In this document: positions 1 through 64,000 of the stretch, piece after piece | Position numbering within the stretch: position 1 is the first letter of the stretch | Layout: each line of letters begins with the position of its first letter | Origin: Escherichia coli | Lineage (GTDB): Bacteria; Pseudomonadota; Gammaproteobacteria; Enterobacterales; Enterobacteriaceae | Direction: 5' to 3' (one strand) | DNA length: 64,000 nt | Assembly: GCF_013122565.1 (NCBI RefSeq) | Contig: NZ_CP053258.1 | Translations under genes and position numbers: made by a program | Notes under the pieces: generated by a model | What the model saw: the letters and a program-made list of their open reading frames with translations, nothing else | Told to the model about the DNA's origin: nothing | The model's database searches: none

Positions 1-92
1 GGCAGACAAAAGACAAAGCTACCGCACATAACCACCCACCGGGGTTACGCCATTTATTCACTGTAATTTCCTTTAAACTCAAATAATAAAAA

Positions 93-117
93 CCGGCCTG
101 GCTATTTGCCGGGCCGG
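93..117 (-). terminator. Rho-independent terminator downstream of hcp
   Basis: Minus-strand hairpin CCGGCCCGGCAAATAGCCAGGCCGG followed by TTTTTATT, immediately 3' of the hcp stop. Confidence 0.6.
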
Positions 118-128
118 AAAAGTACTGC

Positions 129-620
129 TTAAATTTCTTTATTGGCCTTGAAGTCGTAGCCTGCGGTGATGGTGCCGCCGCTGCCACCTTGCTGGTTCTG
201 CACCACGTATTCCTGCTTCACGGTGCTGAAAGAGAGTTCGACCATTTCACGGGAGGCAATCTCCCCTTCCTTGCTGCCACTGGGAGATACAACAGCCACA
301 ATAAGGTCAGTGAAGGTATATTTGAGATATTCCAGCGGATTGCCGCCTGCTTTACGCATGGTCAGCACAGCTTTCGGAATGTGTTTGCCGGAGGCGCAGT
401 ATTTGAACAGGTTAGGACTGGCACGATCGATATAGTGGTCAAAGTCCAGGTTGGTCACGGAGACTTTACCGGATCCCAGGCCACTGCCCGCGTGCATGGT
501 GGACTCCTGGTGAATATTCCAGCGCCAGCTCAGCACCTCAATTTCATTTTTATGTTTGTCATCCATTGACTCGCCGTCAATGCCGTCAATTTTCAGAAAA
601 ATGTCATAAGCCATTTTCAT
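129..620 (-). CDS. hcp: T6SS tube protein Hcp (TssD)
   Basis: 163-aa ORF, ATG start; recognisable Hcp1-family sequence (MKMAYDIFLKIDGIDGES...); sits in a T6SS gene cluster. Confidence 0.93.
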   Translation of the reverse strand: MKMAYDIFLKIDGIDGESMDDKHKNEIEVLSWRWNIHQESTMHAGSGLGSGKVSVTNLDFDHYIDRASPNLFKYCASGKHIPKAVLTMRKAGGNPLEYLKYTFTDLIVAVVSPSGSKEGEIASREMVELSFSTVKQEYVVQNQQGGSGGTITAGYDFKANKEI

Positions 621-831
621 TTCCTTATTAAGAATTACTTAAAATAATCTCTGGTTTATCTTCGCATCTGAATTCAGGTAAACCATAGCCGTACAGAACC
701 TCCTCTCCTTAATTTAAGAAGAACAGAAGGCTCTATATTTTTCAGAACTTAAGTACCAGACAGAAAATCATTCACGAAATAAATGTTTATCAATTATATA
801 TAGTTAACTGATAACATATTCTACTGGACTT

Positions 832-1287
832 TCATTCACATATTAAAGATACGGGTTTCTCCCTTGGTGGTTCATCGAAATAAAGAGTCTTACAGGAATG
901 AGTATTTACAGGTACTGGCTGAGATAACCAGACCAGTCCGTAGCTATAAATACAGGAAAACCAGTATCTGTCGCTCTCTTTCGCTGTCGCGCCTTCTGTA
1001 TTCCATATCAACCATGTTTCCTGTTTTATTTTTTTCATCTCTGGCTTCTGATCGCCAAAATTTTCCGGTTTATCCTGTGTGACACTAATATGCGTTAACC
1101 ACTGACGAGGCTCCTGCCGTGGGGAAACTCTCCATTGCGGCTGGACAAATGATTTCAGAACCGCGGTGTAAGGCTCCGTTTCAACAAAAACAGGACAAGT
1201 AACTTCCCATGCCGACACATTTTGTGCATAAAACAAGGCAACACCAGAAAGAAGCAATACAGGAAAGCGCATCATCGTACCTTCCAT
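832..1287 (-). CDS. Exported cysteine-containing protein; candidate T6SS immunity protein
   Basis: 151 aa; N-terminal Sec signal peptide (MMRFPVLLLSGVALFYAQNVSA/WE); 4 Cys in mature part; start ATG overlaps upstream stop (TAATG); located between the putative effector and hcp. Confidence 0.6.
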   Translation of the reverse strand: MEGTMMRFPVLLLSGVALFYAQNVSAWEVTCPVFVETEPYTAVLKSFVQPQWRVSPRQEPRQWLTHISVTQDKPENFGDQKPEMKKIKQETWLIWNTEGATAKESDRYWFSCIYSYGLVWLSQPVPVNTHSCKTLYFDEPPREKPVSLICE

Positions 1288-1670
1288 TATTCAATTACAT
1301 AAAATGCTTCAGCATTACTGCTGGCGCTGGGATACGAACCGTCAGAGTTTGCTCCGCCTTTCGGTCTGAGTTGATGTTTTTCGATTCTGATCTGCGTTCT
1401 CCACTGATCCATAACCCAGATCCCTCGTTTATCCTGCCCCAGATAGAATGCAGCATGATTACCTGAACTCCTGCCAGGCCATCGCCCATTAAAAAAAGTG
1501 GCAATAGCGGTACCTTTTGGAATGGTGGTGTCCCCCCACACTTTCTTACCCGCACGCCATGTTGCTGTGGAGCCAAGATGTGCATACCTTTTAACCAGAG
1601 TTACACACTCACCATCCCCCACTAATGGCTGCCCCTGTAATAAATCCACTGATTCATAAACTCGCGACAT
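1287..1670 (-). CDS. Candidate T6SS amidase effector, papain-like (CHAP/NlpC-P60-type) fold
   Basis: 127 aa, no signal peptide; GECVTLVKRY motif (Cys22), GNHAAFYLG (His72), downstream Asp88/Gln89, spacing typical of CHAP/NlpC-P60 Cys-His-polar triads; SD GAGGG upstream; coupled to the downstream exported protein. Confidence 0.6.
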   Translation of the reverse strand: MSRVYESVDLLQGQPLVGDGECVTLVKRYAHLGSTATWRAGKKVWGDTTIPKGTAIATFFNGRWPGRSSGNHAAFYLGQDKRGIWVMDQWRTQIRIEKHQLRPKGGANSDGSYPSASSNAEAFYVIE

Positions 1671-1709
1671 GTTATTGCCCTCTGATGTTACGCAGAATCC
1701 TTAGATGTA

Positions 1710-3224
1710 TCAGGCATTACCCTGTTTTACCGACGGCAGTTTTGTGACCAGACGCAGTGATCCTGTTAACCCTTCAAGCTGAAAATGCGGGCGCAGGAAG
1801 AATTTGGCATCGTAATAACCCGGATTACCTTCCACCTCTTCCACCACCACTTCGGCTGCTGCTAGTGGGCGACGAGCTTTGGTTTCCTGTGAGGAGTTCA
1901 CCGGATCGGCATCGACGTAGTTCATGATCCACTCATTGAGCCAGCGCTGCATATCTTCACGCTCTTTGAACGAGCCGATCTTGTCGCGCACGATACATTT
2001 GAGGAAGTGCGCAAACCGTGAACAGGCGAAAAGATATGGCAAACGAGCTGAGAGATTAGCGTTGGCCGTAGCGTCCGGATCGTAATATTCCTGCGGTTTT
2101 TGCAGCGACTGTGCGCCAATAAAGGCGGCATAATCGGAGTTTTTGCGGTGGATCAGCGGGATAAAACCGTTTTTGGCCAGTTCAGCTTCACGGCGATCAG
2201 AGATGGCAATTTCCGTCGGGCATTTCATATCCACGCCGCCGTCATCGGTCGGGAAGGTATGACAGGGTAGATTTTCCACCGCGCCACCAGATTCAACACC
2301 ACGGATCAACGTACACCAACCGTAATGTTTGAAAGAACGGTTGATATTTACACCCATTGCATAGGCGGCATTGCTCCAGACATATTTGCTGTGATCTGCG
2401 CCATCCGCATCTTCTTCAAAATCAAACTCATCTACAGGGTTTGTTTTCGCACCATAAGGCAAACGGGAGAGGAAACGTGGCATCGTCAGGCCAATGTAGC
2501 GAGAATCCTCACTTTTCCGCAGCGAGTTCCACGGTGCGTATTCGAGGTTTTGGGTCACAATTTTGGTCAAATCACGCGGGTTAGCCAGTTCCTGCCAGGA
2601 GTCCATCTGCAACACTGACGGAGAGGCCCCGGCAATAAACGGCGCATGGGCTGAGGCTGCTACTTTGGCAATGGAACCGAGCAGATCCACATCCGGTGGC
2701 GTGTGATCAAAATAATAATCCGCAATAATACAACCGTAAGGTTCTCCACCTAACTGTCCATATTCAGCTTCATACAGCTTTTTGAACATGGGGCTTTGAT
2801 CCCAGGCTATCCCTTTGTAACGTTTCATATTTTTCCGCAATTCATCCTTCGAAAGGTTCATAAAGCGGATTTTTAATTTTTCATCGGTTTCAGTGTTGTA
2901 AACCAAATGTTCCATCCCACGCCAGGAGGACTCCAGTTTCTGAAATTCCGGATGACTCAGGATGAGTTTGATCTGCTCGGTTAATTTGAAATCAATCTGC
3001 TCAATAATCGCAGCAATACTTTTATAAGCGTCGTCACTGACGGTGACGGTATTTGTCAGAGCCTGTTGGGCCAGCGTCTGAACTGCTGCCTCAACAGCCT
3101 TTGCTGCCTGAGGTGTCTTGGGACGGAAGGCTTTATCCAGGAGCGAATCAAATTCAGTGTCCTGATAGGCAGTGGTTTGCGCAGCAGAGAGATCGCCAGT
3201 CGCCAGAAGAGTATCGTTTACCAT
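1710..3224 (-). CDS. tssC: T6SS contractile sheath large subunit TssC (VipB/ImpC)
   Basis: 504-aa ORF with recognisable TssC sequence; immediately downstream of tssB. Confidence 0.95.
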   Translation of the reverse strand: MVNDTLLATGDLSAAQTTAYQDTEFDSLLDKAFRPKTPQAAKAVEAAVQTLAQQALTNTVTVSDDAYKSIAAIIEQIDFKLTEQIKLILSHPEFQKLESSWRGMEHLVYNTETDEKLKIRFMNLSKDELRKNMKRYKGIAWDQSPMFKKLYEAEYGQLGGEPYGCIIADYYFDHTPPDVDLLGSIAKVAASAHAPFIAGASPSVLQMDSWQELANPRDLTKIVTQNLEYAPWNSLRKSEDSRYIGLTMPRFLSRLPYGAKTNPVDEFDFEEDADGADHSKYVWSNAAYAMGVNINRSFKHYGWCTLIRGVESGGAVENLPCHTFPTDDGGVDMKCPTEIAISDRREAELAKNGFIPLIHRKNSDYAAFIGAQSLQKPQEYYDPDATANANLSARLPYLFACSRFAHFLKCIVRDKIGSFKEREDMQRWLNEWIMNYVDADPVNSSQETKARRPLAAAEVVVEEVEGNPGYYDAKFFLRPHFQLEGLTGSLRLVTKLPSVKQGNA

Positions 3225-3248
3225 GAAAGTTCCTTAATAAAATCGCAG

Positions 3249-3794
3249 TTAGTCTGCTGTTCCCGTTTCACCTGATAAGACACTTTCCTGTTGAGCGACA
3301 GGTTTTGGCGCACTGGCCAGAGCTTTCAGTAACGTAGGGTCTTGTAATAGTTTGTTGATAAGATTTTCTGCTCCCGCTTTACCATCCATATACGTTTGTA
3401 GGTTGGCAAGCTGAGTACGCGCTTCCAGCAGCTGGTTCAGGGCATCCACCTTACGGGCAATCTGCGCAGGCGAAAAATCGTCCATATTCTCCAGCGTGAT
3501 ATCGACCATTAACTGCCCTTCGCCCGTCAGCGTATTGGGGACAGCAAACGCCACGCGCGGCGCAATGGCTTTCATCCGCTCGTTGAAGTTATCGATATCA
3601 ATATCAAGGAATTTACGATCGGTGACCGGTGGCAGCTCTTCGCGAGGTTTACCGGCCAGATCGGCCAGCACCGCCATGACAAACGGCAGTTCGATTTTTT
3701 TCTCGGAGCCGTAAATCTCAACGTCATACTCAATCTGCACGCGGGGCGCACGGTTGCGGGCAATAAACTTCTGCGCGCTATTGTTGATAGCCAT
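3249..3794 (-). CDS. tssB: T6SS contractile sheath small subunit TssB (VipA/ImpB)
   Basis: 181-aa ORF with recognisable TssB sequence (…RVQIEYDVEIYGSEKKIELPFVMAVLADL…). Confidence 0.95.
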   Translation of the reverse strand: MAINNSAQKFIARNRAPRVQIEYDVEIYGSEKKIELPFVMAVLADLAGKPREELPPVTDRKFLDIDIDNFNERMKAIAPRVAFAVPNTLTGEGQLMVDITLENMDDFSPAQIARKVDALNQLLEARTQLANLQTYMDGKAGAENLINKLLQDPTLLKALASAPKPVAQQESVLSGETGTAD

Positions 3795-3855
3795 AATCCT
3801 TCATTTCCTTATCAGTCAGCCGACGACCACCTGGGGAGTGGCCCGACGGTACAGT

Positions 3856-4146
3856 TTAAAAATCATACGCAGAGAGTATTTTTATAATCTCTTTGTTTTC
3901 TTTGTACTTTTCCCGCAGCACAGGGAGTGATTTCTTCGCTGGAGGACACCAGGTATCAACCCCCTTTTCGATGTCTCTTTTATCCTTCTCTGGTAAAGAA
4001 CTGTCCCATTCACCAGCAAGATGCTGGCACATTTCCGCATTACTCAGAAAATGCTGCACATCCTGTGGTAAAGACGGTTCCCCCTGAGCACAGAAAGCGA
4101 ACATCATTAACAGGAATGTCCACAACACCGGATAACGAAATGTCAT
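3856..4146 (-). CDS. Small exported protein of unknown function (T6SS-embedded)
   Basis: 96 aa; hydrophobic signal peptide (MTFRYPVLWTFLLMMFAFCAQG/EP); charged Lys/Glu-rich mature region with 2 Cys; sits between clpV and tssB. Confidence 0.55.
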   Translation of the reverse strand: MTFRYPVLWTFLLMMFAFCAQGEPSLPQDVQHFLSNAEMCQHLAGEWDSSLPEKDKRDIEKGVDTWCPPAKKSLPVLREKYKENKEIIKILSAYDF

Positions 4147-4148
4147 AC

Positions 4149-4352
4149 TTAATGTCCATCAATTGACCAGTGCATGAGATATGCTCTAGCGGGAGGGCGA
4201 TATGTTGCAGAGATACTGACCCTTGCACGCGCATTACCAAGCGCGCGCAAAAAATTATCTACCGATACACGAAAAGTCCCCTGCAAATCATTGGTGGAAG
4301 AACTTCCAGGAAAGCGACTGACCCACAGCGCGCCACTTAATTCTTTTTCCAT
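4149..4352 (-). CDS. Hypothetical small protein (67 aa), uncertain
   Basis: ORF fills the gap between clpV and the 96-aa ORF; GGAG about 9 nt upstream of ATG; stop 2 nt before the next ATG; contains rare Arg codons, no recognisable motif. Confidence 0.25.
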   Translation of the reverse strand: MEKELSGALWVSRFPGSSSTNDLQGTFRVSVDNFLRALGNARARVSISATYRPPARAYLMHWSIDGH

Positions 4353-4364
4353 AAGGATGCTCCA

Positions 4365-6998
4365 TTAATCCGTTTCAAAAATAATCTGTTCATCCTCATC
4401 AACACGAATGCGGATTTGCGTGATGGCCGTTTTCTCTGTCATCGCCTGCAACCAGTAACGGGACAGTTGTGGGAGGATATGTTGTTCGATATAGCCGATG
4501 AGCAAACGAGCGCCGGTTTCGTGCATCGGGCAGCGCGACACAATATGCGTAATCAATTCATCGCCATACACCAGTGAAACGCCATGCTGCTCCGCCATCC
4601 GATCCATCAATCTGCCAAGATGCAGGCGGGCAATAACACCACGCGCGGTCTCATCCAGCGGTAAATAAGGAATAACCGTCACACGCCCCAGGAAAGCCGC
4701 CGGGAAGTGTTTACGTAACTCCGGCATTAACGCCTCTTTTAATCCTGCCGAATCAGGCATCAGCGCCGGATCCTCACAGAGCTGGCTGATAAGTTCCGCT
4801 CCCGCGTTAGTAGTCAACAACAGCGTGGTATTTTTGAAATCGATGTGGACACCTTCGCCATCTTCCATCGCCCCCTTATCAAACACCTGGAAGAACAGCT
4901 CGTGGACGTCGTGATGGGCTTTTTCAATTTCATCCAGCAATACCACGCTCCAGGGATGGCGGCGTACCGCTTCTGTCAACACGCCGCCTTCGCCATAACC
5001 CACGTAGCCGGGCGGTGCGCCTTTCAGCGTGGAAACGGTGTGGGACTCCTGAAACTCGCTCATGTTGATGGTGATCAGGTTCTGCTCACCGCCATAGATA
5101 GCCTCTGCCAGCGCCAGAGCGGTCTCAGTCTTGCCAACACCGGACGGCCCGGCCAGCAAAAAGACGCCCACAGGCTTACGCGGGTCACCTAAACCCGCCC
5201 GCGCGGTCTGGATACGCTCGCCAATCTGCGCCAGCGCGTCCCTCTGCCCGGTAACACGCTGCGCCAGACGGGCGGGCAGTTCCAGGATCTGACTGGCCTC
5301 ATCTTTCACCATGCGTCCGGCGGGAATACCGGTCCAGTCGGAGACAATCTCTGCCACCACGGTTGCACTGACTTCCGGGTACACGACGGGGTTTTCACCC
5401 TGCCAACCTCTTAATGCCGTTTCTGCCTGTTGTAGAGTGATTTCGTCGCGCTCGCCGGGCTCTGCGCCGCGTTGCTCGTGTAAACTGCGAACCAACTCCA
5501 GTTCCTGCTGCCACCGCGCTTCGGTGTCAGAAAGATCGGCATTCAGCGATATAATCCGCGCCGCCAGTACATCGCCCCGCTCCGAGCGGATACCCATTTT
5601 TTCCTGCTTTAATAACAACTCCTGCTCCAGTTCGGCAGCGTTGAGCTGCTGGCGCAGATACTGGACTCTCGCAGGCGGGGTATGCAGCGACAGCGCTACA
5701 CGGGCCGCCGCCGTATCCAGCAGGCTGATGGCCTTATCCGGTAGTTGCCGGGACGGAATGTACCGGTGAGAAAGCTGTACCGCGGCGCGCACGGCCTCAT
5801 CAAGGATCAGGACGTCATGGTGTTTTTCAAGCGTGGTGACTAACCCGCGTACCATCTCAACAGCCGCAACCTCTTCTGGCTCAGCAACCTGCAATACCTG
5901 AAAACGCCGGGTCAGCGCCGGATCCTTTTCGATATGGCGTTTGTACTCGCTCCAGGTAGTTGCGCCGATGGTGCGCAGGGTTCCACGCGCCAGCGCCGGT
6001 TTCAGCAGGTTGGCAGCATCCCCCGTACCGGATGTACCACCAGCGCCCACCAGCGTGTGAACTTCATCAACAAAAAGGATCACCGGCTGCGGCGAGCGCG
6101 CGGCCTCTTCCAACAACGCTTTCAGGCGGGATTCAAATTCACCCTTCATGGACGCCCCTGCCAGCAGCGCTCCAACATCCAGTGACAGCAACCGCACGTT
6201 ACGCAGTGAAGGCGGTACTTCCCCCCCGGCAATCGCCAGCGCGAATCCTTCCACCACTGCCGTTTTCCCGACTCCCGCCTCGCCGGTCAGCAGCGGGTTG
6301 TTCTGGCGACGGCGCAGCAGAATATCCGTCATAGTACGGATCTCGTGTTCGCGACCGGTGACCGGATCGATATTGCCTTCACGGGCCAGCGCAGTCATGT
6401 CCTGGCAGTATTTCGCCAGCGCGGATTTGCTTCCGGTTGATTCGCCGGCAAAGACCTGGCTAGCTTCCCCCGGTACTGCAGAATTTAAATCCGAGCCGTC
6501 ATAAGGCATTTCTGTTAATTCAGGAGATGAAGTGATTAAAGACGGAAGAATATCTAATAGTTCATCTACCGGTAGCTCTGCCAATGGCGCACAAATATTT
6601 TTTAACACCCGACACAATTCTGGCGTGGTTAACCAGGCAAGTAATAACCATCCACTACGAATTTTTTGATCGCCAAAGCGGATACTTGCCAACATCCAGG
6701 CTTTTTCAACAGAAAGATCGATATGATGGGAAAAATCGTTAATTACACTCGCTCCGGCAGGCAATATATTCAATTGCTGAATTAACGCCTTCTCAACATC
6801 AGCAGATGTTATTTGATAATGTCGAAGCACATTGTGAATGTCATTCTCTGGTTGTTGTATTAACTGATGCAACCAATGTGTCAGTTCGACATAAGGATTA
6901 GCGCGTAATTTACAGAACGTTGTCGCAGATTCCAAAGATCTAAACAAAGATTTGGTTAGCTTTCCATATAGTGCACTGCGCGAAACAGGAGTGTCCAT
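4365..6998 (-). CDS. clpV: T6SS AAA+ ATPase ClpV (TssH)
   Basis: 877 aa; two Walker A motifs (GEAGVGKT, GPSGVGKT); ClpB-like architecture without a long middle domain; T6SS context. Confidence 0.95.
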   Translation of the reverse strand: MDTPVSRSALYGKLTKSLFRSLESATTFCKLRANPYVELTHWLHQLIQQPENDIHNVLRHYQITSADVEKALIQQLNILPAGASVINDFSHHIDLSVEKAWMLASIRFGDQKIRSGWLLLAWLTTPELCRVLKNICAPLAELPVDELLDILPSLITSSPELTEMPYDGSDLNSAVPGEASQVFAGESTGSKSALAKYCQDMTALAREGNIDPVTGREHEIRTMTDILLRRRQNNPLLTGEAGVGKTAVVEGFALAIAGGEVPPSLRNVRLLSLDVGALLAGASMKGEFESRLKALLEEAARSPQPVILFVDEVHTLVGAGGTSGTGDAANLLKPALARGTLRTIGATTWSEYKRHIEKDPALTRRFQVLQVAEPEEVAAVEMVRGLVTTLEKHHDVLILDEAVRAAVQLSHRYIPSRQLPDKAISLLDTAAARVALSLHTPPARVQYLRQQLNAAELEQELLLKQEKMGIRSERGDVLAARIISLNADLSDTEARWQQELELVRSLHEQRGAEPGERDEITLQQAETALRGWQGENPVVYPEVSATVVAEIVSDWTGIPAGRMVKDEASQILELPARLAQRVTGQRDALAQIGERIQTARAGLGDPRKPVGVFLLAGPSGVGKTETALALAEAIYGGEQNLITINMSEFQESHTVSTLKGAPPGYVGYGEGGVLTEAVRRHPWSVVLLDEIEKAHHDVHELFFQVFDKGAMEDGEGVHIDFKNTTLLLTTNAGAELISQLCEDPALMPDSAGLKEALMPELRKHFPAAFLGRVTVIPYLPLDETARGVIARLHLGRLMDRMAEQHGVSLVYGDELITHIVSRCPMHETGARLLIGYIEQHILPQLSRYWLQAMTEKTAITQIRIRVDEDEQIIFETD

Positions 6999-7330
6999 CT
7001 GTTACACCTGATGATGTAAGAACATATAAATGATACATAAACATAACTGTACCGATTAAAACTTCTAATTAATAGAATTATCAAAAAGGCAGAATGAAAC
7101 AATGATGCATATCACAGAACCCAATGTAATATAGCAGGTAGTATCGTTTTTATGGTGATATTCAATAGCGTAAGCCAATTTCATACAAGCCATGAATATA
7201 TTAAATTGAAAATCGCCAATATATATTTCTGTAAAAACTTATATTGATAAAGCAAATTGATCAGCATTGCTTATCTAAAAATTTAGAAAACTTATTCTTT
7301 TGAAAGAAACACTCTACACAGTGATACACA
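6999..7330. promoter_or_regulatory. AT-rich divergent control region between clpV operon and the plus-strand T6SS operon
   Basis: 332 bp noncoding, visibly AT-rich relative to the flanking genes; contains a GATC-centred palindrome at 7246-7275. Confidence 0.5.
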
Positions 7331-8245
7331 ATGAAACAAAATATTACGTGGGGACTCCAAAAAAAACAGGCGCACGGGATCGCCGATAACACAATTTACG
7401 CGACTGAAGGAACACAAATTATCTTTACCGTTACCTCTCCCTGGATTCCTGTTTTTGAGGTGAATGATGATGTAAAGATTGCCCTCAGTCTGACCCGCCA
7501 CGAAGAAGCATGGTGGATTATTAATCAGTCTACCGAATATTGCTGTACGGTAAACGACCAGATTGTGGAACCTCATCACCGTATGCGTCTGAATGAAGGC
7601 GATCAGATAGAATGGGGGTTATCTTCATGGTGCCTTGTGCATGGCACCCCATCATCTCCGGACATGAGCGCAGTAAAAACAATATCGCAGACTGCCATCA
7701 CGTCGGAAACAATAACCGAATATCTGGATCTGGATTGGTTCAGGCAGCAGCATCTGACATCACAAAATCCATTCGATATCATTCCTGTTCATGGAGCCTC
7801 CTCCACCGGAGAAGATGCGGAAAAAGAAAATGCCCTGACCCGACTTTATCAGGAATACCGCGAGGCGTTGTTATCTCCCGAAGAAGATCTTCATCGCCAT
7901 GCTGATCCTTTTCCCTTTAACGAAGAGCCCTCCTCGCAGGATCTGGATTCATTGCGTGACCTGGTCACCGAAGCCGATACATTGCAGGATATGGTCACTG
8001 GTGGGTTAAGCATTGACGCTATTCTCAATGTACTGGATGCCACCGGCGAAGATGAAACTATCTGGCCTGTCGAAAAGACTCCCCCTGATATCCTGCATTT
8101 ACTTTCCCCGGAATACGCCCCGGAAACAGCGCATAACACCGTACTGCCAGATCTGACACGCAAAGAGCACCGCATTATCGGCATTGACAGCCATTACCGG
8201 ATAAACCCGGCACAACACGGAGATATCTCTCATGACAAACAATAA
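7331..8245 (+). CDS. T6SS-associated protein of unknown function; possible degenerate FHA-like N-terminal domain
   Basis: 304 aa, ATG start; N-terminal region has FHA-reminiscent elements (SLTRHEEAWWIINQS…RLNEGDQIEWG); C-terminal half acidic/Pro-rich and low complexity; first gene of the operon containing tagJ-tssEFG-tssA. Confidence 0.65.
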   Translation: MKQNITWGLQKKQAHGIADNTIYATEGTQIIFTVTSPWIPVFEVNDDVKIALSLTRHEEAWWIINQSTEYCCTVNDQIVEPHHRMRLNEGDQIEWGLSSWCLVHGTPSSPDMSAVKTISQTAITSETITEYLDLDWFRQQHLTSQNPFDIIPVHGASSTGEDAEKENALTRLYQEYREALLSPEEDLHRHADPFPFNEEPSSQDLDSLRDLVTEADTLQDMVTGGLSIDAILNVLDATGEDETIWPVEKTPPDILHLLSPEYAPETAHNTVLPDLTRKEHRIIGIDSHYRINPAQHGDISHDKQ

Positions 8246-9062
8246 CGTGCTACCGGCTACCCTGTCGGCGCTGCTGCGGGATTATTCCGTGGCGGAGGGC
8301 ATTCAGATGGCAGAGCAGCAGGTCAGGATGCACCCAGCGCAGGCCTCCCGCCGCCACAGCCTGTTTCAGTTACTGTGCGTGGCAGGCGACTGGTCGCGGG
8401 CGCTGCAACAGATCCAGCTGTGCGACCGGATGGACGCAAATTATACCCGCGAAGCGCAGGTATTTGGCGAGCTGATCCGCTGTGAGATATACCGCCACGC
8501 CTGCTTTCAGGGGGAACAGCGGCCCGGTTTTATTCTCCCGCCGCCCGCCTGGATGGAGGATCTACTGGCTGCTCTCGCCTGTAACGCCCGTAGTGAAGCG
8601 CAGGAAGCTGATGTCCACCGCAGCCGCGCGCTTGAGGCCATAACAGACACTTCTGGGCAGTGGAATGGCGGCGCGTTTGACTGGATTAGCGACAGCGACT
8701 CCCGTACCGGTCCGGTACTCGAACTGATCGCAGGCGGGGTGTATATCTGGCTGCCATTCTCACAAATTCGCTCACTGAAATCGCCGCAGCCTGCGCATCT
8801 GACCGATTTGCTCTGGAAACCCGTCAACGTCACCCTGCACAACGGTGACACGCACAGTGCCTGGCTGTTTCCCCGCTACAGCGGCTCTGAAAAGGCCGCC
8901 GACTCCCTGCGTCTGTGCCGGGAAACGGTCTGGCAGGACGGGCCGGGAGAGACGCTGGTACAGGCGCTGGGTCAGAGGGTGTGGCTCACCAGCCAGGGCG
9001 ATATCAGCCTGCTGGATTTGTCCACCTGTACCTTTAATACCTCCGAAGGAAGCGACGCGTGA
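8232..9062 (+). CDS. tagJ: T6SS accessory protein TagJ (ImpE/SciE family)
   Basis: 276 aa; N-terminal region with the ImpE-family motif LFQLLCVAGDWSRALQQ. Confidence 0.85.
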   Translation: MTNNNVLPATLSALLRDYSVAEGIQMAEQQVRMHPAQASRRHSLFQLLCVAGDWSRALQQIQLCDRMDANYTREAQVFGELIRCEIYRHACFQGEQRPGFILPPPAWMEDLLAALACNARSEAQEADVHRSRALEAITDTSGQWNGGAFDWISDSDSRTGPVLELIAGGVYIWLPFSQIRSLKSPQPAHLTDLLWKPVNVTLHNGDTHSAWLFPRYSGSEKAADSLRLCRETVWQDGPGETLVQALGQRVWLTSQGDISLLDLSTCTFNTSEGSDA

Positions 9063-9553
9063 GCACCTCCCGCCAGCGTCCGGGCAGCCACCTGCTGCCC
9101 ACACTGTTTGACCGTCTGTGCGATGACGCCCCAGACCAGAAGCGCGACCACGATATCAGCGTCAGCCCGGTTCAGCTTAAGGAGATCATCCGCCGGGACT
9201 TGTCGTTTCTGCTCAACACCGTCAGCCATGAAGATGATATTGATGCCGCACGTTACCCACACGCGGCAGCATCTGTACTGAACTACGGCCTGCCGCCACT
9301 GGCGGGCAGCTTTCTGTATGAACACAAGTGGGACGATATCCGCAGGGCCATTTTGCGTACCATCACCCGGTTTGAACCCCGGCTGAAAGCGTCCACCCTG
9401 CAAATCATCCCACTTCAGGATGAGCGCCGCCAGAGTGGCCATAACACATTACAGTTTGAAATTCGCGGCGAGATCCTCACGCAGCCTTACCCGACGGCAT
9501 TCCGGGTACGCAGCGCGCTGGATATGGAACAAAGCCGCATTACGTTTTTTTAA
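9059..9553 (+). CDS. tssE: T6SS baseplate protein TssE (gp25-like)
   Basis: 164 aa; GTG start overlapping tagJ stop (GTGA); gp25/TssE-like sequence; precedes tssF-tssG. Confidence 0.85.
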   Translation: MSTSRQRPGSHLLPTLFDRLCDDAPDQKRDHDISVSPVQLKEIIRRDLSFLLNTVSHEDDIDAARYPHAAASVLNYGLPPLAGSFLYEHKWDDIRRAILRTITRFEPRLKASTLQIIPLQDERRQSGHNTLQFEIRGEILTQPYPTAFRVRSALDMEQSRITFF

Positions 9554-9568
9554 TTCAGAGAGAAACCG

Positions 9569-11452
9569 ATGGATCCACGGCTACTGGAATACTACAACCG
9601 CGAACTGAGCTATCTGCGGGAAACGGGAGCCGAATTTGCCGCCCGTCATCCCAAAGTCGCCGCCCGGCTGGGCATGCAGGGAACGGATATTGCCGATCCG
9701 TATGTGGAGCGGATGGTCGAAGCCTTCAGCTTCCTGACCGCCCGCACGCAGCTAAAAATTGACGCTGAATTCCCTCGTTTCACCCAGCGCCTGCTGGAAG
9801 TGGTCAGCCCCAATTACGTCACACCCACGCCCTCAATGAGCGTGGCGCAGTTGCATCCCGATACGGAAGAAGGCGATCTGGCAAAAGGATTTACCGTCCC
9901 GCGCGACACGGCCTTTTTCTCCGCCATTCCGGAAGGCGAAAGCACTGCCTGCCAGTTTCGCAGCAGCCAGGATGTAACGCTGTGGCCGCTCGCCATCGAA
10001 GAGGCGCGACTGACCGCCGCGCCGCCGGATATGCCTGCCCTGCACCGCTACCTGCCGGCCAACATTCACGTCGCCGGGGCGCTGCGTATTACCCTGCGCA
10101 CCTTTGGTGAACTAACGTTCAGTCAGCTTGCCGGACTGGACAGGCTGCCGTTTTATCTCTGCGGCGAGGAGCGTACGGCCTCACACCTGTTCGAACTTCT
10201 ACATACCAGCGCCATCGCGACCCTGGCTGGCATTCCGGGACATTTTGACGGCGCGTTGGATGTGAATCTGCAACAGCCCGTTATGTACGAAGGCCTGGAG
10301 CCGGATCAGGGGCTGCTGCCGCTGGCGTGGAACGTGTTTCACGGTCATAACCTGCTGCATGAATATTTTGCCTGTCCGGAACGCTTCTATTTTTTCACCC
10401 CGACAGGCCTGTCTGCCGGATTACAGAAAATTGACGGTGGCGTGGCGGAGATTGTTATCCTGCTGAACCGCCTGCCGCCGGACTGGCTGATCCACCAGAC
10501 AAATACGGCACAGTTCAGCCTGTTCTGTACCCCGGTTATCAACCTGTTTCCCCGCGTCACCGCCCGGATCGATGTCACGCACAGCACGACGGAACAGCAT
10601 CTGGTGGTGGACAGAACCCATCCGCTGGATTATGAGGTGTTCTCGGTCCAGGAAGTGGAAGGGCTGGAAACCGACACCACACGGAAGATGGCCTTTCGCC
10701 CGCTCTACCACACCCGCAATAACGATGAAGGCAATCACGGGCGTTATTTTTCCCTGCGCCGGGAGCCGCGCCGCTTATCAGAAAACGCCCGCCGTTACGG
10801 TACCCGTACTCCCTATACGGGATCAGAAGTGTTCCTGTCGCTGGTTGACCAGTATGAAGCGCCGTACCCGGAAAATCTGCGCCACATCACCATCACGGCC
10901 ATGATCACTAACCGCGATCTGCCCTGTCTTATTGCCCGCAATGGCCGGGACGATCTAACCGTGGATGCGGCCATCCCGGTGGCGGGCGTAGGGCTTATCC
11001 GCCCGCCACGCTCGCCGCAGCCCCCGCTGGCTGAACGTGAGATGGCATGGCGGTTGATCCGCCAGTTATCTTTTAATTATCTGCCGCTGGCCGATCTGGA
11101 TCACCGTACCGGCGGCCAGGCGTTGCGAGATCTGCTGAACCTGTTTATTCCTGCTCATGACAGTCCGCAATCGCGCCAGGTGCGCAGCCTGATTGGTTGT
11201 AAAACGACCCCGGTCACCCGCCGTCTGCCCGGTTCCGGACTACTGGTCTATGGGCGTGGCGTCAGTTGTGAACTGACGGTGGATGAAGAAGGTTTTTCCG
11301 GCATCAGTCCGTATCTGTTCGGCCTGGTGCTGGAACACTATATCGCCCGCCATGTTTCCATTAATACCTTCTCGCAGATGACGCTGCACAGCATGCAGCG
11401 TGGCAAAATTATGACCTGGCCTGTCAGGGCGGGACAGCGGGGAAGCGTATGA
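9569..11452 (+). CDS. tssF: T6SS baseplate protein TssF (ImpG)
   Basis: 627 aa; recognisable TssF sequence; stop overlaps tssG start (ATGA). Confidence 0.92.
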   Translation: MDPRLLEYYNRELSYLRETGAEFAARHPKVAARLGMQGTDIADPYVERMVEAFSFLTARTQLKIDAEFPRFTQRLLEVVSPNYVTPTPSMSVAQLHPDTEEGDLAKGFTVPRDTAFFSAIPEGESTACQFRSSQDVTLWPLAIEEARLTAAPPDMPALHRYLPANIHVAGALRITLRTFGELTFSQLAGLDRLPFYLCGEERTASHLFELLHTSAIATLAGIPGHFDGALDVNLQQPVMYEGLEPDQGLLPLAWNVFHGHNLLHEYFACPERFYFFTPTGLSAGLQKIDGGVAEIVILLNRLPPDWLIHQTNTAQFSLFCTPVINLFPRVTARIDVTHSTTEQHLVVDRTHPLDYEVFSVQEVEGLETDTTRKMAFRPLYHTRNNDEGNHGRYFSLRREPRRLSENARRYGTRTPYTGSEVFLSLVDQYEAPYPENLRHITITAMITNRDLPCLIARNGRDDLTVDAAIPVAGVGLIRPPRSPQPPLAEREMAWRLIRQLSFNYLPLADLDHRTGGQALRDLLNLFIPAHDSPQSRQVRSLIGCKTTPVTRRLPGSGLLVYGRGVSCELTVDEEGFSGISPYLFGLVLEHYIARHVSINTFSQMTLHSMQRGKIMTWPVRAGQRGSV

Positions 11453-12444
11453 GCAACGATTTCACTCAGGCGCAGGAAACCCCCTGGCGTTACGGTTTTC
11501 TGAACCTGATGCGCCGCGTTGATGTGCAGTTGTGTACCGTTCCGGCGGACAACACCTGGCAACCACGGATGGAAAAATTTCGCCTCGGACAAACGCCCAC
11601 GCTGACCTTTGCGCCACGGGAAATCGCCAGTGTGAGCTGGCAGGAAGGACGCCTGCATATCAGCCTGTACAGTCTCGGGCTGTGGGGGCCGAACGGTCCG
11701 TTGCCGCTGCACTACACCGAACTGGCGCGCAACCGGACCGAAAGCCGACGCGATCCGACGCTGACCCGTTTTTCCGATCTTTTTCATCACCGCTGGCTGA
11801 CGCAGTTTTACCAGGCATGGCGCAGCGCCCAGTCAGCCGGGGGCGGTCTGGATAAACCGCAGCATGACCGCTTTGCCTTTTATATCGCCAGCCTCAGCGG
11901 GCAGGATTTAAGGGAGAGCGCCGACAGCCCGTTGCCGGATCACGTTCGCCTGGCGGCATCGGCGCATCTGGTGCGTGAGTCCCGCAATCCGGACGGTCTG
12001 GCCGCCACGCTGGCGCACTATTTTGGCGTACCTTTCCGGATACAGGAGTATGTCCTGCACTGGATAGCCGTGGCGGAGGATGAGATCACCCGGCTGGGGA
12101 TGCCTGCCCCCTCTTCCGTTATTGGCAATGGTGCACTCATCGGCCAGGCCGTGCCGGACATGCAGTATAAGTTCCGGCTGGTTATCGGCCCGCTGACGCT
12201 GGAGGATTACCGACGTTTTCTGCCTGGCGGCAATAACCTGCCCGTCCTGACAGAACTGGTCCGCGCCTTTAGTGGTTTTGAATACTGCTGGGAAATTGAG
12301 CTACAACTAAAGCCCCACGCCGCCCCTCCGGCTGTTACCGGTGGTCCGTACCAACTGGGTTGGACCGCATGGGCGGGTAAAGCCATGCACGACAACCCGG
12401 TGACGGGCATGATTTTCGAACCAGAACACTACCTGGCGCACTGA
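11449..12444 (+). CDS. tssG: T6SS baseplate protein TssG (ImpH)
   Basis: 331 aa; recognisable TssG sequence; translationally coupled to tssF. Confidence 0.9.
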   Translation: MSNDFTQAQETPWRYGFLNLMRRVDVQLCTVPADNTWQPRMEKFRLGQTPTLTFAPREIASVSWQEGRLHISLYSLGLWGPNGPLPLHYTELARNRTESRRDPTLTRFSDLFHHRWLTQFYQAWRSAQSAGGGLDKPQHDRFAFYIASLSGQDLRESADSPLPDHVRLAASAHLVRESRNPDGLAATLAHYFGVPFRIQEYVLHWIAVAEDEITRLGMPAPSSVIGNGALIGQAVPDMQYKFRLVIGPLTLEDYRRFLPGGNNLPVLTELVRAFSGFEYCWEIELQLKPHAAPPAVTGGPYQLGWTAWAGKAMHDNPVTGMIFEPEHYLAH

Positions 12445-12454
12445 GGATAATTAA

Positions 12455-13501
12455 ATGGAAATATTCCTGTCTGACCCAATTTCGGCGGAATGTCCCTGCG
12501 GCCCGGATCTGGAGTACGATCCGGAATACCTGCTACTGTTCACTCGCGCCGCACCGCGTGAAGAAGCGCAATACGGCGATTTTGTCAGTACGCCGGAAAC
12601 CATTAACTGGGCGGAGCTTGAGCGGGACGCCCATCGTCTGCTGATGCGCAGCAAAGATATCCGCATTCTGGTTGTCCTGCTGCGCTGCCGTATCCAGCAG
12701 GCCGGCGCACAGGGACTGGCAGACGCGCTCGCGTTGCTGGAAACGTTGTGCGCCACGTACCCGGACGCCATCCATCCGCAACTGCTCGCGACTGAAGATA
12801 TCACCGCCGAAGAGGCGGCAGTGGCACGTAGTAACGCGCTGGCGGCGTTGCTGGACCACGAAGGAGTAATGGCGGATATTCGTGGCATTACACTGTCAAA
12901 TAATGTCGCCATGTGCCTTCAGGTTCGCGATGTGGAGCGTTCGCTGTCAGCATCACGCCCGGCGGATGCGCTGGCACCGGAATCAGTACGCCAGCAACTG
13001 GCCGACCTGGAAGCGCGCGGCACATTGCCGCTGGATGCCTTTCGCCAGGCCGCAGAGACCACTGAACGGCTGCAACGCCATGCGCGTGAAACGCTGAATG
13101 ACCAGGCACCGGACTTCTCCCGTCTGACGCAACTGCTGGCCCTGTTACCGGGAGCAGTGCAGAGCACCACGCCGGAGATCCTGCCACAACCACAGGCTGA
13201 ACAGCCGGAGAATGCCACCATCGATAATACTGAAAAGATGCAGGCAGAGCAGATTGCGCTAGCGGTGCATATCGCGGAGGAAATATCACCGATATCCGGC
13301 GCAGAACCTCGGCAGATCCGCGACCGGAACGATGCGCTGGAACGCCTGCGTGTCATCCGTCGCTGGTTTGAGCACAGCGAACCGAGCAGCCCGACCATTC
13401 CTTTGCTGCTCCAGGCAGAACGCCTGGTCGGAAAACGCTTCTCTGAGGTAATAAATGAAATTCCAGTAGAACTGCTGGAGAAATGGGATGCGCTGGAGTA
13501 A
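12455..13501 (+). CDS. tssA: T6SS protein TssA (ImpA N-terminal domain family, short form)
   Basis: 348 aa; N-terminal ImpA_N signature (DPISAECPCGPDLEYDPEY); SD GAGG upstream. Confidence 0.85.
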   Translation: MEIFLSDPISAECPCGPDLEYDPEYLLLFTRAAPREEAQYGDFVSTPETINWAELERDAHRLLMRSKDIRILVVLLRCRIQQAGAQGLADALALLETLCATYPDAIHPQLLATEDITAEEAAVARSNALAALLDHEGVMADIRGITLSNNVAMCLQVRDVERSLSASRPADALAPESVRQQLADLEARGTLPLDAFRQAAETTERLQRHARETLNDQAPDFSRLTQLLALLPGAVQSTTPEILPQPQAEQPENATIDNTEKMQAEQIALAVHIAEEISPISGAEPRQIRDRNDALERLRVIRRWFEHSEPSSPTIPLLLQAERLVGKRFSEVINEIPVELLEKWDALE

Positions 13502-13592
13502 CAGAAGTGGTCAGAATTTATAATGTCTGGCCATTTTTAAATCATATCGTTTTACTTCCGGAGTGAAAAATTCTCACTTCACCAAAACGACG

Positions 13593-13624
13593 AAAGCCCG
13601 AATCATTGCTGATTCGGGCTTTCT
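13593..13624 (-). terminator. Hairpin terminator 3' of aspV
   Basis: Perfect inverted repeat GAAAGCCCGAATC…GATTCGGGCTTTC immediately downstream of the tRNA 3' end, followed by a T-run on the minus strand. Confidence 0.6.
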
Positions 13625-13630
13625 GAATAT

Positions 13631-13707
13631 TGGCGGAACGGACGGGACTCGAACCCGCGACCCCCTGCGTGACAGGCAGGTATTCTAACCGACTGAACTA
13701 CCGCTCC
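13631..13707 (-). tRNA. aspV: tRNA-Asp (GTC)
   Basis: Reverse complement matches the E. coli tRNA-Asp sequence including encoded CCA. Confidence 0.97.
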
Positions 13708-13839
13708 GCGTTGTGTTCCGTTGGGAACGAGGCGAATATTACGGATTGCCTCACCCTTCGTCAACGGTTTTTCTCATCCTTTGAATCGTTTGCTGCAAAA
13801 ATCGCCCAAGTCGCTATTTTTAGCGCCTTTTACATGTAT

Positions 13840-14571
13840 TTATGCCCGCCAGAGGCAGCTTCCGCCCTTTTTCTGCACCAGATCGAGACGGGCTTCATGT
13901 GCTGCAAGCTCTTCATCTGTCGCAAAAACAACGCGTAACTTACTTGCCTGACGTACAAGGCGCTGGATTGTTGCTTCACCTTGTTGCTGTTGTGTCTCTC
14001 CTTCCATCGCAAAAGCCATCGACGTTTGACCACCGGTCATCGCCAGATAAACTTCCGCAAGGATCTGGGCATCGAGTAATGCCCCGTGCAGCGTTCGTTT
14101 ACTGTTATCTATTTCGTAGCGAGCACATAACGCATCGAGGCTGTTGCGCTTACCGGGAAACATTTTCCTCGCCACCGCAAGGCTATCGGTGACCTTACAG
14201 AAGGTATTGGTCTTCGGAATATCGCGCTTAAGCAACGAAAACTCGTAGTCCATAAAGCCGATATCGAACGCTGCGTTATGGATCACCAACTCCGCGCCGC
14301 GGATATAGTCCATGAACTCATCGGCTACTTCGGCAAACGTGGGCTTATCGAGCAAAAATTCATCGGCAATACCATGTACGCCAAAGGCTTCAGGATCCAC
14401 CAGCCGATCGGGTTTGAGATAAACATGGAAGTTATTGCCCGTCAGGCGACGGTTCACCACTTCAACGGCACCAATCTCAATGATCTTGTGGCCTTCATAG
14501 TGCGCACCAATCTGGTTCATACCGGTGGTTTCGGTATCGAGAACGATCTGGCGTGTAATTGCAGTGCTCAT
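13840..14571 (-). CDS. dnaQ: DNA polymerase III epsilon subunit (3'-5' proofreading exonuclease)
   Basis: Protein begins [18 protein letters not shown]; ORF trimmed to the ATG giving 243 aa. Confidence 0.95.
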
Positions 14572-14635
14572 AGCGGTCATTTATGTCAGACTTGTCGTTT
14601 TACAGTTCGATTCAATTACAGGAAGTCTACCAGAG

Positions 14636-15103
14636 ATGCTTAAACAGGTAGAAATTTTCACCGATGGTTCGTGTCTGGGTAATCCTGGACCTGGGGGTTA
14701 CGGCGCTATTTTACGCTATCGCGGACGCGAGAAAACCTTTAGCGCAGGCTACACCCGCACCACCAACAACCGTATGGAGTTGATGGCCGCTATTGTCGCG
14801 CTGGAGGCGTTAAAAGAACATTGCGAAGTCATTTTGAGTACCGACAGCCAGTATGTACGCCAGGGTATCACCCAGTGGATCCATAACTGGAAAAAACGTG
14901 GCTGGAAAACCGCAGACAAAAAACCAGTAAAAAATGTCGATCTCTGGCAACGTCTTGATGCTGCGCTGGGGCAACATCAAATCAAATGGGAATGGGTTAA
15001 AGGCCATGCCGGACACCCGGAAAACGAACGCTGTGATGAACTGGCTCGTGCTGCGGCGATGAATCCCACACTGGAAGATACGGGCTATCAAGTCGAAGTT
15101 TAA
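14636..15103 (+). CDS. rnhA: Ribonuclease HI
   Basis: 155-aa product from ATG at 14636 ([23 protein letters not shown]…); divergent from dnaQ. Confidence 0.95.
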
Positions 15104-15840
15104 GCCTGTGGTTTACGACATTGCCGGGTGGCTCCAACCGCCTGGCGAATTCGTGGCTTGTTTTTACTCTGTTTCATCTGATTTAGCGTTAAAGGAATAG
15201 TCCGTTTCCGGGCAACAATAAGTTGTAAGCAACCAAGCGCAGGAATATGCGCATTCAATAGTTTTCCTCCGTGTTTGTTCCACGGGAGAACGTGGAAACG
15301 GCTGGCGTGTAGCACTTCAAAATTCAACAAAGAGAGCCAATCCAGTTGCCGCATCAGAGTAAACATCCGGCTATTATAGGGCGAGGTTTTGCGCAATACC
15401 GGTACAAGTTTGCGTAATCCCATTAAACTGATGGGATTGAAGCCACTAATGACCAGCCAGCCATCATCAATCAATACCCGATCGGCCTCACGCAATAAAC
15501 GATGTGGATCGGTGCACCACGGCAATGTATGTGCCAGTAGACAAACATCAACGGATTTATCGGCAAAAGGAAGATGAAGTGGGTCCGCCTGTACCTGGAC
15601 GGGCATTCCTTGCGCAGAAACATTCACTTGATGAGAAACCGCGCACGCTTCGCAATTGATTTCTGCGCTTAAATTGCCAATCTTAAGCAGATGAAAACCA
15701 TACATTTTAGTGAACCACGGGTTGAGCTGGCGCTCCAGCGCCTTGCGATAAAGCTCTCCCCAGGGCAAATCGCCCCAGCAATCAGGAGCCACGACAGTTT
15801 GAGGGACTCTTGCCGGTTTCATCACAACCTTCCGTTTCAC
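15100..15840 (-). CDS. yafS: Putative SAM-dependent methyltransferase YafS
   Basis: 246-aa ORF; position between rnhA and gloB. Confidence 0.85.
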
Positions 15841-15852
15841 ACTGAGAGGTAA

Positions 15853-16611
<759 letters not shown>

Positions 16612-16682
16612 TAAAACTTTCTTGTCATCGGCTCCATTCGCCGTTATGATCGGTCGTCTTTTAAGCAACTATTGACACACAC

Positions 16683-18041
16683 ATGAAGGCAAAAGCGATA
16701 TTACTCGCCTCTGTCCTGCTCGTGGGTTGCCAGAGTACCGGCAACGTTCAACAGCACGCACAGAGCCTTTCTGCAGCTGGTCAAGGGGAAGCAGCAAAGT
16801 TTACAAGTCAGGCACGATGGATGGACGATGGGACGTCTATCGCGCCAGATGGTGACTTGTGGGCTTTCATTGGCGACGAGCTAAAGATGGGAATTCCGGA
16901 AAATGACCGGATTCGCGAACAGAAACAGAAATATTTACGCAATAAGAGCTATCTCCACGATGTAACTTTACGGGCAGAGCCGTATATGTACTGGATAGCC
17001 GGGCAAGTTAAAAAACGTAACATGCCTATGGAACTGGTACTACTACCCATAGTGGAGAGCGCTTTTGATCCTCACGCAACGTCTGGCGCCAATGCCGCAG
17101 GCATCTGGCAGATCATTCCGAGCACGGGGCGCAATTATGGTTTGAAACAGACCCGCAATTATGACGCGCGTCGCGATGTTGTTGCTTCCACAACTGCCGC
17201 GCTGAACATGATGCAGCGTCTGAACAAGATGTTTGACGGCGACTGGCTTCTGACCGTAGCGGCTTATAACAGCGGCGAAGGTCGGGTCATGAAGGCAATT
17301 AAAACGAACAAAGCGCGTGGGAAATCCACGGACTTCTGGTCGTTACCGTTGCCGCAGGAAACGAAGCAGTACGTGCCTAAAATGCTGGCATTGAGTGATA
17401 TTCTCAAAAACAGCAAGCGTTATGGCGTACGTCTGCCAACGACCGATGAAAGCCGTGCTCTGGCGCGTGTGCACCTGAGCAGCCCGGTTGAAATGGCGAA
17501 GGTTGCAGATATGGCGGGGATTTCCGTCAGCAAGCTGAAGACATTCAACGCTGGCGTGAAAGGCTCCACGCTGGGCGCAAGTGGTCCGCAGTACGTGATG
17601 GTGCCAAAGAAGCATGCAGATCAACTGCGTGAATCTCTGGCTTCAGGTGAAATTGCTGCTGTACAGTCGACGCTGGTTGCCGACAATACGCCGCTTAACA
17701 GCCGTGTTTACACCGTACGCTCTGGCGACACGCTTTCAAGTATCGCTTCACGTCTCGGCGTAAGCACCAAAGATTTGCAGCAGTGGAACAAACTGCGCGG
17801 ATCTAAGCTGAAGCCAGGCCAAAGTTTGACGGTTGGTGCAGGCAGTAGCGCACAGCGGTTGGCAAACAACAGCGATAGCATTACGTATCGTGTGCGCAAA
17901 GGCGATTCGCTTTCAAGCATTGCTAAACGCCACGGCGTGAACATCAAAGATGTGATGCGCTGGAACAGCGACACTGCGAATCTGCAACCAGGCGATAAGC
18001 TGACGTTGTTTGTGAAAAACAACAACATGCCAGATTCCTGA
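16683..18041 (+). CDS. mltD: Membrane-bound lytic murein transglycosylase D
   Basis: 452 aa; lipoprotein signal (LLVGC), transglycosylase domain and C-terminal LysM repeats. Confidence 0.95.
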   Translation: MKAKAILLASVLLVGCQSTGNVQQHAQSLSAAGQGEAAKFTSQARWMDDGTSIAPDGDLWAFIGDELKMGIPENDRIREQKQKYLRNKSYLHDVTLRAEPYMYWIAGQVKKRNMPMELVLLPIVESAFDPHATSGANAAGIWQIIPSTGRNYGLKQTRNYDARRDVVASTTAALNMMQRLNKMFDGDWLLTVAAYNSGEGRVMKAIKTNKARGKSTDFWSLPLPQETKQYVPKMLALSDILKNSKRYGVRLPTTDESRALARVHLSSPVEMAKVADMAGISVSKLKTFNAGVKGSTLGASGPQYVMVPKKHADQLRESLASGEIAAVQSTLVADNTPLNSRVYTVRSGDTLSSIASRLGVSTKDLQQWNKLRGSKLKPGQSLTVGAGSSAQRLANNSDSITYRVRKGDSLSSIAKRHGVNIKDVMRWNSDTANLQPGDKLTLFVKNNNMPDS

Positions 18042-18058
18042 CAAACCAGATAATAAAA

Positions 18059-18086
18059 AGGCACCGATTCCCCCGGTGCCTTTTTT
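18059..18086. terminator. Bidirectional Rho-independent terminator between convergent mltD and yafE
   Basis: AAAAAGGCACCGATTCCCCCGGTGCCTTTTTT: GC stem flanked by A-run and T-run. Confidence 0.75.
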
Positions 18087-18088
18087 AT

Positions 18089-18859
18089 TTATGCCGCTTT
18101 ATGTGCTTCTACCATGATGATATCACTGGTGAAAGAGCCATCATTCTGCAAGGAAAAATACGTTCTCACCTCTGTCGATGCGCTCTGTTGGTAAATGCGA
18201 ATAGCGTCTACTAACGCTTCTGGCGTACGCATTCTCACGACCCATGAAGAAAATTCCAGCGGTAACTTATCTGTAATTAAATTATCAACTATCAGATTGG
18301 CTTCATTGATTAACGTCAACCACTCACCGCTGGCGTAGTTTCGTACGTGAGAGGTATCGCGTAATGCTTCTACCGTCTGTAACCAGATGTCGCGCACTGG
18401 GTGGCCCGGAGACATTACGTCCATCACAATCAGCCTACCGCCAGGTTTCAATATCCTATTCACTTCACGCAGTGCTGCACCAACATCATGCCAGTGATGG
18501 GCAGAATAACGGCTGATAACAATATCAAATGCGTTATCGGCAAATGGCAGACTTTCGGCATAACCCTGGCGGGTGGTGATATTTTTCAGTTGCCGGGCTT
18601 CGGCAGCTTGTGCCACGACATCCAGCATTTGGGCAGATAAGTCATACGCCACCACCGTGCTCACGTTTTGCGCAGCGACAAAGCTGGCATGCCCTGCTCC
18701 GCAGCCCATATCAAGTACACTTGCATCAGGATAATCAGCCAGACACACCGCCAGGCGCTGTAAATCTCGTCCGGATGCATGTACGGTACTGGTCAGATAT
18801 TCGCTGGCTTGAGAGCTAAACTGCTTTTCTACGTGGTCATGGTGGGATTGTGTTGTCAT
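18089..18859 (-). CDS. yafE: Putative SAM-dependent methyltransferase YafE
   Basis: 256-aa ORF with methyltransferase motif (VLDMGCGAGH). Confidence 0.85.
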   Translation of the reverse strand: MTTQSHHDHVEKQFSSQASEYLTSTVHASGRDLQRLAVCLADYPDASVLDMGCGAGHASFVAAQNVSTVVAYDLSAQMLDVVAQAAEARQLKNITTRQGYAESLPFADNAFDIVISRYSAHHWHDVGAALREVNRILKPGGRLIVMDVMSPGHPVRDIWLQTVEALRDTSHVRNYASGEWLTLINEANLIVDNLITDKLPLEFSSWVVRMRTPEALVDAIRIYQQSASTEVRTYFSLQNDGSFTSDIIMVEAHKAA

Positions 18860-18936
18860 TGCGCTGTCCTTTTGTTGTTTGAGTATAAAAGGGCAGCGCC
18901 AAACGTTGGTCTGCCCTGTGGCAGACCTGACATACC

Positions 18937-19788
<852 letters not shown>

Positions 19789-19977
19789 CTACTGTTATAG
19801 GGATTTTAGCTCACTCTTTCAACGAGCAATTGTATATTGTTATGTAAGCAAGTGCTTACACCGGTCAGAATTTTGCTCATTATTGAGAACATTAAATCGG
19901 ATGACATATCACGCATCCTGATGGTTTAATGACAAATAAATTCAAAATATCTCTTCTATTTTGCAACAGGAGCAAAA

Positions 19978-20892
19978 ATGAAAGCCACGTCGGAAGAACT
20001 CGCCATTTTTGTTTCGGTCGTCGAAAGCGGCAGCTTTAGCCGGGCAGCGGAACAATTAGGGCAAGCAAACTCAGCGGTAAGCCGGGCGGTGAAAAAGCTG
20101 GAGATGAAACTTGGCGTTAGCCTGCTTAATCGGACCACGCGACAACTTAGCCTGACGGAAGAAGGCGAGCGTTATTTTCGTCGCGTACAGTCAATTTTGC
20201 AGGAGATGGCAGCGGCAGAATCAGAAATTATGGAGACGCGTAATACACCGCGTGGACTGTTACGGATCGATGCCGCAACTCCAGTGGTGCTGCACTTTCT
20301 AATGCCGTTAATTAAGCCTTTCCGTGAACGCTATCCGGAAGTCACTTTATCGCTAGTCTCCTCCGAAACGATTATTAATTTGATCGAAAGAAAAGTGGAT
20401 GTCGCGATACGCGCCGGTACGTTAACGGATTCCAGCTTACGTGCCAGACCGTTATTTAACAGTTATCGAAAAATTATCGCCTCCCCCGATTATATTTCCC
20501 GCTACGGGAAGCCAGAAACGATCGACGATTTAAAGCAACATGTTTGCCTGGGATTCACTGAACCCGCTTCCCTCAATACCTGGCCGATAGCCTGTAGTGA
20601 TGGACAATTACATGAGGTGAAGTACGGTTTGTCATCCAATAGTGGGGAAACACTGAAACAGCTTTGCCTGAGTGGCAACGGGATTGCGTGTTTGTCCGAC
20701 TACATGATCGACAAAGAAATCGCTCGCGGAGAATTGGTGGAGTTAATGGCAGATAAAGTGTTGCCAGTGGAAATGCCATTCAGTGCAGTCTATTACAGCG
20801 ACCGTGCGGTAAGTACGCGCATCCGGGCTTTTATCGATTTCCTTAGCGAGCATGTAAAAACAGCTCCCGGAGGAGCTGTCAGAGAGGCTTAA
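19978..20892 (+). CDS. yafC: LysR-family transcriptional regulator YafC
   Basis: 304 aa; N-terminal LysR HTH region. Confidence 0.9.
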
Positions 20893-21692
20893 TCCCATTC
20901 AGGAGCCAGACCTTCCGGACTAACCAGGCGGTCGTTGCAATCCAGTGCGGCGATCGCTTTTTTATCTTCGACATCAAGCTGTAAATTTTGTGCCTTAAGA
21001 TTACTCTCCAGGTTTTCACGTTTAGTAGAAGAAGGAATTACTGAGTAACCTTCCCCCATAGCCCACGCCAGAATCACTTGTGCCGGAGTCGCATTGTGTT
21101 TAGCTGCGATACGAGCAATAACCTCATCTTTCAGGGCCTTACCATACGCCAGCGTCATATAGGAAGTAATATGGATGCCGTGCTGTTTAGCCCAGGCAAC
21201 CACTTTACGGTTTTGCAGATAAGGAGAGAGTTCAATCTGGTTAGTAGCGATGTTTTCAGCGCCAACAGCAGCAATCGCTTTTTCCATCAACGGGATCGTG
21301 AAGTTGGAAATACCGATCTCACGCGTCAGCCCTTGTTTTTTGGCTTCCCGCAGCGCCTGCATAAACTCTTCAACAGAGACTTCATCGTTTGGTGACGGCC
21401 AGTGGATTAGCGTCAGATCAACATAATCGGTACGCAATTTTTGCAGGCTCTCTTTTAGACTCGGGATCAATTTGTCTTTGCTGAGATTTTCAATCCAGAT
21501 TTTAGTGGTGATGTAGAGTTCATGACGTGGCACGCCACTTTCTGCAATCGCCTGACCTACTGCGGCTTCGTTATCATAGATTTGTGCGGTATCAATTGCG
21601 CGATAACCAAGTTCAAGCGCCGTTTTCACAGATGAAATAACAACGTCGTCTTTCAGACGGAAAGTACCTAAACCAAATGCAGGGATAGCCAT
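20889..21692 (-). CDS. dkgB: 2,5-diketo-D-gluconate reductase B / methylglyoxal reductase (aldo-keto reductase)
   Basis: 267 aa; aldo-keto reductase sequence ([13 protein letters not shown]…). Confidence 0.92.
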
Positions 21693-21854
21693 AATATGCC
21701 TCTTTTAATGCTATTTTCGTTAACTGAGGTGATTATGGGCTTCAGACTGTTGCGGAAAAAGAGCGTAAAACGCAGAGGATTTTTGCGATTCTGGCAATAA
21801 TAGATATCCAGACGAAAAAAAACCTCGAGCATTAACTCGAGGCTTCTTAATAAG

Positions 21855-21931
21855 TGGCGGAACGGACGGGACTCGAACCCGCGACCCCCTGCGTGACAGG
21901 CAGGTATTCTAACCGACTGAACTACCGCTCC
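21855..21931 (-). tRNA. aspU: tRNA-Asp (GTC), distal tRNA of rrnH operon
   Basis: Identical 77-nt tRNA-Asp sequence as at 13631-13707; downstream of 5S rRNA. Confidence 0.97.
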
Positions 21932-21974
21932 ACCGAATTCTTTTACAACCACCGGTTTTATGACCGGCTTACTG

Positions 21975-22122
21975 CTTAATTTGATGCCTGGCAGTTTATG
22001 AATCACTTCGTGATTCACCCTTCGGGCCGTTGCTTCGCAACGTTCAAAAGCTTTCGCTTTTGTCCTACTCTCTTATCGAGTAGTGAACTGCCTTAAAGGT
22101 CAGTGCCATTCTTCGTAATTTG
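21975..22122. repeat. Extra segment between 5S rRNA and aspU carrying a duplicated 5S 3'-terminal sequence and two perfect hairpins
   Basis: CTTAATTTGATGCCTGGCAGTT at 21975-21996 recurs with the same core at 22115-22135 (5S 3' end); palindromes TGAATCACTTCGTGATTCA (21999-22017) and CGTTGCTTCGCAACG (22028-22042). Confidence 0.5.
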
Positions 22123-22242
22123 ATGCCTGGCAGTTCCCTACTCTCGCATGGGGAGACCCCACACTACCATCGGCGCTACGGCGTTTCACTTCTGAGTTCG
22201 GCATGGGGTCAGGTGGGACCACCGCGCTAAGGCCGCCAGGCA
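22123..22242 (-). rRNA. rrfH: 5S ribosomal RNA
   Basis: 120-nt reverse-complement match to E. coli 5S rRNA. Confidence 0.97.
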
Positions 22243-22335
22243 AATTCTGTTTCATCAGACCGCTTCTGCGTTCTGATTTAATCTGTATCAGGCTGAAAAT
22301 CTTCTCTCAATCCGCCAAAACATCTTCGGCGTTGT

Positions 22336-25239
<2,904 letters not shown>

Positions 25240-25422
25240 TCACAACCCGAAGATGTTTCTTTCGACTCATCATCGTGTTGCGAAAATTTGAGAGACTCAC
25301 GAACAACTCTCGTTGTTCAGTGTTTCAATTTTCAGCTTGATCCAGATTTTTAAAGAGCAAAACTTCGCAGTGAACCTTTGCAGGTACACTCTGAAGTATT
25401 TTTTATTTAATCACTACAGAGA

Positions 25423-25498
25423 TGGTGGAGCTATGCGGGATCGAACCGCAGACCTCCTGCGTGCAAAGCAGGCGCTCTCCCAGCTGAGCTATAGCCCC
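25423..25498 (-). tRNA. alaV: tRNA-Ala (TGC), rrn spacer tRNA
   Basis: Reverse complement matches E. coli tRNA-Ala(UGC). Confidence 0.97.
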
Positions 25499-25540
25499 AT
25501 AACATGTAGTTAAAACCTCTTCAAATTTGCGGTGCAAATT

Positions 25541-25617
<77 letters not shown>

Positions 25618-25685
25618 GTAGAGGTTTTACTGCTCATTTTCATCAGACAATCTGTGTGAGCACTACAAAGAACGCTTCTTTAAGG

Positions 25686-27227
<1,542 letters not shown>

Positions 27228-27409
27228 AAAAGTTTGATGCTCAAAGAATTAAACTTCGTAATGAATTACGTGTTCACTCTTGAGACTTGGTATTCATTTT
27301 TCGTCTTGCGACGTTAAGAATCCGTATCTTCGAGTGCCCACACAGATTGTCTGATAAATTGTTAAAGAGCAGTTGCGACGCGGCTTTCAGCTCACTGTCG
27401 CGAGGTGGC

Positions 27410-27575
27410 GTATATTACGCTTTCCTCTTTCAGAGTCAACCCTGAATTTCAGGATTTTTTCTCTTCAACCGAACCGGCTGTTTGTGTGAAGTGATTCACA
27501 TCCGCCGTGTCGATGGAGGCGCATTATAGGGAGTCGTCTCAGGAAGACAAGCGGAAAAATGCATTTTTATTTCAA
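27410..27575 (-). promoter_or_regulatory. rrn operon tandem promoters P1 and P2 with A/T-rich UP region
   Basis: Minus strand: P1 TTGTCT(-35, 27545-27550)…TATAAT(-10, 27523-27528) followed by GC-rich discriminator, A/T-rich UP element upstream; P2 TTGACT(27434-27439)…TAATAT(27412-27417). Confidence 0.75.
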
Positions 27576-27593
27576 CCGCTCATCTTTTAATCA

Positions 27594-28166
27594 TTACGCC
27601 GGTTTTTGCTGCTTTTTTATCGCTTGCGGCAGGTCTGCCAGGCTATTTAACACCCAATCCGCCGCGTTTTCTGCTTCAGGCGTAATAGGTTTACCCGTAC
27701 GCACCAGCACTTTTGTTCCCACGTTCGCCGCAGCCGCTGCCTGCATATCTTCTAATTTATCGCCCACCATATAAGAAGCGGCCATATCAATATGCAAATA
27801 ATCGCGTGCTGACAAAAGCATCCCCGGATGTGGTTTGCGGCAGTCGCAGACCTGGCGAAACTCTTCAACACTACCCTGCGGATGATGCGGGCAATAATAG
27901 ATACCATCCAGATCGACATCGCGGTCCGCCAGCGACCAGTCCATCCACTCGGTCAGCGTTTCAAACTGTGCTTCAGTAAATTTACCGCGAGCAATGCCAG
28001 ACTGGTTGGTTACTACCACCAGCGCAAAGCCCATTTTTTTTAGCTCGCGCATGGCGTCAATAACACCGTCGATAAATTCAAAGTTGTCGATCTCATGGAC
28101 ATAGCCGTGATCGACATTAATGGTGCCATCACGGTCAAGAAAAATTGCGGGTACGCTCTTCGCCAC
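27594..28166 (-). CDS. gmhB: D,D-heptose 1,7-bisphosphate phosphatase
   Basis: 190 aa; HAD motif FLDRDGTIN. Confidence 0.95.
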
Positions 28167-28254
28167 CTTTATAGCTCCTTAATAAGGCATGTGACGCTAG
28201 TATCGCATGTTTCGACCTGCAAGAAAGTGCTCTTCGCATAAACCTGATTGATTT

Positions 28255-28286
28255 AGACGTCTGGATGCCTTAACATCCATTTCATT
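28255..28286 (+). promoter_or_regulatory. Putative MetJ operator (tandem met boxes) upstream of metN
   Basis: AGACGTCT followed by 8-bp related repeats (GGATGCCT, TAACATCC) about 70-100 bp upstream of the metN start. Confidence 0.5.
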
Positions 28287-28352
28287 GACGGCGTTGCCCG
28301 TTTCAGGCATTCGAAATGCCACGACTAACTTAATGACGATAATAAATAATCA

Positions 28353-29384
28353 ATGATAAAACTTTCGAATATCACCAAAGTGTTCCACCAGGGCACCCGC
28401 ACCATCCAGGCGTTGAACAACGTCAGCCTGCATGTGCCAGCTGGACAAATTTATGGCGTTATCGGTGCCTCAGGCGCGGGTAAGAGTACGCTTATACGTT
28501 GTGTAAACCTGCTGGAGCGCCCAACCGAGGGTAGCGTGCTGGTCGATGGCCAGGAACTGACCACGCTGTCAGAATCCGAGTTGACCAAAGCTCGCCGCCA
28601 GATTGGTATGATTTTCCAGCATTTTAACCTGCTCTCTTCGCGTACTGTTTTTGGCAACGTGGCTCTGCCGCTGGAGCTGGACAATACACCGAAAGACGAG
28701 ATCAAACGTCGCGTGACGGAATTGCTGTCATTGGTTGGTCTTGGCGATAAGCATGATAGCTACCCGTCGAATCTTTCCGGTGGGCAGAAACAACGTGTGG
28801 CGATTGCCCGTGCACTAGCCAGCAATCCCAAAGTATTGCTGTGTGATGAAGCCACCAGCGCGCTGGACCCGGCAACGACACGTTCTATTCTCGAACTGCT
28901 GAAAGACATCAACCGCCGTCTGGGTTTGACGATTCTGTTGATCACTCACGAAATGGACGTTGTGAAGCGCATTTGTGATTGCGTGGCGGTTATCAGTAAT
29001 GGCGAACTGATCGAGCAGGACACGGTAAGTGAAGTGTTCTCGCATCCGAAAACGCCGCTGGCGCAGAAGTTTATTCAGTCGACCCTGCATCTGGATATCC
29101 CGGAAGATTACCAGGAACGTCTGCAAGCGGAGCCATTTACTGACTGCGTGCCGATGCTGCGTCTGGAGTTTACCGGTCAATCGGTCGATGCCCCACTGCT
29201 TTCTGAAACCGCGCGTCGTTTCAACGTCAACAACAACATTATTAGCGCGCAGATGGATTACGCCGGTGGCGTTAAGTTCGGCATCATGCTGACTGAAATG
29301 CACGGCACACAACAAGATACGCAAGCCGCCATTGCCTGGCTGCAGGAACACCATGTAAAAGTAGAGGTACTGGGTTATGTCTGA
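28353..29384 (+). CDS. metN: Methionine ABC transporter ATP-binding protein
   Basis: 343 aa; Walker [13 protein letters not shown] signature LSGGQKQR. Confidence 0.95.
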
Positions 29385-30030
29385 GCCGATGATGTGGCTG
29401 CTGGTTCGTGGCGTATGGGAAACGCTGGCAATGACCTTCGTATCCGGTTTTTTTGGCTTTGTGATTGGTCTGCCGGTTGGCGTTCTGCTTTATGTCACGC
29501 GTCCGGGGCAAATTATTGCTAACGCGAAGCTGTATCGTACCGTTTCTGCAATTGTGAACATTTTCCGTTCCATCCCGTTCATTATCTTGCTGGTATGGAT
29601 GATTCCGTTTACCCGAGTTATTGTCGGTACATCGATTGGTTTGCAGGCAGCGATTGTTCCGTTAACCGTTGGCGCAGCGCCGTTTATTGCCCGTATGGTC
29701 GAAAACGCTCTTCTGGAGATCCCAACCGGGTTAATTGAAGCTTCCCGCGCAATGGGTGCCACGCCGATGCAGATCGTCCGTAAGGTGCTGTTACCGGAAG
29801 CGCTGCCGGGTCTGGTGAATGCGGCAACTATCACCCTGATTACCCTGGTCGGTTATTCCGCGATGGGTGGTGCAGTCGGTGCCGGTGGTTTAGGTCAGAT
29901 TGGCTATCAGTATGGCTACATCGGCTACAACGCGACGGTGATGAATACGGTACTGGTATTGCTGGTCATTCTGGTTTATTTAATTCAGTTCGCAGGCGAC
30001 CGCATCGTCCGGGCTGTCACTCGCAAGTAA
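29377..30030 (+). CDS. metI: Methionine ABC transporter permease
   Basis: 217 aa hydrophobic permease overlapping metN stop. Confidence 0.95.
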
Positions 30031-30069
30031 CGTTCAACACAACATAAATAATTGAAGAAGGAATAAGGT

Positions 30070-30885
30070 ATGGCGTTCAAATTCAAAACCTTTGCGGCAG
30101 TGGGAGCCCTGATTGGATCACTGGCACTGGTAGGCTGCGGTCAGGATGAAAAAGATCCAAACCACATTAAAGTCGGCGTGATTGTTGGTGCCGAACAGCA
30201 GGTTGCAGAAGTCGCGCAGAAAGTTGCGAAAGACAAATATGGCCTGGACGTTGAACTGGTAACCTTCAACGACTATGTTCTGCCAAACGAAGCATTGAGC
30301 AAAGGCGATATCGACGCCAACGCCTTCCAGCATAAACCGTACCTTGATCAGCAACTGAAAGATCGTGGCTACAAACTGGTCGCAGTAGGCAACACTTTTG
30401 TTTATCCGATTGCTGGTTACTCCAAGAAAATCAAATCACTGGATGAACTGCAGGATGGTTCGCAGGTTGCCGTGCCAAACGACCCAACTAACCTTGGTCG
30501 TTCACTGCTGCTGCTGCAAAAAGTGGGCTTGATCAAACTGAAAGATGGCGTTGGCCTGCTACCAACCGTTCTGGACGTCACCGAGAACCCGAAAAACCTG
30601 AAAATTGTTGAGCTGGAAGCGCCGCAACTGCCGCGTTCTCTGGACGACGCCCAGATTGCTCTGGCAGTTATCAACACCACCTACGCCAGCCAGATTGGCC
30701 TGACTCCGGCGAAAGACGGTATCTTCGTGGAAGATAAAGACTCCCCGTACGTAAACCTGATCGTAACCCGTGAAGATAACAAAGACGCAGAGAACGTGAA
30801 GAAATTCGTCCAGGCTTATCAATCTGACGAAGTCTATGAAGCAGCAAACAAAGTATTTAACGGTGGCGCAGTTAAAGGCTGGTAA
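30070..30885 (+). CDS. metQ: Methionine-binding lipoprotein
   Basis: 271 aa; lipobox LVGC; NlpA-family binding protein. Confidence 0.95.
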   Translation: MAFKFKTFAAVGALIGSLALVGCGQDEKDPNHIKVGVIVGAEQQVAEVAQKVAKDKYGLDVELVTFNDYVLPNEALSKGDIDANAFQHKPYLDQQLKDRGYKLVAVGNTFVYPIAGYSKKIKSLDELQDGSQVAVPNDPTNLGRSLLLLQKVGLIKLKDGVGLLPTVLDVTENPKNLKIVELEAPQLPRSLDDAQIALAVINTTYASQIGLTPAKDGIFVEDKDSPYVNLIVTREDNKDAENVKKFVQAYQSDEVYEAANKVFNGGAVKGW

Positions 30886-30922
30886 TTTTTAGGCTGTTTC
30901 CACAATTTGTAATATCATTCAG

Positions 30923-30940
30923 GACGGGCGCTTGCCCGTC
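30923..30940 (+). terminator. Rho-independent terminator after metQ
   Basis: GACGGGCGCTTGCCCGTC hairpin followed by TTGTCATTTTT. Confidence 0.6.
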
Positions 30941-31002
30941 TTGTCATTTTTACAAGCTCCTGATTCAATATTGACGTTTTGATCATACATTGAGGAAATA
31001 CT

Positions 31003-31407
31003 ATGCGTGCTTTACCGATCTGTTTAGTAGCACTCATGCTAAGCGGCTGTTCCATGTTAAGCAGATCCCCTGTCGAACCCGTTCAAAGCACTGCACCCCA
31101 GCCGAAAGCGGAGCCTGCAAAACCGAAAGCGCCGCGCGCCACGCCGGTCCGAATTTATACCAATGCAGAAGAATTAGTCGGCAAACCGTTCCGCGATCTC
31201 GGTGAAGTCAGTGGCGACTCTTGCCAGGCCTCTAATCAGGACTCTCCGCCGAGCATTCCAACCGCACGTAAGCGGATGCAAATCAACGCCTCTAAAATGA
31301 AAGCCAATGCTGTATTACTGCATAGCTGCGAAGTCACCAGCGGTACGCCAGGCTGCTATCGTCAGGCTGTATGTATCGGTTCTGCGCTTAACATTACGGC
31401 GAAATGA
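31003..31407 (+). CDS. rcsF: Outer-membrane lipoprotein RcsF (Rcs phosphorelay sensor)
   Basis: 134 aa; lipobox LSGC; Pro-rich linker. Confidence 0.93.
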   Translation: MRALPICLVALMLSGCSMLSRSPVEPVQSTAPQPKAEPAKPKAPRATPVRIYTNAEELVGKPFRDLGEVSGDSCQASNQDSPPSIPTARKRMQINASKMKANAVLLHSCEVTSGTPGCYRQAVCIGSALNITAK

Positions 31408-32111
31408 GCAGTTTCCAGTTCGAGCAAATAGGCGTTATTCGCTCGCCCTATAAAGAAAAGTTCGCCGTTCCGCGCCAGCCAGGTCTGGTAAAAAGCGCCA
31501 ACGGCGAACTGCATCTCATTGCTCCCTACAACCAGGCCGACGCCGTTCGCGGCCTGGAAGCGTTCAGCCATTTATGGATCCTTTTCGTCTTTCATCAAAC
31601 GATGGAAGGCGGCTGGCGTCCGACTGTGCGTCCACCGCGCCTCGGCGGTAACGCCAGAATGGGGGTTTTCGCAACACGCTCTACTTTCCGCCCTAACCCA
31701 ATTGGCATGTCGCTGGTAGAGCTGAAAGAGGTTGTTTGCCATAAAGACAGCGTGATTCTGAAGCTCGGCAGTCTGGATCTGGTCGATGGTACGCCGGTAG
31801 TGGATATCAAACCGTATCTCCCCTTTGCCGAATCGCTTCCCGATGCCAGTGCCAGCTATGCGCAAAGTGCGCCAGCTGCAGAGATGGCGGTGAGTTTTAC
31901 CGCAGAGGTCGAAAAGCAGCTTTTGACGCTGGAGAAGCGTTATCCGCAGTTAACGCTGTTTATCCGCGAAGTACTGGCGCAGGACCCGCGCCCGGCCTAT
32001 CGTAAAGGTGAGGAAACGGGCAAAACCTATGCCGTCTGGCTACATGATTTTAACGTTCGCTGGCGCGTCACCGACGCAGGTTTTGAAGTCTTTGCGCTGG
32101 AACCGCGTTAA
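31404..32111 (+). CDS. tsaA: tRNA (adenine37-N6)-methyltransferase TsaA (YaeB)
   Basis: 235 aa; overlaps rcsF stop; K-12 gene order. Confidence 0.9.
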   Translation: MSSFQFEQIGVIRSPYKEKFAVPRQPGLVKSANGELHLIAPYNQADAVRGLEAFSHLWILFVFHQTMEGGWRPTVRPPRLGGNARMGVFATRSTFRPNPIGMSLVELKEVVCHKDSVILKLGSLDLVDGTPVVDIKPYLPFAESLPDASASYAQSAPAAEMAVSFTAEVEKQLLTLEKRYPQLTLFIREVLAQDPRPAYRKGEETGKTYAVWLHDFNVRWRVTDAGFEVFALEPR

Positions 32112-32221
32112 ATTCACGCCCTTCTCTTTTGACATTTCTTTTGCACTGGTAAACTAAATCACTTTTTTTGTCCCAGGCTCGCCTTGAGCCTGTTCTACCT
32201 TCCAACTGGAACCGTAACAAC

Positions 32222-33940
32222 ATGCGTACTAGCCAATACCTGCTCTCCACTCTCAAGGAGACACCTGCCGACGCCGAGGTGATCAGCCATCAGCTGATGC
32301 TGCGCGCCGGGATGATCCGCAAGCTGGCCTCCGGGTTATATACCTGGCTGCCGACCGGCGTGCGCGTTCTGAAAAAAGTCGAAAACATCGTGCGTGAAGA
32401 GATGAACAACGCCGGTGCAATCGAGGTGTCGATGCCGGTGGTTCAGCCAGCCGATTTGTGGCAAGAGAGTGGTCGTTGGGAACAGTACGGTCCGGAACTG
32501 CTGCGTTTTGTTGACCGTGGCGAGCGTCCGTTCGTACTCGGCCCAACTCATGAAGAAGTTATCACTGACCTGATTCGTAACGAGCTTAGCTCTTACAAAC
32601 AGCTGCCGCTGAACTTCTATCAGATCCAGACCAAGTTCCGCGACGAAGTGCGTCCGCGTTTCGGCGTCATGCGTTCCCGCGAATTCCTGATGAAAGATGC
32701 TTACTCTTTCCATACTTCTCAGGAATCCCTGCAGGAAACCTACGATGCAATGTATGCGGCCTACAGCAAAATCTTCAGCCGCATGGGGCTGGATTTCCGC
32801 GCCGTACAGGCCGACACCGGTTCTATCGGTGGCAGCGCCTCTCACGAATTCCAGGTGCTGGCGCAGAGCGGTGAAGACGATGTGGTCTTCTCCGACACCT
32901 CAGACTACGCAGCGAACATTGAACTGGCAGAAGCTATCGCGCCGAAAGAACCGCGCGCTGCTGCTACCCAGGAAATGACGCTGGTTGATACGCCGAACGC
33001 GAAAACCATCGCGGAACTGGTTGAACAGTTCAATCTGCCGATTGAGAAAACGGTTAAGACTCTGCTGGTTAAAGCGGTTGAAGGCAGTAGCTTCCCGCTG
33101 GTTGCGCTGCTGGTGCGCGGTGACCACGAGCTGAACGAAGTTAAAGCAGAAAAACTGCCGCAGGTTGCCAGCCCGCTGACTTTCGCGACCGAAGAAGAAA
33201 TTCGTGCCGTGGTTAAAGCCGGTCCGGGTTCACTGGGTCCGGTAAACATGCCAATTCCGGTGGTGATTGACCGTACCGTTGCGGCGATGAGTGATTTCGC
33301 TGCTGGTGCTAACATCGATGGTAAACACTACTTCGGTATCAACTGGGATCGCGATGTCGCTACCCCGGAAATTGCTGATATCCGCAACGTGGTGGCTGGC
33401 GATCCAAGCCCGGATGGCCAGGGTACGCTGCTGATCAAACGTGGTATCGAAGTTGGTCACATCTTCCAGCTGGGTACCAAGTACTCCGAAGCACTGAAAG
33501 CCTCCGTACAGGGTGAAGATGGCCGTAACCAAATCCTGACGATGGGTTGCTACGGTATCGGGGTAACGCGTGTGGTAGCTGCGGCGATTGAGCAGAACTA
33601 CGACGAACGCGGCATCGTATGGCCTGACGCTATCGCGCCGTTCCAGGTGGCGATTCTGCCGATGAACATGCACAAATCCTTCCGCGTACAAGAGCTTGCT
33701 GAGAAACTGTACAGCGAACTGCGTGCACAAGGTATCGAAGTGCTGCTGGATGACCGAAAAGAACGTCCGGGCGTGATGTTTGCCGATATGGAACTGATCG
33801 GTATTCCGCACACTATTGTGCTGGGCGACCGTAACCTAGACAACGACGATATCGAATATAAATATCGTCGTAACGGCGAGAAACAGTTAATTAAGACTGG
33901 TGACATCGTCGAATATCTGGTGAAACAGATTAAAGGCTGA
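32222..33940 (+). CDS. proS: Prolyl-tRNA synthetase
   Basis: ATG at 32222 gives 572 aa starting [20 protein letters not shown]. Confidence 0.95.
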
Positions 33941-33948
33941 TGCCAGAA

Positions 33949-33976
33949 AGGGTCCTGAATTTCAGGGCCCTTTTTT
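33949..33976 (+). terminator. Rho-independent terminator after proS
   Basis: GGGTCCTGAATTTCAGGGCCC hairpin followed by TTTTTT. Confidence 0.65.
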
Positions 33977-33992
33977 ACATGGATTGTATAAA

Positions 33993-34817
33993 ATGGATAA
34001 ACCAAAGGCGTACTACCGCCTGCTTCTCCCCAGCTTTCTTTTACTTTCGGCCTGTACCGTTGATATCAGCCAGCCAGACTCCTCTGCCACAGCGGTAGAT
34101 GTCGAGGCAAAAACATGGGCTGTCAAATTCCAGCATCAAAGCTCTTTCACCGAACAATCAATAAAAGAAATAACGGTACCTGATCTCAAACCCGGCGATT
34201 TGCTGTTCTCCTCAAGCCTGGGGGTAACCTCATTTGGGATCCGCGTTTTCAGCACTTCCTCTGTGAGTCACGTTGCAATCTATCTGGGTGAAAATAACGT
34301 TGCAGAAGCGACAGGCGCTGGCGTCCAGATTGTTTCCCTTAAAAAAGCGATGAAGCATAGTGATAAACTTTTCGTCTTACGAGTCCCGGATCTTACCCCG
34401 CAACAAGCCACAGAAATCACCGCGTTCGCCAATAAAATCAAAGATAGCGGTTATAACTATCGCGGCATTGTCGAATTTATTCCCTTTATGGTGACTCGCC
34501 AGATGTGCTCACTGAATCCGTTCTCCGAGGATTTTCGCCAACAGTGCGTCAGCGGCCTGGCGAAAGCGCAGTTAAGCAGTGTGGGCGAAGGAGACAAAAA
34601 GTCGTGGTTTTGTTCGGAATTTGTCACTGATGCATTTGCCAAAGCCGGGCATCCGCTTACGCTGGCGCAATCGGGCTGGATTAGCCCTGCCGATCTGATG
34701 CATATGCGTATTGGTGATGTCTCTGCGTTTAAGCCAGAAACGCAGTTACAGTATATTGGACACCTGAAGCCTGGGATTTATATTAAAGCGAGTCGCTTCG
34801 TTGGGCTGACTCGGTGA
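33993..34817 (+). CDS. yaeF: Lipoprotein YaeF (YiiX/permuted papain-like family)
   Basis: 274 aa from ATG at 33993 (MDKPKAYYRLLL…LSAC lipobox). Confidence 0.88.
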   Translation: MDKPKAYYRLLLPSFLLLSACTVDISQPDSSATAVDVEAKTWAVKFQHQSSFTEQSIKEITVPDLKPGDLLFSSSLGVTSFGIRVFSTSSVSHVAIYLGENNVAEATGAGVQIVSLKKAMKHSDKLFVLRVPDLTPQQATEITAFANKIKDSGYNYRGIVEFIPFMVTRQMCSLNPFSEDFRQQCVSGLAKAQLSSVGEGDKKSWFCSEFVTDAFAKAGHPLTLAQSGWISPADLMHMRIGDVSAFKPETQLQYIGHLKPGIYIKASRFVGLTR

Positions 34818-34842
34818 TAAAAGCCAGCCTCGTGCACAAAAT

Positions 34843-34942
34843 GCCGGAGGCGGCGTGAACGCCTTATCCGGCCTACAAAATCGTGCTAATTCAAAATGTT
34901 GCATTATATGCTGTAGGCCTGATAAGCGCAGCGCATCAGGCA
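34843..34942. repeat. REP/BIME element (two inverted palindromic units)
   Basis: GCCGGAGGCGGCGTGAACGCCTTATCCGGCCTAC and inverted GTAGGCCTGATAAGCGCAGCGCATCAGGC. Confidence 0.8.
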
Positions 34943-34972
34943 ATTTTGCGTTTGTTTCTGCCTTAAGCAGGT

Positions 34973-35683
34973 TTACTGCCCCAAACTACTGCAATCCTTG
35001 TTTGGGTAAAATTTACCTGCCGTATCGGGCGCTAATACTTTGGTTGGCGCACCGGTATCCGGATTAGCCTCAAGCGTAAAGTGACCTTCTACTGACAGTA
35101 ACACCGGTTTTTCACTGTGACCGCGCGCAGCCAGGTAGCCACGCTCCAGCTCTGCGTTATTCGCTACCATGAAACGTTTTCCGGTCGCGCAATCAGTGAA
35201 GGTCGCCGCATCAGCCATATAAAAATACATGCCCCGCAGGGTCATCGGCGTCATGGGTAAACTGGATTGTGCCGGTTCCAGCGTATAGTTGAACTGCGAT
35301 TCAATCGGATTACCTTCACGATCGAGCATCTCCAGCGCATCTCCTTTCGCCCGATAATATGACTTTTCACCTTTGCTGTCGGTTAATACCAACTTGTCAG
35401 CGGTTCGCGCCCATGTACCGTAGGAAGCGAAAGAGGAAGGTTCTTCACGAGCACCGAGATAACGCTCATTCATCACCCATGTTCCGTCTTTTTCGAGGAA
35501 CAGAGAGGTTTCGATTCCTTCGCAATCGGCACACGGCAGCACGCCGCGCCAACTTTGCGGCATCGGTTTCAGTTCGGCAGCCTGCGCCGGAGAAAGCGTA
35601 TCGACTTCGGCCCGATTATTACAACCCATCAGAGTAAAGAGGCTGATTACAGCCATCGCTGTCACTATCGCTTTTTTCACCAT
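34973..35683 (-). CDS. nlpE: Outer-membrane lipoprotein NlpE (Cpx pathway activator)
   Basis: 236 aa; lipobox LMGC; CxxC motif. Confidence 0.93.
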   Translation of the reverse strand: MVKKAIVTAMAVISLFTLMGCNNRAEVDTLSPAQAAELKPMPQSWRGVLPCADCEGIETSLFLEKDGTWVMNERYLGAREEPSSFASYGTWARTADKLVLTDSKGEKSYYRAKGDALEMLDREGNPIESQFNYTLEPAQSSLPMTPMTLRGMYFYMADAATFTDCATGKRFMVANNAELERGYLAARGHSEKPVLLSVEGHFTLEANPDTGAPTKVLAPDTAGKFYPNKDCSSLGQ

Positions 35684-35696
35684 CCATTCCTTCTTT

Positions 35697-36119
35697 TTAT
35701 TCCCGACCGCTGCGCACTTTGCCGCGCATCGCCTTTACGCTTGATTTTTGTGCTTTCGATGCCAGCCTGCGCTCTTTCGATGCACGGGTGGGCCGCGTGG
35801 GTCGTCGGGCTTTTTGTTCTGTTGTTAATTCTTTAATCACAGCCACCAGCCGGGCCAGAGCGGCTTCGCGGTTCAGTTCCTGACTGCGGTATTCCTGTGC
35901 CTTAATGACAATCACTCCGTCACTGCTGATCAAATGATGGCTGGCGGCGAGCAGACGCTCTTTGTAATACTCTGGCAGGCTGGACGCCCGAATGTCAAAA
36001 CGCAGATGAATAGCCGTTGAGGTCTTATTAACATGCTGCCCGCCCGCGCCCTGCGCACGAATGGCGGTGATCTCAAGCTCACCATCGGGAATAGCAACAT
36101 GTCGGGAAATCACAATCAT
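35697..36119 (-). CDS. arfB: Peptidyl-tRNA hydrolase ArfB (YaeJ), ribosome rescue factor
   Basis: 140 aa; GGQ motif ([10 protein letters not shown]). Confidence 0.93.
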
Positions 36120-36661
36120 GAAGGTTGTTGCCAGGCGGTTAAGTTCACTTCCAGAGTATTCTTATCATCCGATAACCAGATCACGCCATCCTGAACCGTT
36201 GCCTGCAGCGTCATGGTACGATCGGCAAAGGCGCTTACTTTCGCCAGTTGTTCATCGTCCAGATACCAGACGGAAAGATTGGCAAACTGCGCACATTTGC
36301 TCTGATTTTGCTGCCACCAGATTTGCGCCGCCCAACTATTATAGGTAAACAGCGCCACTTCTGCGGCCTGGGTGCAGGCTTTCTTAATTCGTCGCTCATC
36401 CGGCAGCCCCAACTCAATCCACAAATCAATGCCCAGGTGATCGTTACGCAGCCACGCTTCCGGCTCATCATCGGCACACAAACCACGGGTAAATTGCAGA
36501 CGTTCATCAGCATATTTCAGCCACGCCAGCAAGCGCAGCATCATACGCTCCTGGGTTTCTGAAGGATGGCGCGCCAGCGTCAGAGAGGCATCGAGAAACT
36601 GGTTGCGGTCGAGATCGGCCACATTAACCGTCGCTTTATAAATTGTCGCTTTAAGCGCCAT
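36116..36661 (-). CDS. yaeQ: YaeQ family protein
   Basis: 181 aa; K-12 gene order; overlaps arfB start. Confidence 0.9.
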
Positions 36662-36826
36662 AAGAAAACTCCTTTCGAATCAGGAGGCCATTGTAACGGA
36701 ATACGTGCAGTTGCGGCGCTGATATTGCAGAAATGAGTGTGGTATAGTCACCTTGCGAAACAGAGTTTATCTTCGTAGGCTTAGACTTGCATCCACGGTT
36801 AAGTCAGAGTGCTGACAGGAGGGCAT

Positions 36827-37027
36827 GTGGAAAAATATTGTGAGTTAATACGCAAGCGGTACGCGGAAATCGCCAGCGGAGACTTAGGATACGTTCCGGA
36901 CGCGCTGGGCTGCGTTTTGAAAGTGCTGAATGAAATGGCTGCCGACGACGCCCTTTCTGAGGCTGTCAGGGAAAAAGCAGCATACGCTGCGGCAAACTTA
37001 CTGGTGAGCGATTATGTCAATGAATGA
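36827..37027 (+). CDS. yaeP: UPF0253 protein YaeP
   Basis: 66-aa product from GTG start (…[21 protein letters not shown]…); overlaps rof start. Confidence 0.8.
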
Positions 37028-37274
37028 TACGTATCAACCAATCAATTGTGATGATTACGATAATCTTGAGCTCGCCTGCCAGCATCATTTAATGCTGACA
37101 CTTGAGCTGAAAGATGGCGAAAAATTGCAGGCAAAAGCCAGTGATTTAGTCTCCCGCAAAAATGTGGAGTATCTGGTCGTCGAGGCCGCTGGCGAAACCC
37201 GTGAGCTACGTCTGGATAAAATTACCAGCTTTAGCCACCCGGAAATCGGTACGGTGGTGGTGAGCGAGTCCTGA
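37014..37274 (+). CDS. rof: Rho-binding antiterminator Rof (YaeO)
   Basis: 86 aa ([22 protein letters not shown]…). Confidence 0.9.
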
Positions 37275-37283
37275 TTGACTTTC

Positions 37284-37316
37284 GCCGGATGCGACGTTTG
37301 ATGCGTCTTATCCGGC
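37284..37316. repeat. REP palindromic unit
   Basis: GCCGGATGCGACGTTTGATGCGTCTTATCCGGC between rof and tilS. Confidence 0.65.
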
Positions 37317-37322
37317 TTTCAC

Positions 37323-38621
37323 TTAACTAAGCGTTTTCTGCCAGACAAAACTTACGCCATTCTCACCTTCAGCCACACCTTCTTGCGTCACAAATACCCC
37401 TGCCGCCGCAATCAGCGTTTCGCCATAAAACAGCAGTGGCGTGGTGTCACGTAGCCACGGCGGCACGCCCAGCTCTTGCCAGATTTTCTTTAACTTGCGC
37501 CCACCGTTGCGCCCGACAATATGCAGCAATCCTGGCGCTTTGAAACGCACGCTGACCGTTTCATCTGCACGCGGAGGGCGAATATCGCCTCCCGCTGTAA
37601 GCTGTACACTTCCCAGCCCCGCCGGTAATTCCAGCGGTTGTAGCCACGTCTGCCACGGCACAATGGTTTCGCTTTGCCCGGTGACGGATTTAATCCACCA
37701 CAGTTGCGACTGATAGCGGCGGATTTCAAACGCGCCCAAGCGTAAACAGGGGGAGGCATCTTCCCGCGCCAGCGCCACTTCCTGCCAGATCCGCACCAGC
37801 GCGTCGCGGGAAGGCATCGGTGCATTCTGCTCTGCCAGCCAGCGGCGGATAATTGCCGCGCGACGGGCATCACTCATCGCCAGCATTGGCGCAATCTGCA
37901 GCGTCCCCTGCGGCGTTTGGCAGTGCGCTAAATCATCTGCCAGCAATTCATCCAGCAGGCTCTCTTGTTCAGCACAAAGTGCGGCGCTGCGGGCCGTTGC
38001 TTCGGCAAAATGCGGCCAACGCTGCTGCAATAACGGCACTACGCGCAGGCGCAGGAAGTTACGATCGTATGAGTCGTCCTGATTACTTTCGTCTTCAATC
38101 CAGCGTAAACCATGCGCCAATGCCCACTGCTCCAGTTCCCCCCGCGTGCGGGCGAGCAACGGGCGGATAAGCCGTGTTCCGGCAAACTCCGAAACTTCCC
38201 CCATAGCCGAAAGCCCGGCAGGACCGCTACCGCGTTTTAGCGCCAGCAGAAAGGTTTCACATTGATCGTCGAGATGTTGCGCGGTGACCAGCACTTCACC
38301 GGGCAACAAGGTGCGGGCAAATGCCTGATAACGTGCCTGCCGCGCCTGGGCCTCAATCCCCAGCCCCTCTTGCGCAAGTTGTACGCGTTCGACCACCAGC
38401 GGCACCTGCCATTGTTGGCAGATGTTTTCGCAATGCATAACCCAGGCGTCGGCATTGGCACTTAAACCGTGATGCACATGAATAGCGCGCAGAGCAACGC
38501 CCGGATTTTCCGCCCGCCACTGCACCAACTGATGCAGCAGAACGGTGGAGTCAAGCCCGCCGCTAAAGGCCACCAGAATCTGGCGTGAGGTGAGAAGTTG
38601 TCTATTGAGCGTGAGTGTCAT
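37323..38621 (-). CDS. tilS: tRNA(Ile)-lysidine synthetase
   Basis: 432 aa; PP-loop motif SGGLDS. Confidence 0.95.
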
Positions 38622-38685
38622 GATGGTGCGATTTTACAGTAGCAATGCCCGGCACGTTACCGGGCAAATGCGGCGATGACAAGCC

Positions 38686-39075
38686 TTACTGCTCATACAG
38701 TTCCAACGGCAGCCCGTCCGGATCGTTAAAGAACGTGAAGCGTTTTTGCGTGTATGGATCGACACGGATGGCTTCACACTTCACGTTATGGCTTTCAAGG
38801 TGCGCCACTGCCGCATCGATATCATCAACGCTAAAAGCCAGATGACGCAGGCCGCAAGCTTCCGGTCGGCTGGGGCGCTCCGGCGGGAACGGAAATGAGA
38901 AAAGCTCAATCACATATTGCCCATTAAGCGCCAAATCCCCTTTCCACGAGTCGCGCGCTTCGCGATAGACTTCGCTTTGCAGCGTGAAACCAAGAATATC
39001 GCAGTAGAAAGCTTTGCTCACCGCATAATCCGTCGCAATAATCGCAATATGGTGAACCTGTTTTAAACCCAGCAT
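38686..39075 (-). CDS. yaeR: Glyoxalase/VOC-family protein YaeR
   Basis: 129 aa from the internal ATG (MLGLKQVHHIAIIATDY…). Confidence 0.88.
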   Translation of the reverse strand: MLGLKQVHHIAIIATDYAVSKAFYCDILGFTLQSEVYREARDSWKGDLALNGQYVIELFSFPFPPERPSRPEACGLRHLAFSVDDIDAAVAHLESHNVKCEAIRVDPYTQKRFTFFNDPDGLPLELYEQ

Positions 39076-39131
39076 AACGTCTCCTTTATTTGTTAACAGC
39101 ACGTTACTCGCCCGGAAGCCGCTCTGGCAAG

Positions 39132-41273
39132 TTATCCCGCCATTTTTAGGACTCGTACGCGGTAAACGCCGTCTTCGTCCTGTTTCGCGCCGTGAATATC
39201 CGTTTCAAAACCGGGGTAATGTTGCCCCACTGAACAAAGCATTAGCAGAAAATCGAGTACTGTGCGGCTCTCTTTGGTCAGCATTTCTCCTGGCATCAGC
39301 AACGGTACGCCCGGTGGATAAGGCAGGATCATATTTGCCGATACTCTACCGACCAGTTGTTCCAGCGCAATGGTTTCTACTTCACCTTTAATCTGTCTCT
39401 GCCATGCCTGATGTGGCGTCATGATCATCTCCGGCAAAGTATCGAATGCCCGCAACATCAAACCGGGAAGATCGTGTTTACGAATCAGCTTATGGATCCC
39501 TTGCGCCAGATCCTGAATACGCATATTGCGGTAGAAATCGGGATCTTCAGCATAGAGATCGGGCAGCATATTTTTGATCCGCAGATTGAGATCGTAAGAG
39601 CGCTTAAATTCCGTCAACCCACGCAATAATCCCATTGCTTTGGTTTTATCGATGCCAATACTAAAGAGAAACAGCAGGTTATAAGGGCCGGTTTTCTCTA
39701 CTACGATCCCACGTTCGTCGAGGAATTTTGCCACCAGCGCCGCCGGGATCCCCTCCTCACTCATATTGCCCTGTTCGTCCATCCCCGGTGTCAAAATAGT
39801 GACTTTAACCGGATCGAGAAACATATGATCGGCATCCGCATCGTTAAAGCCGTGCCACTCTTCGCCAGGCGCAACGGGCCAGCATTCGGCTTCATCCACC
39901 TGCGGCGGTTGCCAGATATCGAAAAACCAACCGTCAGACTCTTCCCGCAGCCGCTGGACCTCTTTGCGAAAATGCAGCGCCCGCTCCACCGAACGGTTAA
40001 TCAGCCGTTTGCCCGGATTACCACGCAGCATCGCCGCCGCCGTCTCAACCGAAGCAACAATGGGATAACTGGGCGAGGTGGTGGTATGCATCATAAAGGC
40101 TTCGTTAAACGCCTCTTCGTCATACTCGCCTTTAATGTGGATCAGCGAAGCCTGCGATAACGCCGCCAGCATTTTGTGGGTAGATTGCGTTTCGAAGATC
40201 ACTTTTCCCGCAACACGCTCGCCGCTCATACCACTTTTACCCTGGTAGATCGGATGAAAATGGGTGTACGGCACCCAGGCAGAATCGAAGTGAATCGACG
40301 GGACATCCAGCGTCTGTTTGATCCAGTCGGTGTTGTAGAGCAAGCCATCATAGGTGGAGTTGGTAATCACCGCATGAACCGGCCATTGTGCTTGCGTGGT
40401 AGCAGCGACTTTCTCTTCGATGCTGTCACGAGTAAATTCACGGCGCGGGATCCCACCAAGAATCCCCAACGCATTACGCGTCGGTTTCAGCCAGACTGGC
40501 ACTACATCGTTCATCATCAACAGATGCGCCAGTGATTTATGGCAGTTGCGGTCGATCAACAGCGTACTGCCGGATGGCGCGGCGTACATACCCACAATTT
40601 TGTTCGACGTCGATGTTCCGTTGGTAACGATATAACTCTGTTCCGCGCCAAAAGTCCGCGCGATGTACTCTTCCGCTTCCAGATGTGGCCCGGTGTGGTC
40701 GAGCAACGAACCAAGCTCGGTGACCGAAATAGAGACATCAGCCTTAAGGGTATTCCCGCCGAAAAAATCATAAAACAGACAGCCAACCGGGCTTTTTTGA
40801 TATGCGGTGCCGCCCATATGACCCGGCGTACAAAAGGTGTACTTCCGCTCTTTGACGTAGGTAAACAAGGCTTTCGTGAACGGCGGTGTAATGTTATCAA
40901 GATATTCGTCGGTGTACTGACGCATACGAATGGCGATATCTTCCGCCTGCCCAAGCGCATATTCAAAAAACCAGAGCGCCATCCGCATATCCTGCACGCT
41001 GACATCCATCGTCGAGTGGGTGTTGATGAAGGCATAAAGCGGGAGATATTCATTAAGTTGATTGATATCGCTACATAAATCGAGACTGTACTCATCCCAG
41101 TCAAAAATCACGCCGCAAATTCGAGGGTTATGTTCGATAAATTTAAGCAAATCAACGCTGTTTTGTGGCCAGATAATCTGAAAGCCTTGCGCCACCAGCG
41201 CCGACTCCAGTTCTTTGATGGGCTCATCTTTATAAAAGACGCCATGCGGTCCCATAATGGCAATGATGTTCAT
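39132..41273 (-). CDS. ldcC: Lysine decarboxylase (constitutive)
   Basis: 713 aa; PLP-dependent decarboxylase; position adjacent to accA. Confidence 0.93.
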   Translation of the reverse strand: MNIIAIMGPHGVFYKDEPIKELESALVAQGFQIIWPQNSVDLLKFIEHNPRICGVIFDWDEYSLDLCSDINQLNEYLPLYAFINTHSTMDVSVQDMRMALWFFEYALGQAEDIAIRMRQYTDEYLDNITPPFTKALFTYVKERKYTFCTPGHMGGTAYQKSPVGCLFYDFFGGNTLKADVSISVTELGSLLDHTGPHLEAEEYIARTFGAEQSYIVTNGTSTSNKIVGMYAAPSGSTLLIDRNCHKSLAHLLMMNDVVPVWLKPTRNALGILGGIPRREFTRDSIEEKVAATTQAQWPVHAVITNSTYDGLLYNTDWIKQTLDVPSIHFDSAWVPYTHFHPIYQGKSGMSGERVAGKVIFETQSTHKMLAALSQASLIHIKGEYDEEAFNEAFMMHTTTSPSYPIVASVETAAAMLRGNPGKRLINRSVERALHFRKEVQRLREESDGWFFDIWQPPQVDEAECWPVAPGEEWHGFNDADADHMFLDPVKVTILTPGMDEQGNMSEEGIPAALVAKFLDERGIVVEKTGPYNLLFLFSIGIDKTKAMGLLRGLTEFKRSYDLNLRIKNMLPDLYAEDPDFYRNMRIQDLAQGIHKLIRKHDLPGLMLRAFDTLPEMIMTPHQAWQRQIKGEVETIALEQLVGRVSANMILPYPPGVPLLMPGEMLTKESRTVLDFLLMLCSVGQHYPGFETDIHGAKQDEDGVYRVRVLKMAG

Positions 41274-41371
41274 GTGTTCCTCCTGGAAAATCCTTCCTTA
41301 ATCATAGCCTGCTCAAACCGTGGCGATAAAAAAGGGCCACCGAAGTGACCCTTTTTCAGAACTTTTGCGGA

Positions 41372-42331
41372 TTACGCGTAACCGTAGCTCATCAGGCGCT
41401 GATAACGACGATTTTTTAAATCTTCAGTGCTTAACACGTCGAGATCGGCCAGATCCGCCAGCAGTTGCGCTTTCAACGATGCCGCCATCGCTTCCGGGTT
41501 ACGGTGAGCGCCACCCAGCGGTTCCGGGATGATGGAGTCGATCAGTTTCAGCTCTTTCAGACGCGGAGCGATGATACCCATCGCTTCAGCCGCCAGCGGC
41601 GCTTTGTCGGCGCTCTTCCACAGAATGGACGCACAACCTTCCGGCGAGATAACGGAATAGGTGCTGTATTGCAGCATATTCACTTTATCGCCCACGCCAA
41701 TCGCCAGCGCGCCGCCAGAACCACCTTCACCGATAACGGTACAAATAGTCGGTACGCTAAGGCGAGACATTTCACGCAGGTTGCGTGCAATGGCTTCAGA
41801 CTGACCGCGCTCTTCTGCGCCCACGCCCGGATAAGCCCCCGGGGTGTCGATAAAGGTGATGATTGGCATCTTAAAGCGTTCAGCCATTTGCATCAGACGC
41901 AGTGCTTTGCGGTAACCTTCTGGCGCTGGCATACCAAAGTTACGGCGAATTTTTTCTTTGGTTTCACGACCTTTTTGATGACCAATGATCATCACCGGAC
42001 GACCATCGAGACGGGCGATACCACCGACGATAGCTTTATCGTCTGCATACGCGCGGTCGCCAGCCAGTTCGTCAAATTCATCAAATGCCAGGCGAACGTA
42101 ATCCAGGGTATAAGGACGCTGTGGATGGCGTGCCAGTTGCGCAATCTGCCATGCACCGAGATCGGCGAAGATTTTACGCGTCAGTTCTACGCTTTTTTCA
42201 CGCAGACGATGCACTTCTTCATCGATGTTAATATCCAGTTTCTCATCCTGACGGCTAACCGCAGTCAGAGAATCGATTTTCGCTTCCAGCTCTGCAATCG
42301 GCTGTTCAAAATCAAGGAAATTCAGACTCAT
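41372..42331 (-). CDS. accA: Acetyl-CoA carboxylase carboxyltransferase alpha subunit
   Basis: 319 aa ([22 protein letters not shown]…). Confidence 0.97.
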
Positions 42332-42343
42332 AGTATTCCTGTA

Positions 42344-45300
42344 TTAGTCAAACTCCAGTTCCACCTGCTCCGAACCAATGAGGCCACGGAGATCGTTTAA
42401 TAAACGATCGCTCGGAGAGACACGCCACGTCGCGCCAAAACGCAACCGCGCGCGTGCATCCGCCCTCTGATAGTAGAGATGTACTGGAATTGTCCCAGAG
42501 CGGTGGGGTTCCAGAGACTGACGGAGTCGGTTTAAAAGCTGGTCATCAATTTGCCTGTCCGTCAGCGAGATAGCAAGCCCGCGAGCATATTTTTCCCGGG
42601 CTTCGTCAATATCCATCACTTCGCGAGCGGTCATTTTAAGCCCACCGCTGAAGTCATCAAAGCTGACCTGTCCGCTGACGATAAGTATGCGGTCTTTTTC
42701 CAGCAATTGCTGGTATTTATCCAGGGCGTCAGTAAACAACATCACTTCCAGCCGCCCGGAACGGTCATCCAGCGTGCAGATACCGATACGATTGCCGCGC
42801 TTGGTGACCATAACCCGCGCGGCAACAACGAGCCCCGCAGCCGTGATGACTTTACCACGTTCTGTCGGGTGCATGTCTTTCAGCCTTACGCCTCCGACAT
42901 AACGCTCAATCTCTTTTAAATACTGGTTGATAGGGTGTCCGGTCAGGTACAGGCCTAACGTTTCACGTTCCCCATCTAATACCACCTGCTCCGGCCACGG
43001 TTGGCAGCTGGCGTAGGATTGTTCAATTTGTTCCGGTTCTTCGGCCAGCACGCCGAACATATCGGCCTGACCGATAGCTTCCGCTTTCGCGTGTTGATCT
43101 GCCGCTTTTAACGCATCACCCAGCGAGTTCATCAGCGCCGCGCGGTGTGGCCCAAGACGGTCAAACGCCCCGGACATGATCAGTTTTTCCAGCACCCGCC
43201 GGTTTAACTTTTTGGTATCGGTTCGGGCGCAGAGATCAAACAGTTCGCGGAAGTAGCCGCCTTTATTACGGGCTTCGATGATCGCCTCAATCGGACCTTC
43301 ACCGACCCCTTTGATCGCGCCAATACCATACACGATTTCGCCGTCGTCGTTGACGTGGAAATGGTAAAGACCGGAGTTTATATCTGGTGGCAGGATTTTC
43401 AGCCCCATCCGCCAGCACTCATCCACCAGGCCCACCACCTTCTCGGTATTGTCCATATCGGCGGTCATTACCGCCGCCATAAACTCCGCCGGATAGTGCG
43501 CTTTCAGCCATAACGTTTGATATGACACCAAAGCATAGGCCGCAGAGTGCGATTTGTTAAATCCGTAACCAGCGAATTTCTCCACCAGGTCGAAGATTTT
43601 CATCGCCAGTTCGGCGTTGATTCCGTTCTTTTCTGCACCTTCAGCAAATACAGAACGCTGCTTAGCCATCTCTTCCGGCTTTTTCTTACCCATCGCACGG
43701 CGCAGCATATCCGCGCCACCGAGGGTATAACCAGAAAGCACCTGGGCAATCTGCATGACCTGTTCCTGATACAGGATGATGCCGTAGGTTGGCTCCAGTA
43801 CCGGTTTCAGGCTTTCATGCTGCCACTGTACGTCCGGATAGGAGATCTCTTCGCGACCATGTTTACGGTCGATAAAGTTATCCACCATTCCTGATTGCAA
43901 CGGACCAGGGCGGAACAATGCCACCAGTGCGATCATATCTTCGAAGCAGTCAGGTTGCAGACGCTTGATCAGGTCCTTCATGCCGCGCGATTCAAGCTGG
44001 AATACCGCCGTGGTTTCCGAGCGTTGCAGCATGTCGAAGCTTTTCTTGTCATCCAGCGGGATCGCGGCGATATCCAGCGGCGGCTCGCCATTCTTCGCCC
44101 GCCGCTTGTTGATCATCTCCAGCGCCCAGTTGATGATGGTGAGCGTACGCAAACCAAGGAAGTCGAACTTCACCAGTCCGGCGTATTCAACGTCGCTTTT
44201 ATCAAACTGGGTGACCGGATGTTTGCCCTCTTCATCGCAGTAAAGCGGCGCAAAATCGGTAATTTTGGTCGGCGCGATAACCACCCCACCGGCGTGCTTA
44301 CCGGCGTTACGGGTGACCCCTTCCAGTTTGCGCGCCATGTCGATCAGCGCCTTAACTTCTTCATCCGCTTCGTAGATTTCCGGCAGCTGCGGCTCGGCTT
44401 CAAACGCTTTCGCCAGCGTCATCCCCGGATCGGGCGGGATCAGTTTCGAGATACGATCGACAAAGCCGTACGGATGCCCCAGCACGCGGCCTACGTCGCG
44501 GATCACCGCTTTCGCCGCCATCGTACCGAAGGTGATGATCTGCGATACCGCATCACGACCGTACATGTCCGCCACGTGTTCGATAACCTGATCGCGTTTC
44601 TCCATACAGAAGTCAACGTCGAAGTCAGGCATGGAGACACGTTCCGGGTTAAGGAAACGTTCGAACAGCAGGTCAAATTCCAGCGGATCGAGGTCAGTGA
44701 TTTTCAGCGCGTAGGCCACCAGTGAACCCGCACCGGAGCCACGGCCTGGCCCTACCGGTACGCCGTTATCTTTCGACCACTGGATAAATTCCATAACGAT
44801 GAGGAAGTAGCCCGGGAAGCCCATCTGGTTGATAACCTGAAGTTCAGTCTCCAGACGTTCGTCATATTCCGGGCGGCGCTTCAGACGTTCTTCCTCGTCA
44901 GGGAATAAAAAGGCCAGACGCTCTTCCAGGCCCTCTTTTGCACGCTTGACCAGATAATCTTCGGTGCTCATGTCCCCGGTCGGGAACTGCGGCAGGAAGT
45001 ATTCACCAAGACGCACGGTTACGTTACAGCGTTTGGCGATCTCAACGGTGTTGGCAAGGGCTTCGGGGATGTCGGCAAACAGCTCACACATCTCCTCTTC
45101 GCTACGCATATATTGCTGCGGCGAATAGTTACGCGGGCGTTTAGGATCGTCGAGGGTAAAGCCGTCGTGGATCGCGACGCGGATTTCGTGTGCGTCAAAG
45201 TCGCTGCTGTCGATAAAGCGCACATCATTGGTCGCCACGACGGGCAAACCGCGCGCTTCCGCCAGTTCCACCGCCGCGTGCAGATAGCTTTCTTCGTCCG

Positions 45301-45826
45301 GCCTGCCGGTGCGGATCAGCTCGAGAAAATAGCGATCCGGGAAGTGTTCTTCATAAAACGCGACACACTCATCTACCAGCGCGCTGTTACCACGCAAAAG
45401 ACTGCGTCCGACGTCGCCCATGCGCCCGCCGGAAAGAAGGATCAACCCTTCGTTTAATTCGATAAGCCAGTCGCGATCGATGATCGGCCCGGCGGCACCG
45501 TACCCGCGCTGATACGCTTTTGAGATCAGCAACGTCAGATTCTGATAGCCGGTATTGTTCGCCGCCAGTACCGTCAGGTGGGTTAACTCATCACCCAGCA
45601 GGTCGCACTGGACGTTAAAATCTGCCCCGACGATAGGCTTAATCCCTGCGCCATGTCCCGCTCCGTAGAACTTCACCAGACCGCAAAGGTTGGTGAAATC
45701 GGTGATCGCCAGTGCTGGCATACCCAACGCCGCCGCCTTTTTTACCAGCGGTGCGGTTTTGGCCAGGCCATCGATCATCGAGTAGTCGCTGTGCACCCGC
45801 AGGTGTACGAAACGTGGTTCAGACAT
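42344..45826 (-). CDS. dnaE: DNA polymerase III alpha subunit
   Basis: 1160 aa ([23 protein letters not shown]…) PHP domain N-terminus. Confidence 0.97.
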
Positions 45827-45862
45827 CTTCAGATTCCGGTTTACTTAATCTCGACACAAGAA

Positions 45863-46459
45863 TCAGGACGCAAGTCCCAGTGCGCGTTTGACAGGCCCAA
45901 AGCTGCGACGATGATGTTCAGTCGCGCCATATTCAGCCAGTTTTTCCAGATGAAAAGCGGTTGGATACCCTTTGTGTTGGGCAAAACCATATTGCGGGAA
46001 AACAATATCCAGCGCCGCCATTTCGGCGTCACGCGTCACTTTCGCCAGGATAGAAGCGGCACTGATTTCCGGTACGCGGCTATCGCCTTTCACCACAGCC
46101 ATCGCAGGCATCGGTAATTTCGGGCAGCGGTTACCATCAATCAACACATATTCCGGCGCAATATGCAGCCCAGCGACGGCACGCTGCATCGCCAGCATGG
46201 TCGCATGTAAAATATTCAGTTCGTCGATTTCGTGAGGTTCCGCGCGGCCCAGACTCCAGCTCAACGCTTTCTCTTTGATCTCTTCACAGAGCGCCAGACG
46301 GCGTTTTTCGCTCAGCTTTTTGGAATCATTCAGCCCGGCAATCGGGCGCGCCGGGTCGAGGATCACCGCAGCGGTGACGACCGCGCCAACTAACGGCCCG
46401 CGTCCGACTTCATCCACACCCGCAACCAGGTGCGTGTGCGGATAAACAAATTCGATCAT
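45863..46459 (-). CDS. rnhB: Ribonuclease HII
   Basis: 198 aa (…[16 protein letters not shown]…). Confidence 0.95.
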
Positions 46460-47604
46460 TGTGCTAACTCCAGAACGGCTTGTGCCGCCTGCTCATCGGC
46501 ATTGCAGCGGATCTGCTGATGCAGTTCACGGAAGGTATCGTGCATCGCGTGGCTGGTTTTCCCGTTCGCCAACAGCGGTAACAGCGCCGCAGCCAGTTTT
46601 TGCGGCTCACACTCTTCCTGCAATAATTCTTTGACTAACTCTCTGCCCGCCAGCAGGTTTGGCAGCGAGACATAATCAGTTTTCACCAGTCGCTTCGCCA
46701 GCCAGAAGGTGAAAGGCTTCATGCGATATCCCACCACCATCGGGCATTTCGCCAGCATACATTCCAGTGCTGCCGTACCCGACGCCAGTAGCGCCGCATC
46801 GCTGGCGACCATCGCCTCACGGCCCATCCCATCCAGCAAATGAACCGACAGGTCTGGCGCAACTTCAGCTTTGATGCGTTCAAACTGCTCGCGGCGTTTG
46901 GCATTCACCAGCGGCACCACGATTTCGAGATCCGGATATGTCTGGCGCAAAAGCTGGGCCGTTTTCAGGAAATCGGCACTAAGCATTTCGACTTCTGCAC
47001 CACGGCTGCCCGGCAACAATGCCAGGCAGTGGGCATCGTGAGGGATCCCCAGCACATCACGGGCGGCATTTTTATCTGGATCTAATGGCATGGCATCAGC
47101 CATGGTATGACCGATAAAGCGGCACGGTACGTTATATTTGTCATAAAACGCTTTTTCGAAAGGCAGAAATGCGAGCACCAGGTCGGTGGCTCTGCCTATT
47201 TTGAAAACACGTTTCTGTCGCCACGCCCAGACTGACGGACTGACGTAATGAATGGTTTTGATACCCTGCTTTTTGAGGTTACCTTCAAGAGTAATATTGA
47301 AGTCAGGCGCATCAATGCCGACAAAAACATCTGGCTTCAGTTCGCCAAAACGCTTTGTCAGATCGGCACGAATATGCAATAAGCGACGCAGACGACCGAG
47401 CACTTCAACAATGCCCATCACTGCCAGTTCTTCCATTTCGTACCAGGCTTCGCAGCCTTCAGCCTGCATTCGTGGCCCGGCAACACCAACAAAGCGGGCG
47501 TTGGGCACACGTTCTTTCAGAGCGCGGATTAAACCGGCCCCCAGGATATCGCCGGAGGTTTCTCCGGCGACCAGGGCAATCGTTAATGGACGCTGTTCAG
47601 TCAT
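46456..47604 (-). CDS. lpxB: Lipid-A-disaccharide synthase
   Basis: 382 aa; overlaps rnhB and lpxA. Confidence 0.95.
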
Positions 47605-48392
47605 TAACGAATCAGACCGCGCGTTGAGCGTGCAAAGAAATCGGTAAAGGCTTTCACTTCCGGATATGTTTCCGCCAGTTCAGCAATTTCCGGTTTCACT
47701 TCATCGAGCGTTTTACCGCTACGATAAATCAGCTTATACGCATTGCGGATAGCGGTAATCGCCTCACGGCTGAATCCGCGGCGCTTCAGCCCTTCGATAT
47801 TGACACCGAACGGCGTTGCGTGGTTACCCTGCGCAATGACATAAGGAGGGACGTCCTGCGCCACACCGGAGCAGCCGCCAACCATCACATGCGCACCAAT
47901 GATGCAGAACTGATGGACTGCGGTCATGCCGCCGATGATCGCGAAGTCGTCAACCGATACGTGACCCGCCAGCGTTGCGTTGTTGGCGAGAATACAGCGG
48001 TTACCTACCGTACAATCGTGCGCAATGTGCGCGTTGATCATCAGTAAGTTGTCGCTGCCCACCTTCGTCAATCCACCGCCCTGGACTGTGCCACGATGAA
48101 TGGTGACGCTTTCGCGAATGCGGTTACGATCGCCGATTTCCACGCGGGTCGGTTCGCCAGCATATTTCAGATCCTGGTTAACTTCGCCGATGGAGGCGAA
48201 CTGATAAATCTCATTATCGCGGCCAATTTTAGTATGACCATTCACGACAACGTGAGATTTCAGTACGGTACCCTCACCAATTTCGACATGGGGTCCAACG
48301 ATACAAAAAGGACCAATGTGAGCGTTCGCGCCAATCGACGCGCCCTCTTCCACAATGGCGGTTGGATGCACAAAGGCGGATTTATCAATCAC
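47604..48392 (-). CDS. lpxA: UDP-N-acetylglucosamine acyltransferase
   Basis: 262 aa; hexapeptide-repeat left-handed beta-helix protein. Confidence 0.95.
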
Positions 48393-48395
48393 GTA

Positions 48396-48851
48396 TCAGG
48401 CCTCCCGGCTACGAGCACACATCATCGTTGCTTCGCAAACTACTTTACCGTCGACCAGAGCAACCCCTTTAAAACGGGTCAGGCCGCGGCGCGTTTTTTC
48501 GAAAGTGACTTCCATGATCATTTGATCGCCAGGCACGACCGGGCGCTTGAAGCGCGCTTCGTCAATACCAGCGAAATAGTACAGCTCACCCGGTTCCAGT
48601 TTTCCTACGCTTTTAAACGCCAGAATACCTGTTGCCTGTGCCATTGCTTCCAGAATCAGCACACCCGGGAAAATCGGTTTTCCAGGGAAATGGCCCTGAA
48701 AGAATGGCTCATTGACAGAGACATTTTTTACTGCGCGCAGAAAACGACCTTCTTCAAAATCCAGCACGCGATCCACCAGTAAGAACGGGAAACGGTGCGG
48801 CAGAAGTTCTAAAATCTCTTCAATCTGCAGAGTATGAGTGTTAGTAGTCAA
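48396..48851 (-). CDS. fabZ: 3-hydroxyacyl-ACP dehydratase FabZ
   Basis: 151 aa from TTG start ([27 protein letters not shown]…); longer in-frame ORF upstream is not used. Confidence 0.9.
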
Positions 48852-48955
48852 GATACTCTTCCTGTCAAAATATAAGAAACGACAATAATAACACGGCCTG
48901 CCGCAATCGTAAGAATGAGACAGGCCGTAAAGTTTGGCGAACAAAAGATGGAACG

Positions 48956-49981
48956 TTAGTCTTGTTGATTAACCTTGCGCTCAAGCGATTTCAGACGCTT
49001 GCTCATGTCATCAATGTTCATCACCAGTGCAGCGGTTTTGCGCCAGACTTTGTTGGGTTGCAGCGGAATGCCTGAGGAATAGACGCCTGGTTCAGTGATG
49101 GGACGCATCACCATACCCATGCCCGTAACCGTCACTTTGTCGCATATTTCCATATGCCCGTTGATTACGCTGGCTCCGCCGATCATGCAGTAACGACCAA
49201 TTTTCAGGCTGCCCGCCATAATGACGCCACCGGCAACCGCCGTATTGTCGCCAATCACGACGTTATGTGCAATCTGGCACTGGTTATCAATGATCACGCC
49301 ATTGCCAATAACAGTGTCATCCAGCGCGCCGCGATCGATGGTAGTGCAGGCACCGATCTCCACGCGATCGCCAATAATTACGCGACCAATCTGTGGGATC
49401 TTCACCCAGTTACCACGATCGTTGGCATAACCAAAGCCGTCTGCGCCTACCACTGTTCCGGACTGGATCAGGCAATTCTGACCGATCTGGATCTCATGGT
49501 AAATGGTTACGTTCGCCCAAAGACGCGAACCTGCACCGATTTTGCTGTTTTTACCTACGAAGCAACCGGCACCGATAATCACGTTATCGCCCAGTTCAAC
49601 GCCGGACTCAATCACCGCGTTAGCGCCAATCGATACGTTGTTACCCAGCTTCGCCGTCGCGTCGATCACTGCACTGGGTGCAATGTTCTGCGCGGGCTGC
49701 GGCGTGGTATCTAAAATTTGCGCCATGCGCGCGTAAGTCAGGTAGGGATTCTTCACTACCAGCGCGGCACTTTTCGCGAAAGGAAGATCGTCCTGGGTCA
49801 TGACAACCGCGGACGCCTGGCACAAGCCTAAATGCTCACGGTATTTTGGGTTAACCATGAACGTAATGTGACCTGTTTGTGCAGATTGCATGGACGCAAC
49901 GCCGGTGATGACGATATCGCCATCACCGTGTAGTTCTGCATCCAACTGCTGCGCTAAATCAGCCAGTCGAATTGAAGGCAT
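48956..49981 (-). CDS. lpxD: UDP-3-O-(3-hydroxymyristoyl)glucosamine N-acyltransferase
   Basis: 341 aa hexapeptide-repeat protein. Confidence 0.95.
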
Positions 49982-49984
49982 TAC

Positions 49985-50470
49985 TTATTTAACCTGTTTC
50001 AGTACGTCGGCAGTGATGTCTTTTACATCGCTGCTGTTGTAAGCAACGGCGTTTGCATCAACAACCAGATCGATATCCTGGCTGTTGGCAACGGATTTCA
50101 CAGCAGTCTGGATACGAGTAACCAGTTTACCGCGTTCTTCGTTGGAACGACGTGCGCGATCCTGCTCAAAAGCCTGCGCTTTCTGAGCAAAAGTCTGGCG
50201 CTGAGCCATCACGTCTTTTTCCAGCTTAGTGCGATCGCTGCCCGCTTTCATGGACTGCAGCTTTTTCATTTTAGCCTGCAGATCGGTTTCCATACGCTGC
50301 AGTTCGCTGGCACGGCCTTTGAACTCATTTTCCAGCGTGTTAGAAACACCGGTTTTCTGCGCTACCTGCTGGAACAGGCTGCCCATGTTGACGATTGCAA
50401 TTTTGTCAGCCGCCTGAGCAGAAGTTGCCAGTGCTAAACCGAGACCTGCCGCTAATAACCACTTTTTCAC
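49985..50470 (-). CDS. skp: Periplasmic chaperone Skp (OmpH)
   Basis: 161 aa with signal peptide. Confidence 0.95.
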
Positions 50471-50591
50471 AATAAACTCCTTACCATCCCATTTGCACCG
50501 GAGGGTGCAGTTCTTTGCGTGGCCCGGCGATCTTATATTGATCGCCTAAAGTCATCGCTACACTACCACTACATTCCTTTGTGGAGAACAC

Positions 50592-53042
<2,451 letters not shown>

Positions 53043-53053
53043 CTAACTAACTC

Positions 53054-64000: not shown

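What the first reader, a model, noticed from the sequence alone, without database searches (positions are those of the whole stretch)
1..13630. T6SS island inserted next to aspV; accessory relative to K-12
Everything from dnaQ rightwards follows the K-12 gene order, but on the 3' side of aspV (where K-12 has yafT and downstream genes) this genome carries T6SS genes. The aspV terminator hairpin (13593-13624) is retained and island sequence begins within about 90 bp of it. The gene set and divergent two-operon layout resemble aspV-linked T6SS clusters of E. coli and Salmonella. In-window core parts are Hcp, TssB, TssC, ClpV, TssE, TssF, TssG, TssA and TagJ; TssJ/K/L/M, VgrG and PAAR are not in the window and are presumably upstream of position 1.
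Basis: partly seen in the sequence, partly recalled or inferred. Interest (0 to 1): 0.5.

Follow-up and report, generated by a model that had tools for sequence, protein, structure and literature searches.

The report
Salmonella SPI-6-type T6SS beside E. coli aspV
The first 13.6 kb of the window is the aspV-proximal part of a type VI secretion gene cluster in an E. coli chromosome. It is the counterpart of the Salmonella SPI-6 system (subtype i3), not the usual E. coli aspV-linked type, so it is a known kind of bacterial weapon in a less familiar host.

Summary
Window 1-13630 carries intact hcp, tssC, tssB, clpV, tagK, tagJ, tssE, tssF, tssG and tssA in two divergent operons, ending about 130 bp from tRNA-Asp aspV. 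From 13624 rightwards the window is colinear with K-12 at 98-99%, and K-12 has none of these genes here.

- K-12 homology stops 7 nt past aspV. The hairpin at 13592-13623 is a real, covarying terminator, but it is a different allele from K-12's.
- The first 61 nt of the window already encode the start of TssJ.
- TagK, a Tae2 amidase effector with a probable Tai2 immunity gene, and a dead effector remnant were missed.
- The cluster is not the common E. coli aspV T6SS (subtype i1, O157 OI#7). It is gene-for-gene syntenic with Salmonella SPI-6 (subtype i3): TssC 94%, Hcp 96% identity.

Only 114 of 5426 complete E. coli genomes carry most of it. The closest relatives have a 35.3-kb aspV-yafV segment with tssJKLM, tagF, vgrG and a PAAR-Rhs. 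That segment has no integrase and no aspV direct repeat. Synonymous divergence from Salmonella equals that of the flanking housekeeping genes, so this is an old locus, not a recent import.

It is a new member of a known kind and of modest interest.

The parts
1..61 (-). tssJ, first 20 codons only (the gene runs off the left end of the window)
   Evidence: tblastn: 100% identity to the TssJ start of LHM10-1 and 83% to Salmonella TssJ. Annotated tssJ sits at the same place in L001 and L013.
129..620 (-). hcp / tssD tube protein (likely start at 614)
   Evidence: TIGR03344, 59.6 bits. 96% identity to Salmonella SPI-6 Hcp. No significant similarity to the Hcp of the O157 i1 system.
832..1287 (-). 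STY0301-family protein with an N-terminal signal peptide; probable Tai2-type periplasmic immunity protein
   Evidence: NF042415, 52.7 bits. Its start overlaps the tae2 stop by 1 nt. 47% identity to the gene at the same position in Salmonella SPI-6. The immunity role is inferred, not tested.
1287..1670 (-). tae2, type VI amidase effector 2 (peptidoglycan DD-endopeptidase)
   Evidence: NF033857 BPSL0067 family, 161.6 bits. PDB 6WIN 'Type 6 secretion amidase effector 2', E 1.6e-33, with Cys22 and His72 aligned to conserved Cys and His. SPI-6 variable region 1 is known to hold Tae2/Tai2 (PMC10469887).
1710..3224 (-). tssC, sheath large subunit
   Evidence: TIGR03355, 715.6 bits. 94% identity to SPI-6 TssC. 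Best solved relative is the P. aeruginosa H1-T6SS sheath 5N8N at 803 bits, against VipB at 375 bits.
3249..3794 (-). tssB, sheath small subunit
   Evidence: TIGR03358, 190.3 bits. 95% identity to SPI-6 TssB.
3856..4146 (-). orf96, small secreted protein; probable orphan immunity protein
   Evidence: Signal-peptide-like N-terminus. 82% identity to the 96-aa ORF at the same place in Salmonella. No Pfam match.
4149..4352 (-). orf67, internally deleted remnant of a VanY/M15-like peptidoglycan peptidase effector
   Evidence: 535 relatives, whose full domain is about 190 aa. Alignment A2 shows the N-terminal 63 aa fused in frame to the last 4 aa, with the SRHTxxxAIDM motif lost. A model of a full-length relative (pLDDT 95.5) hits Ply500, VanY, LdcB and ChiX.
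4365..6998 (-). clpV / tssH, sheath-recycling AAA+ ATPase
   Evidence: TIGR03345, 1220.9 bits. 84% identity to SPI-6 ClpV.
6999..7330 (.). divergent control region between the clpV and tagK operons, 28% GC
   Evidence: Composition and sequence. No Fur box above chance. No promoter-like site stands out above the shuffled controls.
7331..8245 (+). tagK accessory protein
   Evidence: NF033418 equivalog, 549.6 bits. Relatives are confined to Escherichia, Shigella, Citrobacter, Enterobacter and Salmonella; 55% identity to Salmonella TagK.
8232..9062 (+). tagJ (ImpE) accessory protein
   Evidence: Pfam ImpE, 1.2e-40. 73% identity to the SPI-6 protein.
9059..9553 (+). tssE baseplate subunit
   Evidence: TIGR03357, 69.8 bits.
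9569..11452 (+). tssF baseplate subunit
   Evidence: TIGR03359, 620.2 bits. 627 aa, the same length as in Salmonella, and 91% identity.
11449..12444 (+). tssG baseplate subunit
   Evidence: TIGR03347, 332 bits.
12455..13501 (+). tssA (ImpA_N family, 348 aa)
   Evidence: TIGR03363, 148.4 bits, just under the 160.85 cut-off. Annotated as ImpA-family/TssA in relatives. 72% identity to SPI-6 TssA.
13592..13623 (-). intrinsic terminator hairpin of aspV (14-pair stem, GCAA loop, T-rich tail)
   Evidence: 100% paired in 6 Escherichia sequences, with 2 pairs changed on both sides. Differs from the K-12 hairpin.
13631..13707 (-). aspV, tRNA-Asp(GUC)
   Evidence: ARAGORN. Rfam tRNA, 67.7 bits.

Best explanation
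Window 1-13630 is the aspV-proximal third of a subtype i3 type VI secretion locus. It is the Escherichia counterpart of the Salmonella SPI-6 T6SS and occupies the variable aspV-yafV interval of an E. coli chromosome.

Inferred mechanism, from the known roles of these protein families:
- TssE, TssF and TssG (with TssK and VgrG encoded off-window) form a baseplate, and TssA primes assembly.
- An Hcp tube is wrapped by a TssB/TssC sheath.
- Sheath contraction fires Hcp, VgrG and a PAAR-Rhs toxin into neighbouring bacteria.
- ClpV, helped by TagJ, disassembles the contracted sheath.
- The in-window cargo is Tae2, a Cys-His amidase that cuts peptidoglycan cross-links in the prey periplasm. The adjacent signal-peptide protein of the STY0301 family is probably its immunity protein.
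- Two divergent operons start from a 332-bp, 28% GC region, a composition typical of H-NS-silenced promoters.

Inferred origin: the locus is old at this site rather than a recent integrase-mediated insertion. It has probably spread among Escherichia lineages by recombination through the conserved flanks. Most E. coli have lost it or replaced it with the i1 system or with short remnants such as K-12's yafT-yafF.
For: - Gene identities.
- Gene-for-gene synteny with SPI-6, including the aspV-dnaQ-rnhA-yafS-gloB-mltD flank.
- Protein identity to SPI-6 of 72-96% for core parts.
- Best solved TssC relative is the i3 archetype H1-T6SS.
- SPI-6 is subtype i3 and is flanked by tRNA-Asp in 90% of Salmonella sites (PMC12994826).
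- All in-window genes are intact, with dN/dS well below 1 against relatives (e.g. tssF 0.017/0.47, clpV 0.026/0.42).
- The closest genomes complete the set: tssJKLM, tagF, vgrG and a prePAAR/PAAR-Rhs.
- dS against Salmonella is 0.58-2.85 for island genes and 0.78-1.44 for flanking genes.
- No integrase and no aspV repeat in the 35.3-kb segment of the relatives.
- The same locus sits next to tRNA-Asp in three other GTDB species representatives labelled Escherichia.
- Internal-deletion remnants occur in E. coli MB56 and PE164.
Against: - About two thirds of the locus lies left of position 1 and cannot be seen for this genome.
- The two nearest relatives carry single-nucleotide disruptions in tssL (independent in each), and also in tagJ, tssK or tssH. 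The lineage may therefore be losing function, or those records may contain sequencing errors.
- Synonymous sites are saturated between genera, so dS excludes recent transfer but cannot prove vertical descent.
- The related clusters in Citrobacter sp. R56 and Enterobacter sp. ENT03 are not next to tRNA-Asp.
- Secretion, killing, regulation and the immunity role were not tested here.
Confidence: 0.8

Rival explanations
1. It is the ordinary E. coli aspV-linked T6SS (T6SS-2, subtype i1), as in O157 OI#7, APEC O1 and LF82 PAI I.
For: Same chromosomal site; the literature places the i1 system at aspV in many E. coli (PMC2941450; PMC2907695).
Against: O157 genomes share only 74 bp of clpV at 86% identity. 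The Hcp of the O157 TR01 aspV cluster shows no significant similarity (E 0.19). TagK and TagJ, the gene order and 94-96% TssC/Hcp identity all point to SPI-6.
Confidence: 0.02
2. It is a recently acquired mobile island, for example imported from Salmonella, that integrated site-specifically into the aspV 3' end.
For: tRNA-adjacent position. The right-hand operon is GC-richer than the flanks (0.577 vs about 0.50; GC3 0.63-0.72). Present in only about 2% of complete E. coli genomes.
Against: dS against Salmonella is about 1 or more, like the flanks, and TagK is only 55% identical. No integrase and no aspV direct repeat in the relatives' full island. The junction next to aspV differs between Escherichia and Salmonella.
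Confidence: 0.07
3. It is a decaying, non-functional relic retained only in part. The in-window genes look intact, but the system as a whole no longer fires.
For: The nearest relatives have disrupted tssL, tagJ, tssK or tssH. One effector between clpV and tssB is already dead (orf67). Deletion remnants of the locus exist in other E. coli. Salmonella serovars show the same decay pattern (PMC2907695).
Against: All ten in-window core and accessory genes (eight core, plus tagJ and tagK) are full length, match Salmonella lengths closely (TssE, TssF and TssG are identical in length), and show strong purifying selection. tagJ and clpV, broken in the relatives, are intact here. The relatives' tssL lesions are independent single-base events and could be sequencing errors.
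Confidence: 0.25

Closest known systems
Salmonella enterica SPI-6 (SCI) T6SS, subtype i3
   Same: Same insertion site and orientation: tssA next to aspV, then dnaQ-rnhA-yafS-gloB-mltD. Same order: tssJ-hcp-variable region 1-tssC-tssB-96-aa ORF-clpV | tagK-tagJ-tssE-tssF-tssG-tssA. Identical or very close protein lengths (TssE, TssF and TssG identical). TssC 94%, TssB 95%, Hcp 96%, TssF 91% identity. Tae2-type effector in variable region 1.
   Different: Host is E. coli. TagK is only 55% and TssA 72% identical. No second hcp and no Tae4/Tai4 in variable region 1. The tssA-aspV spacer is unrelated in sequence. The relatives' island shows no saf/tcf fimbrial operons in the annotated 35 kb.
E. coli T6SS-2 (subtype i1) at aspV: O157 OI#7, APEC O1 AGI-1, LF82 PAI I
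   Same: Occupies the same aspV-yafV interval. It is also a complete T6SS with Rhs/VgrG cargo.
   Different: Different T6SS lineage. No DNA similarity beyond 74 bp of clpV, and Hcp is unrelated at BLASTP level. It is linked to the K-12-type aspV 3' flank, which is found in 2859 of 5426 genomes.
Pseudomonas aeruginosa H1-T6SS (archetype of subtype i3)
   Same: Closest solved sheath structure (5N8N, 803 bits). Has TagJ (from established knowledge). Delivers peptidoglycan amidase effectors paired with periplasmic immunity proteins.
   Different: H1 has the Fha/PpkA/PppA/TagQRST post-translational control genes (from established knowledge); none are seen in the window or in the relatives' annotation. 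TagK was found only in Enterobacteriaceae: Escherichia, Shigella, Citrobacter, Enterobacter and Salmonella.
Escherichia marmotae 'T6SS1'
   Same: Reported as more homologous to the Salmonella system than to E. coli systems (PMC6650469). An E. marmotae TagK is 75% identical to the window's.
   Different: Different species. Its locus was not examined here.

Membership tests
Canonical T6SS (class i) | The 13 core genes tssA-tssM | tested here: inconclusive
   Eight are intact in the window (tssA, B, C, D, E, F, G, H), plus the first 20 codons of tssJ. tssK, L, M and I lie off-window. They are present in the two closest genomes, though tssL is disrupted in both and tssK in one.
Canonical T6SS (class i) | PAAR spike tip and VgrG | not testable with these tools
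   Not in the window. In relatives, VgrG matches TIGR03361 at 557 bits, and an Rhs protein carries prePAAR and PAAR motifs.
T6SS subtype i3 / SPI-6 type | Sheath proteins cluster with SPI-6 and the P. aeruginosa H1-T6SS | tested here: met
   TssC 94% and TssB 95% identical to SPI-6. The best PDB relative is H1 TssC (803 bits) against V. cholerae VipB (375 bits). No formal tree was built.
T6SS subtype i3 / SPI-6 type | Gene order with tagK-tagJ-tssEFG-tssA divergent from clpV-tssB-tssC-variable region 1-hcp-tssJ | tested here: met
   Identical order in Salmonella loci L011 and L012.
T6SS subtype i3 / SPI-6 type | Location next to tRNA-Asp aspV | tested here: met
   The tssA stop is 129 nt from the aspV 3' end. 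Same in Salmonella (PMC12994826) and in three other GTDB species representatives labelled Escherichia.
E. coli T6SS-2 (subtype i1, OI#7 type) | Sequence similarity of core genes to the O157 aspV cluster | tested here: not met
   Only 74 bp of clpV match at 86%. Hcp comparison gives E 0.19.
Integrase-mobilised tRNA-targeting genomic island | Tyrosine integrase gene, and a direct repeat of the tRNA 3' end at the far boundary | tested here: not met
   No integrase is annotated in the 35.3-kb segment of LHM10-1 or VE-T9. No aspV repeat above chance (best 11 nt, E 1.1). This genome's own far end is off-window.
Tae2/Tai2 effector-immunity pair | Tae2 fold with conserved catalytic Cys and His | tested here: met
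   PDB 6WIN, E 1.6e-33 over residues 3-126. Cys22 and His72 align with conserved Cys and His. NF033857, 161.6 bits. Their catalytic role is inferred from the family.
Tae2/Tai2 effector-immunity pair | Adjacent periplasmic immunity protein that neutralises Tae2 | tested here: inconclusive
   The downstream gene overlaps tae2 by 1 nt and has a signal peptide. It belongs to the STY0301 family, named after a Salmonella Typhi locus tag. No solved relative and only 3 database relatives retrieved. Binding and neutralisation were not tested.

The most novel reading that the evidence does not exclude
E. coli may have a fourth, largely overlooked T6SS subclass (i3) that is the true orthologue of Salmonella SPI-6. 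On this reading it was present in the aspV-yafV interval before Escherichia and Salmonella diverged, and most E. coli lineages later lost it or replaced it with the i1 system. The SPI-6 T6SS would then be an ancestral enterobacterial locus rather than a Salmonella-specific acquisition. Surveys that list only i1, i2 and i4b in E. coli (PMC12282107) would be missing about 2% of genomes.
Probability: 0.35. Interest if true: 0.45.

Novelty: new member of a known kind. Interest (0 to 1): 0.3.

Why it matters
T6SS content shapes how E. coli strains compete in the gut.

- A 2025 survey of 131,610 genomes considered only subclasses i1, i2 and i4b (PMC12282107). Here, 114 of 5426 complete E. coli genomes carry at least 80% of this window's 13.6 kb of an SPI-6-type (i3) locus. 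That share is similar to the survey's 1.3% for i4b.
- Strains scored as T6SS-negative, or as i1 because of the aspV location, may therefore carry a different weapon with a different effector set (Tae2, PAAR-Rhs).
- The shared site, orientation and flank-like divergence with Salmonella give a concrete test of whether SPI-6 is ancestral or was acquired.

Beyond that, the system is a well-understood kind and nothing mechanistically new is indicated.

Tried and rejected
- **aspV direct repeat:** searched the far end of the island in LHM10-1 and VE-T9. Only chance-level matches of 10-12 nt were found.
- **Fur box in the divergent promoter region:** the best match is 13 of 19, no better than elsewhere in the window.
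- **Promoter and terminator scan:** total counts do not exceed the shuffled controls. Only the aspV hairpin and the aspV promoter stand out.
- **Rfam on 1-22500:** only the two tRNA-Asp genes and rRNA. The ARAGORN 'tRNA-His' inside tssF is not supported.
- **Genome-contig scan with TssA:** returned just 7 loci and missed Salmonella. Salmonella was reached instead through TagK homologues.
- **Pfam and PDB sequence searches for orf96, orf67 and the Tai2 candidate:** nothing found. The homologue search for the Tai2 candidate gave only 3 hits.
- **PDB profile search with the orf67 family alignment:** nothing found. Structure prediction plus Foldseek was needed.
- **Shared tssL lesion in the two nearest relatives,** which would have predicted a pseudogene in this genome: the lesions are different, so no inference is possible.
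- **Russell et al. 2012 (Tae2/Tai2):** not held in the library.

Full report
**1. What is in the sequence**

Six-frame ORF listing and NCBIfam, Pfam and PDB searches give two divergent operons.

On the minus strand, read from 6998 down to 1:
- clpV/tssH, 4365-6998
- orf67, 4149-4352
- orf96, 3856-4146
- tssB, 3249-3794
- tssC, 1710-3224
- tae2, 1287-1670
- an STY0301-family gene, 832-1287
- hcp, 129-620
- the first 20 codons of tssJ, 61-1

On the plus strand:
- tagK, 7331-8245
- tagJ, 8232-9062
- tssE, 9059-9553
- tssF, 9569-11452
- tssG, 11449-12444
- tssA, 12455-13501

The two operons are separated by 332 bp of 28% GC. aspV (tRNA-Asp GUC) lies at 13631-13707 on the minus strand, convergent with tssA. 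All core hits are far above the curated cut-offs. The exception is TssA (148 bits against a cut-off of 161), which relatives nonetheless annotate as ImpA-family/TssA. Overlapping start and stop codons (tagK/tagJ, tagJ/tssE, tssF/tssG, tae2/STY0301-family gene) fit operon organisation.

**2. Comparison with K-12**

- Window 13624-63587 is colinear with K-12 MG1655 at 98.3-99.3%, through dnaQ, rnhA, yafS, gloB, mltD, yafD, yafC, dkgB, aspU, rrnH and onwards.
- None of the T6SS proteins has a homologue in K-12 187,100-262,000.
- Homology stops at 13624, only 7 nt past the aspV 3' end.
- Past that point K-12 reads CTATTCACTCATGAAAATGAG...GCCGCAAGATTTTTAATTTTGCGGTTTTTTT. The window reads ATATTCAGAAAGCCCGAATCAGCAATGATTCGGGCTTTCGTCGTTTT.

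The window's hairpin (13592-13623, 14 pairs, GCAA loop, T-rich tail) is the strongest terminator-like site in the region. Across six Escherichia sequences it stays 100% paired, and two pairs are changed on both sides. It is therefore a real element, most simply the aspV terminator, but it is not the K-12 allele.

The K-12-type flank occurs in 2859 of 5426 complete E. coli genomes. The window-type spacer occurs in 88. One O157:H7 strain (TR01) has the window-type 51 nt joined directly to K-12/O157-type sequence. The hairpin thus behaves as an exchangeable terminator allele at the very edge of the variable segment.

**3. Which T6SS is it?**

The common aspV-linked T6SS of E. coli (O157 OI#7, APEC O1, LF82 PAI I) belongs to the group that contains Salmonella SPI-19 (PMC2907695; PMC2941450). 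That group is subtype i1, also called T6SS-2 (PMC12282107). The window is not that system:
- O157 genomes match only 74 bp of clpV at 86%.
- The Hcp of an O157 aspV cluster has no significant similarity to the window's Hcp.

Instead, Salmonella loci retrieved through TagK show the same order: tssK-tssJ-hcp-(tai4-tae4-hcp)-small ORF-tssC-tssB-96-aa ORF-clpV | tagK-tagJ-tssE-tssF-tssG-tssA-[aspV]-dnaQ-rnhA-yafS-gloB-mltD. Protein lengths are identical or very close: TssE 164, TssF 627 and TssG 331 aa in both, and TssB 181 against 180, TssC 504 against 502, ClpV 877 against 887.

Protein identities to the Salmonella locus:

| Protein | Identity |
|---|---|
| Hcp | 96% |
| TssB | 95% |
| TssC | 94% |
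| TssF | 91% |
| TssG | 85% |
| ClpV | 84% |
| TssE | 79% |
| TagJ | 73% |
| TssA | 72% |
| TagK | 55% |

The best solved TssC relative is the P. aeruginosa H1-T6SS sheath (5N8N, 803 bits), against 375 bits for V. cholerae VipB. SPI-6 is classified as subtype i3 and is flanked by tRNA-Asp in 90% of Salmonella sites (PMC12994826). I therefore file the window's cluster as an SPI-6-type, subtype i3 T6SS. No formal tree was built.

**4. Distribution and the unseen part**

- 114 of 5426 complete E. coli genomes hold at least 80% of the 13.6 kb. The best match is strain LHM10-1 at 97.3%.
- The flank (13500-22000) is at most 99.1% identical to any complete genome, with VE-T9 the best.
- In both LHM10-1 and VE-T9 the variable segment runs from aspV to just before yafV. 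In VE-T9 it is 35,322 bp and replaces K-12's 2,334 bp of yafT-ykfM-yafU'-yafF'.
- To the left of hcp these two genomes carry tssJ, tssK, tssL, two small ORFs, tssM, a TagF-domain gene, a glucosaminidase-domain gene, vgrG (TIGR03361, 557 bits), a DcrB-related gene, an Rhs protein with prePAAR and PAAR motifs, an Rhs fragment and an IS256 remnant.

Caveat: LHM10-1 has stops in tssL and tagJ, and VE-T9 has lesions in tssL, tssK and tssH. The two tssL lesions are different single-base events. In the window, tagJ and clpV are intact.

**5. Origin**

- No integrase is annotated in the relatives' 35 kb, and no repeat of the aspV 3' end occurs at the far boundary.
- Nei-Gojobori dS between the window and Salmonella is 0.58-2.85 for island genes and 0.78-1.44 for dnaQ, rnhA, yafS, gloB and mltD. 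This rules out recent exchange with Salmonella and is compatible with descent from a common ancestor. The sites are saturated, so it is not proof.
- The same cluster sits next to tRNA-Asp in three other GTDB species representatives labelled Escherichia: sp. E1V33, sp. MOD1-EC7003 and 'E. coli' E69. Related clusters in a Citrobacter and an Enterobacter are elsewhere.
- Within Escherichia the island is 2-4 times more divergent at synonymous sites than its flanks, and it is mosaic against LHM10-1 (92-100% per 500 bp). This suggests old alleles shuffled by recombination.
- E. coli MB56 and PE164 carry internal-deletion remnants: a tssA fragment, or tssF-tssG-tssA, fused to a vgrG fragment. This mirrors the ImpA-like remnants reported in Salmonella serovars that lost the SPI-6 T6SS (PMC2907695).
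- GC is heterogeneous: 0.577 for tagK-tssA, 0.424 for the tae2 region, 0.28 for the promoter region, and 0.529 overall against 0.514 for the rest of the window.

**6. Cargo**

The 127-aa protein downstream of tssC belongs to the BPSL0067 family (161.6 bits). It matches the solved 'Type 6 secretion amidase effector 2' (6WIN, E 1.6e-33), with Cys22 and His72 aligned to conserved residues. In SPI-6 this position is variable region 1, which holds Tae2/Tai2 and Tae4/Tai4, and Tae2 cleaves mDAP-D-Ala cross-links (PMC10469887).

The next gene overlaps tae2 by one base and encodes a signal-peptide protein of the STY0301 family. It has a 47% identical counterpart beside a Tae2 remnant in the Salmonella locus. 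I infer it is the immunity protein, but this is untested.

Between clpV and tssB lies orf67. Its 535 relatives form a domain of about 190 aa, found either free-standing or at the C-terminus of very long proteins. The alignment shows that orf67 is the first 63 residues fused in frame to the last four, apparently by deletion between two 'HWS' motifs, with the conserved SRHTxxxAIDM segment lost. A confident model of a full-length relative (pLDDT 95.5) matches Ply500, VanY, LdcB, VanX and ChiX. A few family members hit the VanY and Peptidase_M15_4 Pfam families. orf67 is therefore a dead peptidoglycan-peptidase effector. The adjacent secreted orf96, 82% conserved in Salmonella, is probably its surviving immunity gene. 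A 32-aa ChiX-like remnant was described at this position in Salmonella (PMC10469887).

**7. How it most likely works (inferred from the families, not shown here)**

- A contractile injection machine assembles on a TssJLM membrane complex and a TssEFGK-VgrG baseplate.
- TssA coordinates polymerisation of the Hcp tube and the TssBC sheath.
- Contraction expels Hcp, VgrG and PAAR-Rhs, together with small Hcp-borne cargo such as Tae2, into neighbouring Gram-negative cells.
- ClpV, with TagJ, recycles the sheath.
- Immunity proteins protect sister cells.
- The very AT-rich divergent promoter region suggests H-NS silencing, as reported for SPI-6. I found no convincing Fur box.

**8. Novelty**

The kind is well known, and RefSeq already annotates these genes in E. 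coli. [quoted passage not shown] However, the E. coli literature I could search lists only three subclasses (i1, i2, i4b; PMC12282107). I found no paper in the library describing an i3/SPI-6-type system in E. coli; the library is limited to open-access papers. I rate it a new member of a known kind, of modest interest.

Noticed in passing
window 4149-4352 (orf67) and 3856-4146 (orf96), minus strand: orf67 is an in-frame internal-deletion remnant of a roughly 190-aa VanY/M15-like peptidoglycan peptidase toxin domain. It keeps the N-terminal 63 aa and the last 4 aa, with the deletion apparently between two 'HWS' motifs. The adjacent signal-peptide ORF is conserved in Salmonella (82%) and looks like a retained orphan immunity gene.
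   Followed up: yes
window 11235-11328 (+), inside tssF; also L005 8781-8874: ARAGORN calls a 94-nt 'tRNA-His' inside the tssF coding sequence. Rfam's tRNA model does not report it. It is almost certainly a false positive.
   Followed up: partly
L014 5996-6061 (E. coli O157:H7 TR01, NZ_CP033605.1): A hybrid aspV 3' flank: the window-type 51-nt terminator hairpin is joined directly to K-12/O157-type sequence next to an i1 T6SS. The terminator allele and the island type can therefore be uncoupled by recombination.
   Followed up: partly
window 21810-21854 (downstream of aspU) compared with 13585-13630 (downstream of aspV): The aspU terminator (CTTATTAAGAAGCCTCGAG...CTCGAGGTTTTTTTTCGTCT) has the same layout and several shared bases as the window-type aspV terminator (ATATTCAGAAAGCCCGAAT...ATTCGGGCTTTCGTCGTTT). 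The K-12 aspV flank does not. The window-type flank may be the older tRNA-Asp terminator form.
   Followed up: no
L016 8128-9744 (E. coli MB56) and L017 7589-13000 (E. coli PE164): Internal-deletion derivatives of the same i3 island. In MB56 a 3' tssA fragment abuts a vgrG fragment. In PE164 intact tssF-tssG-tssA abut a vgrG fragment. The aspV-proximal end is what survives.
   Followed up: partly
L001 14868-16184 and L013 27199-28514 (tssL of LHM10-1 and VE-T9): tssL is disrupted in both closest relatives, but by different single-base events (TCG to TAG at codon 129; a 1-nt deletion at nt 413). VE-T9 also has lesions in tssK and tssH. These could be independent decay or assembly errors.
   Followed up: partly
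L011 about 3825-4400 (Salmonella enterica SPI-6 variable region 1): This Salmonella locus keeps a homologue of the STY0301-family gene (47% identity) next to only a fragment of tae2 (25% of its length). It appears to be an orphan immunity gene beside a decayed effector.
   Followed up: no
window 18696-18893: About 200 bp present in the window and in LHM10-1 is absent from K-12. It falls inside the yafE-like methyltransferase gene, which is 771 bp in the relatives and 624 bp in K-12.
   Followed up: no
window 1-13630 compared with 13708-22000: Within Escherichia the island is clearly more divergent than its flanks (dS 0.4-0.8 against 0.1-0.3). It is mosaic against its best match, with 500-bp identities from 92% to 100%. 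tagK, tagJ and tssA evolve fastest.
   Followed up: partly

What the first reader, a model, noticed from the sequence alone, without database searches (positions are those of the whole stretch)
621..831. AT-rich intergenic region upstream of hcp suggests an internal promoter
A 211-bp AT-rich spacer separates the putative immunity gene from hcp, whereas the upstream genes in the operon are tightly packed or overlapping. hcp is followed by a strong terminator (93-117). hcp may therefore be driven by its own promoter in addition to read-through, which would let tube protein levels be set independently of sheath and effector genes.
Basis: inference. Interest (0 to 1): 0.3.

Follow-up and report, generated by a model that had tools for sequence, protein, structure and literature searches.

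The report
Conserved regulatory leader upstream of hcp
The AT-rich gap in front of the type VI secretion tube gene hcp is real and holds a conserved ~130-base leader with an RNA hairpin, but whether it also has its own promoter remains unproven; this is ordinary operon fine-tuning, not a surprise.

Summary
On the minus strand, a 217-bp spacer (615-831; hcp really starts at 614) separates a STY0301-family immunity gene from hcp. Its GC is 0.30 against 0.52 for the window. Every other gap from tssH to the immunity gene is 61 bp or less. The hairpin at 93-117 is a conserved terminator-like element.

The spacer has two parts:
- **Distal 746-831.** It varies with the effector-immunity cassette and carries the only consensus-like sigma-70 matches. 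These score no better than composition-matched shuffles and are not conserved in position.
- **Proximal 615-745.** This leader travels with hcp in E. coli, Citrobacter, Enterobacter and Salmonella (hcp1, and more divergently hcp2). Between genera it is better conserved than hcp third-codon positions. It holds a stem-loop that is stable only on the sense strand (737-692), a conserved 21-nt core and an AU-rich ribosome-binding region.

tssJ starts 67 bp after hcp, so the terminator must be leaky.

Best reading: an hcp expression module of leader, gene and attenuator. An H-NS-silenced internal promoter is plausible, because the Salmonella orthologue has been used as "P_hcp1", but it is not shown. 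A similar idea was tested and refuted in Pseudomonas putida.

The parts
615..831 (-). Whole spacer between the immunity gene stop and the hcp start (217 bp, GC 0.30)
746..831 (-). Distal, variable AT-rich segment (GC 0.26). It changes with the effector-immunity cassette and is not alignable between lineages.
   Evidence: Pairwise identity is 0.51-0.65, the level of unrelated sequence.
818..846 (-). Best sigma-70-like match: TTAATA-17 nt-TAGAAT (9 of 12). It overlaps the immunity gene stop. The predicted start is near 811.
   Evidence: It scores no better than 15.5% of shuffles and is present only with this cassette.
793..798 (-). Perfect -10 hexamer TATAAT with a poor -35. The predicted start is near 786.
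   Evidence: Position read.
615..745 (-). Conserved hcp leader, found upstream of hcp in E. coli, Escherichia sp., Citrobacter, Enterobacter and Salmonella
   Evidence: Alignments. Identity between genera is 0.70-0.82 against 0.62-0.69 at hcp third-codon positions. The core motif is absent from all 63 non-enterobacterial hcp loci scanned, most of them betaproteobacterial.
692..737 (-). Stem-loop with a pyrimidine 5' arm, an AU-rich loop and a purine 3' arm (AAGGAGAGGAGG). It is stable only on the sense strand.
   Evidence: -22.7 kcal/mol, z -4.9. Sense -22.7 against antisense -6.6, with 4 G-U pairs. 91% of cells are paired across 18 variants.
675..695 (-). Most conserved core of the leader, TGTACGGCTATGGTTTACCTG
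   Evidence: It was used as the search pattern.
639..686 (-). Possible mini upstream ORF (MVYLNSDAKINQRLF). Only the first four codons, M-[IV]-Y-L, are conserved.
   Evidence: Read. The ORF stops after codon 4 in Salmonella hcp1 and in the E. coli tai4-hcp type. The ATG is lost in Salmonella hcp2.
615..649 (-). AU-rich translation initiation region with Shine-Dalgarno AGGA (625-622), 7 nt before the ATG at 614
   Evidence: This is the part that is also conserved in the roughly 110 E. coli genomes with the tai4-hcp arrangement.
129..614 (-). hcp (161 aa), T6SS tube protein, 94% identical to Salmonella SPI-6 Hcp
81..117 (-). Intrinsic-terminator-like hairpin (117-93) plus U-run (92-81). Inferred to be a leaky attenuator and a 3' stabiliser.
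1..61 (-). 5' end of tssJ (GTG at 61-59, Shine-Dalgarno AAGGA upstream). It runs off the window.
832..1670 (-). Variable effector-immunity cassette (BPSL0067 family and STY0301 family). In cassette-free strains the sequences diverge right after the tssC stop.
6999..7330 (.). Divergent AT-rich region between tssH and tagK (GC 0.28). It is the likely main promoter region of the cluster.
   Evidence: One search covers the Salmonella counterpart.

Best explanation
The spacer is the 5' control region of a self-contained hcp expression module, not simply a promoter.

Transcripts from upstream run into hcp, because nothing terminator-like lies between the immunity gene and hcp. These come from the tssH-proximal AT-rich promoter region, and possibly also from a weak, H-NS-silenced start in the variable AT-rich segment 746-831.

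Every such transcript then carries the conserved leader (745-615):
- a sense-strand stem-loop (737-692);
- a conserved single-stranded core (695-675);
- an AU-rich region with a well-spaced Shine-Dalgarno.

Behind hcp, a conserved hairpin plus U-run (117-81) stops part of the transcription and leaves a protective 3' hairpin. The rest reads through into tssJKL.

Together these elements would give more, and longer-lived, hcp message and more Hcp per message than for the flanking genes.

Shown: the anatomy, the conservation, the strand asymmetry of the hairpin, and the fact that tssJ has no room for its own promoter.

Inferred: the effects on mRNA stability and translation, the leakiness of the terminator, and any promoter activity.

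My estimates: the leader is a functional cis element, 0.8. The hairpin acts at the RNA level, 0.6. An internal promoter is active under some condition, about 0.5.
For: - **Bipartite structure.** The distal part is unrelated between lineages. The proximal 130 nt is conserved.
- **Constraint.** Leader identity between genera is 0.70-0.82. Third-codon-position identity in the adjacent hcp is 0.62-0.69.
- **The leader travels with hcp.** It is present whatever lies upstream: no cassette (235-bp gap after tssC), other cassettes, tai4, and both Salmonella hcp copies.
- **Hairpin.** It folds in 7 of the 8 lineage representatives tested, at -13 to -22.7 kcal/mol with z -2 to -4.9. It is much weaker on the antisense strand because it uses 1-6 G-U pairs. 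91% of cells are paired, against 41-77% when the partner is slid.
- **3' hairpin and U-run.** They are conserved with compensating changes. tssJ begins 67 bp after hcp.
- **AT-rich islands.** The spacer is one of only three in 64 kb, and another is the divergent promoter region.
- **Best sigma-70 score.** The spacer's score (11.4) is the highest on the sense strand from tssH to hcp. It equals the best hit in the divergent region.
- **Literature.** The Salmonella fragment from 136 bp inside the immunity gene to the hcp1 ATG is used as P_hcp1::lacZ and responds to H-NS and c-di-GMP. In EHEC, a hairpin just after hcp3 stabilises hcp3 mRNA and blocks downstream expression.
Against: - No promoter-like site is conserved in position.
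- The best match in the window is no better than 15.5% of shuffles.
- No sigma-54 site, Fur box or high-affinity H-NS motif lies in the spacer.
- The RNAalifold consensus is weak (-3.3 kcal/mol). Covariation is modest, because pyrimidine and purine arms pair in almost any register (shuffles reach 89.5% paired).
- The hairpin is weak in the commonest E. coli variant, tai4-hcp (-6.6, z -0.5).
- SPI-6 genes are silent in all published Salmonella transcriptome conditions, so no start site is on record.
- The Salmonella reporter was chromosomally integrated and not insulated from read-through.
- In P. putida the analogous spacer had no promoter activity.
Confidence: 0.4

Rival explanations
1. Pure internal promoter. 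The spacer exists to house a sigma-70 promoter that drives hcp independently. The conserved block is its promoter, operator and 5' UTR.
For: - The DNA is AT-rich, with TTAATA-17-TAGAAT and a perfect TATAAT.
- The Salmonella orthologue is cloned as P_hcp1.
- Internal promoters are known in other T6SS clusters, for example EAEC sci1, whose paper is listed in the references seen.
- A weak nAAAAT/ATAyAG motif sits just 5' of the hairpin in all lineages. This position would put a start at the foot of the hairpin.
Against: - The consensus-like sites lie in the non-conserved part and are not above chance.
- The conserved block has no good -35/-10 pair at a fixed position.
- The TTTAYC...GATAAA pair changes spacing from 16-18 nt to 8 nt in the E. 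coli tai4-hcp variant (read).
- The hairpin's reliance on G-U pairs points to RNA, not DNA.
- The precedent in P. putida was negative.
Confidence: 0.2
2. No promoter at all. The spacer is an intercistronic leader in one long tssH-to-tssM transcript. Hcp excess comes only from segmental mRNA stability (5' stem-loop, 3' hairpin, perhaps RNase processing) and efficient translation.
For: - No terminator lies upstream of hcp.
- There is a sense-specific hairpin and a conserved terminator.
- This outcome was demonstrated in P. putida K1-T6SS, and stabilisation by a 3' hairpin in EHEC hcp3.
- The promoter matches are at chance level.
Against: - The Salmonella P_hcp1, P_tae4 and P_vgrG fusions all show regulated activity, although they were not insulated.
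- AT-rich, H-NS-type DNA is promoter-prone.
- The distal segment stays long and AT-rich even in strains with no cassette (235 bp). A pure leader would not need this.
Confidence: 0.25
3. The leader works through a tiny upstream ORF (M-[IV]-Y-L...). Its translation remodels the leader and gates hcp translation or Rho access.
For: - The ATG and the next three codons are conserved, and the changes are synonymous or conservative: GTT/ATT, TAC/TAT, CTG/CTA/TTG.
- Two lineages place a stop right after codon 4.
- A purine-rich Shine-Dalgarno-like tract sits at a fixed 12 nt upstream.
Against: - Twelve conserved bases cannot separate coding from non-coding constraint.
- The 12-nt spacing is too long for a good Shine-Dalgarno, and that tract is buried in the hairpin.
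- The ATG is ATA in Salmonella hcp2.
- Nothing after codon 4 is conserved.
Confidence: 0.07
4. The spacer has no function of its own. It is a junction scar and AT-rich tail left by the exchange of horizontally acquired effector-immunity cassettes.
For: - The distal 86 bp varies with the cassette.
- The cassette itself is rare: 4 of 5426 E. coli genomes.
- A palindrome at the junction (CCGGTA-N6-TACCGG) is present in some variants, shortened in Salmonella and decayed in the window.
Against: - The proximal 130 nt is better conserved than synonymous sites across four genera and is kept with every cassette type.
- The hairpin and the ribosome-binding region are maintained.
Confidence: 0.08

Closest known systems
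Upstream region of Salmonella Typhimurium SPI-6 hcp1 (sciK, STM0276), used as 'P_hcp1' (Li et al. 2023, PMC10657408)
   Same: - It is the orthologous locus. The gene order is the same: tssC, 128-aa effector, 148-aa immunity gene, spacer (251 bp), hcp.
- The leader is 77% identical over 130 nt, with the same hairpin and ribosome-binding region.
- It is AT-rich and H-NS-repressed.
   Different: - Salmonella usually has a second module: a duplicated terminator with a tssJ 5' fragment, then tae4-tai4 and hcp2 with a diverged leader.
- The distal part of the spacer is unrelated.
- No start site has been published to my knowledge. The key paper, Brunet et al. 2015, could not be read.
tagP1-hcp1 spacer of the Pseudomonas putida K1-T6SS (PMC9993120)
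   Same: An unusually long gap (119 bp) lies before hcp inside a tightly packed T6SS operon. hcp1 mRNA exceeds tssB1 mRNA, and an internal promoter was proposed.
   Different: Sequence and T6SS lineage are unrelated. There the fusion had no activity, and the authors concluded higher transcript stability. Nothing has been tested for the present locus.
EHEC hcp3-vgrG3 intergenic region h3R, region I (PMC13141884)
   Same: A terminator hairpin just after the hcp stop codon stabilises hcp mRNA and limits expression of the next gene. This is the same logic as 117-81 here.
   Different: It belongs to a different T6SS cluster with a different downstream gene (vgrG3, which has its own promoter region). 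Here tssJ follows after 67 bp with no room for a promoter, so read-through is required.
5' stem-loop stabilisers and segmental mRNA stability in operons, such as the ompA 5' UTR and papB-papA (from general knowledge, not tested here)
   Same: A long leader has a stable hairpin near its 5' end. A major structural subunit gene is bracketed by hairpins, so it is made in excess of its operon neighbours.
   Different: No sequence similarity. It is not known whether the hairpin sits at a 5' end, which the ompA-type mechanism requires.

Membership tests
Sigma-70 promoter | -35 and -10 hexamers 16-18 nt apart that match the consensus better than the composition predicts | tested here: inconclusive
   TTAATA-17-TAGAAT (9 of 12) at 846-818 and TATAAT at 798-793. 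The maximum score of 11.4 is reached by 15.5% of dinucleotide shuffles.
Sigma-70 promoter | The promoter elements are conserved in position among orthologues | tested here: not met
   Nine orthologous upstream regions were scanned. The top hits fall at different distances from the ATG.
Sigma-70 promoter | A mapped primary 5' end, or activity in an insulated reporter | not testable with these tools
   SPI-6 is silent in the published Salmonella transcriptomes. The Salmonella P_hcp1::lacZ was integrated with a suicide vector.
Sigma-54 promoter (common upstream of hcp in Vibrio and Pseudomonas) | GG-N10-GC (TGGCAC-N5-TTGC) | tested here: not met
   The only hit is TGGTACTTAAGTTCT (744-758), with three mismatches including the -12 GC. 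Counts across the window are at chance.
Fur-repressed promoter | 19-bp Fur box | tested here: not met
   No match with 3 or fewer mismatches anywhere in the window.
H-NS-silenced region | Markedly AT-rich DNA relative to its surroundings | tested here: met
   GC 0.30 against 0.518. It is one of three such islands in 64 kb.
H-NS-silenced region | High-affinity nucleation motif TCGATAAATT | tested here: not met
   No match with 2 or fewer mismatches in 615-831.
H-NS-silenced region | H-NS occupancy and derepression in an hns mutant | not testable with these tools
   Reported for Salmonella SPI-6 as a whole: eight bound regions, and hcp1 mRNA up in the hns deletion. There is nothing for this strain.
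Intrinsic (Rho-independent) terminator or attenuator (element at 117-81) | A GC-rich stem-loop directly followed by a U-run | tested here: met
   -17.7 kcal/mol hairpin followed by UUUUUAUUAUUU.
Intrinsic (Rho-independent) terminator or attenuator (element at 117-81) | The structure is conserved through compensating changes | tested here: met
   The C.A mismatch in the window is A-U in Escherichia sp. E1V33 and C-G in E69. Enterobacter and Salmonella have different inner stems and the same fold.
Intrinsic (Rho-independent) terminator or attenuator (element at 117-81) | Partial termination in vivo | not testable with these tools
   Inferred, because tssJ starts 67 bp after hcp and has no room for a promoter.
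mRNA-stabilising 5' or intercistronic stem-loop | A stable hairpin on the transcribed strand, conserved among relatives | tested here: met
   7 of 8 lineage representatives fold it. Sense is far more stable than antisense. 91% of cells are paired. Covariation is only modest.
mRNA-stabilising 5' or intercistronic stem-loop | The hairpin lies at or within a few nt of an RNA 5' end and lengthens the half-life | not testable with these tools
   This needs 5'-end mapping and rifampicin chase experiments.
Described RNA family (Rfam 15) | A match at or above a family's gathering score | tested here: not met
   The best hits in 1-1500 score 15-22 bits against gathering scores of 40-75. All are implausible families.
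Leader-peptide (uORF) control | A conserved start codon, a usable Shine-Dalgarno and a conserved peptide | tested here: inconclusive
   M-[IV]-Y-L is conserved in two of three leader types and lost in Salmonella hcp2. The Shine-Dalgarno-like tract is 12 nt away and base-paired.

The most novel reading that the evidence does not exclude
The 130-nt block could be a so far undescribed cis-acting RNA element, an 'hcp leader', of SPI-6-type T6SS clusters in Enterobacteriaceae. Its sense-strand pyrimidine/purine stem-loop, perhaps together with the four-codon mini-ORF, would set Hcp synthesis after transcription. It could act through mRNA half-life, RNase processing or access to the ribosome-binding site. 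The module would have been copied along with hcp when Salmonella duplicated the gene.
Probability: 0.2. Interest if true: 0.5.

Novelty: new member of a known kind. Interest (0 to 1): 0.3.

Why it matters
Each firing expels Hcp, whereas the sheath is recycled. A T6SS therefore needs more tube protein than its operon neighbours. How enteric SPI-6-type systems achieve this is not established.

If the leader and attenuator work as proposed, they explain the uncoupling without requiring a dedicated promoter. They also give defined targets for switching on these normally silent systems in the laboratory: the hairpin at 692-737 and the terminator at 81-117.

There is a practical caution too. A long AT-rich gap in an H-NS-silenced island produces promoter-like matches by composition alone.

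Tried and rejected
- **Sigma-54 promoter.** Rejected: the -12 GC is missing.
- **Fur box.** None found.
- **H-NS high-affinity motif.** None in the spacer.
- **Known RNA family.** None.
- **Hidden protein gene.** No ORF of 20 aa or more lies inside the spacer on either strand.
- **TTTAYC-16 nt-GATAAA inside the leader as the promoter.** Rejected as a general solution. The spacing collapses to 8 nt in the E. coli tai4-hcp variant, and a start there would leave the sense-specific hairpin untranscribed.
- **CCGGTA-N6-TACCGG palindrome as an operator or hairpin.** It is not conserved. It is shortened to CGGTACCG in Salmonella and decayed in the window.
- **Hairpin as a terminator for antisense transcription or as a DNA cruciform.** Unlikely, because the antisense strand folds far less well.
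- **CsrA/RsmA sites.** GGA motifs lie in the stem rather than the loop, and are absent from the purine arm in Citrobacter and Salmonella hcp2 (read).
- **Start-site data from Salmonella transcriptomes.** SPI-6 is not expressed in any condition. The Cappable-seq and ChIP papers gave no coordinates.
- **Papers that could not be read.** Brunet et al. 2015 and Wang et al. 2019 are not held.
- **Li et al. reporter values.** The Miller-unit source data could not be found.

Full report
**1. What is at the locus**

The first 7 kb of the window carry part of a type VI secretion cluster on the minus strand:
- tssH/clpV (4365-6998) and two small ORFs;
- tssB (3249-3794) and tssC (1710-3224);
- a BPSL0067-family protein (1287-1670) and a STY0301-family protein (832-1287);
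- hcp, and the first 61 bases of tssJ.

The closest E. coli chromosomes are 98.6% identical over 4.4 kb and are annotated in the same way. Hcp is 94% identical to Salmonella SPI-6 Hcp. The gene order equals that of SPI-6, and of Salmonella contig L074 in particular.

**2. Checking the observation**

The ORF lister starts hcp at 620. Three things put the start at 614: the AGGA at 625-622 lies 7 nt before the second ATG, all orthologues begin MAYDIFLK or MSYDIFLK, and RefSeq starts the gene there. The spacer is therefore 615-831, 217 bp.

- The other gaps from tssH to the immunity gene are 12, 2, 61, 24, 39 and -1 bp.
- GC is 0.30 against 0.518 for the window.
- Only 0.5% of 211-nt windows are as AT-rich. 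They fall in three places: this spacer, the divergent tssH/tagK region (6992-7398) and 16327-16630.

The hairpin at 93-117 is real. It has -17.7 kcal/mol, is followed by UUUUUAUUAUUU, and gives z -4.0.

One correction matters: tssJ (GTG at 61) follows hcp after 67 bp on the same strand.

**3. The spacer has two parts**

I aligned the window with these relatives:
- E. coli strains that carry another cassette or none;
- Escherichia sp. E1V33, Citrobacter amalonaticus and Enterobacter sp. ENT03;
- Salmonella hcp1 and hcp2;
- the common E. coli tae4-tai4-hcp arrangement.

The distal part (746-831) is unrelated between lineages. The proximal ~130 nt (615-745) is conserved in all of them.

- Between genera the leader is 0.70-0.82 identical. 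Third-codon positions of the adjacent hcp are 0.62-0.69 identical. The distal part scores 0.51-0.65, the level of unrelated sequence.
- A strain without any effector-immunity pair still has 235 bp between tssC and hcp. The long gap is therefore not a by-product of the cassette.
- More distant relatives lack the leader. Those with Hcp at 73-78% identity have gaps of 63-75 bp.
- The core motif is absent from all 63 non-enterobacterial hcp loci scanned, most of them betaproteobacterial. It is present in 4 of 4 enterobacterial loci.
- A pattern scan of metagenome contigs found 14 more copies. Together with the other loci this gave 19 distinct variants in roughly seven or eight lineages.

**4. Anatomy of the leader (minus strand)**

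- **Stem-loop, 737-692.** It has a pyrimidine 5' arm, an AU-rich loop and a purine 3' arm (AAGGAGAGGAGG). Its energy is -22.7 kcal/mol with z -4.9.
- **The same architecture elsewhere.** It folds in E69, Citrobacter, Enterobacter, a Citrobacter-like metagenome variant, Salmonella hcp1 and hcp2, at -13 to -17 kcal/mol with z -2 to -3. It is weak in the E. coli tai4-hcp variant (-6.6, z -0.5).
- **Strand asymmetry.** The fold uses 1-6 G-U pairs and is much weaker on the other strand, for example -22.7 against -6.6 and -17.7 against -1.1. This favours a structure in the hcp-sense RNA over a DNA palindrome or an antisense terminator.
- **Pair counts.** On 18 variants, 91% of cells are paired, against 41-77% when the partner is slid. 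Three pairs change on both sides.
- **Limits of the structural evidence.** Column shuffles also reach 89.5% paired, because the arms are homopyrimidine and homopurine. The RNAalifold consensus is weak. Covariation support is therefore modest.
- **Downstream elements.** These are the most conserved 21-mer (695-675), a GATAAA motif (660-655), and an AU-rich stretch with the Shine-Dalgarno (649-615).
- **Mini-ORF.** The 21-mer contains an ATG (686-684) opening a short ORF. Only M-[IV]-Y-L is conserved, with synonymous or conservative changes. Two lineages stop right after codon 4. In Salmonella hcp2 the ATG is ATA. This is too little to call.
- **Negative searches.** No Rfam family matches, and no ORF of 20 aa or more is present.

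**5. Is there a promoter?**

- The consensus scan finds one sigma-70-like site in the spacer: TTAATA-17-TAGAAT at 846-818, overlapping the immunity gene stop.
- A weight-matrix scan adds a perfect TATAAT at 798-793 with a poor -35.
- Both lie in the non-conserved part.
- The best score (11.4) is reached by 15.5% of dinucleotide shuffles of the spacer. It is nevertheless the highest on the sense strand from tssH to hcp, and it equals the best minus-strand hit in the divergent region.
- In other words, the composition alone makes the region promoter-prone, and nothing more specific can be shown.
- Across nine orthologous upstream regions, no promoter-like site keeps its position.
- Sigma-54, Fur and the H-NS high-affinity motif are absent.
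- No terminator-like hairpin lies between the immunity gene and hcp, so read-through into hcp is expected.

**6. Literature**

- Li et al. 2023 amplified 'promoter regions' of clpV, hcp1, tae4 and vgrG of S. Typhimurium for lacZ fusions. They reported activity that rises with c-di-GMP, and mRNA that rises in an hns mutant.
- Their hcp1 fragment runs from 136 bp inside the immunity gene to just past the hcp1 ATG, which is the orthologue of this spacer. The vector is a suicide plasmid that integrates into the chromosome, so read-through is not excluded.
- SPI-6 genes are not expressed in any condition of the Salmonella transcriptome compendium. No start site is therefore on record.
- In P. putida K1-T6SS, a 119-bp gap before hcp1 and excess hcp1 mRNA led to the same hypothesis. 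A plasmid fusion had no activity, and the authors concluded higher transcript stability.
- In EHEC, a hairpin just after hcp3 stabilises hcp3 mRNA and blocks vgrG3.
- Brunet et al. 2015, the main paper on SPI-6 promoters, could not be read.

**7. The element behind hcp**

The hairpin and U-run at 117-81 are conserved in E. coli, Escherichia sp., Citrobacter, Enterobacter and Salmonella. The stem changes are compensated. The C.A mismatch of the window is A-U or C-G elsewhere, and the inner stems differ in Enterobacter and Salmonella.

The tssJ Shine-Dalgarno and its GTG start follow within about 20 nt of the U-run, so there is no room for a promoter. The genes for the membrane complex and baseplate can then only be reached by read-through. 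The element must therefore be a leaky terminator, which is an inference.

In Salmonella, the sequence after hcp1 repeats the sequence after hcp2, including the first bases of tssJ. This shows that hcp and its terminator were duplicated together.

**8. Most likely mechanism**

hcp sits in a module of leader, gene and attenuator.
- Transcripts enter from upstream, and perhaps from a weak H-NS-silenced start in 746-831.
- They carry a 5' stem-loop and a strong translation initiation region.
- Part of them end at the 3' hairpin.

This would raise hcp message and Hcp output relative to both neighbours.

My estimates are: functional leader 0.8, RNA-level role of the hairpin 0.6, active internal promoter about 0.5. 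I give the module reading as a whole 0.4. The main rival is the same module with no promoter at all (0.25). A pure promoter reading (0.2), a uORF switch (0.07) and a junction scar (0.08) follow.

**9. Verdict**

The region is the orthologue of what Salmonella workers already call the hcp1 promoter region. The system is therefore a new member of a known kind. The conserved sense-strand hairpin and the leaky terminator are useful details, but they would not surprise a specialist. Interest is 0.3.

Noticed in passing
window 612-620 (minus strand): The mechanical ORF starts hcp at the ATG at 620 (MKMAYD...). The Shine-Dalgarno spacing, the orthologues and RefSeq all point to the ATG at 614 (MAYD...). 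The finding's lower boundary (621) is therefore 6 bp off.
   Followed up: yes
window 832-1670; loci L002, L003, L076: The effector-immunity pair between tssC and hcp is a swappable cassette. This version is in only 4 of 5426 complete E. coli genomes. Some strains have none, others a related pair, and about 110 carry tae4-tai4. Sequences diverge directly after the tssC stop codon.
   Followed up: partly
L071 4481-4600 and 6266-6375 (Salmonella): The sequence after hcp1 is a copy of the sequence after hcp2: the terminator hairpin plus the first ~45 bases of tssJ. The two hcp genes are 90% identical at third-codon positions, but their leaders are only 64% identical. This points to a tandem duplication of hcp with its terminator, with different leaders.
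   Followed up: partly
window 741-758 (minus strand); L002, L003, L007: A perfect palindrome, CCGGTA-N6-TACCGG, sits at the junction between the variable and conserved parts in several E. coli and Citrobacter variants. It is shortened to CGGTACCG in Salmonella and decayed in the window (CTGGTACTTAAGTTCTGA). Its function is unknown. It could be a recombination junction.
   Followed up: partly
window 819-836 and 13454-13471: An 18-nt sequence at the end of the immunity gene (AATGAAAGTCCAGTAGAA, sense strand) recurs with one mismatch near the 3' end of the last large ORF of the plus-strand arm (12455-13501; untyped, probably tssA by gene order). About 0.15 such matches are expected by chance in 13.6 kb.
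   Followed up: no
window 4149-4352 (minus strand): A 67-aa ORF lies between tssH and tssB. In E. coli 06-00048 the corresponding position is annotated as a frameshifted peptidoglycan-binding-domain gene of about 188 codons. The window copy looks like a truncated remnant.
   Followed up: no
window 15522-15536 (minus strand): A perfect match to the sigma-54 consensus, TGGCAC-N5-TTGC (TGGCACATACATTGC). It lies outside the T6SS cluster, inside or upstream of minus-strand ORFs. About 0.1 such matches are expected by chance.
   Followed up: no
window 16327-16630: This is the third stretch in the window with GC of 0.30 or less. It overlaps the 3' part of ORF 15856-16611 and the gap before ORF 16683-18041. 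It was not examined.
   Followed up: no
L001 1-1184; L076 1-125: In the closest E. coli relatives, tssL downstream of tssK is annotated as a pseudogene (internal stop or frameshift). Some of these clusters may therefore be non-functional. The window ends before tssL.
   Followed up: no

Follow-up and report, generated by a model that had tools for sequence, protein, structure and literature searches.

We find that two small genes lying between tssC and hcp in a 64,000-nucleotide stretch of an Escherichia coli genome (contig NZ_CP053258.1, hereafter the window) very probably constitute a Tae2/Tai2 cassette, occupying the variable slot that follows tssC in the E. coli orthologue of the SPI-6 type VI secretion system (T6SS) cluster, beside tRNA-Asp. 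The pair is a new allele, in an unusual host, of a family that already has a name and at a position already described. The original prediction, made from the sequence of the locus, had left room for a distinct or poorly characterised effector family, and this suggestion must be dropped, given that the structure of Tae2 has been solved (10.1101/2020.04.10.036376) and its bond specificity reported (PMC3695027, PMC10469887). The pair no longer calls for attention as a possible new effector family, and that question is now mainly closed.

Organisation and genomic setting of the locus

The first 7 kb of the window contain a row of T6SS genes on the minus strand, recognised from the list of open reading frames (ORFs) and from matches to NCBIfam models. 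The features of this region are as follows:

4365-6998, minus strand: tssH/clpV
4149-4352 and 3856-4146, minus strand: two small ORFs between clpV and tssB
3249-3794, minus strand: tssB
1710-3224, minus strand: tssC, large sheath subunit (TIGR03355, 715.6 bits), 39 nt upstream of tae2
1287-1670 (stop codon included), minus strand: tae2, 127-aa effector ORF (NF033857)
832-1287, minus strand: tai2, longest ORF of 151 aa (NF042415), with a probable coding sequence of 832-1275
129-620, minus strand: hcp (tssD), tube protein (TIGR03344, 59.6 bits), 211 nt downstream of tai2
790-1708, no strand assigned: variable effector-immunity cassette, approximate limits from a three-way E. coli alignment

The two small genes that had been predicted between tssC and hcp are indeed present as minus-strand ORFs between neighbours that match NCBIfam models, and because each of the two matches a curated family model above its cut-off, both lie far beyond chance. 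The flanks of the cassette are conserved, with the region upstream of hcp on one side and the tssC stop codon on the other, and alignment with empty-slot and second-allele E. coli sequences places its right end directly after that stop codon. GC content is 44-48% in tae2 and tai2, against 52% for the window. The T6SS cluster lies only partly inside the window, and all of its genes visible there are intact ORFs. A scan for promoters and terminators across positions 1-4400, including the AT-rich spacer upstream of hcp, returned fewer sites than shuffled sequence. Near the pair, the window also contains what remains of an effector-like gene after deletion.

The cluster closely resembles that of Salmonella SPI-6. 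TssC and Hcp are respectively 94% and 96% identical to their counterparts in a Salmonella SPI-6 locus (L058), and gene order follows SPI-6 on both strands, with tssF, tssE, an ImpE-like gene and tagK on one, and clpV, tssB, tssC, the variable slot, hcp, tssJ, tssK and tssL on the other. In Salmonella, variable region 1 of SPI-6 is the slot downstream of tssC, where either Tae2/Tai2 or Tae4/Tai4 is found (PMC10469887, PMC13224477, PMC12994826), and by sequence and gene order the position of tae2-tai2 is the E. coli equivalent of this region. The border of the T6SS island is formed by tRNA-Asp (13631-13707), which adjoins dnaQ and rnhA, and the backbone at 13.5-21.5 kb is approximately 99% identical to E. 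coli chromosomes, being present in 5425 of 5426 complete genomes.

In reviews of E. coli T6SSs, amidase effectors are ascribed to the clusters of Salmonella and Enterobacter rather than to E. coli T6SS1-3 (PMC6730261). Nevertheless, an SPI-6-type cluster occurs in 118 of the 5426 complete E. coli genomes (~2%), a minority of which carry Tae2/Tai2. The allele of the window was found in four complete genomes (4/5426, at ~99% DNA identity) and a second allele in 11 (11/5426), such that 15 of the 118 clusters hold one or the other, while neither allele was found in the remaining 103 cluster-carrying genomes; in at least one carrier (L002) the slot is empty. E. coli proteins identical or nearly identical to the two already carry the BPSL0067 and STY0301 family names in RefSeq, and under these names both occur on hundreds of contigs in public databases. 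An internal stop makes tssL a pseudogene in the closest complete genome, and the apparatus may therefore not fire in every carrier. In two Salmonella loci (L058 and L059), tai2 is retained, whereas all that is left of tae2 is a 52-aa C-terminal fragment.

The effector

On sequence homology, the 127-aa protein is a Tae2-family T6SS peptidoglycan amidase. It scores 161.6 bits against the NCBIfam model NF033857 (BPSL0067 family; cut-off 27), with residues 14-127 covering model positions 1-115 of 115, and it aligns with the crystallised Tae2 of Salmonella Typhi (PDB 6WIN) at an E-value of 1.5e-33, with 48% identity over residues 4-127. In a sequence search of the PDB, 6WIN was the sole relevant entry, and a profile built from 19 family members recovered it at 1.3e-56 with no other amidase chain. 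Chains of Tae1, Tae3 and Tae4 were absent from both the single-sequence and the profile matches at E<=10, as were CHAP chains from those of the 19-member profile. Likewise, no Pfam match was obtained for the effector even at E<=10, including CHAP, NLPC_P60 and Tae4 (PF14113), and no domain beyond the Tae2 family match was detected with NCBIfam and Pfam.

These searches agree with the original prediction that the first gene encodes a papain-like Cys-His T6SS peptidoglycan amidase effector lacking a signal peptide, that it is not Tae4, and that 'BPSL0067 family' is its proper name. The likeness to CHAP and NlpC/P60 enzymes that had also been proposed is retained at the level of the fold, as reported for 6WIN, but has no counterpart in a Pfam CHAP or NLPC_P60 match. 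The 6WIN fold is that of a papain-like amidase whose nearest relative is the phage K endolysin LysK (10.1101/2020.04.10.036376), and in a survey of papain-like enzymes Tae2 homologues form a family of their own (PMC10318531). An AlphaFold2 model of the effector from its single sequence reached a pLDDT of only 34.5 and is unusable, and it is homology to 6WIN that supports the papain-like fold of the effector.

The effector has a mass of 14 kDa, a pI of 9.6 and a single cysteine, and its N-terminus is without a hydrophobic segment and without a Sec or Tat signal. Across an alignment of 19 sequences that includes S. Typhi Tae2, Cys22, His72, Asp88 and Gln89 are invariant, in line with the choice of catalytic residues made in the original prediction, and Asp88 is probably the third member of the catalytic triad. 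The corresponding sequence elements are:

1678-1682, minus strand: Shine-Dalgarno-like GAGGG, 7 nt upstream of the tae2 ATG (by reading of the sequence)
1605-1607, minus strand: Cys22 codon, predicted catalytic nucleophile and sole cysteine of the effector (invariant in 19 homologues)
1455-1457, minus strand: His72 codon within the GNHAAF motif, predicted catalytic base (invariant)
1407-1409, minus strand: Asp88 codon within the VMDQW motif, putative third triad member (D88 and Q89 invariant)

Compared with the crystallised Tae2, the effector is missing two short insertions, near residues 93 and 102. Given these differences, together with an identity of 48% to the crystallised protein, the bond specificity of the E. 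coli enzyme could differ from that of its Salmonella relative.

The immunity protein and the gene junction

The 151-aa ORF is, by its match to a curated model, a Tai2-family periplasmic immunity protein. It scores 52.7 bits against NCBIfam NF042415 (STY0301 family; cut-off 22), with residues 6-150 covering model positions 1-137 of 137, while searches of Pfam, and of the PDB with both the single sequence and a profile, gave no match, and Tai2 has no solved structure. An exhaustive search of 1.84 billion representative proteins yielded 18 relatives, and in the resulting family alignment four cysteines (Cys31, Cys112, Cys132 and Cys150) and Ala26 are invariant. The N-terminus carries a predicted Sec signal peptide:

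1210-1275, minus strand: Tai2 Sec signal peptide, MMRFPVLLLSGVALFYAQNVSA followed by WEV, with no lipobox (from hydropathy and the invariant Ala at -1)

This segment comprises an n-region (MMR), a hydrophobic core with a hydropathy peak of 2.3 across residues 8-20, and a VSA|W cleavage motif in which Ala26 occupies position -1. The suggestion that the second gene encodes an immunity partner with a Sec signal peptide and four cysteines is upheld by the NF042415 match and by the invariance of Ala26 and the cysteines. Mature Tai2 is acidic (pI 5.7) and the effector basic. An AlphaFold2 model of Tai2 (pLDDT 84.7) is all-beta with nine strands, and superimposes on STY0301-family proteins of Salmonella and Citrobacter in the AlphaFold database with TM scores of 0.83-0.85. 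At the sequence level, identity falls from 46-54% with relatives from Citrobacter farmeri and S. Inverness to approximately 21% with the S. Typhi protein in the structural alignment. The confident model is of value in a family that has no solved structure and for a protein that has no solved structural relative.

The original prediction read the junction of the two genes as translationally coupled through a TAATG overlap. The TAATG itself does occur on the minus strand, at 1285-1289, but the true start of tai2 is probably Met5, whose ATG lies at 1273-1275, leaving an 11-nt gap between the genes and not a 1-nt overlap. This reading of the sequence is favoured because the sole Shine-Dalgarno-like element for tai2 is placed for Met5, because the PGAP annotation of the orthologue in E. 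coli LHM10-1 is 147 aa long, and because Tai2 homologues in the family alignment begin at the Met5 position. The element concerned is:

1280-1285, minus strand: Shine-Dalgarno-like GGAAGG, the only one for tai2, 4 nt upstream of Met5 and overlapping the ATG of TAATG

Both the second E. coli allele and Pseudenterobacter have an immunity gene that begins 12 nt past the effector stop. With Met5 as the start, coupling via the TAATG overlap is doubtful. A tae2/tai2 overlap of 4 nt is frequent in other genera, and in the window the two genes are tightly linked even with the Met5 start.

Conservation of the pair in other genera

The GNHAAF motif is conserved enough to act as a search pattern for loci, and a search with a pattern derived from eight closer sequences, limited to one genome per species, recovered 50 Tae2 loci. 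Most belong to Oxalobacteraceae and Burkholderiaceae, with some from Enterobacter, Pseudomonas, Bowmanella and a Holophagaceae genome. In 40 of these 50 loci, tae2 is immediately followed by a co-directional ORF of the Tai2 family, with a gap of -53 to +24 nt, and assignment of the partner to Tai2 by NCBIfam holds for Pseudenterobacter, Massilia and the second E. coli allele.

The gene order of the window, tssC-tae2-tai2-hcp, is also seen in Pseudenterobacter timonensis, Enterobacter sp. and Variovorax. In loci from Massilia, Duganella and Pseudoduganella, which lie away from T6SS clusters, hcp is the gene directly upstream of tae2. Among betaproteobacterial tae2-tai2 pairs, the majority have neither hcp nor another T6SS gene within 5 kb, and clustering of the ORFs upstream of the 50 loci revealed no recurrent neighbour other than tssC and hcp in a few cases.

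Proposed mode of action and alternative interpretations

From what is known of the family, Tae2 (14 kDa) would be made in the cytoplasm, where its substrate is absent and where it should be harmless to the producer, and would then be injected by the T6SS into the periplasm of a Gram-negative neighbour, whose peptidoglycan it would be expected to attack through its papain-like active site, cleaving mDAP-D-Ala cross-links, weakening the wall and causing lysis. Sister cells would survive by means of Sec-exported Tai2, which probably contains two disulfides, and which would bind and block incoming Tae2. The bond specificity of Tae2 has been reported for the family (PMC3695027, PMC10469887), and the Salmonella enzyme acts on Gram-negative sacculi only (PMC3695027, PMC10469887, 10.1101/2020.04.10.036376). 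The weakest step in this scheme concerns the route of delivery, in which Tae2 might ride inside the Hcp ring. By analogy, delivery in the Hcp lumen is plausible because of the small size of the effector (14 kDa), its lack of a PAAR, VgrG or adaptor module, the presence of hcp beside the pair, and the precedent of Tse1 (Tae1), likewise a small amidase and known to be carried by Hcp1 (PMC12302283). Given that hcp is missing near most betaproteobacterial pairs, however, the Hcp-cargo route is not a family-wide genetic signature.

Several alternative readings of the pair may be weighed against the above. A potential explanation for the lack of a Pfam match to either protein, and for a Cys-His spacing of 50 residues that departs from the value given for Tae4 in the original prediction, is that the effector belongs to a distinct and uncharacterised CHAP/NlpC-P60-like amidase family outside Tae1-4. 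This reading is scarcely tenable in view of the full-length matches to both the curated Tae2 model and the Tae2 crystal structure, and of the BPSL0067 and STY0301 family names already carried by the E. coli proteins in RefSeq; a new effector family was excluded on the strength of the NF033857 match and the single-sequence and profile matches to 6WIN. It is also very improbable that the enzyme acts on the producer itself, opening its peptidoglycan for T6SS assembly with the second protein as a regulator. Some T6SSs do require a peptidoglycan-cleaving enzyme for assembly, and the pair sits among structural genes of the apparatus. However, Tae2 carries no signal peptide, placing the producer's own periplasm out of its reach, and the cluster exists without the pair in E. 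coli L002, with either allele being held by a small fraction of carriers (15/118). Moreover, the Salmonella loci L058 and L059 keep tai2 beside a remnant of tae2, a pattern typical of toxin-immunity pairs but not of factors needed for assembly.

Two further alternatives accept the family assignment. The pair may be a genuine Tae2/Tai2 pair loaded via VgrG, PAAR or an adaptor instead of the Hcp lumen, which we consider unlikely, though deserving of real weight: beyond Enterobacteriaceae, the majority of pairs lack both an hcp gene within 5 kb and a recurrent upstream neighbour, and data on direct binding of Tae2 to Hcp were not found in the literature searched. Set against this are the absence from the effector of any PAAR, VgrG-binding or adaptor-type domain, the adjacency of hcp to the pair here and to tae2 in Massilia, Duganella and Pseudoduganella, and the established role of Tse1 (Tae1) as Hcp1 cargo (PMC12302283). 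Alternatively, the genes may be intact yet constitute a silent relic in a strain whose secretion system is inactive, so that their present function is immunity at most. Under this hypothesis, the internal stop of tssL in the closest complete genome and the loss of the neighbouring effector-like gene to deletion in the window would be symptoms of decay, and E. coli T6SS clusters at the same tRNA site, albeit of a different cluster type, are reportedly silenced by H-NS in vitro (PMC5363993). Since the T6SS genes visible in the window are all intact ORFs, and the catalytic residues and signal peptide are likewise intact, we regard such a relic as improbable.

Comparison with related amidase systems

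Systems related to the Tae2/Tai2 pair include Dae2 of ticks, a domesticated Tae2 whose catalytic domain is homologous to that of Tae2 (10.1101/2020.04.10.036376), but which serves as a secreted immune factor of a eukaryote, has a broadened substrate range, and operates with neither a T6SS nor a Tai2 partner. Tse1 (Tae1) of Pseudomonas aeruginosa, with its partner Tsi1, is likewise a Cys-His amidase of ~15 kDa, with no signal peptide and with a periplasmic immunity protein, and it provides the model for cargo of the Hcp lumen (PMC12302283). However, it differs from Tae2 in family and in bond specificity, and possesses six cysteines with a functional disulfide, compared with the one cysteine of the effector in the window. 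Tae4/Tai4 of S. Typhimurium and Enterobacter cloacae also consists of a small, papain-like amidase delivered by a T6SS and an immunity protein located in the periplasm, and is associated with the SPI-6 region; indeed, tai2, hcp, tae4 and tai4 are adjacent in Salmonella locus L058. Nevertheless, it has no detectable sequence similarity to the E. coli pair, and Tai4 belongs to PF16695, unlike Tai2.

The S. Typhi Tae2/Tai2 pair (6WIN), located in SPI-6 variable region 1, shares with the E. coli pair both families, the Cys-His-Asp residues and the slot directly downstream of tssC. The two differ in sequence, with 48% identity and two short deletions in the E. coli effector and ~21% identity, by structural alignment, in the immunity protein, and in that the host of the window pair is E. 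coli, where this allele is rare (4/5426).

With two divergent alleles and an empty state at one site, E. coli provides a simple natural setting in which allele-specific immunity could be tested. The second E. coli allele (e.g. strain 06-00048; WP_042102253.1 and WP_071906047.1) shares with that of the window its slot, its flanks and both protein families, yet the two alleles are only 53% identical in the effector and 47% identical in the immunity protein.

Relationship of the E. coli island to Salmonella SPI-6

The T6SS island of the window abuts a tRNA gene:

1-13501, T6SS island
13631-13707, tRNA-Asp, adjoining the island

On sequence comparison, the island is a close orthologue of SPI-6, the Salmonella T6SS island, with which it shares an identical gene order, 94% identity in TssC and 96% in Hcp. 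Islands of this type are rare in E. coli, being found in only 118 of 5426 complete genomes. The organisation of the Salmonella T6SS is reported in a review to differ from that of E. coli T6SS1-3 (PMC6730261), and consequently the cluster described here may fall outside the T6SS1-3 scheme.

In the Salmonella enterica SPI-6 loci L058 and L059, either only a 52-aa C-terminal remnant of tae2 is left or the gene is not called at all, and the genes after tai2 run hcp, tae4, tai4, hcp. Salmonella tai2 in these loci is an orphan immunity gene adjoining an active Tae4 cassette. Full-length tai2 (148 aa) is kept in both loci, at about 7830-8447, and its product belongs to a sequence cluster of 1066 members.

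The closest complete genome carrying the tae2/tai2 allele of the window is that of E. coli LHM10-1, where the annotation marks tssL as a pseudogene interrupted by an internal stop (1-1184 of its locus, L001); the tssL counterpart of the window's cluster lies beyond the window limits. The T6SS may be inactive in some carriers of this allele.

Tai2 fold and the tai2-hcp spacer

Many proteins annotated as DUF3757 align structurally with the Tai2 model (832-1287), while the Tai2 sequence itself has no match in Pfam. The structural alignments point to a remote relationship between the STY0301 family and DUF3757.

The spacer between tai2 and hcp (621-831) comprises 211 nt with a GC content of only 30%. 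A single sigma-70-like match on the minus strand runs from 846 to 818, overlapping the last nucleotides of tai2, but it is no evidence for a promoter, since promoter-like matches overall are fewer than the shuffled expectation.

Small ORFs downstream of clpV

Two small ORFs follow clpV:

4149-4352, minus strand, 67-aa ORF directly 3' of clpV
3856-4146, minus strand, 96-aa ORF, next after the 67-aa ORF

By comparison with E. coli 06-00048, a strain with a second Tae2/Tai2 allele, the 67-aa ORF is a deletion remnant: approximately 361 bp are absent relative to that strain, and the gap lies between two CACTGGTCA copies. The longer version of the gene (~188 aa), which has a frameshift of its own in 06-00048, is annotated as a 'peptidoglycan-binding domain-containing protein', contains a SSNHTRGTAIDM motif and gives only weak hints of resemblance to M15 D-Ala-D-Ala peptidases (E about 0.05). 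The 96-aa ORF has a signal-peptide-like N-terminus and four cysteines. Together, these ORFs may represent a second, decayed effector whose immunity gene has been retained.

Other genes of the island and the backbone

Two further calls fall within the island:

8232-9062, plus strand, 276-aa ORF between tagK and tssE
11235-11328, plus strand, 94-nt tRNA-His called by ARAGORN within the tssF coding region

The 276-aa ORF has no match in NCBIfam. Its positional counterpart in Salmonella has a Pfam ImpE domain (PF07024), pointing to a TagJ-like accessory protein. The tRNA-His call is probably a false positive, given that Rfam does not confirm it.

The rRNA operon and t44 region are ordinary E. coli backbone:

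21855-27227, minus strand, complete rRNA operon (16S, tRNA-Ile, tRNA-Ala, 23S, 5S, tRNA-Asp)
25247-25355, StyR-44 match within the spacer that precedes the 23S gene
60841-60927, t44 RNA, close to the window's rpsB end

What the first reader, a model, noticed from the sequence alone, without database searches (positions are those of the whole stretch)
3856..4352. Two tightly packed small ORFs between clpV and tssB, one encoding an exported 96-aa protein
The 218-bp gap after clpV is filled by a 67-aa ORF (GGAG upstream), whose stop lies 2 nt before the ATG of a 96-aa ORF with a clear signal peptide and a Lys/Glu-rich mature domain with two Cys. Neither resembles a core T6SS component I recognise. 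They could be an accessory or orphan immunity module, or the 67-aa ORF may be noncoding leader sequence.
Basis: seen in the sequence. Interest (0 to 1): 0.5.

Follow-up and report, generated by a model that had tools for sequence, protein, structure and literature searches.

The report
Disarmed T6SS toxin, retained immunity gene
The two small ORFs between clpV and tssB are a decayed toxin-antidote pair: the 67-aa ORF is what remains of a 187-aa cell-wall-cutting toxin gene after a clean 360-bp in-frame deletion, and the exported 96-aa protein is most likely its still-intact periplasmic immunity protein.

Summary
Both ORFs exist as described, on the minus strand: 67 aa at 4149..4352 and 96 aa at 3856..4146. 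The 67-aa ORF is not a gene in its own right. It is a 187-aa gene that has lost 120 codons between two copies of CACTGGTCA. The intact gene sits at this position in 108 of 5426 complete E. coli genomes, and the same deletion junction occurs in 7.

The 187-aa protein models confidently (pLDDT 92.7) as a LAS/M15-type zinc peptidoglycan peptidase. Its best structural matches are Ply500, LysB4, VanY, VanX and ChiX, and it carries invariant H-x6-D and D-x2-H motifs. The deletion removes nearly all of these residues.

The 96-aa protein has a signal peptide and a three-helix mature domain with two invariant Cys. It evolves under purifying selection. It follows the peptidase gene directly in Escherichia, a Salmonella-type locus, Pectobacterium, Intestinirhabdus, Rosenbergiella and Dechloromonas. 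In two betaproteobacteria the peptidase follows a PAAR gene.

I read the pair as a T6SS effector-immunity module whose effector was disarmed while the immunity gene was kept. Salmonella, a metagenome contig and Citrobacter carry different deletions of the same gene. The published Salmonella "32-aa L-Ala-D-Glu endopeptidase effector" is one such remnant. No toxicity, secretion or protection has been tested. This is an ordinary kind of system with a tidy evolutionary story.

The parts
4149..4352 (-). 67-aa ORF. It is the remnant of a 187-aa LAS/M15-like peptidoglycan peptidase (putative T6SS effector) gene after an in-frame 360-bp (120-codon) internal deletion. It keeps residues 1-60 and the last 7 residues. 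It lacks H88, H120, D127 and D178.
   Evidence: Alignment to full-length E. coli alleles. tblastn of the 187-aa protein against the window matches only residues 1-63 and 181-187.
4164..4172 (-). The single remaining copy of CACTGGTCA, which marks the deletion junction. In the intact gene the two copies lie at gene positions 181 and 541.
   Evidence: The exact junction is found in 7 of 5426 complete E. coli genomes.
4360..4363 (-). GGAG Shine-Dalgarno sequence of the remnant ORF (the former effector gene), 7 nt before its ATG and 3 nt after the clpV stop.
   Evidence: Read directly from the sequence.
3856..4146 (-). 96-aa exported protein, the putative cognate immunity protein, intact here. Its ATG lies 2 nt after the remnant's stop codon.
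   Evidence: It lies immediately downstream of the peptidase gene in six genera. pN/pS is 0.1-0.25. The AF2 model has a three-helix mature domain with pLDDT above 90.
4081..4146 (-). Codons 1-22 of the 96-aa ORF, a Sec-type signal peptide (MTFRYPVLWTFLLMMFAFCAQG|EP).
   Evidence: Hydropathy maximum of 2.05 at residues 6-20. AF2 gives a low-confidence N-terminal helix at residues 6-20. Homologs in Pectobacterium (LLSGC) and Intestinirhabdus (LLSC) have sequences that look like lipoboxes at this position; the lipobox reading rests on my own knowledge of the consensus.
4365..6998 (-). clpV/tssH (877 aa), the upstream neighbour in the same transcription direction.
   Evidence: ORF list. Annotated as tssH in near-identical E. 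coli loci.
3249..3794 (-). tssB (181 aa), the downstream neighbour, 61 nt after the stop of the 96-aa ORF.
1710..3224 (-). tssC (504 aa), following tssB.

Best explanation
The interval holds a degenerate type VI secretion effector-immunity module. The ancestral operon was clpV, then a 187-aa effector, then a 96-aa immunity gene, then tssBC. The effector is a cytoplasmically made LAS/M15-type zinc peptidase with no signal peptide. I infer that the T6SS delivers it into a neighbour's periplasm, where it cuts peptidoglycan stem peptides. The exact bond is unknown; by analogy with the nearest folds it could be L-Ala-D-Glu. The 96-aa protein is exported by Sec to the producer's periplasm, and I infer that it binds and blocks incoming toxin from sister cells. 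In this window a deletion between two 9-bp direct repeats removed 120 codons, including the metal-binding and catalytic residues. The strain therefore cannot make this toxin but still makes the antidote, so the immunity gene is an orphan. The deletion is in frame. It keeps the effector's ribosome-binding site and start codon, and it keeps the stop codon 2 nt before the immunity ATG. Translation of the 67-aa remnant may therefore still drive coupled translation of the immunity gene, but this last step is inference only. Shown here: the deletion, the fold and motifs, the synteny, and the purifying selection. Inferred: T6SS delivery, toxicity, neutralisation and translational coupling.
For: Deletion. 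The window's 570-bp interval aligns to 930 bp in most relatives. The missing 360 bp lie exactly between two copies of CACTGGTCA, at gene positions 181 and 541, which is one of the two longest repeats in the gene. The full segment is present in 108 of 5426 complete E. coli genomes and the junction in 7.

T6SS link. The gene lies inside the T6SS cluster in Escherichia and in Salmonella-type loci. It lies directly after PAAR genes in Ralstonia and Dechloromonas. It has no hydrophobic N-terminus.

Immunity. A homologous ORF of about 96 aa with a signal peptide or a lipobox-like sequence lies immediately downstream of the peptidase in Escherichia, the Salmonella-type locus, Pectobacterium, Intestinirhabdus, Rosenbergiella and Dechloromonas. 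pN/pS is 0.1-0.25. The window's mature immunity sequence is identical to the one paired with an intact effector in strain ETEC1738.

Repeated decay. Different deletions occur in Salmonella (187 to 32 aa), in a metagenome contig (a 61-codon deletion) and in Citrobacter (effector gone, clpV reading into the immunity ATG).

Prior report. The Salmonella tssH-tssB pair was already proposed as an effector-immunity module (PMC10469887).
Against: No experiment on toxicity, secretion or protection exists for this family in the literature I could search. Sequence profiles do not place the peptidase in Pfam M15 at a significant level: the best hits are PF13539 at E 0.12 and PRK10178 at E 0.024, and a family profile finds no M15 chain in the PDB. 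The assignment therefore rests on a predicted fold plus motifs. Several effector-immunity copies are stand-alone bicistrons with no T6SS gene within 6 kb. The immunity fold has no known relative, and no effector-immunity complex could be modelled with these tools. In Ralstonia the downstream gene is unrelated to the 96-aa family.
Confidence: 0.75

Rival explanations
1. The intact 187-aa peptidase is a TagX-like accessory enzyme rather than a toxin. It would open the producer's own peptidoglycan so that the T6SS can assemble. The 96-aa protein would be its periplasmic regulator or inhibitor. The window would then have lost an assembly factor.
For: TagX of Acinetobacter is a T6SS-cluster-encoded, Ply500-like pfam13539 peptidase required for Hcp secretion (PMC5061870). 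The only Pfam hint for the 187-aa protein is also PF13539, and its best fold match is also Ply500. The gene sits between the core genes clpV and tssB.
Against: TagX has two transmembrane segments that place its domain in the periplasm. The 187-aa protein has no hydrophobic N-terminus, so it has no Sec route to the producer's own periplasm. The pair also occurs as isolated bicistrons and next to PAAR genes. It is deleted or absent in many clusters whose neighbouring core genes (clpV, tssB, tssC) remain intact, which does not fit an essential assembly factor.
Confidence: 0.07
2. The peptidase and the small exported protein form a pair unrelated to T6SS delivery. Examples would be a domesticated endolysin-like autolysin with a dedicated periplasmic inhibitor, or a toxin exported by another route. 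On this view the pair merely landed in the clpV-tssB gap.
For: Stand-alone bicistrons with no T6SS gene nearby occur in Pectobacterium and Intestinirhabdus. The nearest folds are phage endolysins. ChiX, a relative by fold, works in chitinase secretion rather than in T6SS.
Against: There are three independent kinds of T6SS linkage: inside the cluster in Escherichia, Salmonella and Citrobacter, and after PAAR genes in two betaproteobacteria. The architecture is the standard one for periplasm-acting T6SS cargo effectors: a small leaderless enzyme followed by a small exported partner. Orphan effector-immunity pairs away from the main cluster are common for T6SS (established knowledge, not tested here).
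Confidence: 0.1
3. The 67-aa ORF is a functional small protein in its own right, for example a retained N-terminal loading domain that acts as an adaptor or decoy. It would not be mere debris.
For: The ORF is intact, with a good Shine-Dalgarno sequence and start codon. PGAP annotates it as a CDS in related genomes. The same deletion is found on at least two flanking haplotypes. Three separate in-frame deletions of this gene are known.
Against: Other lineages keep different and much smaller pieces (32 aa in Salmonella, nothing in Citrobacter), so no common retained domain exists. The remnant is further frameshifted in Escherichia sp. E1V33. The window's copy has two private nonsynonymous changes, A2E and A29V. 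Three of three in-frame deletions has a chance probability of about 0.04, which is only suggestive.
Confidence: 0.08
4. The interval is a noncoding 5' leader or promoter for tssBC, and the ORFs are fortuitous. Alternatively, the 96-aa protein is a thioredoxin-like redox protein.
For: Weak matches of the 96-aa protein to thioredoxin, ResA and StoA around the sequence WCPPAKK.
Against: Both ORFs are homologous to conserved protein families. pN/pS is far below 1. No promoter-like or terminator-like site lies on the coding strand, and there is no Rfam hit in the interval. W66, P68 and P69 are not conserved in the family, and there is no second Cys to form a CxxC motif. The model is all-alpha rather than a thioredoxin alpha/beta fold.
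Confidence: 0.02

Closest known systems
Salmonella SPI-6 VR1 candidate effector-immunity module 'L-Ala-D-Glu endopeptidase' (unannotated 32-aa ORF plus a downstream signal-peptide ORF between tssH and tssB; Blondel et al. 2023, PMC10469887; also counted across serotypes in PMC11669294)
   Same: It has the same genomic position (between tssH/clpV and tssB) and the same immunity family, at 80-95% identity. The 32-aa ORF is homologous to the two ends of the same 187-aa gene.
   Different: The window carries a different deletion (120 codons removed, 67 aa left) from Salmonella (155 codons removed, 32 aa left). The published description treats the 32-aa ORF as the effector. The comparison here shows it is a remnant that lacks the H-x6-D metal site. 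An intact 187-aa version exists in E. coli and in a Salmonella-type locus (L035).
LAS-family (MEROPS M15-like) L-Ala-D-Glu endopeptidases: Listeria phage Ply500, Bacillus phage LysB4, phage T5 endolysin, Serratia ChiX
   Different: There is no significant sequence-profile match. About 45 extra residues are inserted between the Arg and the first His. The context is different: a leaderless protein paired with an exported inhibitor, rather than an endolysin or a holin-dependent enzyme. The bond it cleaves has not been determined.
Periplasm-acting T6SS peptidoglycan effector-immunity pairs (Tae1-4/Tai1-4, Tlde1/Tldi1, Tge/Tgi)
   Same: The architecture matches: a small leaderless enzyme gene directly followed by a small signal-peptide gene, inside or near T6SS clusters and in the same variable regions. 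Other strains carry Tae4/Tai4 just downstream of tssC in this same cluster.
   Different: The catalytic fold differs: a LAS zinc peptidase rather than a papain-like/NlpC-P60 amidase, a YkuD fold or a glycosidase. The immunity fold has no solved relative.
TagX of Acinetobacter (T6SS-associated pfam13539 peptidase needed for T6SS biogenesis; PMC5061870)
   Same: Both are LAS/VanY-superfamily peptidases similar to Ply500, and both are encoded in a T6SS cluster.
   Different: TagX has two transmembrane segments and is required for Hcp secretion. The protein here has none, is often deleted, and comes with an exported partner.
Orphan T6SS immunity genes (immunity genes kept without their effector)
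   Same: An intact immunity gene under purifying selection sits next to a destroyed or missing effector. This is seen here and in Salmonella, Citrobacter, an Oxalobacteraceae genome and Novacetimonas.
   Different: Here the process can be seen in progress, with dated-looking intermediates: three different in-frame deletions plus one complete loss, all at one locus.

Membership tests
LAS / MEROPS M15-like zinc peptidoglycan peptidases (applies to the intact 187-aa parent) | Hedgehog/DD-peptidase fold | tested here: met
LAS / MEROPS M15-like zinc peptidoglycan peptidases (applies to the intact 187-aa parent) | Zinc ligands His-x6-Asp plus a distal His, an acidic general base 3 residues before that His, and a conserved Arg | tested here: met
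   H120-x6-D127, D178-x2-H181 and R52 are invariant in 28 diverse homologs. The pattern matches ChiX H68/D75, D120/H123 and R47. The correspondence was made by motif spacing, not by superposing coordinates.
LAS / MEROPS M15-like zinc peptidoglycan peptidases (applies to the intact 187-aa parent) | Significant match to a Pfam or NCBIfam M15 profile | tested here: not met
   PF13539 scores E 0.12 and PF02557 at best E 0.0043 in 1 of 28 members. PRK10178 scores E 0.024, far below its cutoff. A profile search of the PDB finds no M15 chain.
LAS / MEROPS M15-like zinc peptidoglycan peptidases (applies to the intact 187-aa parent) | Zinc-dependent hydrolysis of a peptidoglycan peptide bond | not testable with these tools
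   This needs purified protein, sacculi digestion and muropeptide LC-MS.
LAS peptidase (applies to the window's 67-aa ORF itself) | Presence of the metal-binding and catalytic residues | tested here: not met
   The remnant keeps residues 1-60 and 181-187 only. H88, H120, D127 and D178 are deleted.
T6SS antibacterial cargo effector (the intact parent) | Genetic linkage to T6SS core, Hcp, VgrG or PAAR genes | tested here: met
   The gene lies between clpV and tssB in Escherichia and in Salmonella-type loci. It lies directly after PAAR genes in Ralstonia and Dechloromonas. The linkage is not universal: Pectobacterium and Intestinirhabdus have isolated copies.
T6SS antibacterial cargo effector (the intact parent) | No Sec or Tat signal of its own, together with an adjacent immunity gene whose product is targeted to the compartment where the toxin acts | tested here: met
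   The effector's N-terminus is hydrophilic, while the downstream ORF has a signal peptide or a lipobox-like sequence.
T6SS antibacterial cargo effector (the intact parent) | T6SS-dependent secretion and T6SS-dependent killing of non-immune cells | not testable with these tools
   No experimental report was found.
T6SS immunity protein (the 96-aa ORF) | Conserved co-occurrence immediately downstream of the cognate effector | tested here: met
   Six genera have the pair, with gaps of 0-2 nt or overlaps between the two genes.
T6SS immunity protein (the 96-aa ORF) | Direct binding to the effector and neutralisation of it | not testable with these tools
   The structure tool returns no coordinates or PAE, so no complex could be assessed. 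Co-expression rescue and pull-down experiments are needed.
Thioredoxin-like oxidoreductases (considered for the 96-aa ORF) | CxxC active site and thioredoxin alpha/beta fold | tested here: not met
   The sequence is WCPPA with no second Cys, and W66, P68 and P69 are not conserved. The model is all-helical.
TagX-type T6SS biogenesis peptidase | N-terminal transmembrane anchor that places the peptidase domain in the producer's periplasm | tested here: not met
   The maximum 15-residue hydropathy in the first 40 residues is 0.37. TagX has two TM segments.

The most novel reading that the evidence does not exclude
Disarming this effector may follow a recurrent, constrained path rather than random decay. 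On this reading, deletions are tolerated only if they keep a translated upstream reading frame that ends at the immunity start codon, because the immunity gene depends on translational coupling. The 9-bp repeat would make the 360-bp deletion a hotspot that has arisen more than once in E. coli. Such strains would be 'immune non-aggressors', which keep protection against kin that still fire the LAS peptidase. A bolder variant is that the 67-aa remnant keeps the effector's T6SS-loading region and competes for loading.
Probability: 0.15. Interest if true: 0.5.

Novelty: new member of a known kind. Interest (0 to 1): 0.35.

Why it matters
The finding explains two ORFs that RefSeq annotates as 'hypothetical protein' in E. 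coli T6SS clusters. It identifies the intact 187-aa gene as the real form of an effector that the Salmonella literature currently lists as a 32-aa protein. It points to a LAS/M15-fold cargo effector and a small helical immunity family with no solved relative, neither of which has been characterised. It also gives a clean natural series for studying how strains lose a toxin but keep the antidote: the intact gene, three different in-frame deletions, and complete loss. All of this can be tested with standard periplasmic toxicity, rescue and competition assays. It does not reveal a new kind of system.

Tried and rejected

2. The thioredoxin-like hits of the 96-aa protein were rejected. The WCPP motif is not conserved and the model is all-helical.

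3. A fold search with the immunity model found no neighbour (best E = 1.0).

4. The first literature search on 'M15' mostly returned lacZ-deltaM15 strain tables. Searches by protein accession found no paper.

5. Promoter, terminator and Rfam scans of the interval gave no support for a regulatory-RNA or promoter reading.

6. I tried to decide between a single origin and a recurrent origin of the 360-bp deletion. It occurs on at least two flanking haplotypes, which differ within 95 bp on the 5' side and 85 bp on the 3' side of the junction. Short-tract recombination cannot be excluded with 16 sequences, so this stays open.

7. I considered modelling an effector-immunity fusion. I dropped the idea because the structure tool returns no coordinates or PAE for judging an interface.

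8. pN/pS on the 67-aa remnant was not attempted formally, because there are too few substitutions.

Full report
OBSERVATION

The two ORFs exist exactly as described, but on the minus strand.
- clpV/tssH occupies 4365..6998(-).
- A GGAG at 4363..4360 precedes the ATG at 4352 of a 67-aa ORF (4149..4352).
- The TAA stop of that ORF is followed after 2 nt by the ATG at 4146 of a 96-aa ORF (3856..4146).
- tssB starts 61 nt further on, at 3794.
- The 96-aa protein has a typical Sec signal peptide (MTFR, then a hydrophobic core, then AQG|EP). Its maximum 15-residue hydropathy is 2.05.
- The mature part is rich in Lys and Glu and has two Cys.

WHAT THE 67-aa ORF IS

A megablast of the 570-bp interval against 5426 complete E. 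coli genomes found it in 117 of them. In nearly all, the match came as two pieces spanning 930 bp. The extra 360 bp belong to a 187-aa gene that RefSeq annotates as 'peptidoglycan-binding domain-containing protein' or 'hypothetical protein'.

The alignment shows that the window lacks exactly 360 bp, which is 120 codons in frame. The missing stretch lies between two copies of CACTGGTCA, and only one copy remains, at 4164..4172. The two copies sit at gene positions 181 and 541, and they form one of the two longest direct repeats in the gene.

The 360-bp segment is present in 108 complete genomes. The exact deletion junction is present in 7. The remnant keeps residues 1-60 and the last seven residues. 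No second copy of the gene exists in the window.

WHAT THE INTACT GENE ENCODES

Sequence profiles are nearly silent:
- Pfam PF13539 scores E 0.12 over 16 residues.
- NCBIfam D-Ala-D-Ala dipeptidase scores E 0.024.
- Nothing in the PDB matches by sequence or by family profile.

The family is nevertheless large, with 304 hits across Enterobacterales and Burkholderiales. An alignment of 28 members has R52, P53, H88, H120, D127, D178 and H181 invariant.

The motif pattern R...H-x6-D...D-x2-H matches the zinc ligands and general base described for ChiX (R47, H68, D75, D120, H123) and for Ply500 (PMC5778951). I conclude that the parent is a LAS/M15-like zinc peptidoglycan peptidase. The bond it cuts is not known. 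L-Ala-D-Glu is a guess based on the nearest folds.

The window's 67-aa product has lost H88, H120, D127 and D178, so it cannot be an enzyme.

WHAT THE 96-aa ORF IS

It has no Pfam family. Its sequence relatives fall into only 47 clusters, from Escherichia, Salmonella and Citrobacter. Synteny is informative:
- In E. coli the gene directly follows the intact peptidase gene.
- In Pectobacterium wasabiae and Intestinirhabdus alba, a peptidase homolog at about 59% identity is followed within 0-2 nt, or by a short overlap, by a protein of 96-97 aa. That protein shares the motif C-Q-H-[LF]-A-G-E-W-D-S, a second Cys and a C-terminal Y-x-F. Its N-terminus carries a sequence that looks like a lipobox.
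- A scan of one genome per species with an alignment of the family found nine loci. tblastn showed the full peptidase immediately upstream in Escherichia sp. MOD1-EC7003, Intestinirhabdus, Rosenbergiella and Dechloromonas.

The family alignment has C40, H42, A44-W47, S49, C67, Y81, Y94 and F96 invariant. The AF2 model of the mature part is a three-helix unit with pLDDT above 90, and it has no structural neighbour in the PDB (best E = 1.0).

The weak thioredoxin-like matches hinge on WCPP. That motif is not conserved, so I reject them.

pN/pS between the Escherichia, Salmonella and Citrobacter copies is 0.1-0.25, so this is a real gene under constraint. The window's mature sequence is identical to the one paired with an intact effector in strain ETEC1738.

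LINK TO TYPE VI SECRETION

Beyond its place between clpV and tssB, the peptidase gene lies directly after PAAR genes in a Ralstonia contig and in Dechloromonas denitrificans. Those PAAR proteins are homologous to each other (E 6e-21) and share a C-terminal extension.

The peptidase has no signal peptide or membrane segment, while its partner is exported. This is the standard layout of periplasm-acting T6SS cargo effector-immunity pairs, and other strains carry Tae4/Tai4 a few kb downstream in the same cluster.

A Salmonella study already proposed the tssH-tssB pair as an effector-immunity module. It described a 32-aa 'L-Ala-D-Glu endopeptidase' ORF with ChiX similarity plus a downstream signal-peptide ORF, present in 18 of 60 genomes (PMC10469887). 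A later survey counts it across serotypes (PMC11669294).

M15-like domains have been predicted in other T6SS effectors (PMC12135965 and PMC10210955). The kind of system is therefore known.

DECAY IS REPEATED

- The Salmonella 32-aa ORF reads MPKELSGAQWV|YGVTKFVGGNTDKPHWSIDGH, which is the first 11 and the last 21 residues of the 187-aa protein.
- A Salmonella-type contig (L035) carries the intact 187-aa gene with flanks identical to those of the remnant. The published '32-aa effector' is therefore a separate in-frame deletion remnant that lacks the H-x6-D site.
- A metagenome contig (L036) has a third in-frame deletion, of 61 codons.
- In Citrobacter amalonaticus the effector is gone altogether, and the clpV reading frame runs on to end in an ATGA overlap with the immunity start.
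- Oxalobacteraceae and Novacetimonas genomes have an immunity homolog with no peptidase nearby.
- Some immunity copies are themselves frameshifted or truncated.

Within E. coli, the 360-bp deletion occurs on at least two flanking haplotypes. The window and five near-identical strains carry private SNPs. Two other strains have flanks identical to intact alleles. The two groups differ within 95 bp on the 5' side and 85 bp on the 3' side of the junction. This suggests either recurrence at the repeat or short-tract recombination, and I could not decide between them.

MECHANISM PROPOSED

The ancestral state is inferred from anatomy and family knowledge. The leaderless peptidase is loaded on the T6SS and fired into a neighbour's periplasm, where it cuts peptidoglycan peptides. 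The exported 96-aa protein, probably stabilised by a C40-C67 disulfide, blocks it in sister cells.

The present state is shown by the sequence. The toxin gene is catalytically dead and the immunity gene is intact, so this strain is protected but does not attack with this toxin.

All three partial deletions are in frame, and all four lesions leave a translated frame that ends at the immunity start. This hints that the immunity gene relies on translational coupling. With three or four events the chance probability is only about 0.01-0.04, so this is a lead and not a result.

RIVALS

- A TagX-like assembly peptidase is the most serious alternative, because TagX is also Ply500-like and encoded in a T6SS cluster (PMC5061870). 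TagX, however, has two membrane anchors and is essential for secretion. This protein has none, is frequently lost, occurs away from T6SS clusters and comes with an exported partner.
- A system unrelated to T6SS remains possible, given the isolated copies.
- The readings 'functional 67-aa protein', 'noncoding leader' and 'thioredoxin-like' are poorly supported. Details are in the rival entries.

VERDICT

The finding is a new, untested member of a well-known kind of system. It also offers a useful correction to the Salmonella effector catalogue and a neat natural series of toxin loss with antidote retention.

Confidence by claim:
- High (about 0.97) that the 67-aa ORF is a deletion remnant.
- About 0.9 for the LAS fold of the parent.
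- About 0.75 for the T6SS effector-immunity function.

Noticed in passing
window 1287..1670 (-) and 832..1287 (-): A second small gene pair lies right after tssC: a 127-aa BPSL0067-family protein (E 7e-48) followed, with a 1-nt overlap, by a 151-aa STY0301-family protein with a signal-peptide-like N-terminus. From memory, this looks like the Tae2/Tai2-type amidase effector-immunity pair of SPI-6 variable region 1. Other E. coli strains carry Tae4/Tai4 at this spot, or nothing at all.
   Followed up: partly
L005:1826-1924 and L010:2900-2995 (Salmonella enterica), compared with L035:3501-4064: The '32-aa L-Ala-D-Glu endopeptidase effector' catalogued in Salmonella SPI-6 papers is an in-frame deletion remnant, made of the first 11 and last 21 residues of the 187-aa gene. 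An intact copy exists in a Salmonella-type contig.
   Followed up: yes
L012, L015, L019 (tssH); L013:3113-4813; L025:4501-6930; L018:967-2448: This T6SS cluster is visibly decaying in several E. coli strains. tssH is frameshifted in VE-T9, 6EVA and 05-3629. In XJ5.2, IS1 and IS256 replace the immunity gene and the rest of the cluster. In ETEC1738, an IS66 element interrupts tssC. In 2012C-4221, clpV is truncated to a 493-aa 'AAA family ATPase'.
   Followed up: no
L029:2950-3010 (Citrobacter amalonaticus): The effector gene is completely absent. The clpV reading frame is extended by a few codons and ends in an ATGA overlap with the start codon of the immunity gene.
   Followed up: partly
L007:5105-6053 (Ralstonia contig) and L032:1762-2373 (Dechloromonas denitrificans): PAAR-domain proteins with a shared C-terminal extension of about 70 residues (...ITL-DGR-F-G-TD--G-TQKVSAD...) lie directly upstream of the peptidase homologs and overlap them. 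This extension may be the loading adaptor for this effector family.
   Followed up: partly
window 13631..13707 (-), 21855..21931 (-), 22125..27227 (-): The T6SS cluster ends next to a tRNA-Asp gene. A second tRNA-Asp follows a complete rRNA operon (5S, 23S, tRNA-Ala, tRNA-Ile, 16S). From memory, this fits the aspV / rrnH-aspU region of E. coli.
   Followed up: no
window 11235..11328 (+): ARAGORN calls a 94-nt 'tRNA-His' inside a 627-aa ORF (9569..11452). Rfam's tRNA model does not report it, so it is probably a false positive.
   Followed up: no
L010:3001-3288 compared with L035:4067-4354: The orphaned Salmonella immunity gene differs from the copy paired with an intact effector by 4 nonsynonymous and 0 synonymous changes. 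Other Salmonella copies are frameshifted (P0161, P0163, P0164). This is a small hint of relaxed constraint after the effector was lost.
   Followed up: partly
window 25247..25355 (-) and 60841..60927 (-): Rfam matches to StyR-44 (in the 16S-23S spacer/23S leader region) and to t44 RNA. Both are ordinary for Enterobacteriaceae.
   Followed up: no

What the first reader, a model, noticed from the sequence alone, without database searches (positions are those of the whole stretch)
7331..8245. Operon-leading 304-aa protein with possible degenerate FHA-like domain and acidic disordered tail
The first gene of the tagJ-tssEFG-tssA operon encodes a protein whose N-terminal ~110 aa has FHA-reminiscent elements (S-x-x-RH, N-x-S-T, L-x-E-G-D-x-I-x-x-G) but lacks the canonical Gly-Arg. 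The C-terminal ~190 aa is acidic, Pro/Glu/Asp-rich and low complexity. No Ser/Thr kinase or phosphatase (PpkA/PppA-type) is present in the window. This may be a non-canonical T6SS regulator or scaffold.
Basis: inference. Interest (0 to 1): 0.45.

Follow-up and report, generated by a model that had tools for sequence, protein, structure and literature searches.

The report
TagK, a phospho-blind FHA-fold T6SS accessory protein
The gene is tagK, an already named but functionally uncharacterised accessory gene of the E. coli/Salmonella type VI secretion system; its N-terminus does adopt an FHA fold, without the phosphothreonine-binding residues, and its "tail" is a conserved domain rather than junk.

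Summary
The ORF at 7331-8245 (+) is real and intact. It is an orthologue of TagK: NCBIfam NF033418 scores 549.6 bits against a cut-off of 200, and it is about 95% identical at the DNA level to annotated tagK in 125 E. coli genomes.

The C-terminal half is acidic (net charge -25). It is neither low-complexity nor free-evolving. It contains the curated TagK domain (residues 166-289), four motif blocks conserved from E. coli to Burkholderia, and dN/dS 0.18.

No kinase, phosphatase or TagH is annotated anywhere in the island of an E. coli relative, and none was found in the parts of the related loci that were checked. In 24 related loci the order is tssM-tagF-tagK, usually followed by tagJ-tssEFG-tssA.

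Best reading, which is inference: TagK is a phosphorylation-independent adaptor or scaffold that fills the Fha niche, possibly as the partner of TagF. The family is already known; the mechanism is untested. Interest is modest.

The parts
6999..7330 (.). AT-rich (28% GC) divergent intergenic region between tssH/clpV and tagK; the presumed shared promoter and silencing region
   Evidence: GC content. No sigma-70 consensus match was found. In Salmonella the equivalent region upstream of 'tagKJ-tssEFGA' and tssH is an H-NS-bound region (PMC11770342).
7331..8245 (+). tagK CDS (304 aa), a soluble cytoplasmic T6SS accessory protein
   Evidence: NF033418 equivalog 549.6 bits, cut-off 200. About 95% nt identity to annotated tagK in 125 E. 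coli genomes. dN/dS 0.205 against the E. coli orthologue. The maximum 19-aa hydropathy is 1.07, so no TM segment.
7331..7645 (+). N-terminal degenerate FHA-fold domain (residues 1-105), lacking the phosphothreonine-binding residues
7646..7825 (+). Variable acidic linker (residues 106-165) with two conserved short motifs, YLDLDWF (7721-7741) and NPFDII (7766-7783)
   Evidence: pLDDT is below 50 for residues 111-124 and 154-157. Alignment occupancy is low, 0.43-0.47, for residues 111-130. The motifs are conserved in the long forms and in some short forms.
7826..8197 (+). TagK domain (residues 166-289). It has four conserved blocks: M1 helix L-x-x-L-[HY]-x-E-Y-x-x-x-L (7832-7873); M2 T-L-Q-D-M-V-x-G-x-x-x-I-D-x-I-L-x-x-L-D (7979-8041); M3 P-D-I-L-x-L-[LF]-[SA]-P (8081-8107); M4 L-P-x-L-T-R-[RK]-E-H-[HR]-x-x-[GS]-x-D-S (8144-8200)
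   Evidence: NF033419 102.7 bits, cut-off 40. The blocks are conserved in the long, tagJ-less and short (Burkholderia) forms. H280 and S287 are invariant in 135 sequences. AF2 predicts helices at each block with pLDDT 60-82 but no confident compact fold. No Pfam match, no PDB sequence match and no similarity to the TagH C-domain (hhalign probability 0.1%).
8232..9062 (+). tagJ (ImpE family); its start overlaps the tagK stop by 14 nt
   Evidence: Pfam ImpE PF07024 i-E 1.2e-40. RefSeq annotation of the orthologue.
9059..13501 (+). tssE (9059-9553), tssF (9569-11452), tssG (11449-12444) and tssA (12455-13501): baseplate and cap genes downstream in the same operon
   Evidence: NCBIfam TIGR03357, TIGR03359 and TIGR03347 score above their cut-offs. 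The best match for TssA, TIGR03363, scores below its cut-off. RefSeq annotation.
4365..6998 (-). tssH/clpV, divergently transcribed from tagK
   Evidence: TIGR03345 1220.9 bits.

Best explanation
The ORF is tagK, a conserved accessory gene of the E. coli T6SS (aspV island) / Salmonella SPI-6-type type VI secretion cluster.

The protein has three parts:
- An N-terminal FHA-fold beta-sandwich. Its structural core is kept (W61, N65, C72, N75, G90-D91, E94, G96), but the peptide-binding loops have lost the Arg, Ser, His and Asn that grip phosphothreonine.
- A variable acidic linker.
- The C-terminal TagK domain, a string of four conserved, mostly helical motifs that is not predicted to fold confidently on its own.

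This much is shown: identity, fold, loss of the pThr residues, conservation, purifying selection, synteny, and no TPP gene annotated in the full island of the E. coli relative or detected in the partial related loci.

The following is inferred. TagK works as a phosphorylation-independent cytoplasmic adaptor or scaffold in T6SS assembly. It occupies the niche that Fha/TagH fills in kinase-regulated systems. The FHA-like domain serves as a protein-protein docking module, as in YscD, PrgH and EssC. The C-terminal motifs fold on binding to conserved T6SS components. TagF is encoded immediately upstream, and is often translationally coupled, in the colinear form of the cluster. TagF is therefore the most likely regulatory partner, by analogy with TagF sequestering Fha.
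For: Identity:
- NF033418 549.6 bits and NF033419 102.7 bits.
- Annotated orthologues in RefSeq and AFDB.

Fold:
- AF2 pLDDT about 95 for residues 1-105.
- Foldseek top 50 hits are all FHA.

Degenerate pocket:
- Pfam FHA matches only model positions 25-67, at i-E 0.0014.
- Among 57 family members, 0 reach E<=1e-3 and 18 reach E<=0.1.
- Column counts show no conserved R, S or H in the first 60 positions.
- Insertions and deletions fall in the N-terminal half, where the beta3-4 and beta4-5 loops are expected.
- The profile alignment to 1uht places G-R, S-x-x-H and the loop Asn on non-equivalent residues.

Functional constraint:
- dN/dS is 0.205 overall and 0.18 for the C-terminal part.
- The profile search found 290 homologues; a 135-sequence alignment of them shows invariant H280 and S287.

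No threonine-phosphorylation pathway:
- The whole island in the E. coli relative is annotated without PpkA, PppA or TagH.
- The Pfam-annotated neighbourhoods L002, L004, L047 and L048 have none.
- No Hanks-kinase motif occurs in the ORFs (>200 aa) of the loci held at that point.
- Sampled unlabelled ORFs are VgrG or housekeeping genes.

Synteny:
- tagF lies directly upstream of long-form tagK in 24 loci, and tagJ lies directly downstream in most.
- The called genes overlap by 1-4 nt in L002-L005.
- These TagF proteins keep the G-K and S-x-D-x-x-x-R residues. PMC5995506 showed that these residues are required for Fha binding and repression.
- A 2025 preprint counts 22% of tagF-containing clusters as lacking Fha and the TPP (10.64898/2025.12.08.692957). 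TagK clusters would fall in that class.
Against: - No experiment on TagK was found in the searched literature, so the mechanism is entirely inferential.
- The same TagF loops are also conserved in Acinetobacter TagF, which binds Hcp rather than an FHA protein. Their conservation therefore does not single out TagK as the partner.
- In E. coli, L047, L049 and Burkholderia, tagK is not adjacent to tagF.
- The Burkholderia-type short proteins have no FHA domain at all, so the FHA module cannot be the universal functional core.
- TagK shares no detectable C-terminal homology with TagH, so 'Fha analogue' rests on the fold and the gene position only.
Confidence: 0.55

Rival explanations
1. TagK is primarily a partner of TagJ, and through it of TssB and ClpV. 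Its C-terminal helices would dock into the TPR-like ImpE protein and act in sheath recognition or recycling rather than in assembly initiation.
For: tagK and tagJ are adjacent and usually overlap: by 14 nt here, and by 8-23 nt in L004, L047 and L048. The pairing survives the cluster rearrangement that separates tagK from tagF, in E. coli, L047 and Burkholderia. Even the short TagK_dom-only proteins sit directly before tagJ. From background knowledge, P. aeruginosa TagJ1 binds a helix of TssB1.
Against: A Variovorax-type subset (L007, L010, L012, L017, L026, L030, L038) has tagF-tagK-tssG-tssA with no adjacent tagJ. These proteins still keep all four C-terminal motifs unchanged. No interaction prediction was possible.
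Confidence: 0.2
2. TagK is a genuine phospho-dependent Fha-type reader. It would bind a phosphothreonine generated by a kinase encoded elsewhere in the genome, using a non-canonical pocket.
For: It has an FHA fold. It holds a position analogous to fha1 at the head of a structural operon (background knowledge of the P. aeruginosa H1 cluster). T276 is invariant among close relatives within the conserved L-T-R-[RK]-E-H motif, and could in principle be a phospho-site.
Against: All canonical pThr-contacting positions are substituted, and they are not conserved across the 57-member alignment examined column by column. The binding loops are the most variable and indel-rich part of the domain. No kinase or phosphatase is annotated in the full island of the E. 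coli relative, and none was found in the partial related loci checked.
Confidence: 0.05
3. The ORF is a decaying remnant of a former tagH/fha gene with no remaining function. It would be retained only because it carries the operon's promoter-proximal sequence.
For: Its GC content is 47.8%, against 59-61% for the downstream genes. There is no obvious Shine-Dalgarno sequence before the ATG. Truncated copies exist in Shigella flexneri.
Against: dN/dS is 0.2, similar to tagJ and tssA. The reading frame is full-length and intact from E. coli to Snodgrassella and Comamonadaceae, with invariant residues. The C-terminal domain is unrelated to the TagH C-domain, so it is not simply an eroded TagH.
Confidence: 0.05

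Closest known systems
TagK (NCBIfam NF033418 'type VI secretion system-associated protein TagK'; domain model NF033419), e.g. in Salmonella SPI-6 and the E. coli aspV-island T6SS
   Same: A full-length match far above the cut-off. The same length, the same motifs and the same position before tagJ-tssEFG-tssA, divergent from tssH.
   Different: Nothing of substance. The window copy is 95.4% identical in protein to the E. coli relative in L001 and 54-55% identical to Salmonella TagK. The family itself has no published function in the searched literature.
Fha / TagH (TIGR03354; P. aeruginosa Fha1, A. tumefaciens Fha, E. coli T6SS-2 ImpI such as Sakai ECs_0227)
   Same: A cytoplasmic T6SS accessory protein with an N-terminal FHA fold, followed by a long flexible region and a C-terminal conserved module. 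It is encoded in clusters that also carry TagF. The profile-profile alignment covers the second half of the FHA domain.
   Different: There is no hit to TIGR03354. There is no PF20232 T6SS_FHA_C, and the C-domains are unrelated (hhalign probability 0.1%). The pThr-binding residues are absent, and there is no PpkA/PppA. The TagK domain can exist without any FHA domain.
Phospho-independent FHA-like scaffolding domains of other secretion machines (T3SS YscD/PrgH cytoplasmic domain; T7SS EssC N-terminal FHA domains)

Membership tests
TagK (NF033418 equivalog) | Whole-protein HMM score at or above the curated cut-off (200 bits), end to end | tested here: met
   549.6 bits; residues 1-304 match profile positions 1-305
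TagK (NF033418 equivalog) | C-terminal TagK domain (NF033419, cut-off 40 bits) | tested here: met
   102.7 bits, residues 166-289
TagK (NF033418 equivalog) | Encoded inside a T6SS cluster, immediately upstream of tagJ/tssE | tested here: met
   Gene order in the window and in the related loci
Canonical FHA domain (Pfam PF00498) | 11-stranded beta-sandwich FHA fold | tested here: met
Canonical FHA domain (Pfam PF00498) | Significant full-length match to the Pfam HMM | tested here: inconclusive
   i-E 0.0014 and 19.4 bits, covering only model positions 25-67 of 67. Among 57 relatives, 0 reach E<=1e-3.
Canonical FHA domain (Pfam PF00498) | Conserved phosphothreonine-binding residues: Gly-Arg (beta3-4 loop), Ser-x-x-His (beta4-5 loop) and Asn (beta6-7 loop) | tested here: not met
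   They align with T33-V34, V48..A51 and Y70. None is conserved in the 57-member family alignment. The alignment is sequence- and profile-based; no 3D superposition was available.
Canonical FHA domain (Pfam PF00498) | Binds phosphothreonine peptides | not testable with these tools
   Needs ITC or FP with pThr peptides
TagH / Fha (TIGR03354) | HMM score at or above 120.25 bits | tested here: not met
   No hit at E<=0.01 for the full protein or at E<=10 for either half. The positive control ECs_0227 scores 339.5 bits.
TagH / Fha (TIGR03354) | C-terminal T6SS_FHA_C domain (PF20232) | tested here: not met
   No Pfam hit. hhalign of the TagK C-domain against the TagH alignment gives probability 0.1%.
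Threonine-phosphorylation pathway (PpkA/PppA/Fha) regulated T6SS | Hanks-type kinase and PP2C phosphatase encoded in the cluster | tested here: not met
   None in the annotated island of the E. coli relative from yafV to aspV. None in the Pfam-annotated loci. The kinase-motif regex was negative. The left half of this strain's own island lies outside the window.
YscD/PrgH-type FHA-like scaffold | FHA-like domain fused to a transmembrane ring-forming protein | tested here: not met
   No hydrophobic segment: the maximum 19-aa Kyte-Doolittle mean is 1.07. Pfam Yop-YscD_cpl scores only E 0.15.

The most novel reading that the evidence does not exclude
TagK is the hidden Fha-equivalent of T6SS clusters currently classed as 'TagF without Fha or TPP'. 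On this reading it is a phosphorylation-blind FHA-fold adaptor that nucleates assembly through its C-terminal TagK motifs and is held in check by direct binding to TagF. That would give E. coli T6SS-1 / Salmonella SPI-6 a kinase-free post-translational checkpoint.
Probability: 0.25. Interest if true: 0.55.

Novelty: already known. Interest (0 to 1): 0.3.

Why it matters
TagK is present in the T6SS of E. coli, Shigella, Salmonella (SPI-6), Citrobacter, Enterobacter and Snodgrassella, and in many Burkholderiales. I found no functional study of it.

Recognising it as a degenerate FHA-fold protein that usually sits right after tagF gives a concrete, testable candidate for two open points. The first is how TagF-containing but 'Fha-less' systems are controlled post-translationally. 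The second is what takes over the assembly-promoting role of Fha there.

For genome annotation the result is simply confirmatory: the gene is correctly called tagK.

Tried and rejected
- TagK as a divergent TagH. I fetched E. coli Sakai ImpI/TagH, built a TagH alignment and ran hhalign. Only the second half of the FHA domain aligns (probability 15-28%). The C-domains are unrelated. Rejected.
- Homology of the TagK domain to anything solved. A profile search of PDB sequences gave only noise (E >= 0.67). Pfam gave nothing.
- Whether the C-half folds on its own given a deeper MSA. A second AF2 run with 135 sequences raised the motif helices to pLDDT 60-82, but no confident globular fold appeared. 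I therefore describe it as conserved helical motifs that are probably conditionally folded.
- Motif loss as a clue to the partner. I compared TagK proteins from tagJ-adjacent, tagJ-less and short-form loci. All four C-terminal motifs are kept in every group, so this did not discriminate between partners.
- The search for related loci with family alignments failed twice for lack of a conserved 7-10-column stretch. A degenerate DNA pattern for P-x-L-T-[RQ]-x-E-H-H-x-x-[ST]-x-D-S worked instead and gave 40 loci, which on later HMM and context checks proved to be T6SS loci.
- Literature searches for TagK, STM0271, sciF and tagK+tagJ returned no functional work on this family. Most 'TagK' hits were the author name Tagkopoulos or an unrelated Xanthomonas AraC-type 'TagK'.
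- The promoter scan of the intergenic region found no sigma-70 consensus.

Full report
**Observation**

The window carries a 304-codon ATG ORF at 7331-8245 on the + strand. It is the first gene of a compact run: tagK (7331-8245), tagJ (8232-9062; Pfam ImpE, 1.2e-40), tssE, tssF, tssG and tssA (9059-13501). This run is divergent from tssH/clpV (4365-6998, - strand), tssB, tssC and hcp.

The 332-bp spacer between tssH and tagK is 28% GC. In Salmonella the equivalent spacer, upstream of the 'tagKJ-tssEFGA' and tssH units, is an H-NS-bound region (PMC11770342).

The flanking backbone (dnaQ-rnhA-gloB-mltD) is 98.7% identical to E. coli. The T6SS segment is about 95% identical to that of 125 of 5426 complete E. 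coli genomes, where it lies at the aspV tRNA. The window starts inside hcp, so tssJKLM, tagF and vgrG of this island are not in it.

**Identity**

The protein is TagK. NCBIfam equivalog NF033418 scores 549.6 bits (cut-off 200) end to end. The domain model NF033419 scores 102.7 bits (cut-off 40) on residues 166-289. RefSeq annotates the E. coli orthologues as tagK. AFDB/UniProt labels the Salmonella and Snodgrassella orthologues TagK and more distant ones 'TagK domain-containing protein'. A few are already auto-labelled 'FHA domain-containing protein'. The object is therefore a known, named family.

Searches for TagK, STM0271, sciF and tagK+tagJ found no functional study of it. [quoted passage not shown] The Xanthomonas 'TagK' is an unrelated AraC regulator.

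**N-terminal domain**

- Pfam gives only a partial, borderline FHA match: i-E 0.0014, residues 54-96 against model positions 25-67.
- AlphaFold2 with a 22-sequence alignment already gave a beta-sandwich at pLDDT 80-90. With 135 sequences, residues 1-105 reach about 95.
- Foldseek against the PDB returned FHA domains for all 50 top hits.

The phosphothreonine-binding apparatus is missing.

- A profile of 28 TagK N-domains aligns to the Arabidopsis FHA domain 1uht (E 0.0046) over almost the whole domain.
- In that alignment the canonical V-G-R falls on F32-T33-V34. The S-x-x-H falls on V48..A51. The loop S-N-G falls on E69-Y70-C71.
- Column statistics over 57 family members show no conserved Arg, Ser or His in the first 60 positions.
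- The conserved residues are W61, N65, C72, N75, L87, G90, D91, E94 and G96. N75, L87, G90, D91 and G96 align with canonical FHA core positions.
- The indels of the family alignment cluster in the N-terminal half, where the beta3-4 and beta4-5 loops are expected.
- No member reaches Pfam FHA E<=1e-3.
S53 is itself variable.

**C-terminal part**

Residues 106-304 are acidic: 19% D+E, net charge -25, 7.5% Pro. They are not low-complexity, since only 1 of 285 windows falls below 3.0 bits.

They contain two short motifs in the linker, YLDLDWF and NPFDII. They also contain four blocks that make up the TagK domain:

| Block | Residues | Motif |
|---|---|---|
| M1 | 168-181 | L-x-x-L-[HY]-x-E-Y-x-x-x-L |
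| M2 | 217-237 | T-L-Q-D-M-V-x-G-x-x-x-I-D-x-I-L-x-x-L-D |
| M3 | 251-259 | P-D-I-L-x-L-[LF]-[SA]-P |
| M4 | 272-290 | L-P-x-L-T-R-[RK]-E-H-[HR]-x-x-[GS]-x-D-S |

H280 and S287 are invariant in 135 sequences of about 20% identity.

Against the E. coli orthologue, dN/dS is 0.18 for this part and 0.25 for the N-domain. For comparison it is 0.17 for tagJ and 0.04 for tssF.

AF2 predicts a helix at each block. Confidence rose from about 50 to 60-82 with the deeper alignment, but no confident compact fold appears. I read this region as conserved binding motifs that probably fold on a partner. That reading is inference.

The domain has no Pfam match and no PDB sequence match. It is unrelated to the C-terminal domain of TagH.

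**Family and context**

A profile search of 1.84 billion representative proteins found 290 homologues. All ten homologues that were scanned match the TagK domain model.

There are two architectures. The long form has the FHA-like domain, a linker and TagK_dom. It occurs in Enterobacterales, Snodgrassella, Comamonadaceae/Variovorax and unnamed metagenomic contigs. The short form, 213-228 aa, has TagK_dom only. It occurs in Burkholderia, Bordetella and Paraburkholderia.

I collected 49 loci. Gene order falls into three patterns:

- In 24 loci long-form tagK directly follows tssM-tagF, and tagJ-tssE-tssF-tssG-tssA usually continue after it. In L002-L005 tagF and tagK overlap by 1-4 nt.
- In E. 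coli, L047, L049 and Burkholderia the cluster is split, so that tagK-tagJ-tssEFGA diverge from tssH.
- A Variovorax subset has tagF-tagK-tssG-tssA with no adjacent tagJ. All the motifs are retained.

**No phosphorylation pathway**

- The complete island of the E. coli relative, from the yafV/ISAs1 remnant to aspV, contains vgrG, PAAR-Rhs, tagF, tssM, tssL, tssK, tssJ, hcp, tssCB, tssH and tagKJ-tssEFGA. It contains no kinase, phosphatase or TagH.
- The Pfam-annotated neighbourhoods L002, L004, L047 and L048 have none.
- A Hanks-kinase motif scan over all ORFs of more than 200 aa was negative.
- Sampled unlabelled ORFs are VgrG or housekeeping genes.

**Mechanism**

The following is shown: a soluble protein with no TM segment, an FHA fold without the pThr residues, a constrained motif-rich C-domain, an obligate T6SS context, and no TPP gene in the fully annotated E. 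coli island or in the parts of the other loci examined.

The rest is inferred. In kinase-regulated systems Fha/TagH promotes assembly. TagF represses by binding Fha directly, through its G-K and S-D-R loops (PMC5995506). The TagF proteins encoded next to TagK keep those residues, as WGKLP (FGRLP in E. coli) and S-x-D-x-x-G-R.

A 2025 preprint reports that 22% of tagF clusters 'lack Fha and TPP' (10.64898/2025.12.08.692957). TagK clusters would be scored that way, although they encode a cryptic FHA-fold protein beside tagF. I therefore favour TagK as a phosphorylation-independent adaptor filling the Fha niche, with TagF as its probable regulator.

There are four caveats:

- The same TagF loops are conserved in Acinetobacter TagF, which binds Hcp.
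- The short Burkholderia proteins have no FHA domain at all.
- TagJ is an equally well-linked neighbour.
- I could not run a co-fold.

The main rival is a TagJ/sheath-recycling partner role (about 0.2). A truly phospho-dependent reader and a decaying remnant are each unlikely (about 0.05).

**Verdict**

However, the gene is the already named TagK, and its 'tail' is the family-defining domain. Novelty is 'already known' and interest is 0.3. The one moderately interesting and testable idea is the TagF-TagK (cryptic Fha) link.

Noticed in passing
window 832-1670 (- strand): Two ORFs lie between hcp (129-620) and tssC (1710-3224): a BPSL0067-family protein (1287-1670, 161.6 bits) and an STY0301-family protein (832-1287, 52.7 bits). 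The 95%-identical E. coli relative has only a 236-bp gap at this position. This looks like an inserted effector/immunity-type cargo pair; from memory, Tae4/Tai4 occupy a similar spot in SPI-6.
   Followed up: partly
window 7331-8245 compared with 8232-13501: tagK is 47.8% GC, while tagJ is 61% and tssE-tssA are about 59%. The same direction of difference is seen in L001 (48 vs 60), L004 (42 vs 50) and L047 (38 vs 43). It remains unexplained; possibilities are relaxed composition near the H-NS-bound promoter or a different origin.
   Followed up: partly
window 11235-11328 (+): ARAGORN calls a 94-nt 'tRNA-His' inside the tssF coding sequence. This is almost certainly a false positive.
   Followed up: no
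window 12455-13501 (+): The TssA here scores below the curated cut-offs of both NCBIfam TssA models (148.4 against 160.85, and 63.5 against 230.1). It is also the least conserved gene relative to the E. coli relative (90.5% aa identity, dN/dS 0.22).
   Followed up: no
window 3856-4146 (- strand): A 96-aa ORF between tssH and tssB has a weak thioredoxin-like (StoA CxxC) match (E 1.4e-6, far below the cut-off). It is annotated as a conserved hypothetical in the E. coli relative (L001 16857-17147).
   Followed up: no
L008, L009, L014, L025, L028, L031, L037, L039, L043 (Burkholderia); L011 (Bordetella); L015 (Paraburkholderia): Short proteins of about 150-228 aa (213-228 aa in Burkholderia) consisting of the TagK domain alone, with no FHA-like N-domain. 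They occupy the same slot directly upstream of tagJ-tssE (directly before tssE in L011), divergent from tssH where that flank is held.
   Followed up: partly
L006 21528-22808 (- strand; E. coli O157:H7 Sakai ECs_0227, TagH of the other E. coli T6SS): By eye this bona fide TagH (339.5 bits) also reads V-G-H and S-I-P-A where G-R and S-x-x-H are expected. Its cluster shows no annotated kinase or phosphatase either, so degenerate FHA pockets may be common in kinase-less T6SSs.
   Followed up: no
P0010 (Shigella flexneri, 187 aa); AFDB A0A384LQB0 (99 aa): The Shigella flexneri TagK entries are truncated fragments, 88-95% identical to the window protein. This suggests that tagK, or the whole system, is decaying in that lineage.
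   Followed up: no

What the first reader, a model, noticed from the sequence alone, without database searches (positions are those of the whole stretch)
21932..22122. About 135 bp of extra sequence between 5S rRNA and aspU with a duplicated 5S 3' end and two perfect hairpins
The 5S-to-tRNA-Asp spacer here is 191 bp. My recollection is that it is only about 50 bp in K-12, but I cannot verify that figure here. The extra segment starts with a second copy of the 5S 3'-terminal sequence and flanking spacer (CTTAATTTGATGCCTGGCAGTT at 21975-21996, identical core at 22115-22135) and contains two perfect palindromes with TTC loops (21999-22017 and 22028-22042). It also holds a TGTCCTACTCTC stretch resembling the 5S region TTCCCTACTCTC. 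This looks like a degenerate 5S remnant or recombination scar within the operon tail, possibly affecting 3' processing or termination before aspU.
Basis: partly seen in the sequence, partly recalled or inferred. Interest (0 to 1): 0.4.

Follow-up and report, generated by a model that had tools for sequence, protein, structure and literature searches.

The report
tRNA-linked repeat in rrnH spacer
The extra 139 bases between the 5S rRNA gene and tRNA-Asp are a strain-variable copy of a known structured repeat family (tRNA-linked repeats, TLRs); it is real and conserved, but it is a new member of a known kind and not a new kind of element.

Summary
The operon lies on the minus strand. The 5S-to-tRNA-Asp spacer is 191 nt, against 52 nt in K-12 rrnH and rrnC. 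The extra 139 nt are bounded by a perfect 20-nt direct repeat: the last 13 nt of 5S plus 7 nt of trailer.

The segment is not just a decayed 5S copy. It belongs to the tRNA-linked repeat (TLR) family (Egan & Landy 1978; Rudd 1999). That family includes the tyrT RtT repeats and the rrnA/B/D sRNAs RrA/B/F (Stenum 2021). It shows the family hallmark, a 3' end that copies the 3' end of the upstream stable-RNA gene. It also has the family's four-hairpin core, which shows strong covariation.

Unlike RrA/B/F it has no T1 terminator in front, sits upstream of a tRNA, and has GAA(A) loops instead of GGA loops (1 GGA versus 5).

About 11% of complete E. coli genomes carry it at rrnH and 7 genomes carry it at rrnC. 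Near-identical copies sit after 5S in Siccibacter, Pseudocitrobacter, Superficieibacter and Phytobacter.

Most likely it is co-transcribed and cut out at the duplicated 5S 3'-end (RNase E) sites as a roughly 139-nt RNA. That step is inferred. Its function is unknown.

The parts
22123..22242 (-). Mature 5S rRNA (rrfH), 120 nt. It carries U13 where all seven K-12 5S genes have G13.
   Evidence: Rfam RF00001 at 93.2 bits; exact boundaries from string match to the K-12 5S.
22116..22135 (-). Direct repeat copy 1, AACTGCCAGGCATCAAATTA: the last 13 nt of 5S plus 7 nt of trailer. It includes the position 3 nt past the 5S end where RNase E is reported to cut pre-5S.
   Evidence: RNase E site as cited in PMC8144298.
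21977..22115 (-). The 139 nt that are absent from K-12 rrnH and rrnC. This is the tRNA-linked repeat (TLR) including its terminal repeat copy.
   Evidence: Alignment with K-12 rrnH/rrnC. Full-length match in 573-600 of 5426 E. coli genomes.
21981..22119 (-). Predicted excised RNA of about 139 nt, running from 3 nt after the 5S 3' end to 3 nt after the repeat copy. Inferred, not shown.
   Evidence: By analogy with the mapped ends of RrB (PMC8144298); coordinates.
22078..22092 (-). Inverted copy of the 5S 3' segment: GGCAGTTCaCTACTC matches the reverse complement of GAGTAGgGAACTGCC at 14 of 15 positions. Its first 7 nt (22086-22092) form the 5' arm of the closing helix.
   Evidence: local alignment; cognate score 13 against at most 7 for non-cognate hosts. 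(closing helix).
22065..22083 (-). Hairpin A: CTACTC / GATAAGA loop / GAGTAG. The 3' strand is the 5S-derived GAGAGTAGG.
22045..22062 (-). Hairpin B of the core: CAAAAGC / GAAA / GCTTTTG.
   Evidence: helix 1: all 9 pairs show double changes across the family.
22028..22042 (-). Hairpin C of the core: CGTTGC / GAA / GCAACG.
22017..22027 (-). Hairpin D of the core: (G)CCC / GAA / GGG(U).
21999..22017 (-). Hairpin E of the core: UGAAUCAC / GAA / GUGAUUCA.
   Evidence: 3 pairs with compensatory changes among 8 close relatives; 7 of 8 pairs with double changes family-wide.
21977..21996 (-). Direct repeat copy 2, the TLR hallmark: a copy of the 5S 3' end plus trailer. Positions 21990-21996 form the 3' arm of the closing helix.
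21932..21983 (-). tRNA-Asp 5' leader of 52 nt, identical in sequence to the whole K-12 rrfH-aspU spacer.
21855..21931 (-). tRNA-Asp(GTC), aspU.
21815..21845 (-). Operon terminator after aspU: a GC-rich hairpin followed by T8. It is the only terminator-like site in 21700-22350.

Best explanation
The extra 139 nt are a member of the tRNA-linked repeat (TLR) family, sitting in the rrnH operon between 5S rRNA and tRNA-Asp. TLRs are structured modules that follow stable-RNA genes and end in a copy of that gene's 3' end. This one has four layers. First, an inverted copy of the 5S 3' segment. Second, a direct copy of the same segment. Third, a conserved four-hairpin core of about 64 nt inserted into the direct copy after GAGAGUAGG. 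Fourth, the terminal 5S 3'-end copy plus 7 nt of trailer. The RNA folds into a closed multi-branch structure: a 7-bp closing helix and five hairpins.

Shown: the anatomy, the family membership, the conservation, the covariation and the population distribution.

Inferred: no terminator precedes the element and tRNA-Asp lies downstream, so it is transcribed with every full-length rrnH transcript. The 5S 3' end and its trailer are duplicated exactly, so the nuclease that cuts 3 nt past 5S (RNase E) would cut at both copies. That would leave 5S maturation and the tRNA-Asp leader exactly as in K-12 and release a roughly 139-nt RNA. The same repeats, together with gene conversion among rrn operons, account for the presence/absence polymorphism. 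The function of the released RNA is unknown. With a single GGA motif it is unlikely to bind CsrA as RrB does.
For: Anatomy and K-12 comparison.

Family hallmark: PMC8144298 states that 18-19 bp at the 3' end of every TLR equals the 3' end of the upstream tRNA or rRNA gene. Here the repeat is 20 nt. The hallmark was re-derived independently: in 46 of 49 core copies lying within 130 nt downstream of a stable-RNA gene, an exact 11-22-nt copy of that gene's 3' end follows the core. Hosts were tRNA-Tyr, Arg, Lys, Pro, Ser and 5S.

Homology: blastn gives 83% over the 3' 74 nt to the K-12 rrnA/B/D inter-terminator elements. The Rfam RtT model matches full length at 29.8 bits, E 5.5e-4. A covariance model built without any sequence of the window's type hits 21999-22062(-) at 57.3 bits, E 5e-11, and this is the only hit in 64 kb.

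Structure: fold z = -5.6. A consensus of 8 close relatives gives the same six helices. On 84 distinct core sequences, 95.3% of cells pair, 20 of 26 pairs show double changes, 0 of 500 shuffles reach this, and slid controls pair at 53% or less.

Constraint: the TLR body is 92.7% identical between the window and Siccibacter, while the flanks are 55% and 69% identical. It is 98.2% identical to Pseudocitrobacter.

No terminator in the spacer.

Processing analogy: RrB's ends were mapped 3 nt after the 5S end and 3 nt after the repeat.

Population: the long form is at rrnH in 573-600 of 5426 genomes and at rrnC in 7. The nearest flank relative, VE-T9 (99.5% identical), has the short form, while E24377A (98.7%) has the long form.
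Against: No expression or 3'/5'-end data exist for this element, so the excised 139-nt RNA is an inference from a paralogue that has a different 5' context (the T1 hairpin). The Rfam RtT score is below that family's gathering threshold (29.8 against 45). The covariation alignment was fitted to the model's structure, and the sequences are related and partly repeated within genomes, so the shuffle control overstates significance; the slid-partner control is the fairer one and is still clear. An alternative local hairpin (22087-22104) competes with the closing helix in the MFE fold of the isolated spacer. About 89% of E. coli lack the element, so it is dispensable.
Confidence: 0.82

Rival explanations
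1. A degenerate 5S pseudogene or recombination scar: the leftover of a second 5S gene, as in rrnD, with no identity of its own.
For: A 13-nt copy of the 5S 3' end, the GAGAGTAGG block and an inverted 15-nt 5S segment are present. rrnD does carry two 5S genes.
Against: No 5S covariance-model match in the spacer at E<=10. The central 64 nt match a core shared with repeats that follow tRNA genes and with free-standing repeats. The element is more conserved between genera than its flanks, the opposite of a decaying pseudogene. The 5S-derived parts are a family feature: tRNA-linked members carry the equivalent parts of their own tRNA.
Confidence: 0.05
2. A small mobile element, MITE-like or recombinase-mobilised. 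The four-hairpin core inserts into the 3' part of stable-RNA genes. The 20-nt direct repeat is a target duplication, and the E. coli polymorphism reflects recent insertion or excision.
For: The presence/absence boundaries fall exactly at the direct repeat. The same core occurs in many copies and tandem arrays away from stable-RNA genes in Alcanivorax, Pseudomonas, Salinicola, Stenotrophomonas, Pectobacterium and Brenneria. The core sits at an equivalent place in different hosts: the T-loop of the tRNA copy, and after G107 of the 5S copy. Distribution in E. coli is not congruent with flank similarity.
Against: No transposase or recombinase association was tested or seen. A 20-nt repeat plus an inverted host copy is not a known transposition footprint. 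The polymorphism is explained more simply by recombination between the repeats or by gene conversion among rrn operons: the long form also appears at rrnC in 7 genomes, several of which also have it at rrnH. E. coli alleles differ by several SNPs, which argues for age and not for recent insertion.
Confidence: 0.08
3. A CsrA/Hfq-binding regulatory sRNA equivalent to RrA/B/F, a fourth 'RrH', produced in proportion to rRNA synthesis.
For: It is homologous to rrA/B/F and 5S-linked. RrB binds Hfq and CsrA in vitro (PMC8144298). With no T1 terminator in front, it would be made stoichiometrically with rRNA.
Against: CsrA binding by RrB depends on GGA motifs in loops and single-stranded regions. The window element has 1 GGA against 5, and its loops are GAAA or GAA. 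The 19 tRNA-linked TLRs, which it resembles in this respect, scored <0.01 for CsrA binding in that paper. Even RrA/B/F deletion gave only modest phenotypes.
Confidence: 0.05

Closest known systems
tRNA-linked repeats (TLRs) of E. coli (Egan & Landy 1978; Rudd 1999: 22 copies at ten K-12 loci; reviewed in Stenum et al. 2021, PMC8144298)
   Same: It lies immediately downstream of a stable-RNA gene in the same operon. Its 3' end repeats the 3' end of that gene. It has the shared hairpin core CGUUGC...GCAACG-GCCCGAAGGG followed by a variable hairpin. Many tRNA-linked members also have no terminator in front.
   Different: This locus, the rrnH 5S-aspU spacer, has no TLR in K-12, so it is not among the 22 listed copies. 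It is present in only about 11% of complete E. coli genomes.
rrA / rrB / rrF (RrA, B, F sRNAs) between terminators T1 and T2 of rrnA, rrnB and rrnD
   Same: 5S-linked TLRs. The 3' 74 nt are about 83% identical, with the same hairpin order and the same terminal AACTGCCAGGCATCAAATTAAGCAG.
   Different: RrA/B/F follow the T1 terminator and are made only by read-through; this element has no T1 and precedes a tRNA. RrB has CGGGA and AGGAC loops (5 GGA motifs); this one has GAAA and GAA loops (1 GGA). This element keeps the complete 5' half (inverted 5S copy, closing helix, hairpin A), which is truncated in rrB. The body is 70.7% identical overall.
RtT RNA (Rfam RF00391), the 178-bp repeats distal to tyrT-tyrV
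   Same: A full-length alignment to the model. The same architecture: a 5' arm complementary to the terminal copy of the host 3' end, internal hairpins, then CCCGAAGGG.
   Different: The host is tRNA-Tyr, so the arms differ. The score of 29.8 bits is below the gathering score of 45. RtT units are tandem and overlap the tpr ORF; this element is single and has no conserved ORF.
5S-linked TLRs of the same sub-type in other Enterobacteriaceae: Siccibacter colletis (5S-TLR-tRNA-Asp), Pseudocitrobacter faecalis and Superficieibacter electus (5S-TLR-tRNA-Thr), Phytobacter massiliensis and Siccibacter (5S-TLR-terminator)
   Same: 93-98% identical over the 109-nt body, with the same GAA(A) loops, no T1, and the same layout as in the window.
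   Different: The downstream partner varies (tRNA-Asp, tRNA-Thr or a terminator). A few compensatory changes occur in hairpin E.

Membership tests
tRNA-linked repeat (TLR) family | Lies in a tRNA or rRNA operon, immediately downstream of a stable-RNA gene | tested here: met
   It starts directly after the 5S 3' end (22123) within rrnH.
tRNA-linked repeat (TLR) family | The 3' end carries about 18-19 bp identical to the 3' end of the upstream tRNA/rRNA gene (PMC8144298) | tested here: met
   A 20-nt exact repeat, 13 nt of mature 5S plus 7 nt of trailer, at 21977-21996 and 22116-22135. The rule held in 46 of 49 other copies examined.
tRNA-linked repeat (TLR) family | Sequence and structure homology to recognised TLRs | tested here: met
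   83% over 74 nt to K-12 rrA/B/F. Own covariance model, built without this sub-type, scores 57.3 bits, E 5e-11. Core covariation.
Rfam RF00391 RtT RNA | Score at or above the curated gathering threshold (45 bits) | tested here: not met
   29.8 bits, E 5.5e-4, full-length alignment. The K-12 rrA/B/F regions do not reach E<1 either. The Rfam model covers the tRNA-Tyr-type members.
RrA/B/F sRNAs (Stenum 2021) | Located between dual terminators T1 and T2 and made by T1 read-through | tested here: not met
   No terminator-like site in 21932-22122. tRNA-Asp follows instead of T2.
RrA/B/F sRNAs (Stenum 2021) | Multiple GGA motifs (five in RrB) in loops and single-stranded regions, needed for CsrA binding | tested here: not met
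   One GGA in the 139 nt, against five in RrB. The loops are GAAA, GAA, GAA and GAA.
RrA/B/F sRNAs (Stenum 2021) | Binding to Hfq and CsrA; defined processed species | not testable with these tools
   Needs northern blot, RACE and EMSA.
5S rRNA gene or pseudogene | Match to the 5S covariance model (RF00001) over a substantial part | tested here: not met
   No RF00001 match inside the spacer at E<=10. Only 13-nt, 9-nt and inverted 15-nt 5S-derived blocks are present.
Intrinsic terminator or attenuator | GC-rich hairpin followed by a U run | tested here: not met
   the only site in 21700-22350 is the hairpin after aspU (21815-21845). None of the five hairpins is followed by a T run.
Rfam RF02902 AaHKsRNA22 (Aggregatibacter sRNA 22) | Score at or above the gathering threshold (39.8 bits) | tested here: not met
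   24.6 bits, E 0.012. The alignment shows the same hairpin order, which suggests a related module in Pasteurellaceae. Not followed further.

The most novel reading that the evidence does not exclude
TLRs, including this one, may be footprints of a small mobile four-hairpin element. That element is also scattered in many free copies and tandem arrays across Gammaproteobacteria. On this reading it targets the 3' part of stable-RNA genes and generates an inverted plus a direct duplication of its target. The rrnH presence/absence polymorphism in E. coli would then be a live example of its gain or loss. Alternatively, the released ~139-nt RNA, made one-for-one with rRNA in B1-type strains (O26, O111, O104:H4, ETEC), may have a growth-rate-coupled regulatory role distinct from CsrA titration.
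Probability: 0.12. Interest if true: 0.7.

Novelty: new member of a known kind. Interest (0 to 1): 0.35.

Why it matters
TLRs were described in 1978 and still have no established function. Only the three K-12 rRNA-linked copies have been studied experimentally, and those are made only by terminator read-through.

The rrnH copy is a natural variant that must be transcribed with every rrnH transcript. It lacks the GGA motifs and is present or absent among otherwise closely related E. coli, including major pathogen lineages. That gives ready-made near-isogenic pairs for asking whether a TLR affects 5S or tRNA processing, or fitness.

For annotation, it explains a recurrent unannotated 139-bp block in about 11% of E. 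coli genomes.

Two wider observations made on the way may bear on how the family arises, but they were only partly followed up. TLRs contain an inverted as well as a direct copy of the host 3' segment. Their core is also a free-standing, multi-copy repeat in other Gammaproteobacteria.

Tried and rejected
1. Rfam at gathering thresholds finds nothing in the spacer. Only the permissive scan showed the sub-threshold RtT and AaHKsRNA22 matches.

2. The K-12 rrA/B/F regions do not match RtT at E<1, so Rfam alone could not link the 5S-type elements to RtT. I built my own model for that.

3. Coding potential. A 14-codon ORF (ATGGCACTG...TAG, minus strand) has no Shine-Dalgarno spacing, and its start region is not conserved in Siccibacter or Rahnella. 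The 32-aa antisense ORF at 21998-22096 and the 116-aa ORF running through the tRNA are mechanical. Rejected without protein searches.

4. Terminator or promoter function: none found in the spacer.

5. Artefact or misassembly: rejected, because the element is in hundreds of complete genomes and in several genera.

6. MAFFT alignment of mixed sub-types put the shorter GAA-type hairpins out of register, so it was not used for pair counts.

7. Three literature searches were wasted on homonyms (RtT/Rett, TyrT, RRB).

It therefore gives examples, not a census, and cannot show whether E. albertii, E. fergusonii or Salmonella carry the element at rrnH.

Full report
**1. What is there**

The window carries a complete rrnH-type operon on the minus strand: 16S, tRNA-Ile, tRNA-Ala, 23S, 5S, tRNA-Asp. 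It is followed by dkgB-yafC-yafD, as in E. coli.

- Mature 5S occupies 22123-22242 and tRNA-Asp(GTC) occupies 21855-21931.
- In K-12 MG1655 the rrfH-aspU and rrfC-aspT spacers are both 52 nt.
- The window's last 52 spacer bases are identical to the K-12 spacer.
- The difference is one block of 139 nt (21977-22115).
- That block is bounded by a perfect 20-nt direct repeat, AACTGCCAGGCATCAAATTA (RNA sense): the last 13 nt of 5S plus 7 nt of trailer.
- As RNA the spacer folds far better than shuffled controls (z = -5.6).

**2. What it is**

A permissive Rfam scan gave a full-length but sub-threshold match to RtT RNA, RF00391 (29.8 bits, E 5.5e-4). RtT is the repeat distal to tyrT.

Comparison with the seven K-12 rrn distal regions showed that the 3' two-thirds of the block is about 83% identical to the segment between terminators T1 and T2 of rrnA, rrnB and rrnD. 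The two variable hairpins are completely different in sequence but sit in the same place.

The literature search identified this family as the tRNA-linked repeats (TLRs):

- Egan & Landy 1978 first described them.
- Rudd 1999 listed 22 copies at ten K-12 loci.
- Stenum et al. 2021 (PMC8144298) showed that the rrnA/B/D copies give the sRNAs RrA, RrB and RrF.
- That paper states the hallmark: the last 18-19 bp of each TLR equal the 3' end of the upstream tRNA or rRNA.
- Neither its text nor its held supplement mentions rrnH, aspU or the window's hairpin sequences.

**3. Independent tests of membership**

One scan of species-representative genomes used the core motif CGTYGC-N3-5-GCRACGRCCCGRAGGG.

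In Enterobacterales, and also in Gilliamella, Thioalkalivibrio and Marinobacterium, the core lies 38-120 nt downstream of tRNA-Tyr, Arg, Lys, Pro, Ser or 5S genes. In 46 of 49 such cases an exact 11-22-nt copy of that particular gene's 3' end follows the core.

5S-linked copies of the window's own sub-type occur in several genera:

| Genus | Layout |
|---|---|
| Siccibacter | 5S-TLR-tRNA-Asp (the same layout as the window), and 5S-TLR-terminator |
| Pseudocitrobacter | 5S-TLR-tRNA-Thr |
| Superficieibacter | 5S-TLR-tRNA-Thr |
| Phytobacter | 5S-TLR-terminator |
| Rahnella | 5S, then a T1-like hairpin, then the TLR |

A covariance model was built only from rrB-type and free-standing copies, with the window's sub-type left out. 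It hits the window once, at 21999-22062(-), with 57.3 bits and E 5e-11.

On 84 distinct core sequences:

- 95.3% of cells form standard pairs.
- 20 of 26 pairs show changes on both sides.
- No shuffle out of 500 reaches these values.
- Sliding the partners drops pairing to 39-53%.

The alignment is model-fitted and the sequences are related, so these numbers are generous. The contrast with the slid controls is still large.

Among eight close relatives of the full element, RNAalifold returns a 7-bp closing helix and hairpins A-E, with compensatory changes in three pairs of hairpin E.

**4. Anatomy**

Reading the RNA from 5' to 3':

1. After the 5S end and CAAAUUA comes a short leader.
2. Next is GGCAGUUCaCUACUC, which is the reverse complement of 5S nt ~100-114 (14 of 15).
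3. A loop follows.
4. Then GAGAGUAGG, a direct copy of 5S sequence.
5. Then the ~64-nt core: hairpins B, C, D and E, with GAAA, GAA, GAA and GAA loops.
6. Finally AACUGCCAGGCAU-CAAAUUA.

The element is therefore an inverted plus a direct copy of the 5S 3' segment, with the core inserted into the direct copy.

tRNA-linked members are built the same way from their own host. The inverted copy matches the T-arm and acceptor 3' strand, and the core sits in the T-loop between TTCGA and ATCC. Cognate host scores exceed every non-cognate score in 34 of 50 cases.

In rrA/B/F the 5' half is truncated and replaced by T1. That probably explains why those elements miss the RtT model while the window's element does not.

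**5. How it most likely works**

Shown:

- The spacer has no terminator-like site.
- tRNA-Asp and the operon terminator lie downstream.
- The junctions 5S/CAAAUUA and CAAAUUA/AGCAG...tRNA-Asp are both preserved.

Published for the paralogue: the RrB 5' end maps 3 nt after the 5S 3' end, the known RNase E site. Its 3' end maps 3 nt after the repeat. The authors propose that RNase E recognises the repeat.

Inferred:

- The element is transcribed with every full-length rrnH transcript.
- It is excised at both repeat copies as a roughly 139-nt RNA (22119 to 21981).
- 5S and tRNA-Asp maturation are unchanged.

CsrA binding by RrB depends on GGA motifs. The window's element has one against five, and its loops are GAA(A), so a CsrA-sponge role is unlikely.

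The body is 92.7% identical to Siccibacter's, while the flanking leader and tRNA leader are 55% and 69% identical. This argues for constraint on the element itself. What the constraint is remains unknown.

**6. Population picture**

- The TLR-specific 5' half is present in 573 of 5426 complete E. coli genomes.
- With flanks, 600 genomes cover at least 80% of a 561-nt query.
- Carriers include E24377A, B7A, HUSEC2011 (O104:H4), and O26, O111 and O145:H28 strains.
- No carrier is identical to the window's allele; the best match is 98.8-99.3%.
- Seven genomes also carry it at rrnC, between 5S and aspT-trpT. Several of those also have it at rrnH.
- The genome closest to the window in the dkgB-yafD flank, VE-T9 (99.5%), has the short spacer.
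- E24377A (98.7% in the flank) has the long one.
- Both long-form genomes examined share a 5S U13 variant. It is absent from VE-T9 and from all seven K-12 5S genes (n = 2 only).
- In short-form rrnH and rrnC, the 12 nt after 5S (CAAATTAAGCAG) match the sequence after the TLR's terminal repeat in rrA/rrB. They do not match the sequence after the genuine 5S there.

Together these points favour an old element that is lost or replaced by recombination between the repeats, or by gene conversion among rrn operons. They argue against recent insertion. This is an inference, because the genome scan was truncated and no tree was built.

**7. Verdict**

The interpretation as a 5S remnant or scar is only partly right.

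The element is a new, strain-variable member of the known TLR family. It differs from the studied RrA/B/F in context (no T1, upstream of a tRNA), in completeness (intact 5' half) and in loops (no GGA motifs).

It is of moderate interest as a natural experiment on a family that has had no known function for decades. It is not a new kind of system.

Noticed in passing
L036:6830-7052, L047:5907-6131, L025:1951-2241, L011:10706-10776, L060:6685-6756, L043:976-1048 and many others (Alcanivorax sp. 24: L108-L124): The same four-hairpin core (~72 nt: AAAAAnnnn-CGGGA-nnnnTTTTT, CGYCGC..GCGACG, GCCCGAAGGG, then a GC-rich hairpin with a CAGGGATG or CATGGACG loop) occurs away from any tRNA or 5S gene. 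Copies are single or in tandem arrays of period ~74-76 nt, in Pseudomonas, Stutzerimonas, Alcanivorax/Alloalcanivorax (at least 9-17 loci per genome), Salinicola, Halomonas, Marinobacter, Stenotrophomonas, Pectobacterium and Brenneria. They score 60-91 bits with model R1, and no Rfam family reaches threshold on the five loci tested. Their loops carry GGA motifs like rrB. I found no description of them in the searchable literature.
   Followed up: partly
tRNA-linked copies in L014, L017, L022, L039, L127 etc.; window 22078-22092: Besides the known terminal direct copy, TLRs contain an inverted copy of the host gene's 3' segment. The conserved core is inserted at a fixed point of the direct copy: the T-loop TTCGA^ATCC for tRNAs, and after GAGAGUAGG for 5S. 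This palindromic build was not mentioned in the passages of the one paper I could read, and it may bear on how TLRs arise.
   Followed up: partly
E. coli genomes H81-H87 (e.g. NZ_AP022215.1 4744887-4745269): Seven complete genomes carry the same TLR at rrnC, between 5S and aspT-trpT; several of them also have it at rrnH. Two of the 583 TLR places are on plasmids. This looks like gene conversion between rrn operons.
   Followed up: partly
window 22230 (5S position 13): The window's rrfH has U13 where all seven K-12 5S genes and the short-spacer strain VE-T9 have G13. E24377A, which also has the long spacer, shares U13. The variant may be linked to the TLR, but only two genomes were examined.
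   Followed up: partly
L042:14524-14594 (Brenneria roseae): A core copy lies about 27 nt upstream of the 5' end of a 5S gene, instead of downstream of one. What lies further upstream was not examined.
   Followed up: no
window 11235-11328 (+): ARAGORN calls a 94-nt 'tRNA-His(GTG)' here, about 2.3 kb from the second tRNA-Asp (aspV-like, 13631-13707, minus strand). Rfam's tRNA model does not report it at the gathering threshold. It is either a false positive or a tRNA-like fragment near a known island integration site.
   Followed up: no
window 22087-22104 (-): The two SNPs that separate the window's allele from E24377A's (C->U and A->G in ACUGACCUUUAAGGCAGU) both keep pairing (C-G to U-G, U-A to U-G) in a local leader hairpin. 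That hairpin competes with the closing helix.
   Followed up: no
window 21979-22108 (-) versus Rfam RF02902: There is a sub-threshold match (24.6 bits) to Aggregatibacter sRNA 22 with the same order of hairpins. This suggests that TLR-like modules are expressed as sRNAs in Pasteurellaceae too.
   Followed up: no
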